Assembly (NCBI RefSeq): GCF_018398935.1
Contig: NZ_CP074694.1
Span: 5,550,001 to 5,582,000, forward strand
Length of the DNA stretch: 32,000 bases
Direction of reading: 5' to 3'
Source: Telmatocola sphagniphila
GTDB lineage: Bacteria; Planctomycetota; Planctomycetia; Gemmatales; Gemmataceae
Part shown: positions 1 to 32,000 of the stretch, piece by piece
How the letters are laid out: the number at the start of each line of letters is the position of its first letter
How positions within the stretch are numbered: the first letter of the stretch is position 1
The notes under the pieces: model-generated
Database searches by the model: none
Told to the model about the DNA's origin: nothing
Seen by the model: the letters and a program-made list of their open reading frames with translations, nothing else
Program-made: the position numbers and the translations under genes

Positions 1-170
1 TGCCCCAATGTTAGTGAAGTGGCCAGACTGGCTTTCAAAACCAATTTGGCGGAAGGGTTTTTCCAAAGACAGGCGTCACTATAGCCACTGGGCAGTGGCA
101 CCCAATGCTCTGCCCAGCCCAGGGGAAACTGGCGAAGAACTTCCTGGGGTGGTAGATCGTGCTTCCCCAT
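1..170 (-). CDS. partial CDS (5' end only; continues past the left edge), possibly a kinase-like phosphotransferase (APH/CotS type)
   Basis: Absent from the ORF track because only 56 codons lie in the window. A minus-strand ATG at 170, 20 nt after the coaB-like stop, opens a stop-free frame to position 1: MGKHDLPPQEVLRQFPLGWAEHWVPLPSGYSDACLWKNPSAKLVLKASLATSLTLG. The pattern G-x-S-x-A-x-hydrophobic followed by VLK resembles the Gly-loop plus catalytic Lys of APH-type kinases (by eye). Confidence 0.35.
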   Translation of the reverse strand, partial: MGKHDLPPQEVLRQFPLGWAEHWVPLPSGYSDACLWKNPSAKLVLKASLATSLTLG

Positions 171-189
171 ATCTCTTACCGCCAACCCG

Positions 190-855
190 TTAGGCTTTTT
201 CCAGCAGTCGTATTAAACGCTCCGGCAATTCGACTCGCGTTACCTTGCTGTAAGTCCCTTCGCCATTTCCCAGGTATGCCCACTGGTTTCGGGTCTCAAA
301 CAGGTTGGCCACCATCCAGTCGGCCTGCGATTGTTGGCGGGAGGCCTCCGCCACCTGAAGCAACTCTTCCTCGAGTAAACCAGTCTCCAACTTGAATTTC
401 ACCAGATGGCCCGAATATTTCCATTCCGCTCGAAAGCGATCGATCAGTTTAGGAGTGGGCGTCAGTTTCAACCACAACTCAGTGTGATGGCTCTTGATCT
501 TACTGGCTCGCGCATCCCGATTGTCGGCCGTGAAAATCCCATCCACTTTGTAATCGCTCACGGCCGCGCAGTGTACTATGGCGTCGAATTTTCCGGAGGG
601 AACGTGCATTTTCAACAACTGATCGAGATCCTCGAAGGTCCGGTAAGTCTGCACGTGCCAGCGGGTATGCTCCATAATCATCGGATAGATTTCCCGAACC
701 ACTTCGGGATGGGAGGTCAAGAGCGTGACCTGATGGCCCCGTTCGTAGGCTTTCAGAGCAATTCGGGTGCCGGTTCTGCCGGTAAAAATATTTGTTATGC
801 AGCGCACATCGTCGATAGGCGTTTGGGTATTGCCGGCGGTCACCAGAATATGCAT
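190..855 (-). CDS. coaB: phosphopantothenate--cysteine ligase-like protein (stand-alone CoaB / DFP C-terminal domain)
   Basis: 221 aa. ILVTAGNTQTPIDDVRCITNIFTGRTG matches the CoaB motif of E. coli Dfp ([25 protein letters not shown]), and HCAAVSDY matches GCAAVADY. No CoaC flavoprotein domain is fused. Confidence 0.75.
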   Translation of the reverse strand: MHILVTAGNTQTPIDDVRCITNIFTGRTGTRIALKAYERGHQVTLLTSHPEVVREIYPMIMEHTRWHVQTYRTFEDLDQLLKMHVPSGKFDAIVHCAAVSDYKVDGIFTADNRDARASKIKSHHTELWLKLTPTPKLIDRFRAEWKYSGHLVKFKLETGLLEEELLQVAEASRQQSQADWMVANLFETRNQWAYLGNGEGTYSKVTRVELPERLIRLLEKA

Positions 856-922
856 TAACTCGAACTCCGTGGAAACGAACTAGAATGACATCCTATAGAT
901 GCATTAAGTTTTTCGAGGGTTT

Positions 923-1681
923 ATGACTCCTGGCGTAGCAATAGTTACCGGTAGTGGCAAAAAACGAGTGGGCTGGTATGTGGCCGATGCCCTGGCTCGC
1001 AAAGGCTATTCCGTGGCCGTGCACTACCGCAGTTCGGAACGCGAAGCACGCGAAACAGTGGCCCATCTGCAATCTCTAAATGTCGCCGCCGAAGCTTTTC
1101 GGGCCGATCTGGCGAAGGATCAGGAGGTTTCTTCGCTCGTAGAAAGAGTCTTCCAATCCTTCGGTCGAGTTGACGTTCTGGTTAACTGTGCGGCCATCTG
1201 GGAACGCAAAAAATTGGAAGCAGTCACGGCCGAGGATGTCCGAAGACATTTCGAAATCAATACTCTCGGGACATTCCTCTGCTGTCAGCAGGTGGGACTG
1301 CGAATGGTCGCTCAACCCAGTGGTGGCTGCATCATCAACCTCGGCGACTGGGCCGAGATTCGCCCCTATCCGGATTACTCGGCCTATTTCCCTTCCAAGG
1401 GAGGCATCTCGGTACTCACACGGAACTTCGCCGTCGAACTAGGCCTCCGAAATCCTAATATTCGAGTCAATGCCATACTCCCGGGGCCAGTCCTGCTGCC
1501 CGAGGATCTTCCTCAGGCGGAACGAAACGAAGTCATCGCGTCCACTTTAGTGAAACGGGAAGGCCGGCCGGAAAATGTCGCCCAGGCCGTGCTGGCCCTT
1601 ATCGAAAATGACTTCATCACCGGAGTTTGTCTGCCAGTCGATGGCGGCCGGAGCGTCTATGCCCCGAATCCCCAGGACTAA
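923..1681 (+). CDS. SDR-family oxidoreductase, pteridine-reductase (PTR1/FolM)-like
   Basis: 252 aa. It has the N-terminal Rossmann motif AIVTGSGKKRVGWYVADALARKGYSVAVHYRSS, with the HY typical of PTR1-like SDRs. NCAA and the catalytic YxxxK (YFPSK) are present. Confidence 0.8.
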   Translation: MTPGVAIVTGSGKKRVGWYVADALARKGYSVAVHYRSSEREARETVAHLQSLNVAAEAFRADLAKDQEVSSLVERVFQSFGRVDVLVNCAAIWERKKLEAVTAEDVRRHFEINTLGTFLCCQQVGLRMVAQPSGGCIINLGDWAEIRPYPDYSAYFPSKGGISVLTRNFAVELGLRNPNIRVNAILPGPVLLPEDLPQAERNEVIASTLVKREGRPENVAQAVLALIENDFITGVCLPVDGGRSVYAPNPQD

Positions 1682-1824
1682 TCCAGAAGTTAGAAACAAA
1701 GGGACGCCCGTTTCCGCCCCGATCGATAGGCGATGAAAAGAAAATTCTCACAGTATTTGAGAGCATTTTTCGCTCAAATTCGGCCCAGAACAGAATGGCT
1801 GCCGATGCTCGCTTTTGCTTTTGC

Positions 1825-1852
1825 TTGACCCACCCCCTCGTGCGCCTAAGAT
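1825..1852 (+). promoter_or_regulatory. candidate sigma70-type promoter upstream of nuoA
   Basis: TTGACC (1825-1830), a 16-nt spacer, then TAAGAT (1847-1852). Based on sequence pattern only. It lies immediately upstream of a terminator-like hairpin, so its role is uncertain. Confidence 0.25.
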
Positions 1853-1866
1853 GATTGTGACTTGCT

Positions 1867-1894
1867 CTCGACTTTGAAGTCGAGGTTTATTTTT
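1867..1894 (+). terminator. stem-loop plus U-tract (terminator of the SDR gene or attenuator in the nuo leader)
   Basis: CTCGACT (1867-1873), loop TTGA, AGTCGAG (1878-1884), followed by GTTTATTTTT. The stem is 7 bp and perfect. Confidence 0.35.
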
Positions 1895-1945
1895 GCTGGA
1901 CTTTGTGAAAAAAAGCACAAAGTTGGGCCAGGGAAAGGAATAGCT

Positions 1946-2401
1946 GTGCCTCTTCTCGCGGTAACTGATCTGCCCGTTCAGACTACGGCCGGTTTGGAAC
2001 CAGCTTTCGATCTGGTTACTTATTATCCCCTGTTCATTTTTCTGGGTTTTGTTCTGCTGTTTGCCTTTGGCATTCTGGTCGCGGTTTACACGCCGTTTCT
2101 CAAGCCGAAAAAAGATACCGTCGTGAAATTGATGCCCTACGAATCGGGGATGGATCCGGTGGGCGATGCCCGCATGCAGTTCGATATCAAGTTCTATCTG
2201 ATCGCCATCTTGTTCCTGGTGTTCGACGTGGAATTGTTGTTCCTCTATCCCTGGGCGACCATCGCCTACTCGGATAATGCTGCTCCTTTCTGGCGGGCCG
2301 AATTCGGGCGGCTGGTCTTCATTGAAATTCTGGTTTTCCTTCTGACGCTGGGCATTGCCTACATCTATGCCTGGCGAAAAGGGGTGTTCGCATGGCGGTA
2401 G
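1946..2401 (+). CDS. nuoA: NADH-quinone oxidoreductase subunit A
   Basis: [40 protein letters not shown] is the NuoA/ND3 signature. The frame is open from TTG 1862, but those codons cover two stem-loops. The in-frame GTG at 1946, preceded by GGAAAGGAA (1932-1940), is preferred; the start remains uncertain. Confidence 0.85.
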
Positions 2402-2976
2402 CCTTACCCGATTTCATCATCAGCAAACTCGATTGGATCGCGAACGAAGCGCGAGCCAACAGCATCTGGCCCATGCCATTCGCCACCGCCTGCTGCGGCA
2501 TCGAACTGATGGCCACGGCTAGTTCCCGCTACGACATTGGCCGATTCGGGGCCGAAGCCATGCGGTTTTCCCCCCGACAGTGCGACCTGATGATTGTCGC
2601 GGGCCGGGTGGTCATGAAGATGATTCCCGTAATGCAGCGAATCTGGCAGCAGATGCCCGAACCGAAGTGGTGCATCAGCATGGGGGCCTGTGCCTCCTCG
2701 GGTGGCGTATTCGATACTTATGCCGTCGTGCAGGGAATTGATCGGTTTATTCCTGTCGATGTGTACGTTCCGGGCTGCCCGCCCCGGCCAGAGCAGCTGA
2801 TTCGGGCCGTGCTGGATCTTCAGGAGAAGGTTCGAAATACGGGTACGATCGACGCTCGCGAATTTGCCGAACGCAAAGTTTTCGAAGGCCCGGCCAGCCT
2901 CTACAAGGAACTGCAGCCGAGCGAAACCATCGTTGTGCCAGGCGACTACTCCACGGCCACTCGAACGCGAAACTAA
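2392..2976 (+). CDS. nuoB: NADH-quinone oxidoreductase subunit B
   Basis: Carries the N2 cluster motifs [16 protein letters not shown] and PGCPPRPE. The ATG overlaps the end of nuoA by 10 nt. Confidence 0.95.
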
Positions 2977-3007
2977 TCCGCAGGACTGGCGACCGAAGAA
3001 GAGAACC

Positions 3008-3502
3008 ATGAGCAAAACCAGCGATTTTCTGACTCAGAACTTCGGATCGGCCGTGTCGCTCTCCGAATACCGCGATAATCAGCGGGTGGTAGTGGCCTCG
3101 GCCCGGGTCTTTGAACTTCTGCAAACGCTGAAGGAAAAGCAGGGATTCGATTTGCTGTCCGATGTGACGGCCGTCGATTATCTGGAATTTCCCGGTGCCA
3201 AAGATCGTTACGGCGTGGTTTACGTGCTGACGAACACGGTCACCGGCGAGACACTTATCGTCAAAACATTTGTGAACGATCCGACTCCAAAGCTGAAATC
3301 GGTTTATTCTCTCTGGAAAGGGGCCGATTGGCTGGAACGCGAAGTTTACGATATGTTCGGCATTGAATTCGAAGGACATCCGGATCTGCGACGAATCTTG
3401 TTGCCGCAAGAGTTTGTCTCATTCCCGCTTCGCAAAGATTACCCGCTGCGAGGCAAGGGAGAACGGCATAACTTCGTGCCGTTGATTCGAGCTGAAGGAT
3501 AA
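3008..3502 (+). CDS. nuoC: NADH-quinone oxidoreductase subunit C
   Basis: [25 protein letters not shown] is the NuoC/30-kDa signature. The track ORF opens at 2864, which would overlap nuoB by 113 nt, so ATG 3008 (164 aa) was chosen. Confidence 0.9.
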
Positions 3503-3507
3503 AAAAA

Positions 3508-3553
3508 GCTGTCAGCGATCAACTAAATGAGCTTTCAGCTGTCAGCTTTGAGC
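3508..3553 (-). repeat. about 6 heptamer units in reverse orientation (nnTCAGC, the complement of GCTGAnn), partly degenerate
   Basis: Reads agc tgtcagc gatcaac taaatgagc tttcagc tgtcagc tttgagc. Starts 6 nt after the nuoC stop. Confidence 0.8.
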
Positions 3554-3647
3554 CAGGATATGCAGGCTTAACTGTCTGTGCTGGATCATCTGAGCTTTGG
3601 ATTGAAAAGGGATAGTTGAATACACGAAGAGCCGGATTCTTACATTT

Positions 3648-3766
3648 GCTGACCGCTGACCGCTGATAGCTAAAAGCTGATTGCTGACCGCTGACCGCTG
3701 AAAGCTGACCGCTGATAGCTAAAAGCTGATTGCTGACCGCTGAAAGCTGACCGCTGACCGCTGAAA
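3648..3766 (+). repeat. 17 consecutive phase-perfect heptamers of GCT[G/A]A[C/T/A][C/A/T]
   Basis: Parsed by hand: gctgacc gctgacc gctgata gctaaaa gctgatt gctgacc gctgacc gctgaaa gctgacc gctgata gctaaaa gctgatt gctgacc gctgaaa gctgacc gctgacc gctgaaa. An exact 40-nt internal duplication exists (3655-3694 equals 3704-3743). The array ends about 24 nt before the nuoD start. Confidence 0.97.
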
Positions 3767-3789
3767 GCTTGTATTTTGGAGATTGCAAC

Positions 3790-5022
3790 GTGCCTTTAAC
3801 TGCTGCCGCTCCGTATCCGGTCGACGTCGAGGATGACTCGCCAGACAAGGAATATCTCTATACCCTCAATTTCGGGCCGCAGCACCCGGCTACCCACACC
3901 ACACTGCGGTTAATCCTGACTTTGGATGGCGAGACCATCGTCAAGGCCGTGCCCGATATCGGCTTTTTGCACTCCGGCTTCGAAAAGCTCGGTGAAGATC
4001 TCGACTTCAATCAATATGTGACCATCGTCGACCGGATGAATTACATTTCGCCGATCGCCAATGAAATTGCCTGGCACAATGCGGTCGAGAAGCTTCTGGA
4101 CATTCAGTTGACGCCGCGTTGCAAGTATATCCGCACCATTATCGCCGAGCTGGCCCGTATCTCGGATCACTTGCTCTGCATCGGTGCGGTTGCCCTCGAC
4201 CTGGGTGGTCTGACGGCCTTCCTTTATGCTTTCAATGCACGCGAAGGCATCTACAACATCTTCGAAAATATGTCCGGCCAGCGCTTCCACCCCAGTTATA
4301 CTCGGGTCGGCGGCCTGATGATGGACGTCAGCGAAGACTGGATCGAGTTGATCCGCAAGTTTGTGCGAGAGTTCCCGCAGGTTCATTCGGATGTATGCCG
4401 GCTTCTGAACAAGAATCGAATATTTATTGATCGCACTAAAGGGGTGGGTGTGCTTTCGAAAGAAGAAGCCACCAACCGCAGTGCGACGGGGCCCTGTGCC
4501 CGCGCTTCCGGGGTTACTCGCGATATCCGCAAAGACGCGCCCTATCTGGCGTACAAGGATTTCGAGTTCAAGACAGTCTGTGCGAAGGGGGGCGACTGCT
4601 TCAGCCGATACCTTGTTCGCATGGAGGAGATGCGCGAAAGTCTTTCGATCATCAAACAGGCCGTGGAGAATATCCCAACCGGGCCGGTGAATGTGGACAT
4701 CGATGACCGATTGACCATTCCCGATAAAACTTCGACCTATCGCAGTATTGAAGGATTGATTCAGCATTTCGAATTGATCATGACTAATCGCCGCTGGAAG
4801 AGTCCGTTGGAAGAAGTTTACGCGGCCACAGAATCGCCCAACGGCGAACTCGGCTTCTACATTGTGGGCTCAGGCGAAGGGAAGGCGTATCGGGCTAGGA
4901 CCCGGCCGCCATCATTCATCCACTTCGCGATGTTCCCTTACTTAATTGAGGGACATCAGATTTCGGACGTCCCGGCAGTGTTGGGGTCGTTGAATATTAT
5001 TGCGGCGGAGTTGGATCGATAA
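3790..5022 (+). CDS. nuoD: NADH-quinone oxidoreductase subunit D
   Basis: NFGPQHPATHTTLRL, FHPSYTRVGG and the C-terminal VLGSLNIIAAELDR are NuoD/49-kDa signatures. The track start, TTG 3769, lies in the degenerate end of the repeat. GTG 3790 with GGAG at 3778-3781 is preferred. Confidence 0.93.
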   Translation: MPLTAAAPYPVDVEDDSPDKEYLYTLNFGPQHPATHTTLRLILTLDGETIVKAVPDIGFLHSGFEKLGEDLDFNQYVTIVDRMNYISPIANEIAWHNAVEKLLDIQLTPRCKYIRTIIAELARISDHLLCIGAVALDLGGLTAFLYAFNAREGIYNIFENMSGQRFHPSYTRVGGLMMDVSEDWIELIRKFVREFPQVHSDVCRLLNKNRIFIDRTKGVGVLSKEEATNRSATGPCARASGVTRDIRKDAPYLAYKDFEFKTVCAKGGDCFSRYLVRMEEMRESLSIIKQAVENIPTGPVNVDIDDRLTIPDKTSTYRSIEGLIQHFELIMTNRRWKSPLEEVYAATESPNGELGFYIVGSGEGKAYRARTRPPSFIHFAMFPYLIEGHQISDVPAVLGSLNIIAAELDR

Positions 5023-5025
5023 AGA

Positions 5026-5060
5026 GCGATCAGCTGACAGCTGTCAGCTGTCAGCAAGAC
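5026..5060 (-). repeat. heptamer array (gcgatca gctgaca gctgtca gctgtca gcaagac) containing a perfect 16-nt palindrome
   Basis: GCTGACAGCTGTCAGC at 5033-5048 is its own reverse complement. When phased as nnTCAGC the units are in reverse orientation. Starts 4 nt after the nuoD stop. Confidence 0.85.
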
Positions 5061-5221
5061 ATGATGCCGATTAGTTAAAATTGATAGTTGATAAAAGTTA
5101 AAATGGTACTGCTGAAAGTTAACCACTGTCGCTGATGGTTTACAAAAGCCCTGCATTCCACCGTTCGCCCTCGGTTGAAAGCAGAATCAGATAGGGCGGG
5201 AAGTTTTTAAGAGCTAGCCCG

Positions 5222-5578
5222 ATGAAAGACTTTAGATCTTTGCTCGTATGGCAAAAGTCTCATGATCTGGCATTAAAAATTTATCGGGCAACGAGTGAAT
5301 TTCCCAAGACGGAGCTTTACGGTTTAACTTCGCAGCTGAGACGTGCGGTAGTTTCTATCCCGTCGAATATTGCTGAGGGCTGTGGAAGAGGTTCCGAAGC
5401 CGATTTTGCTAGGTTTCTTCAGTTGTCGATGGGATCGGCTAGTGAAGTGGAATACCAAATCTTGCTAGGGAAAGATTTGGCTTTATTGTCGGAAACAGAA
5501 TATTTCCGATTGAATTCGGCAATTGTGGAAGTGAAGCGAATGTTATCGTCACTCATAGCCAAAATTCGAAAAGGTTGA
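5222..5578 (+). CDS. four-helix-bundle protein (23S rRNA intervening-sequence protein family; same fold family as DGR Avd)
   Basis: 118 aa. LLVWQKSHDLALKIYRATSEFPKTELYGLTSQLRRAVVSIPSNIAEGCGRGSEADFARFLQLSMGSASEVEYQILL is the hallmark of this family (PF05635/TIGR02436 from memory). It is visibly AT-rich: 20 of the first 60 nt are G/C, against 38 of 60 in a nuoD sample counted by hand. Confidence 0.88.
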   Translation: MKDFRSLLVWQKSHDLALKIYRATSEFPKTELYGLTSQLRRAVVSIPSNIAEGCGRGSEADFARFLQLSMGSASEVEYQILLGKDLALLSETEYFRLNSAIVEVKRMLSSLIAKIRKG

Positions 5579-5645
5579 ATTTTATTGGAAAGGCTTCTTT
5601 AGGGTTAGCACAGTGCTAAATCTGATTTTGAAAAGGTTTTGTATT

Positions 5646-5687
5646 GCTGATTGCTGATTGCTGACCGCTGACCGCTAATAGCTAAAT
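5646..5687 (+). repeat. 6 forward heptamers (gctgatt gctgatt gctgacc gctgacc gctaata gctaaat)
   Basis: Parsed by hand. Ends 13 nt before the nuoE ATG at 5701. Confidence 0.93.
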
Positions 5688-5700
5688 ATCGAAAGCAACT

Positions 5701-6183
5701 ATGTCTATACTCTCGAACGAGCTGCGAGAAAAGATTCAAGCGTATATCCCCCGCTACCCTAACAAGCAGGCGGTGACCTTGCCCGCATTGCATCTGGTGC
5801 AGGATGCCTTGCGCTGCGTCCCCAATGAGGCGGTACGCGAGATCGCTCAGATGCTCGATCTAGCTCCCTCGGAAGTTTACGACACCATGACCTTCTACGG
5901 CTTCTTCCGGGAAGATCATAATAAGCTCGGCAAAAATCGACTGTGGGTCTGTCGGAGTCTGGCTTGCAATCTTCGTGGCGCGGACGATCTGCTTGGCCAC
6001 TTCTGCGACAAACTGCATGTGGCCCCCGGAGAGACGACCAAAGACGGCAAAATCACGCTCGAATTCGCGGAGTGCATCGGGGCCTGCGAAGGCGCCCCCT
6101 GTGTGCTGATCAACGACGAACACGAACTGAACATCACCAACGAAAAAGCGGATCAATTAATAGCGAGATTGCAAAAAGCATAA
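5701..6183 (+). CDS. nuoE: NADH-quinone oxidoreductase subunit E
   Basis: 160 aa. Carries the 2Fe-2S (N1a) cysteines in CRSLACNLRG and ECIGACEGAPC. Confidence 0.93.
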   Translation: MSILSNELREKIQAYIPRYPNKQAVTLPALHLVQDALRCVPNEAVREIAQMLDLAPSEVYDTMTFYGFFREDHNKLGKNRLWVCRSLACNLRGADDLLGHFCDKLHVAPGETTKDGKITLEFAECIGACEGAPCVLINDEHELNITNEKADQLIARLQKA

Positions 6184-6186
6184 CTG

Positions 6187-6225
6187 TTAACCGCGACGCG
6201 AACAAGAAATATTAACCGCGACGCG
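6187..6225 (+). repeat. 14-nt perfect direct repeat TTAACCGCGACGCG, two copies
   Basis: Copies at 6187-6200 and 6212-6225, separated by 11 nt, in the nuoE-nuoF spacer. Confidence 0.9.
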
Positions 6226-6268
6226 CAGCGGAGCGTCTATAAAGCGAATTCACCCTCGGATTGAATAT

Positions 6269-7597
6269 ATGTCGAATTACGAACCAATTTTGCTCGCTCG
6301 CATCGGCAAGCCCGAAAGCTATAAGCTGGAAGGTTACCGCGCCGATGGCGGCTACGAAGCGTTCCTGAAGGCTCTCAAGAATTCCAAGCCGAACGAAGTC
6401 GTCGATACGATCAAAAACTCCGGTCTGCGCGGCCGCGGCGGTGCGGGATTTCCCACTGGCTTGAAATGGACCTTTCTGCCCAAGGATCACCCGGGTCCTA
6501 TCTATCTGTGCGTGAATGCCGACGAATCGGAACCTTGTACCTTCAATAACCGCATCCTGATGGAACTCGATCCGCATCAGGTTCTCGAAGGGGTCATGCT
6601 CGCCTGCTATGCGATCAAGAGTTCCCGCGCTTACTATTACATCCGCTACGAATATGGTTTGAGCTACCGCCGTTTGCAAGCGGCCATCGATGAACTTTAT
6701 GCCGCTGGCTTGCTCGGTCAGAATATCCAAGGTTCCGGTTTCAATCTCGATATCTATCTGCACCGCGGGGCTGGGGCGTATGTCTGTGGAGAAGAAACGG
6801 GATTGATCGAATCGCTGGAAGGCAAACGGGCCTGGCCGCGCATCAAGCCGCCGTTCCCGGCCATTGAAGGGGCGTTCCGCAAGCCCACCATCGTCAACAA
6901 CGTCGAAACCCTGGCTTGCGTTACCCAAATCATGCGTCGTGGGATCGACTGGTTCAAATCGATCGGAGTGGCGCCCGATCCGAAGAATCCCCGCGATGCG
7001 GGCAGCTACGGTCCGAAGCTTTACTGCGTTTCCGGACACGTGAATAATCCCGGCTGCTGGGAATTGCCCTTAGGCGTGACCTCGAATGAATTGATTCGGC
7101 TGGCCGGCGGCGTCTGGAAGGGTCGCAAAGTCAAAGCGGTTGTGCCCGGCGGACTCAGCATGGGTTTTTTAACCGCCAATGAACTGGAAGTGCCACTCGA
7201 TTTCAACGGCCCGGGTAAAGTCGGCTGCCTCGGTCTGGGAACGGCCGCTATAACGGTGATCGACGACCAAACCAGCATGATCGACGTGCTGCACAACACC
7301 TGCCAGTTCTACGCCCACGAATCGTGCGGCCAGTGCACCCCCTGTCGGGAAGGAACTGGTTGGATGCTGAAGATCACCGATCGACTTCGCAAAGGGCAGG
7401 GGCGAAAAGAAGACCTCGATATTCTGGTCGAAGTCGCCGACCGGATTGGTATCATGCCGGGATCGACGATTTGCGGCTTGGCCGATGGAGCGGGCTGGCC
7501 AGTGAAGAATGCGATTCGCAAGTTCCGTCAGGAATTCGAAGATGCGATCAAGACCGGCCGGAGAAGCCATTTGCGTCCTTTGGCGATGGCTCATTGA
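6269..7597 (+). CDS. nuoF: NADH-quinone oxidoreductase subunit F
   Basis: 442 aa. GLRGRGGAGFPTG marks the FMN/NADH site and ESCGQCTPCREG is the N3 4Fe-4S motif. Confidence 0.96.
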   Translation: MSNYEPILLARIGKPESYKLEGYRADGGYEAFLKALKNSKPNEVVDTIKNSGLRGRGGAGFPTGLKWTFLPKDHPGPIYLCVNADESEPCTFNNRILMELDPHQVLEGVMLACYAIKSSRAYYYIRYEYGLSYRRLQAAIDELYAAGLLGQNIQGSGFNLDIYLHRGAGAYVCGEETGLIESLEGKRAWPRIKPPFPAIEGAFRKPTIVNNVETLACVTQIMRRGIDWFKSIGVAPDPKNPRDAGSYGPKLYCVSGHVNNPGCWELPLGVTSNELIRLAGGVWKGRKVKAVVPGGLSMGFLTANELEVPLDFNGPGKVGCLGLGTAAITVIDDQTSMIDVLHNTCQFYAHESCGQCTPCREGTGWMLKITDRLRKGQGRKEDLDILVEVADRIGIMPGSTICGLADGAGWPVKNAIRKFRQEFEDAIKTGRRSHLRPLAMAH

Positions 7598-7677
7598 GCC
7601 GACGGGCGTCCTAACGGCATTAAAAAAAGGACGTTAGCAAGATTTTGTGACGCTTACTCCCGAAAGGAGACTCTCCT

Positions 7678-8115
7678 ATGCGTCGATTAAGTCTGATTTT
7701 TCTGGCGCTCTGGGTCTGTACCGGCTGCAATAAGACTGCGGGAACCGCAGATAAAAAAGGGAATGTCCCGAATACTAAGGAATCCTCCGATGATCGACAG
7801 ATCTCGAATGATTTGAAGCAACTGGGACTGGCGTTTCTCAACTATACGAGTACCCAGAAGGATATGAATCCGATCACGAGCCCTTTCGTCGGATCCCTGG
7901 ATGTGTTGAAGCCCTATCTGGGGGAAAAGGAAAATCCCCGACTGGTGCCGACTCTGGAGAGCGGTAAGTACAAGATCTTCTGGAATGCACCTGCTAAACA
8001 GAGAATCCTCGCCTGCGAAAAGGATGCGGAAACCAAAGGGGGCTTAGTTCTTACTCGAATTGGCTCCGTGGAAAGAATGTCGGCGGAAGAAATTCAGAAG
8101 GCCATTGTCAAATAA
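7678..8115 (+). CDS. small lipoprotein, paralog 1 (mini DUF1559/pseudopilin-like motifs)
   Basis: 145 aa. It has a signal peptide and Cys (MRRLSLIFLALWVCTGC), with GGAG 8 nt upstream. It is a paralog of the next ORF. SNDLKQLGLAFLNY and GGLVLTRIGSVERMS resemble the NNLKQIGLAxHNY and DGSVrFis motifs of planctomycetal DUF1559 proteins (by eye). Confidence 0.75.
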   Translation: MRRLSLIFLALWVCTGCNKTAGTADKKGNVPNTKESSDDRQISNDLKQLGLAFLNYTSTQKDMNPITSPFVGSLDVLKPYLGEKENPRLVPTLESGKYKIFWNAPAKQRILACEKDAETKGGLVLTRIGSVERMSAEEIQKAIVK

Positions 8116-8135
8116 TCGGGAAAGGGAGGTGGCGT

Positions 8136-8588
8136 ATGCGTCGATTACTCTTACTCGCCTGCCTGACGGTCGCTCTCCTGGGTTGCAAGAAGGAAGCGAA
8201 GGAGACGGAACCCAAAGCTAAGGCCATGAATCCGTTCGACCGGAGTGAGAAAACAGGTAATGGCGTGATCTCCGATGTGGCCCGCGCTCCCAAGCGAACC
8301 GTGGCCCAGAACGATATGCACAATCTTCACCTGTTGATCGAAACGATCTCCGGTGCCAGCGGTAATATGCCCGATGCGAACACGATTCTGACTTCCCTGA
8401 AGCAGGATCCGGATGCCAGAAAGATTGCCCAGTATATTGAGGAAGGCTGGATAATCCTGACTGGAATAAAACAGCGGGAAGGGGTCTGGGCCTACGAAAA
8501 AGAGGCTTTGACTACCCGCGGCTTCGTGGTGACCAACAGCGGCGTGGAGATGTTGAGCAAGGAAGAGCTTCAAGCGAAGCTTCGCTGA
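8136..8588 (+). CDS. small lipoprotein, paralog 2
   Basis: 150 aa. It has a good lipobox (MRRLLLLACLTVALLGC) and GGGAGG upstream. It shares the N-terminus, a central ND(L/M)xxL motif and a C-terminal EK(D/E)AxTxxGxVxTxxGxVExxSxEE(I/L)Q with paralog 1. Confidence 0.75.
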   Translation: MRRLLLLACLTVALLGCKKEAKETEPKAKAMNPFDRSEKTGNGVISDVARAPKRTVAQNDMHNLHLLIETISGASGNMPDANTILTSLKQDPDARKIAQYIEEGWIILTGIKQREGVWAYEKEALTTRGFVVTNSGVEMLSKEELQAKLR

Positions 8589-8646
8589 GGTTCGAAGAAT
8601 TCAAAGCGAGCGGAATGGTTGGATTCCAGGGATCGAAGAGAGACAT

Positions 8647-10290
8647 ATGGCAACGGTTTACGTCAATAACAAGGCGATAGACATCGGCAACGAGCGGCTT
8701 AACTGCGTGCAGGCCGCGGAGAAAGCCGGTGTTCTCGTTCCGCACTACTGCTACCACCCCGCGCTTTCGGTCGTGGCCAGTTGCCGCATGTGTCTGGTCG
8801 AAGTTGGTGAAAAAAAGCCGGATGGCACCATCGCTATGCAGCCCAAGGTCGTGCCCGGCTGCCAGACTCCCGTCAAAGACGGTACGGTTATCGTTACCGA
8901 CAGTCCCAAAGCCAAGGCCGCCCAGGGGGATACGCTGGAAGGGCTTTTGCTCAATCATCCGCTCGATTGCCCCGTTTGCGATAAGGCCGGCGAGTGCAAG
9001 TTGCAGGATTACTCCTTCCAGTTCGGGCATGCCCAGTCGCGCATGATCGATCAGAAGAATACGCCTCCGAATAAACCGGACATCAGCGAAAAGATCACTT
9101 TATTCACCGACCGCTGCATCCTCTGTACTCGCTGCGTCCGCTTCACCCGGGAAGTCGCCGGTACCGCCGAATTGACGGTGGTCGGCCGCGGCCACCACGA
9201 AGAAATAGATATTTTTCCCGGCGAGCCGCTGGCCAACAAACTGTCGGGGAACGTCGTCGATCTTTGCCCGGTCGGCGCCCTCGGTTCCAAGGACTTTCTG
9301 TACAAACAACGCGTCTGGTATCTCAAGGAAGAAGACAGCGTTTGCCCGAACTGTTCGACCGGCTGCAGCATCCAGGTCGATTCGAACAAGGATATCGTCT
9401 TCCGGCTGCGGCCGCGTTTCAACCCGCTGGCGCAAGGGCACTTCATGTGCGATGAAGGCCGTTACGGGTATCACTACATCAATTCGGATACCCGATTCGG
9501 CAAACCACTCGAACAGATTGAAGTGGGGCAGTTCAAAGCCGTAAGCTGGCAGAATGCCCTCAGCGGCATCAAAAAAGAGTTTCTCCTGGCCGGACAGGAA
9601 CATTCCGATCAGCTCTACGCGATTTTGTCGCCATTTCTGACCGTCGAGGAAGCCTATCTGGCGGCGAAATGGTTCAAAATGATTTCGCCGAATTCCAAGC
9701 TCGCGCTGGGGGCGGTTCCCGTTCACGGCGAGAACGATACTTATCCCAAGGATCGTCGCGGCAATGCTACCAGCACCGTGAAATTCACGATTCGGGCGGA
9801 AAAAGCTCCGAATCGACTGGGTGTGGAAGCGGTGTTGAAGCATTTCGAAGGAGAAGTGATCACTTTCGATCAGGTAGTTGAAGCCGTGAAGAGGAACGAA
9901 GTACAAGGTCTGTTCCTCACCGCGGGTTATCCGGACTCCAAGACGATCGACGATTATCAGGCCGACCGACTGGACGATGTGAAGCTGCTGGTAACGCTCG
10001 ATCTGTTGCCGAGCACGGTCGCCTCGGGTTCGAAATATATTTTGCCGGCCACGAGTTTTGCGGAAAAAGAAGGCACCTACGTCAACTACGCGGGATTGGC
10101 TCAAGGCCTCAAGCGAACGGTGAAAGCTCCGAAGGAATGCCGTCCGGAAGCCCAGATTTTCATGGATTTGCTTGGACTTCCCGGCCTCTACAACGCTCAA
10201 ACGATTCGGGAAATGATCGCTCGCGAAATTCCCTATTTCGCCCCGCTGGCGAAGGGGATTGGCGAATATGGTGTGAAGCTGGGGACCTGA
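8647..10290 (+). CDS. nuoG: NADH-quinone oxidoreductase subunit G (short form)
   Basis: 547 aa. It has 2Fe-2S cysteines at the N-terminus, HPLDCPVCDKAGECKLQD (N5), CILCTRCVRF...CPVGAL (N4), and CPNCSTGCS...MCDEGR (N7-type). Confidence 0.92.
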   Translation: MATVYVNNKAIDIGNERLNCVQAAEKAGVLVPHYCYHPALSVVASCRMCLVEVGEKKPDGTIAMQPKVVPGCQTPVKDGTVIVTDSPKAKAAQGDTLEGLLLNHPLDCPVCDKAGECKLQDYSFQFGHAQSRMIDQKNTPPNKPDISEKITLFTDRCILCTRCVRFTREVAGTAELTVVGRGHHEEIDIFPGEPLANKLSGNVVDLCPVGALGSKDFLYKQRVWYLKEEDSVCPNCSTGCSIQVDSNKDIVFRLRPRFNPLAQGHFMCDEGRYGYHYINSDTRFGKPLEQIEVGQFKAVSWQNALSGIKKEFLLAGQEHSDQLYAILSPFLTVEEAYLAAKWFKMISPNSKLALGAVPVHGENDTYPKDRRGNATSTVKFTIRAEKAPNRLGVEAVLKHFEGEVITFDQVVEAVKRNEVQGLFLTAGYPDSKTIDDYQADRLDDVKLLVTLDLLPSTVASGSKYILPATSFAEKEGTYVNYAGLAQGLKRTVKAPKECRPEAQIFMDLLGLPGLYNAQTIREMIAREIPYFAPLAKGIGEYGVKLGT

Positions 10291-10355
10291 AAAGCAGGAA
10301 GGGTCGACACGCGGATGCTCGCCGATTTGGCGGAAATCCCTAATCATGGGAAAAC

Positions 10356-11633
10356 ATGAGTACAGAGCATTTAATCTACACGCTGATATCGATCCTCGCG
10401 ATCATGTTCGTCATCCTGAATTCGGTGGCGGTGCTGACGCTGGGCGAACGCAAGATCTCCGCGTTCATGCAGGACCGCCTGGGTCCTAATCGCGTCGGAC
10501 CTTATGGGCTACTGCAGCCGATGGCCGACGGTATCAAGATGTTCTTCAAAGAGTGGGTCGTTCCCAAAAGCGTCGACAAACTCTTCTTCGCTCTGGCACC
10601 GGTGCTGGCCGCCTCCGTGGCTTTTCTGTCGTTTGCGGTAGTCCCTTTCGGGCCGACCCATCCGACACCGACGCCCCTCCGAATTGTCGAAGAAGCTGAC
10701 CTCACCGACGCGGTTAAGGGCACTCCGCTCGATCGGGTTTTCACGAGCGTCGAGCAGGCTCTGCCGGTCTACCAAAAAGAAGCGGAAAAAGACGAATCGA
10801 CCTGGAACTTCGTTATCGCTCCCCGCATGGACATCGGCATTCTGTTCGTTTTCGCCATCGGCAGCCTGACGGTTTACGGCATCATCCTCGGCGGCTGGTC
10901 GGGGAACAACAAGTATTCCTTGCTCGGCTCGCTGCGTTCTTCGGCCCAGATCATCAGCTACGAAATTCCGCTGGGAATGTCGATTCTGGGCTTGCTGCTC
11001 TACACCGGCTCATTGAATCTCGAACGAGTGATCGACTGGCAGGTCAACAACGGCTGGTTTATTCTCTATCAGCCGCTGGCGTTTCTATTGTTCATGACCT
11101 CGGTCTACGCCGAGTGTAACCGTCTGCCGTTCGACTTGCCCGAGGCCGAGCAGGAACTGGTGGGGGGCTACCACACCGAATACAACTCATTCGGTTTCGC
11201 CCTGTTCGCCATGGGCGAATATACCCACATGATCACCACCAGCTTCCTGATGTCGATCGCATTTTTCGGAGGCTGGCACTTCCCCGGCCTCTCCGATATC
11301 GGCGGTCTGATCGGAGTGCTGATCAAGTTCGGGATTCTGGGCGCCAAAGCCACGATCTTCCTGTTGCTGTTCCAGCTGGTGCGCTGGACCATTCCCCGGT
11401 TCCGCTTCGATCAACTGATGGGACTGGCCTGGCAGGTGCTCATTCCGCTTTCGATTCTCAACCTTCTGGCGGTGATGATCGTTCGGGAATTCAAACTGCC
11501 GATCTGGGTGATGACGGTGATTTCTTCCGTGCTGTTTTTGAGTGCGGCTCTGGCTTCGACGAAGGATTCCAACAAACCCCGACGTCGAGTGATAAAGGTG
11601 CCGAGCGAACCGCGTGAAGTGGTGAAAGTTTAA
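10356..11633 (+). CDS. nuoH: NADH-quinone oxidoreductase subunit H
   Basis: 425 aa. GERKISAFMQDRLGPNRVGPYGLLQPMADGIK and YAECNRLPFDLPEAEQELVGGYHTEY are NuoH/ND1 signatures. Confidence 0.95.
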   Translation: MSTEHLIYTLISILAIMFVILNSVAVLTLGERKISAFMQDRLGPNRVGPYGLLQPMADGIKMFFKEWVVPKSVDKLFFALAPVLAASVAFLSFAVVPFGPTHPTPTPLRIVEEADLTDAVKGTPLDRVFTSVEQALPVYQKEAEKDESTWNFVIAPRMDIGILFVFAIGSLTVYGIILGGWSGNNKYSLLGSLRSSAQIISYEIPLGMSILGLLLYTGSLNLERVIDWQVNNGWFILYQPLAFLLFMTSVYAECNRLPFDLPEAEQELVGGYHTEYNSFGFALFAMGEYTHMITTSFLMSIAFFGGWHFPGLSDIGGLIGVLIKFGILGAKATIFLLLFQLVRWTIPRFRFDQLMGLAWQVLIPLSILNLLAVMIVREFKLPIWVMTVISSVLFLSAALASTKDSNKPRRRVIKVPSEPREVVKV

Positions 11634-11642
11634 GGGTGTCCG

Positions 11643-12206
11643 ATGGCAACGACTGAAAAAGATGTTCGCTGGGTGGAAGAGCCTAAAGTAGGATTCTGGG
11701 AACGGCTGTACGTTCCCGCCATCCTTCAGGGCCTTTCGATCACCTCGAAACACATGACGCACAAGCCTCTGACGGAGCAGTACCCCGAACAGGAGCCGGA
11801 GTTGCCGCCGAACTATCGCGGCGTGCATCGACTGAACCGGGATACCGATGGCCGGGTCCGCTGCGTGGCCTGCTACATGTGCGCCACCGCCTGCCCGGCG
11901 AACTGCATCGATATCGTGGCCGCCCCGGCACCCAAGGAATGGACCGACCGGGAAAAATACCCGGCGACCTTCTGCATCGACGAACTGCGTTGCATCTACT
12001 GCGGCATGTGCGAAGAAGCCTGTCCTGTGGATGCGATCGAACTGACCAGCCTGTACGATCTGACGGGGTTGAGTCGCGAGCAGATGATTTTCGACAAGGA
12101 AAAGCTGCTGAGCGTTTTCGATCATACTTCCAAGACCGGCAAAGATCCGGTTCGATCCTCGGGTAGCAAACTGGGTCCGGCGGCGGAACTGCCAGTTATC
12201 AAATAG
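11643..12206 (+). CDS. nuoI: NADH-quinone oxidoreductase subunit I
   Basis: 187 aa. It carries two ferredoxin motifs, CVACYMCATACP and CIYCGMCEEACP. Confidence 0.95.
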   Translation: MATTEKDVRWVEEPKVGFWERLYVPAILQGLSITSKHMTHKPLTEQYPEQEPELPPNYRGVHRLNRDTDGRVRCVACYMCATACPANCIDIVAAPAPKEWTDREKYPATFCIDELRCIYCGMCEEACPVDAIELTSLYDLTGLSREQMIFDKEKLLSVFDHTSKTGKDPVRSSGSKLGPAAELPVIK

Positions 12207-12242
12207 GAATTCGCGGGTCTCCCGAAAGGGACTCTTTCAAAG

Positions 12243-13355
12243 GTGGATATGCTTTTCGCTGAAATCTATACCGGCAACCCGATGAACTGGGGCGTAGTCG
12301 TCCCGGTCGTCTTCGGGTTTGTCACGATCTGGCTGATGCTGCCCAGCCCGCAGCGCAAGCCAATCGTCTGGCCTGCGATCTGTGGCATCGCTGCCCTGGT
12401 CGGCGTTGCCATTTACCTGTCGCAAGGAATCGGTCACGGCATCGACGACGTGGTGGAGAATCTTCTCTTCACCAGCTTCTCGACCCTGGCGGTCAGCTTT
12501 GCCGGTCTGATGATCGCCCAGCGCAATCCGGCGCGAGCGGCCATCTGCTTCGCGCTGGTGGTGCTTAGCGTTTGTGGACTGTTCCTTTTGCTGGCGGCGC
12601 CATTTCTCATGGCGGCCTCGATCATCATCTATGCCGGGGCGATCATCGTAACCTTCCTGTTCGTGCTCATGCTTTCGCAACAGCACGGCATGACCGATGC
12701 CAACGACCGCAGCCGGGAGCCCTTCCTGGCTTCTTTAGTCGGCTTCGTGTTTTTGGGCACCCTGCTGGTGGGTCTGCAACGGGTCTACTCCGAAAAGGGT
12801 ATCGACGCCCCGATTAATATGTGCAACCACTTTGCCGAGGCCGACGCCCTGGACGAGAATTTCAAGAATCCGGGCTTCGTCGAATCTTTCCTGCAAAGCA
12901 TCATTTCGGTGAAGGAACGGCTGGCCCTGTCGATGCCAGTCCAGGATAAGGACAAGAAGGAATATCTTGCCCCGGCCGATGCGGTGACGAAAATCGAATC
13001 CGCCATAATCAATCTGCGAAACGAATTCTCCGGCAAGCCGAACCTCGGGGAGGTAAAGGCCAATTGCCGGGAAATCGCTAACCAGTTGAACTACCTGAAG
13101 GCCGTTCGCGAAGGGACTTTGAACCCGAATACCGATGTTCATACGTCGGCGAACAGCGTCTCGAAAGTCGTCGTGACCGACCCGAGCCATCCCGCCTCGG
13201 CGAATCGCCTGCCCGCCGCGAACGTGGCGGCTCTGGGCCGTTCGTTATTTACCGATCACCTGCTGGCCATCGAACTGGGGGGCACTTTGTTGCTCGTTGC
13301 CACGATTGGAGCCATCGCGATTGCCGGAACCCGGCAGGAGCGAGCCAAAGTATGA
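12243..13355 (+). CDS. nuoJ: NADH-quinone oxidoreductase subunit J (greatly expanded)
   Basis: 370 aa. The core IIIYAGAIIVTFLFVLML and the C-terminal LLAIELGGTLLLVATIGA match the NuoJ/ND6 TM3 and TM5 regions. The start is either GTG 12243 or ATG 12249. Confidence 0.9.
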   Translation: MDMLFAEIYTGNPMNWGVVVPVVFGFVTIWLMLPSPQRKPIVWPAICGIAALVGVAIYLSQGIGHGIDDVVENLLFTSFSTLAVSFAGLMIAQRNPARAAICFALVVLSVCGLFLLLAAPFLMAASIIIYAGAIIVTFLFVLMLSQQHGMTDANDRSREPFLASLVGFVFLGTLLVGLQRVYSEKGIDAPINMCNHFAEADALDENFKNPGFVESFLQSIISVKERLALSMPVQDKDKKEYLAPADAVTKIESAIINLRNEFSGKPNLGEVKANCREIANQLNYLKAVREGTLNPNTDVHTSANSVSKVVVTDPSHPASANRLPAANVAALGRSLFTDHLLAIELGGTLLLVATIGAIAIAGTRQERAKV

Positions 13356-13766
13356 TACCGGTTTCTTACTATCTCACGGTCGGGGCCATTCTGTTCTGCC
13401 TCGGGCTGATCGGCTTCCTGACCCGCCGGAACATGATCGTATTGTTCCTGTGCGCGGAACTGATGCTTCAGGGCGTGGCGTTGAACTTCGTCGCCTTCTC
13501 CCGCCATCACGGCAATATGCATGGTCAGGTGTTCGTGCTGTTCATCCTCACCGTCGCCGCTTGCGAAGCCGGTTTGGCCCTCGCTCTGATCCTGATGCTT
13601 TACCGGCAGAAAAAATCTTTGGATATCAGTCTCTGGCAGTCTTTGAAGGAAGCGGAAGTGGCACCGATTCGCGATACCGAGCCGTTCCCCGATCAGGAAC
13701 CCGCCCCGGTTTATCCGAAACTGGCCCCGGCTGGCGTCGAACCGAAGCGGGACGAGGAGGTGATTC

Positions 13767-13774
<8 letters not shown>
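13352..13774 (+). CDS. nuoK: NADH-quinone oxidoreductase subunit K (with C-terminal tail)
   Basis: 140 aa. LFLCAELMLQGVALNFVAFS and ACEAGLALALILMLYR are NuoK/ND4L signatures. It overlaps nuoJ in an ATGA arrangement. Confidence 0.93.
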
Positions 13775-15725
<1,951 letters not shown>

Positions 15726-15749
15726 TTCACAACTCTACCTGAGATTTGA

Positions 15750-17501
15750 ATGCTGAGTGCGGAAACAATTCGATCGCTTTTGCCGGTGCTGTTCGGTCTG
15801 CCTCTGGTGGCCGCACTGATCGTCAAACTATTTGGACAGAAACAGTCCCAGGCGCGAAGTCTGGCTCTGGTGTTCGCTCTGGTTCACCTGGGTCTGACGG
15901 TCGATGTGATTCTATCGGCGTATCTGCCCCTGAATTCCCGTCCGCTCGATCCGAATCCTGTGACGCGCCACAGCCCGATTTTCCTGCCGGAATTTGTGCC
16001 GGGTGATCCGGGCAGCGGCCATAAAGCTTCGGAGATTATCTCCACCGATGTGGATTCGCACACGACGACGTACAACTTGCTGCGATTCAGTGATGTGGAT
16101 GCCACAGGGGCTTTGAAGAATCCCAAAATGAAGAGCATTCAGTTCTTCATCGGTCTGGATGGTTTGAATGTCTGGATGCTCGGGCTAACCAGTCTGATCA
16201 TGCTTTCGATCGTGCTGGTGTCCTGGTCGGGCATCCAGGAAAACGCCGGCTCGTTCTATGCCTGGATATTCGCATTGCAAGCGGGGGCAATCGGTGTGTT
16301 TCTCGCCTTCGACATCATTCTTTTCTACGTTTGCTTTGAATTAACGCTGATTCCGCTCTTCTTCCTGATTGGCAATTGGGGCGTGGGTCCCACCCGCCGG
16401 GAAGCGGCCCGCAAACTCTTCCTCTACACTCTGGGCGGTGGATTGATCACGCTGGTCGGTATCGCGGGTGCGGTACTGATGGTCTACAACCACACGGGAA
16501 TCCTGACCTTTTCAATTCCCGAACTGTCGGAGAGCGTTTCGCAGATGCTCAGCAAGGCGGACGGCAATACCGTCGCCGGTGCTCGGACTTTGCAGATCTT
16601 CCTGTTCCTGGCTCTGGCCGTCGGATTCGCGGTCAAGATTCCGCTGGTGCCATTGCACACCTGGCTGCCGGGGGCTTATTCGGAAGCGCCCATCGGTGTT
16701 ACGGTCATGCTCTCGGCGATTCTCGCCAAGATGGGAACTTTCGGCCTCTTGCGAATTTGTCTGCCGCTGGCTCCCGATGCGACCTTGGTCGTCGGGGTGC
16801 CCTTGCTCGGTGTGATGGGAGCGGTGGGCATCGTCTACGGTGCATTCTGTGCGTTCGCTCAAAGCGACTTCAAAAAACTGGTTGCTTACAGTTCCGTAAG
16901 TCACCTCGGTTTCGTTGCTCTGGCCCTGGTGGCCTTCAATCATGAAGGCATGTCCGGGGGCATGCTGCATATGGTCAACCACGGCCTCTCGACCGGGGCG
17001 ATGTTCATTCTGGTGGGTCTGCTAATCGACCGCTACGGGACGACTCGCATCGTGGATTACTCCGGTATGTGGGCCAAGCTACCTAAGCTGACCTTCTTCA
17101 TGATGGTGATAGCCCTGGCTAGCGTCGGTCTGCCCGGTCTGAACAACTTCATCTCGGAAATGCTGATGCTCTTCGGGTTGTTCGATCTGCGCAACGCCAA
17201 CGTCACCACCATTTCTTTTGGAGTGGTGGGAGGCTTCGGCATCTTCCTCAGTGCCTGGTACACGCTGACGCTGGTACAGCGCGTCTTCTTCGGCCCGCTG
17301 CGCGAACCGGCTCCCGCCGTGCAGGGCGCGATCGTTAAAGATCTGAATCGCCGGGAATACTGGGCCATTGCCCCTTTGGCTCTGGGTTGCCTGCTTTTGG
17401 GAATTTTCCCCCAGGTCATTCTGACGACCATGGATCGGGATATCAAGGCCTTGACGATAGTCGCCGATGAAGCACGGCATCGTGCAGACCACGGCAAGTA
17501 A
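15750..17501 (+). CDS. nuoM: NADH-quinone oxidoreductase subunit M
   Basis: 583 aa. KIPLVPLHTWLPGAYSEAP and MLHMVNHGLSTGAMF are NuoM/ND4 signatures. Confidence 0.95.
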   Translation: MLSAETIRSLLPVLFGLPLVAALIVKLFGQKQSQARSLALVFALVHLGLTVDVILSAYLPLNSRPLDPNPVTRHSPIFLPEFVPGDPGSGHKASEIISTDVDSHTTTYNLLRFSDVDATGALKNPKMKSIQFFIGLDGLNVWMLGLTSLIMLSIVLVSWSGIQENAGSFYAWIFALQAGAIGVFLAFDIILFYVCFELTLIPLFFLIGNWGVGPTRREAARKLFLYTLGGGLITLVGIAGAVLMVYNHTGILTFSIPELSESVSQMLSKADGNTVAGARTLQIFLFLALAVGFAVKIPLVPLHTWLPGAYSEAPIGVTVMLSAILAKMGTFGLLRICLPLAPDATLVVGVPLLGVMGAVGIVYGAFCAFAQSDFKKLVAYSSVSHLGFVALALVAFNHEGMSGGMLHMVNHGLSTGAMFILVGLLIDRYGTTRIVDYSGMWAKLPKLTFFMMVIALASVGLPGLNNFISEMLMLFGLFDLRNANVTTISFGVVGGFGIFLSAWYTLTLVQRVFFGPLREPAPAVQGAIVKDLNRREYWAIAPLALGCLLLGIFPQVILTTMDRDIKALTIVADEARHRADHGK

Positions 17502-17540
17502 GCTTACACGCGGACACTACATTTGATTTTTGAGAGAGAC

Positions 17541-19115
17541 ATGCTCGAACTGTTTGCTGCAACCCCGACGCTCATCGATGTCAAAGTCGATCAAACGCTG
17601 CGCTCGGTATTTCCGCTGATCGTTCCGGAACTGATCCTCCTGGCGACTGCCTGCGTTCTGTTCCTGCTGTCAACGGTGAAGTCGAACCGCGTCGTCGCTG
17701 CCACCATATCCGTACTCGGTCTACTCACCGCATTGAACGTTCATCTGTTTCTGATCGATCAATCCAAGCATGCCGAGGCTTTGATACCGACAGTCGCACC
17801 GATACTGGGCGATTCGTTGGCCCACTTCGTTCGCGGGGTGTCTCTGGTGGCCGGGCTTTTGCTGGTGCTGATGGGCTGGAACGATACCAGTGATCGGCGA
17901 GCCGCCGACCACTATGCCTGCCTGTTGTGCGCGATTACCGGTCTTTCACTGGTCGCTAGTGCCAACGATCTGATTTTTCTCTTTCTGGCTCTGGAACTGA
18001 TCAGTATCCCGACTTATGTCCTGCTTTATCTGCCGCGCTACGAAGATCAGGTTTCGCAGGAAGCCGCGATCAAATACTTCCTGATGAGTATTCTTTCCTC
18101 GGCCATGCTGCTGTTTGGCTTCAGCTACCTGTATGGGCTGACTGGCACCACGAACCTCAAGGCTCTGGTGGAAATTCTGCCGCGCATGGTCGCGGGCGAT
18201 CAGGTGAATATGGCCTTGATTGCCATCGTGCTCTGTCTGGCCGGTTTAGGCTTCAAGATTACTGCGTTCCCGTTCCACTTTTATGCCCCGGATGTGTATC
18301 AGGGGGGACCGACGGGTGTCGTGGCGATGCTGGCGTTCGTTCCCAAGATGGCGGGGTTTGTGGCTCTGACGAAATTATTTGGTTCCTTCGCCGAAATGAT
18401 GGAAGCTTCCCCGGTGTTTATCCAGAGACTGATGCTGTTGCTCTGGATCTTCTCCGCGGTCACCATGACCATGGGGAACGTACTGGCTCTTTTGCAAACC
18501 AACCTCAAGCGCATGCTGGCTTATTCCAGCGTGGCCCATACTGGCTATATGCTGATGGGGCTGGCGGTTCTCCCCACTCAGGCTTACCGAGCGGAAGGAA
18601 GCACCGCCGTGATTCAGGGGAACGAAGCGATTTACTTCTATCTGATTTGCTACGGAATCATGACGATCGGTGCGTTCGCCAGCATTGCTTACTTGAATTC
18701 GAGGGAACGGCCGGTCGAAACGATTGAAGATTTGTCCGGCTTACACGAAACGCAACCCTGGTCGGCCGCTACGCTAACTCTGTTTTTGTTCAGCATGATC
18801 GGCTTGCCCCTGACGGCGGGTTTCGTGGCCAAGTTCCTGCTGTTCCTCGGCGCCATGTCGACTCCGGCCGCCGCTCCGCTGAAAGGAATGTATCCGATCC
18901 TGGCTCTGGTCGCCGCCGTGAACGCCGCCATCGCCGCGTTCTACTATCTGCGGATCGTCGGCGTGATGTACCTGCGAAGTTCGTTCAATCCCGTGAAGCC
19001 AACTCCGGCCGGTTCGATTCAGATTTGCATTACCATTTGTGCTATTCTGACGCTGGTATTCGGGATCTTCCCCTCGGCTCTGTTCCAACAGGCGAAGGTC
19101 GCCGTCGGGCCCTAA
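17541..19115 (+). CDS. nuoN: NADH-quinone oxidoreductase subunit N
   Basis: FKITAFPFHFYAPDVYQGGPT and KRMLAYSSVAHTGYM are NuoN/ND2 signatures. The track start is TTG 17523, but ATG 17541 preceded by GAGAGAG is preferred. Confidence 0.92.
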   Translation: MLELFAATPTLIDVKVDQTLRSVFPLIVPELILLATACVLFLLSTVKSNRVVAATISVLGLLTALNVHLFLIDQSKHAEALIPTVAPILGDSLAHFVRGVSLVAGLLLVLMGWNDTSDRRAADHYACLLCAITGLSLVASANDLIFLFLALELISIPTYVLLYLPRYEDQVSQEAAIKYFLMSILSSAMLLFGFSYLYGLTGTTNLKALVEILPRMVAGDQVNMALIAIVLCLAGLGFKITAFPFHFYAPDVYQGGPTGVVAMLAFVPKMAGFVALTKLFGSFAEMMEASPVFIQRLMLLLWIFSAVTMTMGNVLALLQTNLKRMLAYSSVAHTGYMLMGLAVLPTQAYRAEGSTAVIQGNEAIYFYLICYGIMTIGAFASIAYLNSRERPVETIEDLSGLHETQPWSAATLTLFLFSMIGLPLTAGFVAKFLLFLGAMSTPAAAPLKGMYPILALVAAVNAAIAAFYYLRIVGVMYLRSSFNPVKPTPAGSIQICITICAILTLVFGIFPSALFQQAKVAVGP

Positions 19116-19145
19116 AAAGCGGCTTTTAAAATTTCTGCAATACAA

Positions 19146-19197
19146 AGCGAATGATTCCGCCTCCTGCGTGCGGAGTTCATTCGCTTTTGTTTTTTTC
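19146..19197 (+). terminator. rho-independent terminator of the nuo operon
   Basis: AGCGAATGAtTCCGC (19146-19160) pairs with GCGGAgtTCATTCGCT (19170-19185) as 9 + 5 bp with a small internal bulge. TTTGTTTTTTT follows. Confidence 0.75.
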
Positions 19198-19338
19198 TCC
19201 ATTCTTGAAACTCGCTTATTATGAGAGCCTCAAATTTAGGCGGGAATCAATAAGCTCCGGCGCGCACTTTGTATATAGTGTTGAAAGGAAGCGATTGTAC
19301 TGCTTCTCAGCCACGTTTCATTGATTGGTGAAGTGTCC

Positions 19339-19698
19339 ATGCCACAATCCCACGCTTCTTCTGATGAACGCAGGAGTTCTCCTCGCGTTCGGCCTGCGCT
19401 CAATACCATCTTTCGGATCGAATCCGATGAGAAGAAGTCTAGACCCATAACTGGATTAGTCTGGGACCTGTCTCTCACCGGATTGAGCATGCTACAGGGA
19501 ACTTCGCCGAAGCCGGGTGAGATTCTGGCCGGGGAGTTGATCCGGGAAGGGGTGGCGGAGCCCATACCGATTATCCTGCGGGTCATTCAGGTTCGTCTGG
19601 CCCCGGCGGGAGATTTTCTGGTGGGGGCACAATTTCTGCGACCGTTGAGCCCGGAAGAATTTCGCGTACTGGTCGAATCTTCGGCGAGCAATACCTGA
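19339..19698 (+). CDS. PilZ domain protein (c-di-GMP binding type)
   Basis: RRSSPR (RxxxR) and DLSLTG (D/NxSxxG) occur at the expected spacing. ATG 19339 is preferred over TTG 19321. Confidence 0.7.
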   Translation: MPQSHASSDERRSSPRVRPALNTIFRIESDEKKSRPITGLVWDLSLTGLSMLQGTSPKPGEILAGELIREGVAEPIPIILRVIQVRLAPAGDFLVGAQFLRPLSPEEFRVLVESSASNT

Positions 19699-19713
19699 GG
19701 AAGCTTGGCGACC

Positions 19714-20118
19714 ATGTCCTCCCGATTTGTCGAGACCATTGCCGTTCAGCAGACCGATATCGACGTACAGGGACACGTCAATAATGTGGCTTTCCTGCGT
19801 CTGGTTCAGGATATTGCCGTTAAACATTGGCTGCATGTTGCTTCGGCCGAGCTGAAGTCCGCCTATACCTGGGTAGTCCGCAAGCACGAGATCGAGTATC
19901 TCTCGCCGGGCTTACCGGGCGACGAGCTCGAGTTGACCACTTGGGTCGGCGAACCTTCGGCCGCTACCTGGGAGCGATTCACGGAAATCAAGCGAGCGAG
20001 TGATAGCCGTTTACTGGTGAAGGCGCGCACGCTCTGGGTTTTACTGGATGCCGGGACCGGCCGACCCCGGCGCGTCGACCAGCGCTTTCTCGATAGCTTC
20101 ACGGCTTCGCCATCCTAA
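19714..20118 (+). CDS. acyl-CoA thioesterase, 4HBT (YbgC-like) hot-dog fold
   Basis: VQQTDIDVQGHVNNVAFLRLVQDIAVKHW is the typical 4HBT N-terminal catalytic-Asp motif. The start is either ATG 19714 or TTG 19705. Confidence 0.75.
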   Translation: MSSRFVETIAVQQTDIDVQGHVNNVAFLRLVQDIAVKHWLHVASAELKSAYTWVVRKHEIEYLSPGLPGDELELTTWVGEPSAATWERFTEIKRASDSRLLVKARTLWVLLDAGTGRPRRVDQRFLDSFTASPS

Positions 20119-20230
20119 GCCCTAATACAACGGTAGCTCTTTTGTAAAACCGTTTTCATTTTCAGATGATTTCGCTGGCCCGGTTTAGTACAATTTTCGC
20201 AAATCTCTTTTATCAATTCCTGGAAGCAAA

Positions 20231-22828
20231 ATGCCTACCGTCATCAATGGAGTCGGAACCTGGTATTACGGAAAGCGTAACGTTCACGGCTTCAAGTCGA
20301 TTTGCGAATTCTGCAATCGCGCGGGCGTTCTGGAATCGTACGATACGACGCTTTTCTTTGTCGTCGTATTCGTTCCCATTATCCCGCTCAATAAACAACG
20401 CATCATCAAGCGCTGCCCCAGCTGTCAGAAACATCGCGTGCTCGGTCTCAAGCAGTGGCAGAAAATAAAAAATGAAAGCGTGACGGAAGCCTTGGGTAAG
20501 GTGACTCAGAATCCGCACGACAGCGACGCCATCAGCAATGCCTTGTTGACCGCCAGCAGCTTCCAGGACGAGGAATTATTTGAAAAACTAATCGTCCTGA
20601 GCGAAGGAAAAACCGGCGATGCCAAGGTCCAGGCGGCCCTGGGCTCCGCGTACGGCTATTTCAATCGACGCGAGGAAGCGATTGAGGCGCTCAAGAACTC
20701 GCTGCGAGCCCGCGACGATAATTCGGTTCGAGAACTGCTGGCCGACAATTATCTGCGCAAAGGAGAACCAGAGAACGCGCGTCCTCTTTACCAGCACGTC
20801 TTCGATGAACGGAAGGGGGAGTCCGTCTGGCTTCCCAATAATGCGATAGAGACCTGTCAGCGGCTCGGCATGCATCAGGAAGCGCTCGAGATCATGGAGG
20901 CTCGGGAAGCCGCCTTCCCCGAATATGCGCGGCAGAAACCCTTTTTGAAACAGAAAGCGGTTTCGCAGAAAAATCTGACTACCGGTAAGCGGATCGCCAC
21001 GGCACATCTGATCGACAGCGAGCAGGTTCGCAATCGTCCTACCAGCTCGAGCCGTCGGCCTTACATCGTACTTCCGGCCATACTACTTCTCGGATTTCTG
21101 ATCTACGTCAGCATTGCTTTCTGGAAGGGGCAGAATCGCAAAATTTATCTCGTGAACGGCAGTTCCAAAGCTTACGAGGTAGCCGTGAATGGCGAGAAGG
21201 TCTCATTGAATCCAAATCGCGTGACGCCGTATACCGTTGCCGAAGGAACGGTCCGGGTCGAAGTGCCTGCCCCGGAATTGAAAATCGATGCTGTCGAAGG
21301 CCAGGTGGAAACGCCCTTCTGGGAACGGCCTTTCACCAATCCGGTCTTCGTCTTTAACCCGGATGGTCTGGGATTAATCGAGGAAGAAACCGCGACCTAT
21401 GCCCTCAATAATCCGCCCCCCAATAGCGTACCTAACGTCCATTTCGGCAAGGGATTTTATCAGCTCATCCCGGTCGACTATGAATTCGAACCTTTCCCCG
21501 CGAGCCTGACGGTGAAGGGAAGCCAGACGGTTACCAAGAAGCGGGTGTACTTCGAGCCGGTGGGTACGACCGAAGCCCTGCTCAACCGATTGGAAACTAT
21601 CCAGATACCGGCCGAGCAGATTGAACTCGCCAAACGGCGAGCCCGCTTGCAGCCCGACGATTTCGTCATGCTCGGTTGGCTGAAGCTGAAACTCCCGCCG
21701 GCTGAGATGGTGGACTTTCTCAAAGAGAGGCTCGAGGACAAGCCCATTCTGGTCGATTGGCACCGCGTCTATCAGATGTCGCGCTTTCAACTCGATCCCA
21801 AAGTCGATTTGCGTTCGGAATACGAACAGCGCGTCAAAAGTGATCCGAATCCGGATGCGAAATATTTACTCGCCCGTATTAGCGACGATCCGGAAGCCGC
21901 CCGGCTGATGGAAGAATCTTCGAAGAGTACGCCGCCCTCGGCGTATTCCCAGTATTCGCTCGGTTACCGCTATCTTGCGCTCGGGCAATTTCCCGAAGCG
22001 ATTCAATGGCTCGACTCCGCCGTGAAGCTCAAGCCCGCCAATGTGCAGTTTCAAAATGTCCTCTGGAATGCGTATCTGGCCGCCGGGCAATACGATAAAT
22101 TTCAGTCCGCTCTCGATCAGTCGAACGCCACAGCACCCACTGCTAGACTGTTATTGAAACTCCAGGCGGCCGCGCGGAAAAATGATCTGGTTCTGATGCA
22201 GAATCTGAGAAATCAATTTACGGCTCTGGTTCGGGGACCTGTTGCGAACCCGGCTATGAATCCTGCCCTGGCCAAACTCAATCAGGCGCTCGATTTGACC
22301 GTGGCCCTGGCGGCGGGAAACATCAATCGTTTCATGGCTCTGAGTCGCGACGTCGAAAGTCAATCGACCTTTGCTTATCAATTTCTGACCGAGAAATATC
22401 AGGAAGCTTCGACCTACATCGATGCCCGCGATGGGCGATCGGCGATTGAATATTGGGGCTTGTTGAATCTGGCCGCCCGCAAAAAGAAGAATCAGATTCT
22501 GGAGAACGAGTCCTGGAAGCAACTTCAGGAGTTGATGTCCCACGAGGATCGACAGCTGGCCCGGGCCGCTGAGCTGCTGAAGTCGAACGATGAATCGGCA
22601 CCCAAACAACTGCTAAATCTGTACGTCGAACCCGACATTAAGCGAGTGTTGCTTCTGATTGCGGCGGATCGCACACCCAATCAAGCGACGGAACTACGAA
22701 CCTTGGCGTTGAAGCTCAACTATATGCCGGATGTCACTGCGCTTTGCATAAAGAAAATCAGCGATGAGAAACCCGCCGTTAAACTCCCCCGCCGGCCGGA
22801 TATCAAGTTGCCCGACAAAAAGCCTTAA
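20231..22828 (+). CDS. large membrane protein: split 4-Cys zinc-ribbon-like N-terminus, TM segments, TPR-like helical repeats
   Basis: 865 aa. C25-x2-C28 and C62-x2-C65 flank a hydrophobic segment (TTLFFVVVFVPIIPL). A second TM lies near residues 285-305 (YIVLPAILLLGFLIYVSIAFW). TPR-like A/L/Y-rich repeats occur at both ends. No family was recognised. Confidence 0.8.
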   Translation: MPTVINGVGTWYYGKRNVHGFKSICEFCNRAGVLESYDTTLFFVVVFVPIIPLNKQRIIKRCPSCQKHRVLGLKQWQKIKNESVTEALGKVTQNPHDSDAISNALLTASSFQDEELFEKLIVLSEGKTGDAKVQAALGSAYGYFNRREEAIEALKNSLRARDDNSVRELLADNYLRKGEPENARPLYQHVFDERKGESVWLPNNAIETCQRLGMHQEALEIMEAREAAFPEYARQKPFLKQKAVSQKNLTTGKRIATAHLIDSEQVRNRPTSSSRRPYIVLPAILLLGFLIYVSIAFWKGQNRKIYLVNGSSKAYEVAVNGEKVSLNPNRVTPYTVAEGTVRVEVPAPELKIDAVEGQVETPFWERPFTNPVFVFNPDGLGLIEEETATYALNNPPPNSVPNVHFGKGFYQLIPVDYEFEPFPASLTVKGSQTVTKKRVYFEPVGTTEALLNRLETIQIPAEQIELAKRRARLQPDDFVMLGWLKLKLPPAEMVDFLKERLEDKPILVDWHRVYQMSRFQLDPKVDLRSEYEQRVKSDPNPDAKYLLARISDDPEAARLMEESSKSTPPSAYSQYSLGYRYLALGQFPEAIQWLDSAVKLKPANVQFQNVLWNAYLAAGQYDKFQSALDQSNATAPTARLLLKLQAAARKNDLVLMQNLRNQFTALVRGPVANPAMNPALAKLNQALDLTVALAAGNINRFMALSRDVESQSTFAYQFLTEKYQEASTYIDARDGRSAIEYWGLLNLAARKKKNQILENESWKQLQELMSHEDRQLARAAELLKSNDESAPKQLLNLYVEPDIKRVLLLIAADRTPNQATELRTLALKLNYMPDVTALCIKKISDEKPAVKLPRRPDIKLPDKKP

Positions 22829-22898
22829 GAGGGTGACCTGAACGAAGCGATCTTAATTGGAACAGTGTGAATCTCCGCGGACATATTTTCCCATTCCC

Positions 22899-22927
22899 TT
22901 GATCGAACCCGCGTCCGACGAGACAAT
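22899..22927 (+). promoter_or_regulatory. candidate promoter giving a leaderless SRAP mRNA
   Basis: TTGATC (22899-22904), a 17-nt spacer, then GACAAT (22922-22927). The ATG at 22934 lies 7 nt after the -10 box, and there is no SD-like sequence. Confidence 0.3.
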
Positions 22928-22933
22928 AGCTAA

Positions 22934-23635
22934 ATGTGCGGACGATTTACCCAATACAACCATCGACGTCTTCTGGCCCGGCTCCATCAACTGGGGCTCG
23001 ACGAAGACGATATCGACAGTCCCTATTACAACCTCTCTCCCTCGCAGCTCATCCTGGCCGTGCGTCGGGTTATCGATCACAACGAAATTGCCCGGCTGCG
23101 CTGGGGCCTGATTCCCAGCTGGGCCAAAGATACTAGCATCGGCTACAAGACGATCAATGCCCGTTGCGAAACTATTCACGAAAAACCGGCCTTTCGCTCC
23201 GCCTTCAAACATCGCCGTTGTCTCATCCCGGCCGATGGCTTCTACGAATGGAAGCAGGTGAAGCCCAAGACGCCCTACTTTGTTTACCGGGCCGATAAAG
23301 AACCGATGGTCTTTGCCGGCCTCTGGGAAAGCTGGACCAGTCCCGAAGGGGAGATCATCGAATCCTGCTCGATTGTAACCACCGAAGCGAGCGAGATTAT
23401 CAAGCCGCTGCACGAGCGCATGCCGGTGATGGTCGAACCGGAGAATTTCGAACGCTGGCTCGACCCGGCCATTACTACCCGGGAAAAATTAGAAGATCTT
23501 TTCCTCACGCCGCCCTCTCAATTGCTGGCGCTGCATCCGGTCAGTGCCTTGGTCAATAGCCCGCGCAATCAAGGGCCGGCGCTGATCGAGGCCGTGGAGG
23601 AACCGACCCAACAGGGTTCTTTATTTCCTGATTAA
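22934..23635 (+). CDS. SOS response-associated peptidase (SRAP; YedK/HMCES family)
   Basis: 233 aa. It starts MCGRF (catalytic Cys2) and has RWGLIPSW, INARCET, CLIPADGFYEW and PLHERMPV, so all four canonical SRAP motifs are present. Confidence 0.92.
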   Translation: MCGRFTQYNHRRLLARLHQLGLDEDDIDSPYYNLSPSQLILAVRRVIDHNEIARLRWGLIPSWAKDTSIGYKTINARCETIHEKPAFRSAFKHRRCLIPADGFYEWKQVKPKTPYFVYRADKEPMVFAGLWESWTSPEGEIIESCSIVTTEASEIIKPLHERMPVMVEPENFERWLDPAITTREKLEDLFLTPPSQLLALHPVSALVNSPRNQGPALIEAVEEPTQQGSLFPD

Positions 23636-23788
23636 TCCTTTCAATATCTTCGCATTCACAAATTAAAGTTTGTTATTAGTTTTCTCATGTCCTTAGTTCG
23701 CGTTCTCTCGGCGCGTCATTTGCATTCTTTTCCTCCCGATCGCCCCGATGTTCGCACTGAGCGGGATTGCGCACTCGTTTGCTCAAGA

Positions 23789-24001
23789 ATGAAAACCGTG
23801 ACTCCTAAAAATACTCCCCCGGATCCCATTCAGACCGCTTCAGAAGACTCTTTTCCGGGAAGCGATTCTCCCTCTTGGACTCCATTAACGGGCGTCGGCT
23901 CTCCCGGGAGAGAGCACCCCGTTACCGAACCGCCACACAACACGGATGTCGAGACGGAGAATGCGCAGAAACCCGCTGCCACCGAAAAACTCAGGGAATA
24001 A
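23789..24001 (+). CDS. small Pro/Thr/Ser/Glu-rich hypothetical protein (probably disordered)
   Basis: The frame is open from ATG 23687 (104 aa). An internal ATG at 23789 gives 70 aa (MKTVTPKNTPPDPIQTASEDSFPGSDSPSW...). It ends 18 nt before the ccoN-like ATG. It has no TM segment and no recognised motif, so its coding status is uncertain. Confidence 0.35.
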   Translation: MKTVTPKNTPPDPIQTASEDSFPGSDSPSWTPLTGVGSPGREHPVTEPPHNTDVETENAQKPAATEKLRE

Positions 24002-24019
24002 TTATCCGGGTGTCTAAGT

Positions 24020-25534
24020 ATGAGCACTCTGAATCTGAATCTCTCTCCGGATCTCAAAGCATACTTTGCCGAAGAGCGCCGAGCGATCGACGAATCCTGT
24101 CGGTTACCAGTGCTGGTTTTTTTCGGCAGCGCGTTGGTCTGGTTGATTGTCGGCACACTACTCGGGTTAACCGCTTCGCTGAAGATGCACACGCCCGATT
24201 TTCTCGCCGACCATAGCTGGCTGACCTTCGGACGAATTCGACCGGCGCATTTGAACATGGTCACCATGGGCTGGGCGTCCAGCGCGGGCCTCGGTTGTTC
24301 CATCTGGTTGATGTGCCGTCTGTCGCGAATTCCTTTGATCTATCCCCGCATTCTTTTGATTGCCGCACTATCCCTCAATCTCGGGATGATTATCGCGCTC
24401 GTGGGAGTTCTCTCGGGATTCAGTCAGGGGGTGGAATGGCTGGAGCCGCCCCAGATTGTAGCGCCCTTCATGACTACCGCTCTCGCCCTCGTCTCGGCCT
24501 GGCTTATCGCCACACTCAGGAAACGGCGGGAAAAACACATCTACGTCACCCAATGGTACATCTTCGGCGCAATGTTCTGGATGCCCTGGATGTACACGGT
24601 CGCCCAACTGGTAATTTTTGGTATTCCGGGAGTGATGGATCCTGCTCGCGGCGTCGTTCAAGCCACCTGCAACTGGTGGTTTGCCCACAATTTTCTCGGC
24701 CTCTGGCTGACTCCGATCGGGGTCGGCGCGGCCTACTATATCATCCCAAAAATTGTCGGCCGGCCGGTGTATAGCTATCACCTGAGCATCATCGGATTCT
24801 GGGCTACCGCACTTTTCTACAGCTGGGTGGGCATGCATCATCTCATCGGTGGGCCGCTGCCGGCCTGGATGGTGACCGCCTCCATCGCCGGTTCCATACT
24901 GATGATCATCCCGGTGATGGCCGTGGCTCTCAATCATCACATGACCATGTGGGGTCATTTCCAGCAGCTGGTCTACAGCCCGGCCCTTCGCTTCGTCGTA
25001 TTCGGAGCCATCACTTATACGGCCGTCAGTATTCAAGGTTCGTTCGAAGCGTTACGCGATATGAACGTTATTACGCACTTCACCCACTACACCATTGCGC
25101 ACGCGCATCTCGGGGTCTATGGCTTTTATTCCATGGTGATGTTCGGCACCATGTATTACATCGTGCCGCGCTTGACCGGCGTGGAATGGGCATCGGCCAA
25201 ATTAATTCGCCTGCATTTCTGGAGCACATCTTTCGGCATAACCATCTATTACACCAGTCTGACTTTAGGGGGCTGGTACCAGGGACAAGCCCTGATTGCT
25301 GTAAACGAATTGAATCAACCGACTCCCTTCATTGAAATCGTACGCTACACGCAACCGTATCTGATCGGCCGCAGCATCGGCGGCTCCCTGATGGCTATCG
25401 GCCATTTCGTATTTGCCTATCTGTTCGTAGTTAATGTCTGTCGCTTGGGGCCGGTCAATGGGGGGCCGACTTATTTTGTGCCGCATGCTCAACCTTTAGC
25501 GGTCAGCGATCAGCAGTCAGCGGTCAGCTATTAG
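24020..25534 (+). CDS. ccoN: cbb3-type (C-family) heme-copper oxidase subunit I, orphan
   Basis: 504 aa and polytopic. FGRIRPAHLN carries the low-spin heme His. WWFAHNFLGLW carries a CuB His (compare WWYGHNAVGF). FYSWVGMHHL carries the cross-link Tyr and the HH CuB ligands (compare YIWAGPHHL). TIAHAHLG carries the heme b3 and heme b His residues (compare GHVH). Confidence 0.88.
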   Translation: MSTLNLNLSPDLKAYFAEERRAIDESCRLPVLVFFGSALVWLIVGTLLGLTASLKMHTPDFLADHSWLTFGRIRPAHLNMVTMGWASSAGLGCSIWLMCRLSRIPLIYPRILLIAALSLNLGMIIALVGVLSGFSQGVEWLEPPQIVAPFMTTALALVSAWLIATLRKRREKHIYVTQWYIFGAMFWMPWMYTVAQLVIFGIPGVMDPARGVVQATCNWWFAHNFLGLWLTPIGVGAAYYIIPKIVGRPVYSYHLSIIGFWATALFYSWVGMHHLIGGPLPAWMVTASIAGSILMIIPVMAVALNHHMTMWGHFQQLVYSPALRFVVFGAITYTAVSIQGSFEALRDMNVITHFTHYTIAHAHLGVYGFYSMVMFGTMYYIVPRLTGVEWASAKLIRLHFWSTSFGITIYYTSLTLGGWYQGQALIAVNELNQPTPFIEIVRYTQPYLIGRSIGGSLMAIGHFVFAYLFVVNVCRLGPVNGGPTYFVPHAQPLAVSDQQSAVSY

Positions 25535-25570
25535 CTAGTAGCGGTCAGCGATCAGCGATCAGCGGTCAGC
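25498..25570 (-). repeat. 10 heptamers in reverse orientation (ggtcagc gatcagc agtcagc ggtcagc tattagc tagtagc ggtcagc gatcagc gatcagc ggtcagc)
   Basis: Parsed by hand from 25501 and phase-perfect. The first five units encode the last residues (AVSDQQSAVSY) and the TAG stop of the ccoN-like ORF. Confidence 0.95.
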
Positions 25571-25630
25571 ATTGAATAAACCATTGCCTTTGGTCAGTAA
25601 CGCTTGAGCGTGAACAATTAGCATTTCCTA

Positions 25631-25651
25631 GCTGAAAGCTGAAAGCTGAAA
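25631..25651 (+). repeat. 3 forward heptamers (gctgaaa x3) plus a degenerate fourth
   Basis: gctgaaagctgaaagctgaaagctctat. It abuts the stop (25655) of the convergent 154-aa gene. Confidence 0.9.
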
Positions 25652-25654
25652 GCT

Positions 25655-26119
25655 CTATATATCCTCCTCAATCAATATCGGCTGACGGTCGGTCCGGGTC
25701 ATCACCCGGTAGTAGCGGGAAGGCTCCTTGCAGACGACGTAAACGTGCGGGATCTGATTTTGATCGCGAACCAGTATTCCCTGTATTCCCTGCCGGACGG
25801 GGTACCAGACGCCGTTGGCTAAAGCGAGATTTGCCAGGATGCGCACTCCTTCCGGCTGACAATTTCCCCAACGTCCTTCGTCGAGACTCTGTTTCCAGGT
25901 CCAGCCGGTTTGCGGCAAAGCACAACGGCGGTCGATATTGCCCCAGGGGACGATTTGAAACTCTCCTTCGTACCAAATCGGTAGCAAGCGCACGGCGTCC
26001 AGCCAGAGAAAACGAAACTCCTGGATGCCCGGCCCGCGCGAGTAGAGCCGTTTACGCAGTCGGAAGCGTTCGACCAGCTCGGGCGGAATTTCGCATTCGA
26101 GAAGTGCCACGCCGTTCAT
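25655..26119 (-). CDS. hypothetical 154-aa protein translationally coupled to the UmuC-like polymerase; possibly a degenerate SRAP-like fold
   Basis: Its ATG shares one base with the polymerase TGA (TGATG at 26117-26121). Motif resemblance to the SRAP in this window, by eye: EFQIVPWG versus EIARLRWG; LANGVWYPVRQ versus PADGFYEWKQ; VVCKEPSRYYRVMTRTDRQPILIEE versus IVTTEASEIIKPLHERMPVMVEPE. It lacks Cys2, the Glu in the DGxxEW-equivalent motif and the His in the HxRMP-equivalent motif; no NARxE-type motif is recognisable. Confidence 0.7.
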   Translation of the reverse strand: MNGVALLECEIPPELVERFRLRKRLYSRGPGIQEFRFLWLDAVRLLPIWYEGEFQIVPWGNIDRRCALPQTGWTWKQSLDEGRWGNCQPEGVRILANLALANGVWYPVRQGIQGILVRDQNQIPHVYVVCKEPSRYYRVMTRTDRQPILIEEDI

Positions 26120-27336
26120 CAGAAACAGGTCTTTCCTTTAATGTCGCAGATGTCGAAGGAGTGGGTGGTATCGGAATAGATTTCCCGAAGCGGCAATGTG
26201 GCCGCACTGCGCACTGCAAAGCGGCCGATGCGTTCGTTGATTTTCTTTTTGATCTCGGCCACCGCCTTGGCCGGTTCTTCGGGCGGTGGAAACAGACTGG
26301 CCTGACGGCAACCGGCCCGGCGCAGGTCACCGGCAATAACGTGCATATGCGTGGCCACCCAGCCCGGGCGATAAGCTCGCGCCAGGGCCACCTTGGCCGA
26401 TTCCAGCAGTTCATCGAAACGATCGGTCGGGCCATCCAACGGCCCTTCACCCCCCAGCGACGGCCGATCGTCGGCATAGCTGAGAAACAGCGTCAGTTTC
26501 CCGGCGTGCACCTGATACCAGTTCAATTCCTCGATCAGGCGTTCCACATTGCGGACCAGCCAGGCGTGCAGCACGCGCGGATCGTAAACCTTCCCGGCCA
26601 TGCTTCCGCCGCGGGAGAGGAATTTGTGGGGCGTCCGCTCGGTATTGATGCGAATGACCGGCTCGCCGCGCAGTTCGTACCAAAGTCCTTCGCCGACTTT
26701 AGTGATCAGTTGCAGAATCAGTTTGCGGTCGGCATTGATGAAATCGAGGCAGGTCCGAATGCCTCGATCCATCAGGGTTTTTGCCCGGCGCGAAGCGATG
26801 CCGGTGATTTCGGAAACGGAAAGTCGGGCGAGCAGTTCCCGTTCTTCCTCGGGCGTGAAAAGGGCCTTGGCTCCGAAGGGTTTGGCCGTGTCGCTGATCA
26901 GTTTGGCCAGGGTACGCGAGCGGGCGACGCCGATGGTCACTGGCACGCCGATCTGATTAGAAATCTCCTGCTGAATCTTCTGGGCAAGTAGCTGAGGGGA
27001 AGGATCGTCCACGGTGAAGAAAAATTCATCGATACTGTAGAATTCCGAACAGGAGGAATATCGCCGGACGATTTCCAGCATGTCTCGCGAAAGTACTTCG
27101 TACCAGCGAAAATCGCGCTTGACGTAAATACCTTCAGGGCAAAGGGCTTGCGCTTCCCAGACGGTCGTTCCGGTTTTAACACCGGCCGCTTTCATTTCGT
27201 AGCTCTTGGCAATGACGCACGCTCCCTGATTGCCCAGCACTCCGACCGGTTTGCCGCGCAGCCAGGGGAAGCGCACCCGCTCGGCCGAGACGTAAAAGCA
27301 GTCTGCATCGAGATGGGCAATCAACGGTCTGGCCAT
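26119..27336 (-). CDS. Y-family DNA polymerase, UmuC-like
   Basis: 405 aa. LDADCFYVSAERV...GKPVGVLGNQGACVIAKSYEMKAAGVKTG parallels E. coli UmuC (DVNAFYASCE...GKPVVVLSNNDGCVIARNAEAKALGVKMG). YSIDEFF matches YSIDEAF. GGAAGGA lies upstream of the ATG. Confidence 0.9.
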   Translation of the reverse strand: MARPLIAHLDADCFYVSAERVRFPWLRGKPVGVLGNQGACVIAKSYEMKAAGVKTGTTVWEAQALCPEGIYVKRDFRWYEVLSRDMLEIVRRYSSCSEFYSIDEFFFTVDDPSPQLLAQKIQQEISNQIGVPVTIGVARSRTLAKLISDTAKPFGAKALFTPEEERELLARLSVSEITGIASRRAKTLMDRGIRTCLDFINADRKLILQLITKVGEGLWYELRGEPVIRINTERTPHKFLSRGGSMAGKVYDPRVLHAWLVRNVERLIEELNWYQVHAGKLTLFLSYADDRPSLGGEGPLDGPTDRFDELLESAKVALARAYRPGWVATHMHVIAGDLRRAGCRQASLFPPPEEPAKAVAEIKKKINERIGRFAVRSAATLPLREIYSDTTHSFDICDIKGKTCF

Positions 27337-27457
27337 GTTCCATTCCTTCCGTAGCGGAATGTATACAGGTTTATACTACTACAGTAATATGTCAAGCGCC
27401 GTTGCGGAAGTCAAAAAAAACGGGGAAATGGGATAAGTGGGCGTTCAGAAGAGAGGG

Positions 27458-27479
27458 GTGGGTACGATTGTACCCACCG
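27458..27479 (-). terminator. GC-rich hairpin after the TlpA-like gene
   Basis: GGTGGGTAC, loop gatt, GTACCCACC: a perfect 9-bp stem with a 4-nt loop. It begins 16 nt after the stop on the minus strand. No strong U-tract follows directly; a T8 run lies about 40 nt further on. Confidence 0.45.
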
Positions 27480-27494
27480 GGGGAGAACAAATGT

Positions 27495-28649
27495 TTACTT
27501 CGCTTCAGCTTCTTTGACGAGCGTTTCCAGAGCTTCATCGAGGGCTTTCCATTCGGCATCGGTATCGGGCGAACCGAGGAAGCGATGGCGAATGACGCCC
27601 TTGTGATCGATCAGAATGATGGTCGGCCAGCCCTGGACTTTCCAGTCCTTACTGATGTCGCCGGCCGGGCCTTTTTCGCCGTTCCAGAAAGAGCGGTAGT
27701 TGATCTTCTCTTCTTCGATGCGCTTGGCTAATTTTTCCTTGTCGCGATCGCTGTTGACGCCGACGAGCACGAACGGCTTGCCTTCGTATTTTTTGACGGT
27801 CTTGACGTTGTGTGGAACCATCTGCATGCAGGGGCCGCACCAGGTACCCCAGAAGTCGAGCATGATCACTTTGCCTTTGAAGTCGCTGAGCTTCAAGGCT
27901 TTGCCTTCGGTATCTTCGGCGGAGATTTCCAGCGGTTTGCCACCCGGTAAGAGATTCTTGATCATGTAAATATTGTCTTGAGCATCTTCGCCCATCTTTC
28001 GGCCGGGGTACCATTCGACATCCGCGAATTCGCGCTCGAGCTGTTCCCAGAGCTTCAACGAGGCGACCGACTTTTCCTTGACGTCTTTTTCAGAAGTCAG
28101 GTAGTTCACGCAGTCATCGGTAAGCTGACTGGCCATGGTCCGCAAGGACAAGGCTTTAACTTTCTTGTCGGGACTCTTGGCATAAACTTCCTTGAGGAAG
28201 GCAGTCGATTCTTTGCCGAGTGCGAAGGAGATCATCATGACCGCGTTGGCCATTTTCGGATTGGTGAGGTGATGCTTGCGGAGAATCTCGATGGCTTCCT
28301 TCCCCTCTTTCGAATCGCGAACGGAAGAGAGGATGAAGAGCGCACCGTCGAAACCGACATCGTCATCGGGCTTGGCCTTGACCAGATTCATCATGGCCGG
28401 GACGTATTTCTTGGGAGCGGCCCGGTACCCTTCGAGCGCTTTATTCTTGGCATCTTTGTCTTTCGATTCCCGGTAGGTTTTCAGGAATTCCTGCTGAGCC
28501 GTTTGAGACTCTTTGACGATCGATTTGTATTCTTCGGTTCGTGTGGGAGTTTCGCTTTTTTTGGCTTCCTCTTTGGGTTTGTCCTGAGCGAAAGCGATAC
28601 CGACCAGCAGCAACGCTACCAGTCCCGTTGATAAACGACGCATGTGCAC
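27495..28649 (-). CDS. secreted TlpA/ResA-like thiol:disulfide oxidoreductase with a helical N-terminal domain
   Basis: 384 aa. It has a signal peptide (MRRLSTGLVALLLVGIAFAQ), VIMLDFWGTWCGPC (thioredoxin CxxC) and the GWPT cis-Pro loop. About 230 aa of unassigned helical domain precede the thioredoxin fold. Confidence 0.85.
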   Translation of the reverse strand: MHMRRLSTGLVALLLVGIAFAQDKPKEEAKKSETPTRTEEYKSIVKESQTAQQEFLKTYRESKDKDAKNKALEGYRAAPKKYVPAMMNLVKAKPDDDVGFDGALFILSSVRDSKEGKEAIEILRKHHLTNPKMANAVMMISFALGKESTAFLKEVYAKSPDKKVKALSLRTMASQLTDDCVNYLTSEKDVKEKSVASLKLWEQLEREFADVEWYPGRKMGEDAQDNIYMIKNLLPGGKPLEISAEDTEGKALKLSDFKGKVIMLDFWGTWCGPCMQMVPHNVKTVKKYEGKPFVLVGVNSDRDKEKLAKRIEEEKINYRSFWNGEKGPAGDISKDWKVQGWPTIILIDHKGVIRHRFLGSPDTDAEWKALDEALETLVKEAEAK

Positions 28650-28828
28650 ATCCTCGGATGAATGAAGTTGTCGATATTAGAAAGATAGCGATTTAACTGT
28701 TGAAGTGATATATGGTCGAATTTTGATCAGTAACTATTTGCGATTGTAATGCGCGGAACCGCATGCTATCGTCGGTGAAGATGACGATTTCCCATAGAAT
28801 AACTATCCCTTTTTAAGAAAGAAATAAA

Positions 28829-29320
28829 ATGAAAAAGTTTCTAGTAGCGTCGATGGGTCTGGCCCTGGTGTGCGGTTTGGGCATCCAAGGTAATGCTCGA
28901 CTGGTGTCGCAGGAAATCGCGAAAGCCCAGGAGAAGAAAGTGCCCACCGAAGAAGACAAAATCAAACACAAAGCTCTGATGGCTAAGAAACTGGCTTTAT
29001 CCCAGGATATTCTGAAGGCTCTGGTGCTCAACGATCTGCCTGAAGCCAAGGTGCGCGCGGAAGATCTCATCAAGCTTCGTAAAGAAGCGGCCTGGATGAT
29101 GAAGATCAAGAAAGATCAGTTGGCCGATTACAACACCTTCAGCAACGATTTCACCCGAAGCGCGGAGAAAGTTATCAAGTCCTGCAAGGAAAATAATCTG
29201 GATCGGGCCAAATTCGGTTATCTGGAAATGACTCTCGCCTGTTTCAACTGTCATGCGGCTTGCCGGGACATGCTGGAAATCAAGAGCGACCTTCCGAACC
29301 TGGAAGTCCTGAAAAAGTGA
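28829..29320 (+). CDS. class II c-type cytochrome (cytochrome c'-like four-helix bundle)
   Basis: 163 aa. It has a signal peptide and a helical body. A single CxxCH (CFNCH) lies about 25 residues from the C-terminus, which is the class II arrangement. Confidence 0.6.
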   Translation: MKKFLVASMGLALVCGLGIQGNARLVSQEIAKAQEKKVPTEEDKIKHKALMAKKLALSQDILKALVLNDLPEAKVRAEDLIKLRKEAAWMMKIKKDQLADYNTFSNDFTRSAEKVIKSCKENNLDRAKFGYLEMTLACFNCHAACRDMLEIKSDLPNLEVLKK

Positions 29321-29347
29321 TTTCGCCTAAAAGCTCATTGGACTGAA

Positions 29348-30520
29348 TTAATTATGCCCGTTGAGTGCCGCGAAGTATCCCAACGGTCCTCGCGGCTTGG
29401 CGTTGAATTCTTCTCGGTTGGATCGGAATTGGCGAATCGCCCAGCCCCAGTTCCACTCATTGCTATCGATATAATGCAGCACCAGGAGATTCTTCAACTC
29501 TTCGATTTCCGCGAAGCTCATCTCGGCGGTGTCTTTCAAAAAAGTCGATATATCCAGATTTCCGCGAATCTCCGCATGCCAGCGGTCGAGTAGCCGGCGT
29601 CGCAGCGATTCGTTGGGTTTCTGAAACATCAGAACGATATCGATGCGTCCGGGGCGCCGGAAGGCCGGATCGATCCGATCCAAGGGGCAGTTTGTCGCGA
29701 AAATATAAACGACGCCTTCCTTCTGAGTCATTCCATCGAGCGCGTTGAGAAAGATGGATTGATCGTCGGCGGCCGGGGCGTTATCCCGATTGCGTAAAGC
29801 CATATCCATGTCGTCGAAAAAGACGATTCCGCAATCTTCCACAGTGAACAATTCGCCAATCGAATCGATGGGATTCTGCGAACACCGTGCTGTTTGATAA
29901 GCTTCGGCTGTAACCTGCTTCCATTCCCAGCTGCGCTCCAGGCATTCCTGCATTAACCACCGGCAGACGGATGTTTTGCCGTTGCCGGGTGGGCCGTATA
30001 GGAGCAAACCTCGTTTTGGTCGTCCGCCGAATTCCTTGATGCGATTGAGATTTTTCGGATCCAGGTAGCCGATGGTATTCTGCCAGATGGTTTTCTGAAT
30101 TTCCGCTTCCATGACTGGCGGTGGATTCTTTTTGTCCGGCTGTCGGAAAAGCCGGTAGGCCACCCGATATAAGCGAAGGTAGTCTTCCTTTCCGACGATG
30201 AATAATTTGACGCAACGTTGCGAGGCCTTACCTTCATCCAGTAGAGCCTGAATTCTCGCAAACGGAATTCCTTCAATGCGATAGCCGCGCACCCCGAAAG
30301 TTACGCCGGCGTGCGTGCGGCGAAAATAGGGATTCCAATCCCGCACGAGCAATCCTTCCAGGGGAAGAACCGGCCCGCGCGTCGAATGTTCCATCAAATC
30401 GCTGAAGAAATAGCTGGGATCGAAGGCCACGGGATCCTTGATGCCCGCAATCCGCCCGGCCTGTTCGATCGTCTTTTTCTGATCCGCAGCGTAATGCTGC
30501 ATATTGTTTGTTAAACCCAT
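29348..30520 (-). CDS. AAA+ ATPase (classical AAA clade) with an unassigned N-terminal domain of about 170 aa
   Basis: 390 aa. Walker A is LLLYGPPGNGKT and Walker B is IVFFDDMD. ATNCPLDRIDPAFRRPGRID is the second region of homology with the Arg fingers. Confidence 0.88.
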   Translation of the reverse strand: MGLTNNMQHYAADQKKTIEQAGRIAGIKDPVAFDPSYFFSDLMEHSTRGPVLPLEGLLVRDWNPYFRRTHAGVTFGVRGYRIEGIPFARIQALLDEGKASQRCVKLFIVGKEDYLRLYRVAYRLFRQPDKKNPPPVMEAEIQKTIWQNTIGYLDPKNLNRIKEFGGRPKRGLLLYGPPGNGKTSVCRWLMQECLERSWEWKQVTAEAYQTARCSQNPIDSIGELFTVEDCGIVFFDDMDMALRNRDNAPAADDQSIFLNALDGMTQKEGVVYIFATNCPLDRIDPAFRRPGRIDIVLMFQKPNESLRRRLLDRWHAEIRGNLDISTFLKDTAEMSFAEIEELKNLLVLHYIDSNEWNWGWAIRQFRSNREEFNAKPRGPLGYFAALNGHN

Positions 30521-30677
30521 GCAATCTAGACCTCGGGGGTCGCCAGCGGGTTCGCAGAATCAAAAAAAACGTTCGTCGAGTCGAAAGCTAAATAGATTCC
30601 TCGATTGGATCTGAACCCGGGCAGAGATACAAAGTTCTTTAAGTAAGACACGATCTGTAAGTCAGGAATGGTTTCGA

Positions 30678-31997
30678 ATGGCTTTGATTGAACCGCGCAC
30701 GTTGAAGGGTTTCCGCGATTATCCTCCGGAATTGATGATCCCCCGCGAACAGATGCTGGAGAAAATTCGCCGGGTCTACCGCTCGTATGGCTTTGCGCCT
30801 ATCGATACACCCGCGCTCGAATACGCTGAGATTCTGCGCGGCAAAGGGGGCGAGGAGTCGGATCGGCTGATCTATCAGTTCAAGGATCACGGCGATCGCG
30901 AAGTGGCCCTGCGCTTCGACCTGACCGTTCCCTTTGCCCGCTTCGCGGCCCAGTACGTTCCCAAGATCGGCACGCCGTTCAAGCGCTACCACATGGGTCC
31001 GGTGTGGCGCGGAGAAAATTCGGCGCGCGGCCGCTACCGGGAATTCTGGCAGTGCGATTTCGATACCATCGGCACCACTTCGAACGCTTCAGACATCGAA
31101 ATTGCTCTGGTGATCAACGATCTGATGGTGGCCCTGGGCTTCGAGAAGTTCACGATTCGAATCAACAATCGCTTATGCTTGAATGGACTGCTCGAATCGC
31201 TCGGGTTATCCGACAAGTCGGTGCCGCTCCTTCGATCGCTGGATAAACTCCTGAAGATTGGCCGCGACAAAGTGGCCGAGGAGATGGTGCGCGAGGCCGG
31301 TGTGACCGAGCAGCAGGCCGCGCAGGTCGTGGCACTCGCGGATTTGACGGGAACGAATTCCGAGATCATTAATAGACTCGAAGCAGAGTACGGAGGAAAC
31401 GCCAAGGCCGCGGATGGGATTCAAAAATTGCGAGAGCTGTTGAAAGTCGCTGAAAGAGCCGGTATCCCCTCTGAACGCATTCAAATCGACTTATCTATCT
31501 GCCGGGGGCTCGATTATTACACCGGCACCATTTACGAGACCTTCCTCAACGATCTGCCCAGCATCGGCAGCGTCTGCTCCGGAGGCCGTTACGACAACCT
31601 GGCGGAACTCTACACCAAGCAGCAGTTGCCCGGCGTCGGCGCCAGCCTCGGTCTGGATCGGCTCATCGCCGCTATGGAAGAGCTGAAGTTGATTCCCAAG
31701 ATCAGTACGCCCGCTCCGGTTTTCGTGCCGCAGTTCGTGCCGGATAAACTTGGAGATTACCAGCGAATTGCTCGATCACTACGGGCGCAGGGAATCGGCT
31801 GTGAAGTCTATCCCGAAGTCAAGAAGCTGGGAAATCAGTTGCAGTACGCCGAAAAGAGGGGTTTCCGAATCGCCTTGATTGCCGGTAGCGATGAGTTTCA
31901 GAACGGCGTCTGGAAGGTGAAGGATCTCGCCAATCGCACGGAGCAGAGTGTTGCCGAAGCCGAATTGGCCCAGGCGATTCTCACTTTGCTTTCTTAG
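30678..31997 (+). CDS. hisS: histidine--tRNA ligase
   Basis: 439 aa. LKGFRDYPPE, RYHMGPVWRGENSARGRYREFWQCDFD, RGLDYYTG, GGRYDNL and GASLGLDRL are class II HisRS motifs. Confidence 0.95.
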   Translation: MALIEPRTLKGFRDYPPELMIPREQMLEKIRRVYRSYGFAPIDTPALEYAEILRGKGGEESDRLIYQFKDHGDREVALRFDLTVPFARFAAQYVPKIGTPFKRYHMGPVWRGENSARGRYREFWQCDFDTIGTTSNASDIEIALVINDLMVALGFEKFTIRINNRLCLNGLLESLGLSDKSVPLLRSLDKLLKIGRDKVAEEMVREAGVTEQQAAQVVALADLTGTNSEIINRLEAEYGGNAKAADGIQKLRELLKVAERAGIPSERIQIDLSICRGLDYYTGTIYETFLNDLPSIGSVCSGGRYDNLAELYTKQQLPGVGASLGLDRLIAAMEELKLIPKISTPAPVFVPQFVPDKLGDYQRIARSLRAQGIGCEVYPEVKKLGNQLQYAEKRGFRIALIAGSDEFQNGVWKVKDLANRTEQSVAEAELAQAILTLLS

Positions 31998-32000
31998 AGA

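Follow-up and report, generated by a model that had tools for sequence, protein, structure and literature searches.

Inverted heptamer arrays in the nuoC-nuoD spacer of Telmatocola sphagniphila: a probable enlarged copy, without an ORF, of a module family associated with IVP genes

Why should a spacer inside the nuo operon of the planctomycete Telmatocola sphagniphila be filled with tandem seven-nucleotide repeats, and do these repeats serve the operon in which they lie? To our knowledge there is no accepted origin or function for tandem heptamer arrays. The STRR repeats were reportedly first described in 1990, when Mazel et al. are said to have found units of CCCCAGT, TTGGTCA and CAACAGT (STRR1-3) in heterocystous cyanobacteria, and long simple-sequence repeats, TAACTGA and GGGAATC reportedly followed. 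Here we analysed a 32,000-nucleotide stretch of the genome, called the window below, in which nuoA, B, C, D, E and F are matched by Pfam. The nuoC-nuoD spacer is 287 nt long, just as the initial annotation had measured it, and extends from the end of nuoC at 3502 to the GTG start of nuoD at 3790, with the nuoD ribosome-binding site GGAG at 3779-3782. It is occupied by two opposing arrays and a core, together called module 1:

3503-3553, + strand: module 1, 5' arm, degenerate (nnTCAGC), about six to seven units with a 2-nt slip at 3531-3532 (sequence parse)
3554-3647, + strand: module 1, core of 94 nt without an ORF (ORF and similarity search)
3648-3769, + strand: module 1, 3' arm, 17 GCTGAnn-type units and a partial GCT, with a higher-order period of 49 nt

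A direct parse of the 3' arm returned the 17 consecutive 7-nt units at 3648-3766 with unbroken phase, as well as the exact 40-nt duplication (3655-3694 equals 3704-3743), both of which had been noticed at the outset. Fifteen of the units are GCTGAnn (nn being CC, AA, TT or TA) and two are GCTAAAA, and a partial GCT at 3767-3769 closes the array. Tandem Repeats Finder gives 16.7 copies of a 7-nt period and, at a higher order, 2.5 copies of a 49-nt period with 90% matches. Read as GCT GAn nGC TGA, the units place a TGA in each frame across the array, so that all three forward frames are stopped, and the arm ends 9 nt from the GGAG and 20 nt from the GTG of nuoD. An opposing array of about six units had been placed at 3508-3553; it is indeed present, but its actual extent is 3503-3553 and it contains a 2-nt phase slip, reading AAAAAGC TGTCAGC GATCAAC TAAATGA gc TTTCAGC TGTCAGC TTTGAGC. 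It thus consists of two blocks of about three units, has a perfect TCAGC core in three units only, and begins immediately past the nuoC stop codon TAA (3500-3502). A promoter and terminator scan of 3300-5900 gave nothing above shuffle expectation, and the spacer therefore holds no obvious internal promoter or intrinsic terminator. Rfam at gathering thresholds found no family and no rRNA in the whole window, which is also free of tRNA and tmRNA genes.

The spacer had first been regarded as an outlier among nuo junctions ranging from overlaps to 85 nt. This range is correct for all other junctions except nuoD-nuoE, which measures 678 nt and holds a second array pair around an extra gene at 5222-5578. 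When up to one mismatch was allowed, the three-unit pattern GCTGANNGCTGANNGCTGA matched 29 times in the 32-kb window versus 0.00 times in 100 dinucleotide-preserving shuffles, and all 29 matches are confined to three intergenic sites, each ordered (nnTCAGC)n, core, (GCTGAnn)n. These sites are the nuoC-nuoD spacer, the surroundings of the extra gene between nuoD and nuoE (module 2, a complete cassette 1.2 kb downstream of module 1), and the region after a COX1 gene (module 3):

5023-5055, + strand: module 2, 5' arm, AGAGC GATCAGC TGACAGC TGTCAGC TGTCAGC (pattern match)
5222-5578, + strand: gene of a four-helix-bundle protein (IVP, alias S23p) of 118 aa in the loop of module 2 (profile matches)
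5646-5687, + strand: module 2, 3' arm, GCTGATT twice, GCTGACC twice, GCTAATA and GCTAAAT (pattern match)
25494-25570, + strand: module 3, 5' arm, 11 in-phase nnTCAGC-type units (sequence parse, TRF)
25571-25630, + strand: module 3, core of 60 nt
25631-25654, + strand: module 3, 3' arm, GCTGAAA three times and a partial GCT (pattern match)

IVP is our label for the four-helix-bundle proteins of PF05635 ("23S rRNA-intervening sequence protein") and TIGR02436 ("four helix bundle protein"). The 118-aa protein of module 2 matches PF05635 at 1.8e-39, TIGR02436 at 1.1e-39, and PDB 2GSC (XCC0516) at 8e-21. The 5' arm of module 2 starts immediately 3' of the nuoD stop codon TAA (5020-5022), and 13 nt separate the end of its 3' arm from the nuoE ATG (5701). 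In module 3 the COX1-family ORF (24020-25534) runs into the 5' arm, which holds its final 12 codons and its TAG stop, while the convergent ORF 25655-26119 on the minus strand has its stop codon directly beside the 3' arm; the stops of both flanking genes adjoin arms that read nnTCAGC in the respective sense orientation. Compared with the IVP gene and with those parts of module 2 that are not translated, the core of module 1 gave no significant match, and a six-frame profile search and short blastn found nothing significant as IVP remnants in the two ORF-less cores of the window. It is through family resemblance only that a descent of these two cores from an IVP cassette may be proposed. No Telmatocola paralogue appeared among the best 120 homologues of the IVP, and 17.5 kb of extra flanking sequence contained no further arrays.

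The age of the insertions can be approached through four relatives, namely two uncultured Gemmataceae (83-84% NuoD identity), one Zavarzinella MAG and Tuwongella immobilis. In all four, whose NuoD identity is 78-84%, the NuoC and NuoD termini correspond to those of the window; the nuoC-nuoD spacers measure 3, 14, 27 and 153 nt, and the nuoD-nuoE spacers 171, 18, 57 and 13 nt. Heptamer arrays and the IVP gene are absent from both junctions in every one of the four, and modules 1 and 2 are thus lineage-specific insertions. As judged from these sequences, module 1 was inserted in the Telmatocola lineage, and it is because both spacers had been tiny before that modules 1 and 2 occupy them all the way from stop codon to ribosome-binding site. 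We also considered a regulatory element conserved in nuo; the orthologous spacers of the four Gemmataceae, being without arrays, rule it out. Unit number is labile as well. Two environmental contigs with an identical IVP, whose surrounding sequence is otherwise almost identical to the window, have five and two to three units in the 3' arm of module 2 versus four in the window, so that counts do differ between strains at this locus, and such differences in near-identical surroundings indicate that the arrays change unit number quickly.

What an array of this kind usually looks like was taken from 80 IVP loci in metagenomes, all of one subfamily and closest relatives at 50-70% identity, with more distant IVPs covered by two loci (L008 and L023) and the literature cases. 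By a criterion of at least three exact 5-mer units, a period-7 array lies within 300 nt upstream of the gene in 59 of 74 loci and downstream (from 40 nt before to 200 nt after the stop codon) in 61 of 76, with arrays on both sides in 48 of 70; at more than 600 nt from an IVP gene, arrays occur at a background density of 0.19 per kb. The commonest arms are TCAGC on the upstream side and GCTGA on the downstream side, and other pairs are TCAGA/TCTGA, TAAGC/GCTTA, TGAGC/GCTCA, TTAGC/GCTAA, GTAGT/ACTAC and TCAGT/ACTGA. The arms are reverse-complementary in 45 of 54 cassettes, and this is not confined to the TCAGC type, for in non-TCAGC cassettes 13 of 17 have complementary arms versus 1.9 when arms are permuted between cassettes. 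Heptamer type tracks IVP clade, and gene and arms are thus inherited together. Among the distant loci, L023 has arms of GGTTGnn/nnCAACC and L008 has hexamers of TAATCC/GGATTA. Since four to five units on either side are typical of IVP cassettes, the 17-unit array is an outlier; the 3' arm of module 1 is expanded from this usual number, and its exact 49-nt higher-order copies point to replication slippage or unequal exchange.

In 56 of 69 loci the IVP gene lies on the strand of its upstream neighbour, and in 48 of 59 on that of the downstream one. TAG ends the upstream gene in 29 of 45 cassettes, against a background share of 19% (p = 5e-11), and in 12 of 45 the first full unit starts 1 nt past the stop, giving TAGC-nn-TCAGC. 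At the other end, it is the first GCTGAnn units that encode the common IVP tail ..L(K/R)A(D/E)R*, the TGA of a unit serving as the stop codon. A weak reading of the form ..KSRILTFADR*, unscored and in frame with the first 3'-arm units, was seen in the ORF-less cores of the window.

Starting from the arrays instead of the gene, the exact four-unit pattern was found in at least 120 stretches of contigs representing one genome per species. The matches listed come mostly from Acidobacteriota and otherwise from Chloroflexota, Verrucomicrobiota, Planctomycetota, Cyanobacteria, Omnitrophota, Poribacteria and Bacteroidota. Among them adjacent arrays stand in the order 5' arm to 3' arm 32 times versus 6 times in reverse (p = 2e-5), core length spans 5-419 nt, and array length peaks sharply at four units. 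Arm pairing and an orientation bias are already apparent in this sample. Between opposite arms, the variable dinucleotides are complementary in 32% of cases versus 31% by chance, which rules out a perfect palindrome or full duplex; with the dinucleotides free, any stem consists of 5-bp helices split by 2x2 internal loops. An IVP gene is present in only 5 of the 120 array-selected loci among the matches listed, and in this set gene-less modules far outnumber IVP-bearing ones. Two ORF-less modules (L027 and L143) retain an IVP 3' remnant just 5' of the 3' arm, and some ORF-less modules are thus deletion derivatives of IVP cassettes. On these grounds module 1 is best classed with the IVP-associated inverted-heptamer modules, as an enlarged copy without an ORF, and not as a device specific to nuo.

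IVP-type intervening sequences interrupt helix 25 or 45 of 23S rRNA in Leptospira and Coxiella burnetii. The Coxiella example consists of an S23p (PF05635) ORF and a 28-bp terminal stem, carries tandem GACAGAT heptamers whose number varies between strains, and is excised by RNase III, the 5' cut falling at the start of the first repeat (PMC4990558). Module 2 is built alike, with a PF05635/TIGR02436 ORF enclosed in the loop of a terminal inverted-repeat stem; module 1 encloses no such ORF, and in both modules the terminal repeats are able to form a stem in predicted folds. The window elements differ in lying in spacers of mRNA operons and not in 23S helix 25 or 45, and in being interrupted by a 2x2 mismatch every 5 bp where the Coxiella stem is nearly perfect. 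Moreover, the 23S elements carry the ORF, whereas most copies of the window type, including module 1, have lost it or never had it.

The comparison with STRR repeats made in the initial annotation proved apt, because in published tables alr0549, a gene of the IVP family in Nostoc, has an STRR-type array of GGGGATT immediately on its upstream side. This array of 129 nt starts 1 nt past alr0548 and ends 55 nt before alr0549 (PMC4692102 supplement), whose product is annotated as a four-helix-bundle protein (PMC8491059). Arrays of GGGGA(C/T)T in Nostoc and of GGGAATC in Xanthomonas, the latter with 70-75 convergent inverted pairs, were described by Rehm et al. (2015; PMC4692102). A 4-unit GGGAATC array lies 6 nt from bccP and overlaps the start of XCC0516, the protein crystallised as PDB 2GSC, and an array is placed in the same way at XAC0531 (PMC4692102 supplement). 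Like the window arrays, these STRR, GGGAATC and GGGGA(C/T)T arrays are tandem intergenic heptamers, and some of them adjoin IVP genes, an association not remarked on by the authors; they differ in that GGGAATC and GGGGA(C/T)T are G-rich, were read as G-quadruplex formers, and have other units and hosts (PMC4692102). Module 1 shares with STRR repeats the tandem heptanucleotide units in intergenic DNA, and departs from them in unit sequence and host, being GCTGAnn in a planctomycete.

There is a likeness, too, to the TAACTGA heptamers of Beggiatoaceae, Cyanobacteria and Bacteroidetes (MacGregor 2015; PMC4679880). Both sets are period-7 direct repeats, mostly intergenic, with a CTGA core in common and a scattered occurrence among phyla suggestive of horizontal transfer. 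In both, forward arrays stand just before start codons and stop all three frames, which is the arrangement of the 3' arm of module 1 before nuoD, and reverse arrays stand after stop codons. One IVP cassette (L146) has arms of the TAACTGA type. The window unit is GCTGA(CC/AA/TT/TA), however, with no more than CTGA in common with TAACTGA, and the TAACTGA sets are single direct arrays with one inverted pair only and no reported link to four-helix-bundle genes (PMC4679880). In the full-text literature outside subscription-only journals we found no paper that ties PF05635/TIGR02436 genes in general to heptamer arrays, and heptamers next to S23p are mentioned only in the Coxiella intervening-sequence paper (PMC4990558). 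It thus appears that neither the family of GCTGAnn repeats nor a general link between IVP genes and arrays has been described.

How could such a module behave on the nuo transcript? An imperfect hairpin had been suggested for module 1, and folding supports it as a prediction: the 5-nt cores are complementary, and in the minimum free energy structure the partners of the 5' arm are units of the 3' array. The arms of module 1 are lopsided, about 6 degenerate units facing 17. The spacer RNA folds at -91.2 kcal/mol (z = -3.4), and 0 of 200 shuffles were as stable. In module 2, 5023-5055 is predicted to pair with 5646-5687 so as to enclose the IVP ORF (z = -5.4), and in module 3 the arms are again predicted to pair, though in a fold no more stable than those of shuffled sequence (z = -1.45). 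The folds, the covariation of the arms, their modal length of 26-35 nt and the RNase III precedent together make an interrupted RNA stem the most likely function by analogy, one by which an operon could tolerate the insertion. In the polycistronic nuo mRNA the arms would pair into a long stem in which 2x2 internal loops alternate with 5-bp helices of GCUGA:UCAGC. If the intervening sequences that RNase III cuts from 23S rRNA are a guide, the stem probably serves processing or insulation, and RNase III may likewise cleave the module stems in Telmatocola. A processed or insulating stem would let a promoter-less cassette be tolerated in operons and in rRNA. The 5' arm, being open in all frames, would allow an upstream gene to end in or beside it, as the COX1-family ORF of module 3 ends inside its 5' arm, and the 3' arm would stop every frame shortly 5' of the start site of the next gene. 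The same analogy makes it plausible that the module may affect how the RNA is processed, how stable it is, or whether translation is uncoupled. We consider it probable, on balance, that the nuoC-nuoD array is an ORF-less two-arm module of the IVP type whose stem is processing or insulating and which is a passenger rather than a nuo regulator. As to its effect on the operon, module 1 is most likely a neutral or mildly modulating passenger and not a dedicated regulator of nuo.

If the stem acted as RNA, a strand-specific signal might be looked for in the asymmetry of G.U over C.A, and here there is none (28/186 versus 17/120); symmetry at the DNA level fits equally. Together with the free 2-nt spacers this keeps a reading at the level of DNA or protein binding, with the pentameric IVP as the obvious candidate, a serious rival. 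The arrays would then be candidate DNA or RNA binding sites, for the IVP or for S1, Csp or CsrA, host factors of the sort proposed for TAACTGA repeats, and would either regulate nuoD translation or mobilise the cassette, and the pairing of the arms would be incidental. Conservation of the 5-nt core alone, the mirror symmetry of variant cores at the DNA level and the covariation of heptamer type with IVP clade would all suit a recognition site. The four to five units per arm recall the five chains per entry of the IVP homologues 2GSC and 2RLD and the homopentameric toroid described for S23p (PMC4990558). The 3' arms end a few nt before start codons, as TAACTGA repeats do (PMC4679880), and Avd, a relative of the IVPs, is a nucleic-acid-handling cofactor of the reverse transcriptases of DGRs (PMC10053308). 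Nevertheless, ORF-less modules greatly outnumber IVP genes (5/120 among the listed array-selected loci), and a purely translational role has no place for the mirror-image 5' arm after stop codons, for which reasons we regard the binding-site reading as rather unlikely.

The arrays could instead be ordinary simple-sequence repeats, grown by polymerase slippage on a chance GCTGAnn seed, with neither element identity nor function. Slippage is active, as seen in the exact 49-nt higher-order duplication and the unit-number differences between strains. A single GCTGA ends nuoC both in the window and in one relative (L125), and heptanucleotides are the most abundant class of long simple-sequence repeats according to Mrazek et al. 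(2007), as that study is summarised in PMC4679880. It is the architecture that slippage fails to explain: an arm in the opposite orientation, its repetition at three window sites and across many phyla (32 versus 6 among the matches listed), a modal length of four units, and the association of about 80% of IVP genes with arrays. Slippage as the whole explanation is therefore improbable, and the two-arm module remains the reading that we prefer.

REPIN-RAYT systems offer another comparison, in which one protein gene is flanked by repeats and gene-less copies are far commoner. REPINs and REP/BIME elements resemble the present modules as dispersed intergenic inverted doublets that form hairpins, and the initial annotation had named REP/BIME elements as a functional likeness. 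A mobile element of the REP/BIME or MITE type, moved by a RAYT or an IS-encoded transposase, would account for inverted arms in dispersed, intergenic, multicopy positions that break short-read assemblies. The likeness does not extend to the defining features, for the arms here are 7-nt tandem direct repeats and not individually palindromic units of 20-40 bp headed by GTAG/CGTC, no transposase or RAYT domain was found by Pfam in the 20 window ORFs that were scanned, and the sole gene systematically enclosed encodes a 118-aa helical bundle without a known catalytic fold and not an HUH transposase. For a MITE the inverted arms are present, and no parent IS element was found in the loci examined; a target-site duplication is not discernible because the terminal AGCT is itself palindromic. 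Such an origin is very improbable. A phase-variation switch in which unit number tunes nuoD expression, suggested by the different unit numbers of close strains at the neighbouring module 2, is hardly credible, for the array lies outside coding sequence, a change of +/-7 nt leaves the nuoD frame and the distance from ribosome-binding site to start unchanged, and module 3 lies between convergent genes without a downstream gene.

A broader reading of the two-arm modules may be offered tentatively, as something possible rather than probable: IVP genes and inverted short-period arrays could form an unrecognised class of promoter-less, horizontally spreading cassette. Insertion would take place in rRNA and, for transcribed genes, at the stop codon. 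The IVP would either bind the arrays or act on them through spread mediated by RNA or cDNA, and ORF-less modules, including much of STRR, TAACTGA and GGGAATC, would be non-autonomous derivatives or targets.

Two old puzzles, the heptamer arrays and the PF05635 family, are tied together here. We know of no function for the S23p/IVP family despite two crystal structures and thousands of members. If repeats and protein are parts of one cassette, each constrains what the other can be: the repeats can then be read as arms belonging to an element, and the IVP gains a candidate nucleic-acid partner. There is a practical side as well, in that these modules extend or supply the ends of neighbouring ORFs, insert inside essential operons and break short-read assemblies; the short-read contigs of T. 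sphagniphila stop within modules 1 and 3.

Among the 80 metagenomic loci that encode the four-helix-bundle protein of PF05635/TIGR02436 (hereafter IVP), the gene lying 5' of the IVP cassette, which is the IVP gene set between two inverted heptamer arms, has TAG as its stop codon in 64% of cases versus a background of 19%. This TAG usually constitutes the first bases of a TAGC-nn-TCAGC junction, as though the IVP element either provided its upstream gene with a stop codon or inserted at an existing one by preference. In the window, the nnTCAGC array that follows the COX1-family gene encodes the final 12 codons (LAVSDQQSAVSY) of that ORF together with its TAG stop, and therefore the native 3' end of the gene is extended or replaced by the array.

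Window 24020-25534: COX1-family ORF, array-encoded end at 25496-25534

A footprint of recombination or insertion is what the arrangement at another locus, L104 (1600-2182), looks like: a segment of about 70 nt, containing a 3' arm followed by a 5' arm, is directly duplicated with one copy on each side of an IVP gene. More distant IVP homologues are also located between inverted arrays that differ in period or sequence, namely the hexamers TAATCC/GGATTA at L008 (4190-4660) and the heptamers GGTTGnn/nnCAACC at L023 (3830-4420). In the table of IVP homologue matches, the contigs carrying close homologues are mostly just 0.5-2 kb in length, which is consistent with metagenome assemblies being broken by the flanking repeats, and the genomic context of the family is thus probably under-sampled. 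A short period-7 run, GCGATGG GCGATCG GCGATTG, lies within an ORF for a TPR protein in the window; its sequence bears no relation to the GCTGA family, and the run probably reflects chance or coding.

Window 20231-22828: TPR-protein ORF, period-7 run at 22428-22446

The nuo spacers of two uncultured Gemmataceae relatives (L125 and L126) contain other repeats. These include a nuoD-nuoE tandem repeat with a unit of about 37 nt in about 4.5 copies, and long inverted repeats flanking small inserted ORFs, one of which has a DUF433 domain. Within Gemmataceae, repeats appear to have landed in nuo spacers repeatedly.

L125 5234-5404: repeats in nuo spacer
L126 5714-5984 and 6471-6652: repeats in nuo spacers

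Two ORFs lie between nuoF and nuoG in the window and have no match in Pfam or NCBIfam, and similar unannotated ORFs of 144-225 aa occupy the equivalent operon position in relatives (L125-L128); they may represent lineage-specific accessory genes of complex I.

Window 7678-8115: ORF, 145 aa
Window 8136-8588: ORF, 150 aa

The longest ORF of nuoA (window 1862-2401, TTG start, 179 aa) exceeds the called NuoA proteins of the relatives (143-151 aa) by about 30 aa, and the true start is probably located further downstream than this TTG.

Follow-up and report, generated by a model that had tools for sequence, protein, structure and literature searches.

The gap between nuoD and nuoE in a Gemmataceae (Planctomycetota) genome, analyzed here within a 32,000-nt stretch of DNA that we call the window, probably holds a cassette of the intervening-sequence (IVS) type, i.e., a PF05635 gene between complementary arrays of 7-nt units, inserted in an mRNA operon. 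We put the probability of this reading at roughly 60%. The gene encodes a four-helix-bundle (4HB) protein. Together with its arrays, it is a single evolutionary unit, encountered in several phyla and in unrelated neighborhoods. Three puzzles that have long been separate, namely the role of PF05635, the nature and movement of ORF-bearing rRNA IVSs, and the abundance of gene-adjacent 7-nt repeats, are thereby placed in a single frame: the 4HB gene and its inverted heptamer arrays are a unit that inserts within operons (complex I, CRISPR-cas, partition, transfer) and into rRNA helices. An uncharacterized protein family is in this way linked to the unexplained 7-base repeats of bacteria. To our knowledge, the diversity-generating retroelement (DGR) protein Avd is the only case in which PF05635 has a known role.

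The nuoD–nuoE gap spans 678 nt and contains a single sense ORF, the 4HB gene (Table 1). By profile comparison, its product is a member of the PF05635/TIGR02436 family, matching over its full length and above the curated cut-offs of both PF05635 (E=1.8e-39; 134.7 bits, cut-off 33.8; covering profile positions 2-105 of 106) and TIGR02436 (E=1.1e-39; 135 bits, cut-off 24). The family is large, with 24,403 cluster representatives matching PF05635 at E<=1e-3 (approximately 24,000 clusters at 50% identity). The closest solved relatives, with the fold judged by sequence alone, are PDB 2GSC (E=8e-21) and 2RLD (E=5e-6), each of which contains five chains. No PADLOC defense-system model matched the protein. 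The window copy is foreign by composition: the GC content of the ORF is 0.43, compared with 0.53-0.54 in nuoD and nuoE, and its GC3 is 0.41, compared with 0.66 in the neighboring nuo genes. An earlier sequence-only reading of this DNA had already called the gene foreign-looking and had counted 20 G/C in its first 60 nt by hand; the count is exact, and the elements that it described, including the lone gene in the gap and the palindrome within the left array, all lie where it had placed them.

Table 1. Features of the nuoD–nuoE insert, its host genes and the two gene-less array pairs (window coordinates).
Feature	Position	Strand	Evidence
Gene-less pair 1, left arm, in the nuoC–nuoD spacer	3508..3553	+	
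Gene-less pair 1, right arm: ~17 GCTGAnn units up to the nuoD start	3648..3766	+	
nuoD (complex I 49-kDa subunit; upstream host gene)	3769..5022	+	PF00346 E=7.7e-102
Stop codon of nuoD	5020-5022		
Left arm: reverse heptamers (nnTCAGC / CAGCTGn), GCGATCAGCTGACAGCTGTCAGCTGTCAGC	5026..5060	+	Direct reading; TRF period 7; pairs with right arm
Perfect palindrome GCTGACAGCTGTCAGC inside left arm	5033-5048		
Cassette leader, AT-rich	5061..5221	+	
4HB gene, 118-aa product, "23S rRNA intervening sequence protein"	5222..5578	+	PF05635 / TIGR02436
3' spacer, 4HB stop codon to right arm	5579..5645	+	
Right arm: forward heptamers, four GCTGAnn followed by two GCTAAnn	5646..5687	+	Direct reading, TRF
nuoE (downstream host gene)	5701..6183	+	PF01257 E=2.5e-42
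Gene-less pair 2, left arm: ~10 nnTCAGC units, overlapping the 3' end of ccoN-like ORF 24020-25534	25498..25570	+	
Gene-less pair 2, right arm: 3.6 AGCTGAA units, abutting the 3' end of minus-strand ORF 25655-26119	25631..25654	+	

The insert is bounded closely by its host genes. The left array starts 4 nt past the nuoD stop codon, and 13 nt separate the end of the right array from the nuoE ATG. The units of the right array read, in order, GCTGATT GCTGATT GCTGACC GCTGACC GCTAATA GCTAAAT; the six heptamers and their distance from nuoE had been recognized from sequence alone, whereas the description of all six as GCTGAnn fails for the last two. Within arrays, the core is conserved and the 2-nt spacer varies freely. 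Right-arm copy number is 5, 6 or 7 among near-identical contigs, a length polymorphism in steps of one unit. The window contains 25 copies of the motif GCTGANNGCTGA, where shuffled sequence would give 0.1, and every copy is confined to 3508-3766, 5026-5687 or 25498-25654. In being tandem 7-nt repeats that are intergenic, near start or stop codons and variable in copy number, the window arrays belong with the STRR, TAACTGA and GGGAATC class of repeats.

Folding the full 691-nt region pairs the left array with the right (MFE -221.8 kcal/mol, z -5.4), and the arms alone are predicted to form 42 bp at -50.1 kcal/mol (z -7.7). The complementary termini are thus predicted to close an extended stem around the insert, as in an IVS. 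The 2-nt spacers of the window arms are mostly non-complementary, giving the stem the form of a chain of 5-6-bp helices separated by small loops. Among the mismatches of 43 stems, G.U-compatible pairs are no more frequent than A.C pairs (57 vs 59) and hence give no pointer to selection on sense RNA rather than DNA; with this wobble signal absent, it is solely the fold prediction and the Coxiella precedent described below that speak for an RNA stem. The leader contains one weak sigma-70-like match (5075-5104), at chance level. A scan of 3300-6300 returned one promoter-like site against 2.8 expected, using a consensus that may not fit Planctomycetes, and three terminator-like sites against 2.8 expected.

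We propose that the cassette lacks its own promoter and would be transcribed together with nuoA-N. In the transcript, the arms would then form a bulged stem of ~42 bp, closed at its base between the nuoD stop codon and a position ~9 nt upstream of the nuoE start. By analogy with the 23S rRNA IVSs of Coxiella and Leptospira, this stem may be an RNase III substrate, and cleavage would liberate the 4HB mRNA and divide the nuo transcript while sparing both flanks, so that the insert could be tolerated within an essential operon. Spread would occur at the DNA level, one possible route being recombination into pre-existing array hairpins. The processing of the RNA, the mechanism of mobility and the function of the protein are the parts of this scheme that we infer.

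The 23S rRNA IVS of Coxiella carries a 4HB ORF, tandem GACAGAT heptamers and a 28-bp terminal stem; the heptamers lie just upstream of the ORF in strain-variable number, and RNase III cuts have been mapped at the first heptamer repeat (PMC4990558). RNase III cleavage has been shown experimentally for the IVSs of both Coxiella and Leptospira. Like the window element, the ORF-bearing IVSs of Coxiella burnetii and Leptospira consist of a PF05635 ("S23p") gene in an insert of similar size (~430-760 nt), have complementary termini that enclose the ORF in a long stem, fall below their hosts in GC content and are sporadically distributed (PMC4990558). Unlike them, the window element lies between protein-coding genes of an mRNA operon rather than in helix 9, 25 or 45 of rRNA, and Rfam finds no rRNA or other RNA family in the window. 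Its arrays are also longer, with 4-6 units here and up to ~17 and 24 in other elements examined, and cleavage of its stem is predicted only. The parallel with ORF-bearing 23S rRNA IVSs is absent from the sequence-only reading.

The arrays go with the 4HB gene family, not with nuo. We compared 76 testable 4HB loci in unrelated contexts with 113 control ORFs from the same contigs, scoring an in-phase heptamer core upstream together with its reverse complement downstream; 42/76 4HB loci were positive, compared with 2/113 controls. With flank arms matched by local alignment to the reverse complement, 58% of 4HB genes and 5% of controls had a flanking inverted repeat at z>=4, and two of the four control positives proved to be second 4HB genes themselves. 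A strict lag-7 identity detector, superseded by the in-phase core test, registered arrays on both sides in 23/76 loci, a low count because it misses arrays with varying 2-nt spacers. Approximately 40% of the tested family members have no detectable arrays. Among named plasmid examples from cyanobacteria and Azospirillum, 10/12 showed the same layout on inspection; named carriers include Pseudanabaena, Calothrix, Geminocystis, Nostoc (several), Anabaena sp. 90, Picosynechococcus, Stanieria and Azospirillum. In Pseudanabaena and Gemmatirosa, the arrays closest to the gene on either side are direct, not inverted. That other family members would be array-flanked was a check put forward with the sequence-only reading, which had cast the insert as a cargo-carrying element. 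Arrays and gene do form a unit, although the 4HB gene looks like its hallmark rather than its cargo, and the mobile-cassette interpretation is supported.

This unit is found in unrelated hosts, with GC from 0.29 to 0.68, and usually in contexts that have nothing to do with respiration, among them cas, par and tra operons; of 80 metagenome loci whose 4HB genes are 50-70% identical, none adjoins nuoD or nuoE. Its usual position is between co-directional genes, shortly after the upstream one, which lies on the same strand in 53/67 4HB loci at a median distance of ~62 nt. The sense orientation of the window gene and its likely co-transcription fit this family-wide strand bias. For annotation, 4HB genes within cas or nuo operons should probably be regarded as passengers rather than as functional partners of those systems. 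Two paralogues that share a contig have heptamers that differ (L119, L148), and protein identity correlates with core similarity across loci (Spearman -0.36; Mantel 0/2000). The heptamer sequence shifts with the protein lineage while the complementarity of the arms is retained.

At the nuoD–nuoE junction itself, the unit is present or absent among Gemmataceae. In 81 spacers from relatives' and same-population loci, lengths range from -4 to 1550 nt, 12 being 4-nt overlaps of the two genes, and a 4HB gene occupies the junction in only four other Gemmataceae relatives, scattered in the nuoD tree beside loci with short spacers. In L028, the closest relative that has the junction, the spacer measures 23 nt. 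Uniform occupancy among relatives, which the sequence-only reading had named as evidence against mobility, is thus not what we observe. Set against the closest junctions (L028, L006 and L004), the insert shows no evident target-site duplication, the empty site of L028 being too diverged to set boundaries. No integrase, transposase or other mobility enzyme is encoded among the window ORFs scanned.

The occupied junctions could alternatively reflect an ancient, fixed and vertically inherited nuo resident, e.g., a complex I accessory factor often lost elsewhere, with the repeats as slippage debris. In keeping with this, 4HB genes sit at exactly nuoD–nuoE in five Gemmataceae lineages, and three of those copies (L020, L022 and L031) are mutual best matches at 69-74% identity. 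The window copy, however, shares 62-68% identity with non-nuo copies and 40-57% with other nuo-sited ones, and the copy in L059 is likewise not closest to the others at this site. Together with a GC3 far from the host value, short or overlapping junctions in sister loci and the usually non-respiratory contexts of the family, this makes vertical residence very improbable. Slightly less improbable, though largely refuted, is the view that heptamer hairpins are a generic feature of Gemmataceae spacers (REP-like mRNA stabilizers or terminators) in or beside which a 4HB gene landed, with no unit involved. Hairpins of many kinds are indeed abundant in Gemmataceae nuo spacers, 4HB gene or not; they are significant in 59/117 of the relatives' nuo spacers of 40-350 nt, several being heptamer-built without a 4HB gene, and the window adds two gene-less pairs. 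Against this stand the arrays that accompany 4HB genes in unrelated hosts, the named cyanobacteria and Azospirillum among them, the control ORFs of the same contigs without arrays, and the differing heptamers of paralogues on one contig. The least credible reading derives the gene from a DGR, as an Avd gene left after loss of the reverse transcriptase (RT) and the template and variable repeats (TR/VR). The window protein shares with Avd (bAvd) small size, basic character and, as judged by sequence, a homologous four-helix-bundle fold, and it matches PF22296 (bAvd, E=3.6e-4) and NF033474 (DGR-Avd, E=2.6e-4) weakly. We rejected this origin because these scores fall far below the cut-offs (21.4 bits against 40 and 21.3 against 80, respectively), RT domains are absent among the window ORFs scanned, as the sequence-only reading had held, and a TR/VR pair is lacking, with no long direct repeat of that kind apart from the arrays. 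RT genes also adjoin the 4HB gene in none of the fetched neighborhoods.

The reverse-then-forward layout recurs without a gene at two further places in the window, as had been noted from sequence alone, and both pairs are predicted to fold arm to arm. The sequence-only reading took them for empty or decayed copies. Their cores (3550-3647 and 25571-25630) have no similarity on either strand to the leader, trailer or ORF of the cassette (all z<=2.4); the arrays are all that they share with it, and decay is therefore not established. The gene-less pairs may be relatives of the element that lack an ORF, or sites where it lands.

Other known systems resemble the IVS-type cassette in part. In REP/REPIN elements with a RAYT, a single-copy gene likewise lies between inverted short repeats that are also dispersed as inverted intergenic pairs, typically in operons. 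Unlike RAYT, a Y1/HUH tyrosine transposase, the window gene encodes a PF05635 bundle with no recognizable catalytic motif, and its repeats are tandem heptamer arrays rather than single palindromes, which makes the likeness one of analogy only. MITEs and integron cassettes share with the proposed element a small size, the lack of a promoter, terminal inverted structure, sense insertion, transcription by the host and ORF-less versions. Unlike these, the window revealed no target-site duplication, attC-like single site, integrase or cassette array, and the repeats flank the gene on both sides instead of forming one 3' site. Known heptamer repeats include the cyanobacterial STRR, TAACTGA (Beggiatoaceae, cyanobacteria and Bacteroidetes) and GGGAATC / GGGGA(T/C)T (Xanthomonas and Nostoc), with convergent, i.e., inverted, pairs frequent (70-75 in Xanthomonas); like the window arrays, they lie tight against the start and stop codons of co-directional neighboring genes and vary in copy number (PMC4679880, PMC4692102). 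Those studies linked the repeats to no protein family, whereas here they are tied statistically to PF05635 genes.

That tie raises the possibility, which we hold tentatively and which is compatible with the IVS-type cassette, that the arrays serve mainly as putative binding sites of a 4HB oligomer rather than as an RNase III stem. Such a protein would recognize a 5-nt core every 7 nt on RNA or DNA, and it would regulate, protect or propagate all genomic arrays of its own heptamer, a relation that we liken to that of a RAYT gene with REP/REPIN or of TRAP with its spaced triplets. Several observations are consistent with such binding: the conserved core and free spacer, the paralogue-specific heptamers that co-diverge with the protein, the GCTGA core at the two gene-less window sites, the five chains of 2GSC and 2RLD alongside the nucleic-acid-binding pentamer of DGR Avd, and the lack of a wobble signal specific to sense RNA. 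In Xanthomonas campestris, moreover, one of 186 published GGGAATC arrays overlaps or abuts the start of XCC0516, the 4HB gene represented by 2GSC. Plain co-inheritance of a cassette, however, predicts co-divergence equally well, and simple binding needs no inverted arms. Carried further, and equally tentatively, PF05635 proteins could be dedicated heptamer-array partners, with each paralogue maintaining, spreading or exploiting its own unit genome-wide in a RAYT/REPIN-like manner but as a non-enzymatic nucleic-acid-binding bundle. The rRNA IVSs and the operon cassettes, as well as the "orphan" heptamer repeats found by the hundreds in Xanthomonas, Nostoc, Beggiatoa and Gemmataceae, might then constitute one previously unrecognized class of element.

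The species of the window is met with in several metagenomes, as contigs L001-L003 show. Three other metagenome contigs encode a 4HB protein identical to that of the window, and the three substitutions in the ORF are all synonymous.

Pfam matches place a complex I operon on the + strand of the window, with a 678-nt gap between nuoD and nuoE that holds a single sense ORF. The 118-aa product is a full-length member of the four-helix-bundle (4HB) family (PF05635, E=1.8e-39; TIGR02436, E=1.1e-39), with 2GSC (XCC0516) and 2RLD as its nearest solved structures; models of Avd, the accessory protein of diversity-generating retroelements (DGRs), scored this ORF far under their cut-offs. By composition the gene is foreign, with a GC content of 0.43 and a GC3 of 0.41 versus 0.66 in nuoD, nuoE, and nuoF. 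The sequence-only reading had reported an AT-rich gene start, and our count agrees (20 G/C in the first 60 nt). Its description of the repeats, with reverse units and a palindrome on the left and forward units on the right, also matches, and all 25 occurrences of GCTGANNGCTGA in the window (0.1 expected) are confined to the three array places it had named. At the distal place, the reverse array overlaps the final 37 nt of a ccoN-like ORF, so that the coding sequence for the C-terminus, including the stop codon, is made of repeat units.

Features of the nuo operon, the 4HB gene, and the heptamer arrays (window coordinates)
Feature	Position	Strand	Basis or remarks
nuoA	1862-2401	+	Pfam
nuoB	2392-2976	+	Pfam
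nuoC	2864-3502	+	Pfam
nuoD	3769-5022	+	Pfam
Left array	5026-5060		reverse-type units; perfect palindrome GCTGACAGCTGTCAGC at 5033-5048
4HB gene	5222-5578	+	PF05635, TIGR02436
Right array	5646-5687		four GCTGAnn and two GCTAAnn units; last unit 13 nt 5' of nuoE ATG
nuoE	5701-6183	+	Pfam
nuoF	6269-7597	+	Pfam
Unknown ORFs between nuoF and nuoG	7678-8115, 8136-8588	+	
nuoG	8647-10290	+	Pfam
ccoN-like ORF	24020-25534		
Reverse array at ccoN-like ORF	25498-25570		

The best-supported reading of the nuoD-nuoE insert is a cassette of the type found as intervening sequences (IVSs) of rRNA, in which the 4HB gene and its complementary heptamer-array arms form one evolutionary unit. Presence and absence at the junction, a comparison proposed from the sequence alone, was examined with a nuoD protein scan (one genome per species) that gave 80 loci, almost all carrying a Gemmataceae or Planctomycetota label, with 80-82% identity for the best match. 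We placed the nuo genes in all 80 by tblastn and then measured the spacers. Essentially every locus has overlapping nuoA and nuoB, and the nuoD-nuoE spacer is at its shortest a 4-nt overlap (12 loci) and at its longest 1550 nt. Only four relatives (L020, L022, L031, and L059) carry a 4HB gene in this spacer, each flanked by AGCTnnn-type heptamer runs with the left the reverse complement of the right; no further 4HB copies were found elsewhere in the 80 loci. The window and these four are scattered in a distance-based neighbor-joining tree of nuoD, where the neighbors of the five carriers have short spacers (23, -4, 44, 12, and 49 nt). The closest relative covering the junction, L028, has a spacer of 23 nt. 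The window protein shares 62-68% identity with many non-nuo copies but only 40-57% with the other nuo-sited ones, and the copies of L020, L022, and L031 are mutually 69-74% identical. The comparison favors more than one arrival at the junction, with the proviso that identity ranks over 118 residues give no robust phylogeny. At this junction, the identical protein recurs on three short contigs of other metagenomes. Aligned with the window, these near-identical sequences show that array length varies in unit steps (5, 6, or 7 right-arm units); the ORF shows three substitutions, each of them synonymous, as the translated protein is the same in all four.

The arrays go with the 4HB gene family, not with nuo. 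A search of metagenomes with the aligned 4HB proteins of the window and the four relatives yielded 80 more loci, with proteins 50-70% identical to the query, GC contents of 0.29-0.68, and neither nuoD nor nuoE beside any of the 80 genes. When the 200 nt before each gene were locally aligned with the reverse-complemented 200 nt after it, z>=4 was reached by 58% of 74 4HB genes versus 5% of 80 control ORFs from those contigs (Mann-Whitney p=2e-15), and two of the four control ORFs at this level were second 4HB genes. The sequence-only reading had asked for flanking arrays in other family members. Using a stricter definition, a 5-nt core at least three times in one 7-nt phase upstream, matched downstream by two or more in-phase occurrences of its reverse complement, 42 of 76 4HB loci qualified versus 2 of 113 control ORFs. 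The association with the arrays is family-wide and cassette-specific. Detectable arrays were absent in about 40% of tested members. The window's TCAGC/GCTGA was the most frequent core (18 loci), alongside TTAGC, TGAGC, TAAGC, TCAGA, and TAAGT. The genes lie in sense, packed close behind the upstream gene (co-directional in 53 of 67 metagenome loci; median distance ~62 nt).

Named organisms came from tblastn of PLSDB plasmids. An upstream heptamer array and its downstream complement were seen on inspection in 10 of 12 loci: Calothrix, Geminocystis, Nostoc C052, Azospirillum lipoferum, Stanieria, Anabaena sp. 90, Nostoc punctiforme, Nostoc ATCC 53789, Picosynechococcus (units of 7-8 nt), and Pseudanabaena (gene-nearest array on each side direct). 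Units include GGGAACA, GGGAAAA, GGTGACA, AGTCAGG, GGCAGAA, and GGACAGA. The Nostoc PCC 7120 gene is followed by an array but lacks a complementary one in the 130 nt before it, and has an ISL3 transposase gene just upstream; the Gemmatirosa locus has octamers in direct orientation. Sense-oriented 4HB genes also occur within operons, between cas6 and cas4, cas10 and cmr3, and a parA-like ATPase gene and parB. Those in CRISPR-cas operons are armed (cas6/cas4 twice, cas10/cmr3 once) and lie on plasmids of Pseudanabaena galeata (L164), Anabaena sp. 90 (L172), and Picosynechococcus PCC 7003 (L170); they may be passengers in these operons and not cas genes proper. The family is reportedly mentioned in an earlier survey of metagenomes for candidate cas genes. 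In L164, the 4HB gene is preceded at 1270-1500 by an inverted pair (nnTTAGC, then ~17 AAAGCTA units) and followed at 1860-1965 by a separate run of ~12 direct AAAAGCC units; cassettes can therefore bear more than two arrays, including arrays of two related units.

The Coxiella burnetii IVS, 428 nt in helix 45 of 23S rRNA, encodes the PF05635-family protein 'S23p', has termini forming a 28-bp stem, and carries two or three tandem GACAGAT heptamers, strain-variable in number, just 5' of the ORF; an RNase III site was experimentally mapped to the first repeat, and the authors hold the element, lower in GC than its host, to be horizontally acquired (PMC4990558). Heptamer arrays have been described separately, as TAACTGA directly 5' of start codons in Beggiatoaceae, cyanobacteria, and Bacteroidetes (PMC4679880) and as GGGAATC and GGGGA(T/C)T in Xanthomonas and Nostoc, where they are enriched between co-directional genes <=50 nt from gene ends and mostly transcribed, with 70-75 convergent pairs per Xanthomonas genome (PMC4692102). 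Both papers leave repeat function open and make no reference to the 4HB family. In the latter's supplement, GGGAATC array no. 15 of Xanthomonas campestris ATCC 33913 (622956-622983) is separated by 6 nt from bccP (XCC0517) and overlaps the start of XCC0516, a gene on which the authors make no comment (PMC4692102). XCC0516 is the 4HB protein of PDB 2GSC, which among solved structures is nearest to the window's protein. In the full-text literature, with subscription journals largely outside scope, we found no paper making a general link between family and heptamers.

RNA folding of 5015-5705 predicts pairing of the left with the right array in both MFE and centroid structures (z -5.4), and for the arms alone a bulged duplex (42 bp, -50.1 kcal/mol, z -7.7), whose predicted base connects the nuoD stop codon with a point ~9 nt 5' of the nuoE start. 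The gene-less array pairs at 3503-3768 and 25490-25660 are likewise predicted to fold arm to arm. An IVS-type cassette would be co-transcribed with nuo, its arms pairing in the RNA and, by analogy with Coxiella and Leptospira, presumably being cleaved by RNase III, which could explain how an essential operon tolerates the insert. Spread would occur at the DNA level; no mobility mechanism was found. Across 43 stems, no signal of selection on sense-RNA pairing emerged (57 G.U-compatible versus 59 A.C mismatches), and the 2-nt spacers of the window arms are mostly non-complementary to each other.

The main rival, compatible with the cassette reading, is that the arrays serve as recognition sites for a 4HB oligomer. 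This would account for the conserved core with free spacers, for gene-less arrays sharing the same core, and for the way protein and heptamer diverge together. Between pairs of loci, protein identity correlates with core similarity (Spearman -0.36, reached by 0 of 2000 Mantel permutations), which, like the paralogue-specific units described below, also marks gene and arrays as evolving jointly. A purely host-generic origin of the hairpins draws on the unusual hairpin-richness of Gemmataceae nuo spacers, where 59 of 117 spacers of 40-350 nt (loci L004-L083) are significant hairpins spanning the whole spacer. It is contradicted by the control ORFs and by paralogue-specific heptamers, as two 4HB paralogues on one contig carry unlike units (L119, L148). 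Hairpins within operons nevertheless seem a general habit of Gemmataceae; those in nuo spacers comprise heptamers, 8-9-nt units of the GCACAAAA type, or plain palindromes.

Other small genes share these spacers. A GxxExxY/PDDEXK_3 nuclease-family gene (PF13366, E=4e-39; TIGR04256) lies in sense between nuoC and nuoD in L008 (5418-5992) and L016 (2224-2774), bracketed by ~45-nt non-heptamer inverted repeats abutting both host genes, and is a second small gene family with a gene-inside-a-hairpin layout. Further small sense-strand genes occupy the nuoD-nuoE and nuoE-nuoF spacers of relatives L004-L083. VapD-like genes occur in nuo spacers of L009, L016, L017, L019, and L035, DUF3592 genes in those of L004, L030, and L063, and the nuoE-nuoF spacer of many relatives (a cluster of 36 ORFs) has a DUF433 gene paired with a PIN-like (DUF5615) one, probably forming a toxin-antitoxin module. 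In the window, much of the nuoE-nuoF spacer is taken up by a 19-nt direct repeat (AAcTgTTAACCGCGACGCG / AAaTaTTAACCGCGACGCG, 25 nt apart, 6182-6225). The tandem paralogous ORFs between nuoF and nuoG (145 and 150 aa) matched nothing in Pfam or NCBIfam and are alike in leaders and first codons (direct repeat D4). The second looks like a conserved, lineage-specific operon addition, because its relatives fill the same spacer in most Gemmataceae loci.

Follow-up and report, generated by a model that had tools for sequence, protein, structure and literature searches.

The window analyzed here, a 32-kb stretch of the Telmatocola sphagniphila genome, carries on its minus strand a gene for a UmuC-like Y-family DNA polymerase that is followed directly by a gene for a 154-aa protein (Table 1). 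An earlier note, made from the DNA sequence alone, had placed both open reading frames and a TGATG overlap between them; a direct reading of the sequence confirmed these positions, with the polymerase stop codon TGA at 26119-26121 and the ATG of the small gene at 26117-26119 sharing a single A. A candidate hairpin located after the upstream redoxin gene suggests that the polymerase and the small gene form a separate transcription unit. Pfam scans of the 154-aa protein and the large open reading frames detected no S24/UmuD or YolD gene in the 32-kb window, in agreement with the earlier statement that the polymerase has no umuD-like gene beside it. An Rfam scan of the 22-29 kb region returned no match, and the conserved open reading frames of 137 aa and 86 aa that Gemmataceae loci carry in divergent orientation to the polymerase had no Pfam match. 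A canonical, YedK-like SRAP gene lies 2 kb from the gene pair.

Table 1. Features of the gene pair and its surroundings (positions within the window).
Feature	Position	Strand	Remarks
UmuC-like Y-family DNA polymerase	26119..27336	-	405 aa, catalytic residues intact
Compact SRAP-like protein (small subunit)	25655..26119	-	154 aa; lacks Cys2, Glu and His
TGATG stop/start overlap of polymerase and small gene	26117..26121	-	Read directly in the sequence
Terminator-like hairpin after the upstream redoxin gene	27457..27478	-	Consensus scan, pattern match only
Candidate promoter and operator-like repeats	27360..27395	-	TTGACA 27395-27390, 16 nt, TAAACC 27373-27368
Canonical SRAP, YedK-like	22934..23635	+	233 aa; Cys2, Glu and His present; PF02586 E 1.8e-73

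The polymerase matches the Pfam families IMS (PF00817, E 1.8e-36) and IMS_C (E 1.6e-9), and the motifs HLDADCFY and SIDEFF, which contain the catalytic Asp/Asp/Glu of the IMS domain, are intact. Its scores against the NCBIfam DinB/UmuC models all fall below the respective cut-offs, and it shares 52% identity with QDU57893, a published UmuC-like protein (BLASTP, E 2e-146). The C-terminal tail, YDICDIKGKTCF, shares the pattern ...GRFxxRSxxTL...YDICDIxGKxCF with published UmuC-like members. No DUF4113 match was obtained in the polymerase at E<=1, and pairwise local alignment of the tail with planctomycete RecA N-termini scored within the range of shuffled sequences.

Fold and ancestry of the small protein

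Domain searches gave no assignment for the 154-aa protein, which had no Pfam or NCBIfam match and no PF02586 (SRAP) match at E<=1; ten of its distant relatives likewise produced no Pfam SRAP match at that threshold. Searching PDB sequences with the family profile returned just a spurious match to BLIP-II beta-propeller repeats (E ~4), and BLASTP between the small protein and the canonical SRAP of the window was not significant (E 0.81). The SRAP fold that the earlier note had guessed at was borne out by an AlphaFold (AF2) model, Foldseek and profile-profile alignment. The model has a pLDDT of 95.1 and a pTM of 0.90, and its best six Foldseek matches in the PDB are SRAP structures (YedK, HMCES, BT_1218), with probabilities of 0.99-0.44, TMq values of ~0.5-0.6 (up to 0.60) and weak E-values of 0.01-0.3. 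For a model of the stand-alone subgroup described below, Foldseek matched HMCES and BT_1218 only, at a probability of 1.00.

Profile alignment with hhalign related the small-protein family to SRAP over 109 columns at E 0.0027, compared with E 0.29 for a reversed-SRAP control; global mode was uninformative. The alignment pairs EFQIVPWG with EIARLRWG, ILAN..W with IPADGFYEW, and TDRQPILIE with HERMPVMVE, reproducing the three C-terminal motif pairings previously seen by eye. A second route connects the core family by HMMER to the MCGGI subgroup, which hhalign aligns collinearly with canonical SRAP over 141 columns (probability 75%, E 2.5e-5), placing MCG on MCG, E on E105 and HDRMP on HxRMP, that is, on Cys2, Glu105 and His160. 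In the predicted structure, the 154-aa protein has a remote, truncated SRAP-like fold from which ~60 residues at the C-terminus and an internal segment of ~19 residues are missing. Canonical SRAP proteins (E. coli YedK, human HMCES) share its fold core by Foldseek and carry the motifs WG, IPAxxxxxW and xxRxP in collinear order, but they are ~220 aa long, compared with ~155 aa for the small protein. We give almost no credence to a spurious or convergent resemblance, in which the small protein would belong to an unrelated fold family. The empty Pfam and NCBIfam searches, the lack of a relevant hit in the profile search of PDB sequences and Foldseek E-values above 0.001 would fit such a case; against it, for two independent models no PDB neighbour other than SRAP structures exceeds a probability of 0.11-0.44, the 141-column alignment places the catalytic motifs on one another, the reversed-sequence control fails, and a 2026 paper independently classed the family as SRAP-like (PMC12926913).

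Proteins with the same compact architecture (~155-170 aa) form a stand-alone subgroup, MCGGI...GHDRMP, in Chloroflexota, Patescibacteria and other groups. They are HMMER-level homologues of the window protein and share with the polymerase-linked members the invariants LP, WGN, LPxTGW, GxW, Y136 and P147. No Y-family polymerase lies near them in any of five genomic contexts (5/5). Cys, Glu and His are 100% conserved in this subgroup (120 sequences); judged by these residues, the stand-alone forms appear catalytically competent and are probably genuine AP-site crosslinkers. They are covered by no Pfam family. The small-subunit family, which comprises 722 representatives at 50% identity (150 of them retrieved here), is large, missing from Pfam and reaches beyond Planctomycetes in the form of these stand-alone proteins.

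Conservation of the gene pair and its published counterpart

The small gene adjoins an orthologous polymerase, 50-60% identical to that of the window, at 78 of 79 informative loci, which supports a conserved partnering of a SRAP-like gene with a UmuC-like polymerase in loci without umuD. Sixty-one of the 78 pairs are co-directional and 17 divergent, intergenic gaps range from 0 to ~1000 nt, and some genomes contain the module in two or three copies. The translational coupling put forward earlier stands for the window, where TGATG is present, as a local feature only; it was ruled out as a defining trait of the module since TGATG is not conserved among orthologous loci. The polymerase-linked clade has invariants of its own (W75 and YYRVM at 136-140) that are missing in the stand-alone subgroup, a pattern consistent with a new protein interface.

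A UmuC-SRAP-like(-RecA) system has been described in Planctomycetes by Timinskas, Kazlauskas, Timinskas & Venclovas (NAR 2026; PMC12926913) as one of 11 putative mutasome types in their survey. The survey is computational and reports no experiments; it devotes two sentences and supplementary models to this system and does not discuss catalytic residues. Its AlphaFold-Multimer models of orthologous UmuC-SRAP-like-RecA complexes reach ipTM values of ~0.82-0.88 (PMC12926913). The window contains the same two families in the same adjacency, and its small protein is 37-45% identical to the five published SRAP-like subunits QEL14819 from Limnoglobus, QDU57894 from Aeoliella, QDU13703, AGA24969 and QDU82800 (BLASTP over the full length, E 1e-30 to 4e-45). 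On sequence identity, the window gene pair is a clear member of the UmuC-SRAP-like system, and the description of it as an undescribed two-gene translesion module has to be withdrawn. All five published examples start with MC (Cys2) and two have the His of HDRMP, whereas none of Cys2, Glu and His is present in the window copy. The loss of every catalytic residue is what sets the window copy apart; the polymerase-plus-partner pair itself was already described. To the published account, the present analysis adds the size and extent of the family, the graded loss of catalytic residues and a conserved promoter repeat element.

Catalytic residues and the proposed accessory role

The small protein starts with MNGVA, the Cys2 codon being deleted, as read earlier. 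In the profile alignment, Ala101 takes the position of Glu105 and Thr143 that of His160, so that Cys2, Glu and His are all missing. The claimed change of His to Thr is correct; of the claimed change of Glu to Tyr, the absence of Glu stands and the identity of the new residue does not. The Glu of the R-x-E motif is lost as well (Q77). Asn75 of canonical SRAP has no equivalent anywhere in the compact family: a gap beside the invariant W73 takes its place in polymerase-linked and stand-alone members alike. The crosslink of YedK cannot form without Cys2, and Glu105 ranks next in importance (PMC9436759); by analogy, AP-site crosslinking is predicted to be absent in the window protein, which should be unable to form the thiazolidine linkage to abasic sites.

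Residue states were counted in 172 well-aligned sequences (169 without three MCGG-type ones), mostly members of the polymerase clade and family representatives. Cys2 is kept in 74% of the aligned members (n=172) and at 69 of 83 genomic loci, an acidic residue (Glu/Asp) occupies the Glu position in 59%, and His is present in ~5%. Aligned Cys2 is missing in at most 44 of the 172, or ~35 after truncated or miscalled starts are discounted. The N-termini of Cys-less members are diverse (MNG, MDG, MHG, MLxG, MSxG), which implies that the loss of Cys was repeated and tolerated; in Limnoglobus roseus, one copy of the module has Cys2 and another does not. These residue states point to relaxed constraint on the catalytic residues in the polymerase-linked clade and to a graded loss of them, with the window copy as a putative fully dead end-state that would belong to a minority lineage instead of being a family-wide trait. 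The phrase "non-crosslinking SRAP-like module" is thus too broad as a general statement, most members keeping Cys2 and many keeping Glu.

The window protein retains 25 of 25 invariant family residues. Against its nearest Cys-less relative (58% identical), which also follows a polymerase, the small gene has a dN/dS of ~0.29, an approximate value since dS (1.23) is near saturation. This ratio indicates that the window copy is probably under purifying selection; together with 35+ homologues at E<1e-25 and the pLDDT of 95, it also ruled out that the small gene is a non-coding artefact of the overlap. A protein that is fully dead as an enzyme and yet under purifying selection argues for a subunit role without need for crosslinking. 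Most relatives retain Cys2, however, which hints that the chemistry of this residue may have a part in the ancestral role of the subunit; if so, the window copy could be impaired in function instead of merely different. Taken further, it would be all that is left, decaying and now functionless, of a formerly active Cys2 crosslinker: Cys2, Glu and His, plus the R-x-E Glu, were lost together, the two or three module copies of some genomes allow for redundancy, and L. roseus holds copies with and without Cys2. We consider decay very unlikely in view of the intact frame tightly coupled to an intact polymerase, the selection estimate, the preserved invariant positions and modelled fold, and the repeated, tolerated loss of Cys elsewhere in the family.

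Another nucleophile, such as the N-terminal amine, might also keep the window protein covalently reactive with damaged DNA through a Schiff-base or lyase reaction, given that YedK C2A retains Schiff-base and AP-lyase chemistry via its alpha-amine (PMC9436759). This possibility is barely plausible: the chemistry depends strongly on Glu105, with a 25-fold loss in C2A E105Q (PMC9436759), and the window protein has Ala at this position. The His is absent too. Moreover, the residue at position 2 is Asn, so that the specificity of Met aminopeptidase would probably leave the initiator Met in place.

We favour, with a probability of roughly 70%, a planctomycete-type translesion polymerase module equipped with a non-covalent accessory subunit derived from SRAP. 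In this module, the catalytically intact UmuC-like polymerase would be joined by a ~155-aa SRAP-like subunit that fills the place of UmuD' in Pol V or of YolD/YqjX in Bacillus, with RecA as the presumed third component. The subunit would descend from compact stand-alone SRAPs with the full Cys2/Glu/His crosslinking set. The window protein itself is most likely a non-covalent, polymerase-binding regulatory or targeting subunit that may still read ssDNA through the SRAP groove. Fold, homology, residue states, gene-pair conservation and purifying selection were computed in this analysis, while the complex with the polymerase and RecA comes from the AlphaFold-Multimer models in the literature, made on orthologues that all start with MC. 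From these results we infer the non-covalent accessory role, the reading of ssDNA or lesions and damage-inducible expression.

Pol V (UmuD'2C-RecA) and the Bacillus YqjW/UvrX polymerases with YqjX/YolD likewise consist of a Y-family polymerase adjoining a small accessory gene. In both, RecA is a proposed third partner and a regulatory function is presumed for the small subunit (PMC6511836; PMC12926913). UmuD' and YolD are built on SH3-like beta cores, and UmuD is an S24 autopeptidase that RecA activates, whereas the window protein has the SRAP fold, no S24 domain and no evident activation by cleavage. An analogue of UmuD or YolD by homology was ruled out, as the protein has the SRAP fold in place of an S24 or SH3-like signature.

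The small protein might instead be an independent, co-expressed binder of ssDNA or lesions that is not a polymerase subunit; it would shield or mark lesions, abasic or other, in a non-covalent manner and hand the site to the polymerase without a stable complex. Its SRAP fold, the stand-alone relatives that occur without any polymerase, the canonical SRAP near the module at five loci and the divergent arrangement of 17 of the 78 pairs, for which co-translation is not required, all lend themselves to such a role. The near-obligate adjacency to one polymerase clade, the high-confidence interfaces published for orthologues (PMC12926913) and the clade-specific W75 and YYRVM make it unlikely. To our knowledge, neither YedK nor HMCES acts as a polymerase subunit.

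A bolder and doubtful extension of the accessory-subunit reading treats the polymerase-linked compact SRAPs as an enzyme-to-adaptor transition in progress. Members with Cys2 and Glu would tether the translesion synthesis (TLS) polymerase to an abasic site in ssDNA by a reversible covalent bond and serve as its lesion-anchored loader, and lineages of the window type would have dropped the chemistry and kept the docking function. One account reports HMCES as an inhibitor of mutagenic TLS (PMC9436759). If the transition is real, SRAP crosslinking, thought to oppose mutagenic TLS in HMCES, would have been rewired in Planctomycetes to recruit it. Small subunits control the timing and the site of action of error-prone polymerases, with UmuD' as the paradigm; a subunit derived from SRAP would couple abasic-site sensing directly to translesion synthesis. 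Current knowledge is not overturned by these results, which sharpen an experimentally tractable question.

Candidate promoter and a possible damage regulon

The candidate promoter upstream of the polymerase is flanked by CTGTA repeats at 27384-27380 and 27368-27364 with a spacing of N11. Among the regions upstream of 70 orthologous polymerases, 29 contain a related element, GTNCA-N12-GTNCA, against an expectation of 0.14 from shuffled sequences; in 25 of those 29 it takes the fixed form TTGAC-N9/10-GTNCA-N12-GTNCA, which surrounds a -10-like box. In the window the element is degenerate: its spacing is one nucleotide shorter, and it does not match GTNCA-N12-GTNCA exactly. Within the window, CTGTA-N12-CTGTA is not enriched (16 matches, 8.7 expected), and a literature search yielded nothing usable on a planctomycete LexA box. 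The repeat conserved around the -10 box in many orthologous promoters could be what defines the damage regulon in these bacteria.

SRAP genes are genomically linked to SOS and TLS genes (PMC3765255). The canonical SRAP of the window possibly belongs to the same damage regulon as the polymerase module, and four other loci (L004, L018, L024 and L084) likewise have a canonical SRAP less than 4 kb away from the module.

The polymerase and its adjoining gene

The window encodes a UmuC-like Y-family polymerase with intact catalytic motifs (HLDADCFY and SIDEFF), whose TGA stop shares one base with the ATG of the gene for a 154-aa protein, giving TGATG. The earlier note had placed both ORFs correctly, and the stop/start overlap was read in the window sequence. 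The polymerase represents a separate clade, since it scores below the cut-offs of every curated DinB and UmuC model. Pfam scans of all sizeable window ORFs identified the nuo operon, a TPR protein, COX1, a redoxin, an AAA ATPase and HisRS, and no S24/UmuD or YolD gene, in agreement with the reported lack of umuD near the polymerase.

Features of the window and of loci fetched for comparison (L-numbers)
Feature	Position	Strand	Remarks
nuo operon (NADH:quinone oxidoreductase, complex I)	1862-19115	plus	complete-looking; occupies first 19 kb
NuoJ-like ORF, 370 aa	12243-13355		unusually long
Canonical SRAP	22934-23635		PF02586 E 1.8e-73
Tandem AGCGATC, x10	25498-25570		78% matches
Tandem AGCTGAA, x3.6	25630-25654		100% matches
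SRAP-like small protein, 154 aa	25655-26119	minus	ORF
UmuC-like Y-family polymerase, 405 aa	26119-27336	minus	Pfam IMS E 1.8e-36, IMS_C E 1.6e-9
Candidate promoter with CTGTA repeats	27360-27395		TTGACA 27395-27390, 16 nt, TAAACC; CTGTA each side of -10 box
Terminator-like hairpin	27478-27457		3' of upstream redoxin gene
163-aa ORF	28829-29320	plus	no Pfam match
Canonical full-length SRAPs near the module	L004 91-753; L018 6793-7392; L024 1196-1846; L084 2198-2797
Stand-alone compact SRAP-like genes	L088 4001-4510; L089 4001-4477; L090 4001-4480; L091 4001-4486; L092 3001-3477
LexA DNA-binding-domain protein, 132 aa	L002 6739-7137	minus	PF01726 E 5e-12; no S24 peptidase domain

The gene pair is conserved outside this genome. 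The comparison drew on metagenome loci and on genome loci, with each species represented by a single genome. In 78 of the 79 loci that were informative, the small gene directly adjoins an orthologue of the window polymerase (50-60% identity), 61 of these pairs being co-directional with the polymerase first and 17 divergent with a common intergenic region of 59-136 bp; L077 is the single locus without a polymerase, and four more end at a contig edge. Nearly all loci with the pair belong to Planctomycetota (Gemmataceae, Isosphaeraceae, Planctomycetaceae, Pirellulales, Thermoguttaceae). The two genes are separated by anything between 0 and about 1000 nt, and the TGATG coupling is therefore local. 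The module is present two or three times in several genomes: L009 and L024 in Limnoglobus roseus, L050, L080 and L081 in MFD04463.bin.2.167, and L074 and L082 in Paludisphaera soli. In L. roseus, the small subunit of L024 has Cys2 (MCTAVALP) and that of L009 lacks it (MRAIALPT). In five loci, the window included, a canonical full-length SRAP lies less than 4 kb from the module, directly divergent from the polymerase in L024 and L084; this proximity seems commoner than chance and suggests a common damage-response neighbourhood. Several polymerases in long-read MAGs look frameshifted, which may reflect sequencing error. Separately, the LexA-domain gene of L002, a divergent-type locus with a DDE transposase in the vicinity, lies directly beside the SRAP-like gene.

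The earlier note regarded the pair as an undescribed two-gene module; it has, however, been in print since February 2026. Timinskas et al. (PMC12926913) place SRAP-like proteins among putative PolY-binding regulatory subunits, and their supplement describes a "UmuC-SRAP-like system" (UmuC-like, SRAP-like and RecA) in Gimesia maris, Aeoliella mucimassa, Singulisphaera acidiphila, Limnoglobus roseus and Polystyrenella longa, with AlphaFold-Multimer models reaching ipTM values of ~0.82-0.88. This account is computational, occupies two sentences and does not discuss catalytic residues, and our literature search found no further paper on the system. The small protein of the window shares 37-45% identity with each of the five published SRAP-like subunits (E 1e-30 to 4e-45), and the window polymerase shares 52% with the UmuC-like protein of Aeoliella. 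The window copy adds a new member, fully degenerate, to this recently described kind, known from computation.

Fold and family of the small protein

Neither Pfam nor NCBIfam contains a match to the 154-aa protein, and its BLASTP alignment with the nearby window SRAP is not significant. The protein is a member of a sizeable family of ~155-aa proteins, for which a word-indexed search returned 35 close relatives and an exhaustive profile search 722 cluster representatives, 380 of these below 1e-10. Its AlphaFold2 model, generated from a 33-sequence alignment, is very confident (pLDDT 95.1, pTM 0.90), and the top six Foldseek neighbours in the PDB are all SRAP proteins (BT_1218 2f20, HMCES 5ko9, YedK 6kbz, 2icu and 6nuh, and 1zn6), with probabilities of 0.99-0.44 and TMq up to 0.60, the next-ranked all being at or below 0.11. 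The E-values of these matches are weak (0.055-0.33), and the protein is therefore a remote, reduced version of the SRAP fold. The family profile aligns with a profile of 120 canonical SRAPs at E 0.0027 over 109 columns, against E 0.29 for the reversed-sequence control, and this alignment exactly reproduces the three motif pairings that the earlier note had seen by eye.

A subgroup of the family with the signature MCGGI...GHDRMP is more SRAP-like: it aligns with SRAP at a probability of 75% (E 2.5e-5, 141 collinear columns), pairing MCG with MCG, Glu with Glu105 and His with His160, and its own AlphaFold2 model (pLDDT 91.7) matches only HMCES 6oeb and BT_1218, both at probability 1.00. Since fold, profile and transitive homology agree, the 154-aa protein is, on its modeled structure and alignments, a compact SRAP derivative that lacks ~60 residues at the C-terminus and an internal segment of ~19 residues. 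The SRAP fold proposed earlier thus holds in both structural and profile comparison, and a fold unrelated to SRAP is extremely improbable.

Catalytic residues and the probable role of the small protein

In YedK, the thiazolidine crosslink cannot do without Cys2; Glu105 ranks second in importance, His160 accounts for an effect of at least 10-fold and Asn75 matters little (PMC9436759). The window protein begins with MNGVA, missing the Cys codon of relatives such as MCDGIA, and the profile alignment places Ala101 at the Glu position and Thr143 at the His position. The Asn75 position is a gap beside the invariant W73 throughout the compact family, and the Arg-x-Glu that follows it is represented by W75 and Q77 in the window protein. 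The window copy is thus dead, as had been claimed, although the profile alignment has Ala at the Glu position where the earlier note had placed Tyr. Residual Schiff-base or lyase chemistry, opposed by the lost Glu, is highly improbable. The dead state is not general in the family: the small protein begins with M-C in 69 of 83 genomic loci, and among 172 well-aligned, mostly polymerase-clade members (169 without three MCGG-type sequences) Cys2 is present in 74%, Glu or Asp in 59% and His in only ~5%. The varied N-termini of Cys-less members (MNG, MDG, MHG, MLxG, MSxG, MAxG) suggest that Cys2 was lost repeatedly.

None of the 25 invariant residues of the family has been lost from the window protein. 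The closest Cys-less relative, 58% identical, likewise lies directly behind an orthologous polymerase, and comparison of the two gives a dN/dS of ~0.29, dS being close to saturation. For these reasons the protein is, as judged from sequence, maintained without SRAP chemistry. A decaying remnant, opposed by this selection and conservation, is very unlikely.

Meanwhile, proteins of the MCGGI subgroup (155-170 aa; Chloroflexota (Roseiflexaceae), Patescibacteria and unassigned metagenomes), not covered by any Pfam family, have no Y-family polymerase nearby in five of five genomic contexts. Conservation of their Cys2, Glu and His is 100% across 120 sequences, against 74%, 59% and 5% in polymerase-tied proteins, a contrast that fits a history in which a compact AP-site crosslinker was taken on as a polymerase subunit and constraint on its chemistry was subsequently lost. 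The polymerase-linked clade has invariants of its own, W75 and YYRVM, which are candidate residues of a new interface. In L088, a RadC-like gene lies directly downstream of the stand-alone gene.

The 154-aa protein is probably (about 70%) a non-catalytic small subunit of the UmuC-like TLS polymerase, with a part comparable to that of UmuD' or YolD. As such it would make contact with the polymerase, and possibly with ssDNA, but form no crosslink, both the complex and the DNA binding being putative. That it works instead on its own, as a co-expressed protein that binds lesions or ssDNA, is possible but unlikely.

Upstream repeats and candidate regulation

GTNCA-N12-GTNCA occurs in 29 of 70 orthologous polymerase upstream regions, against 0.14 expected from shuffles, and 25 of the 29 have the fixed arrangement TTGAC-N9/10-GTNCA-N12-GTNCA round an AATAAA/ACTAAA -10-like box (L017, L023, L030, L035, L037, L038, L042, L050, L086 and ~16 more). 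The element often ends 2-17 nt before the polymerase ATG, a short distance that suggests leaderless or near-leaderless mRNAs. Eight Gemmataceae loci (L001, L003, L004, L024, L060, L063, L066, L067) carry instead TAGTG-N10-CACTA (TAGTGAAC-N6-CACTA; 0.01 expected) ~30-60 nt upstream of the polymerase. Both repeats look like putative repressor operators over the core promoter, with half-sites that we take to be similar to known LexA half-sites. Because the window repeat is degenerate and one nucleotide shorter than the orthologous arrangement, we only infer that this locus may be damage-induced.

Gemmataceae loci also contain repeated CGGAACA motifs farther upstream, beside divergent ORFs (137 aa and 86 aa) that are conserved and match no Pfam family. 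In the window, both heptanucleotide arrays sit in the spacer where the COX1-like and SRAP-like genes converge, the AGCTGAA array beginning directly behind the TAG stop of the latter. The 163-aa ORF, whose N-terminus resembles a signal peptide and whose C-terminal CFNCH resembles a CxxCH haem-binding motif, may encode a small c-type cytochrome.
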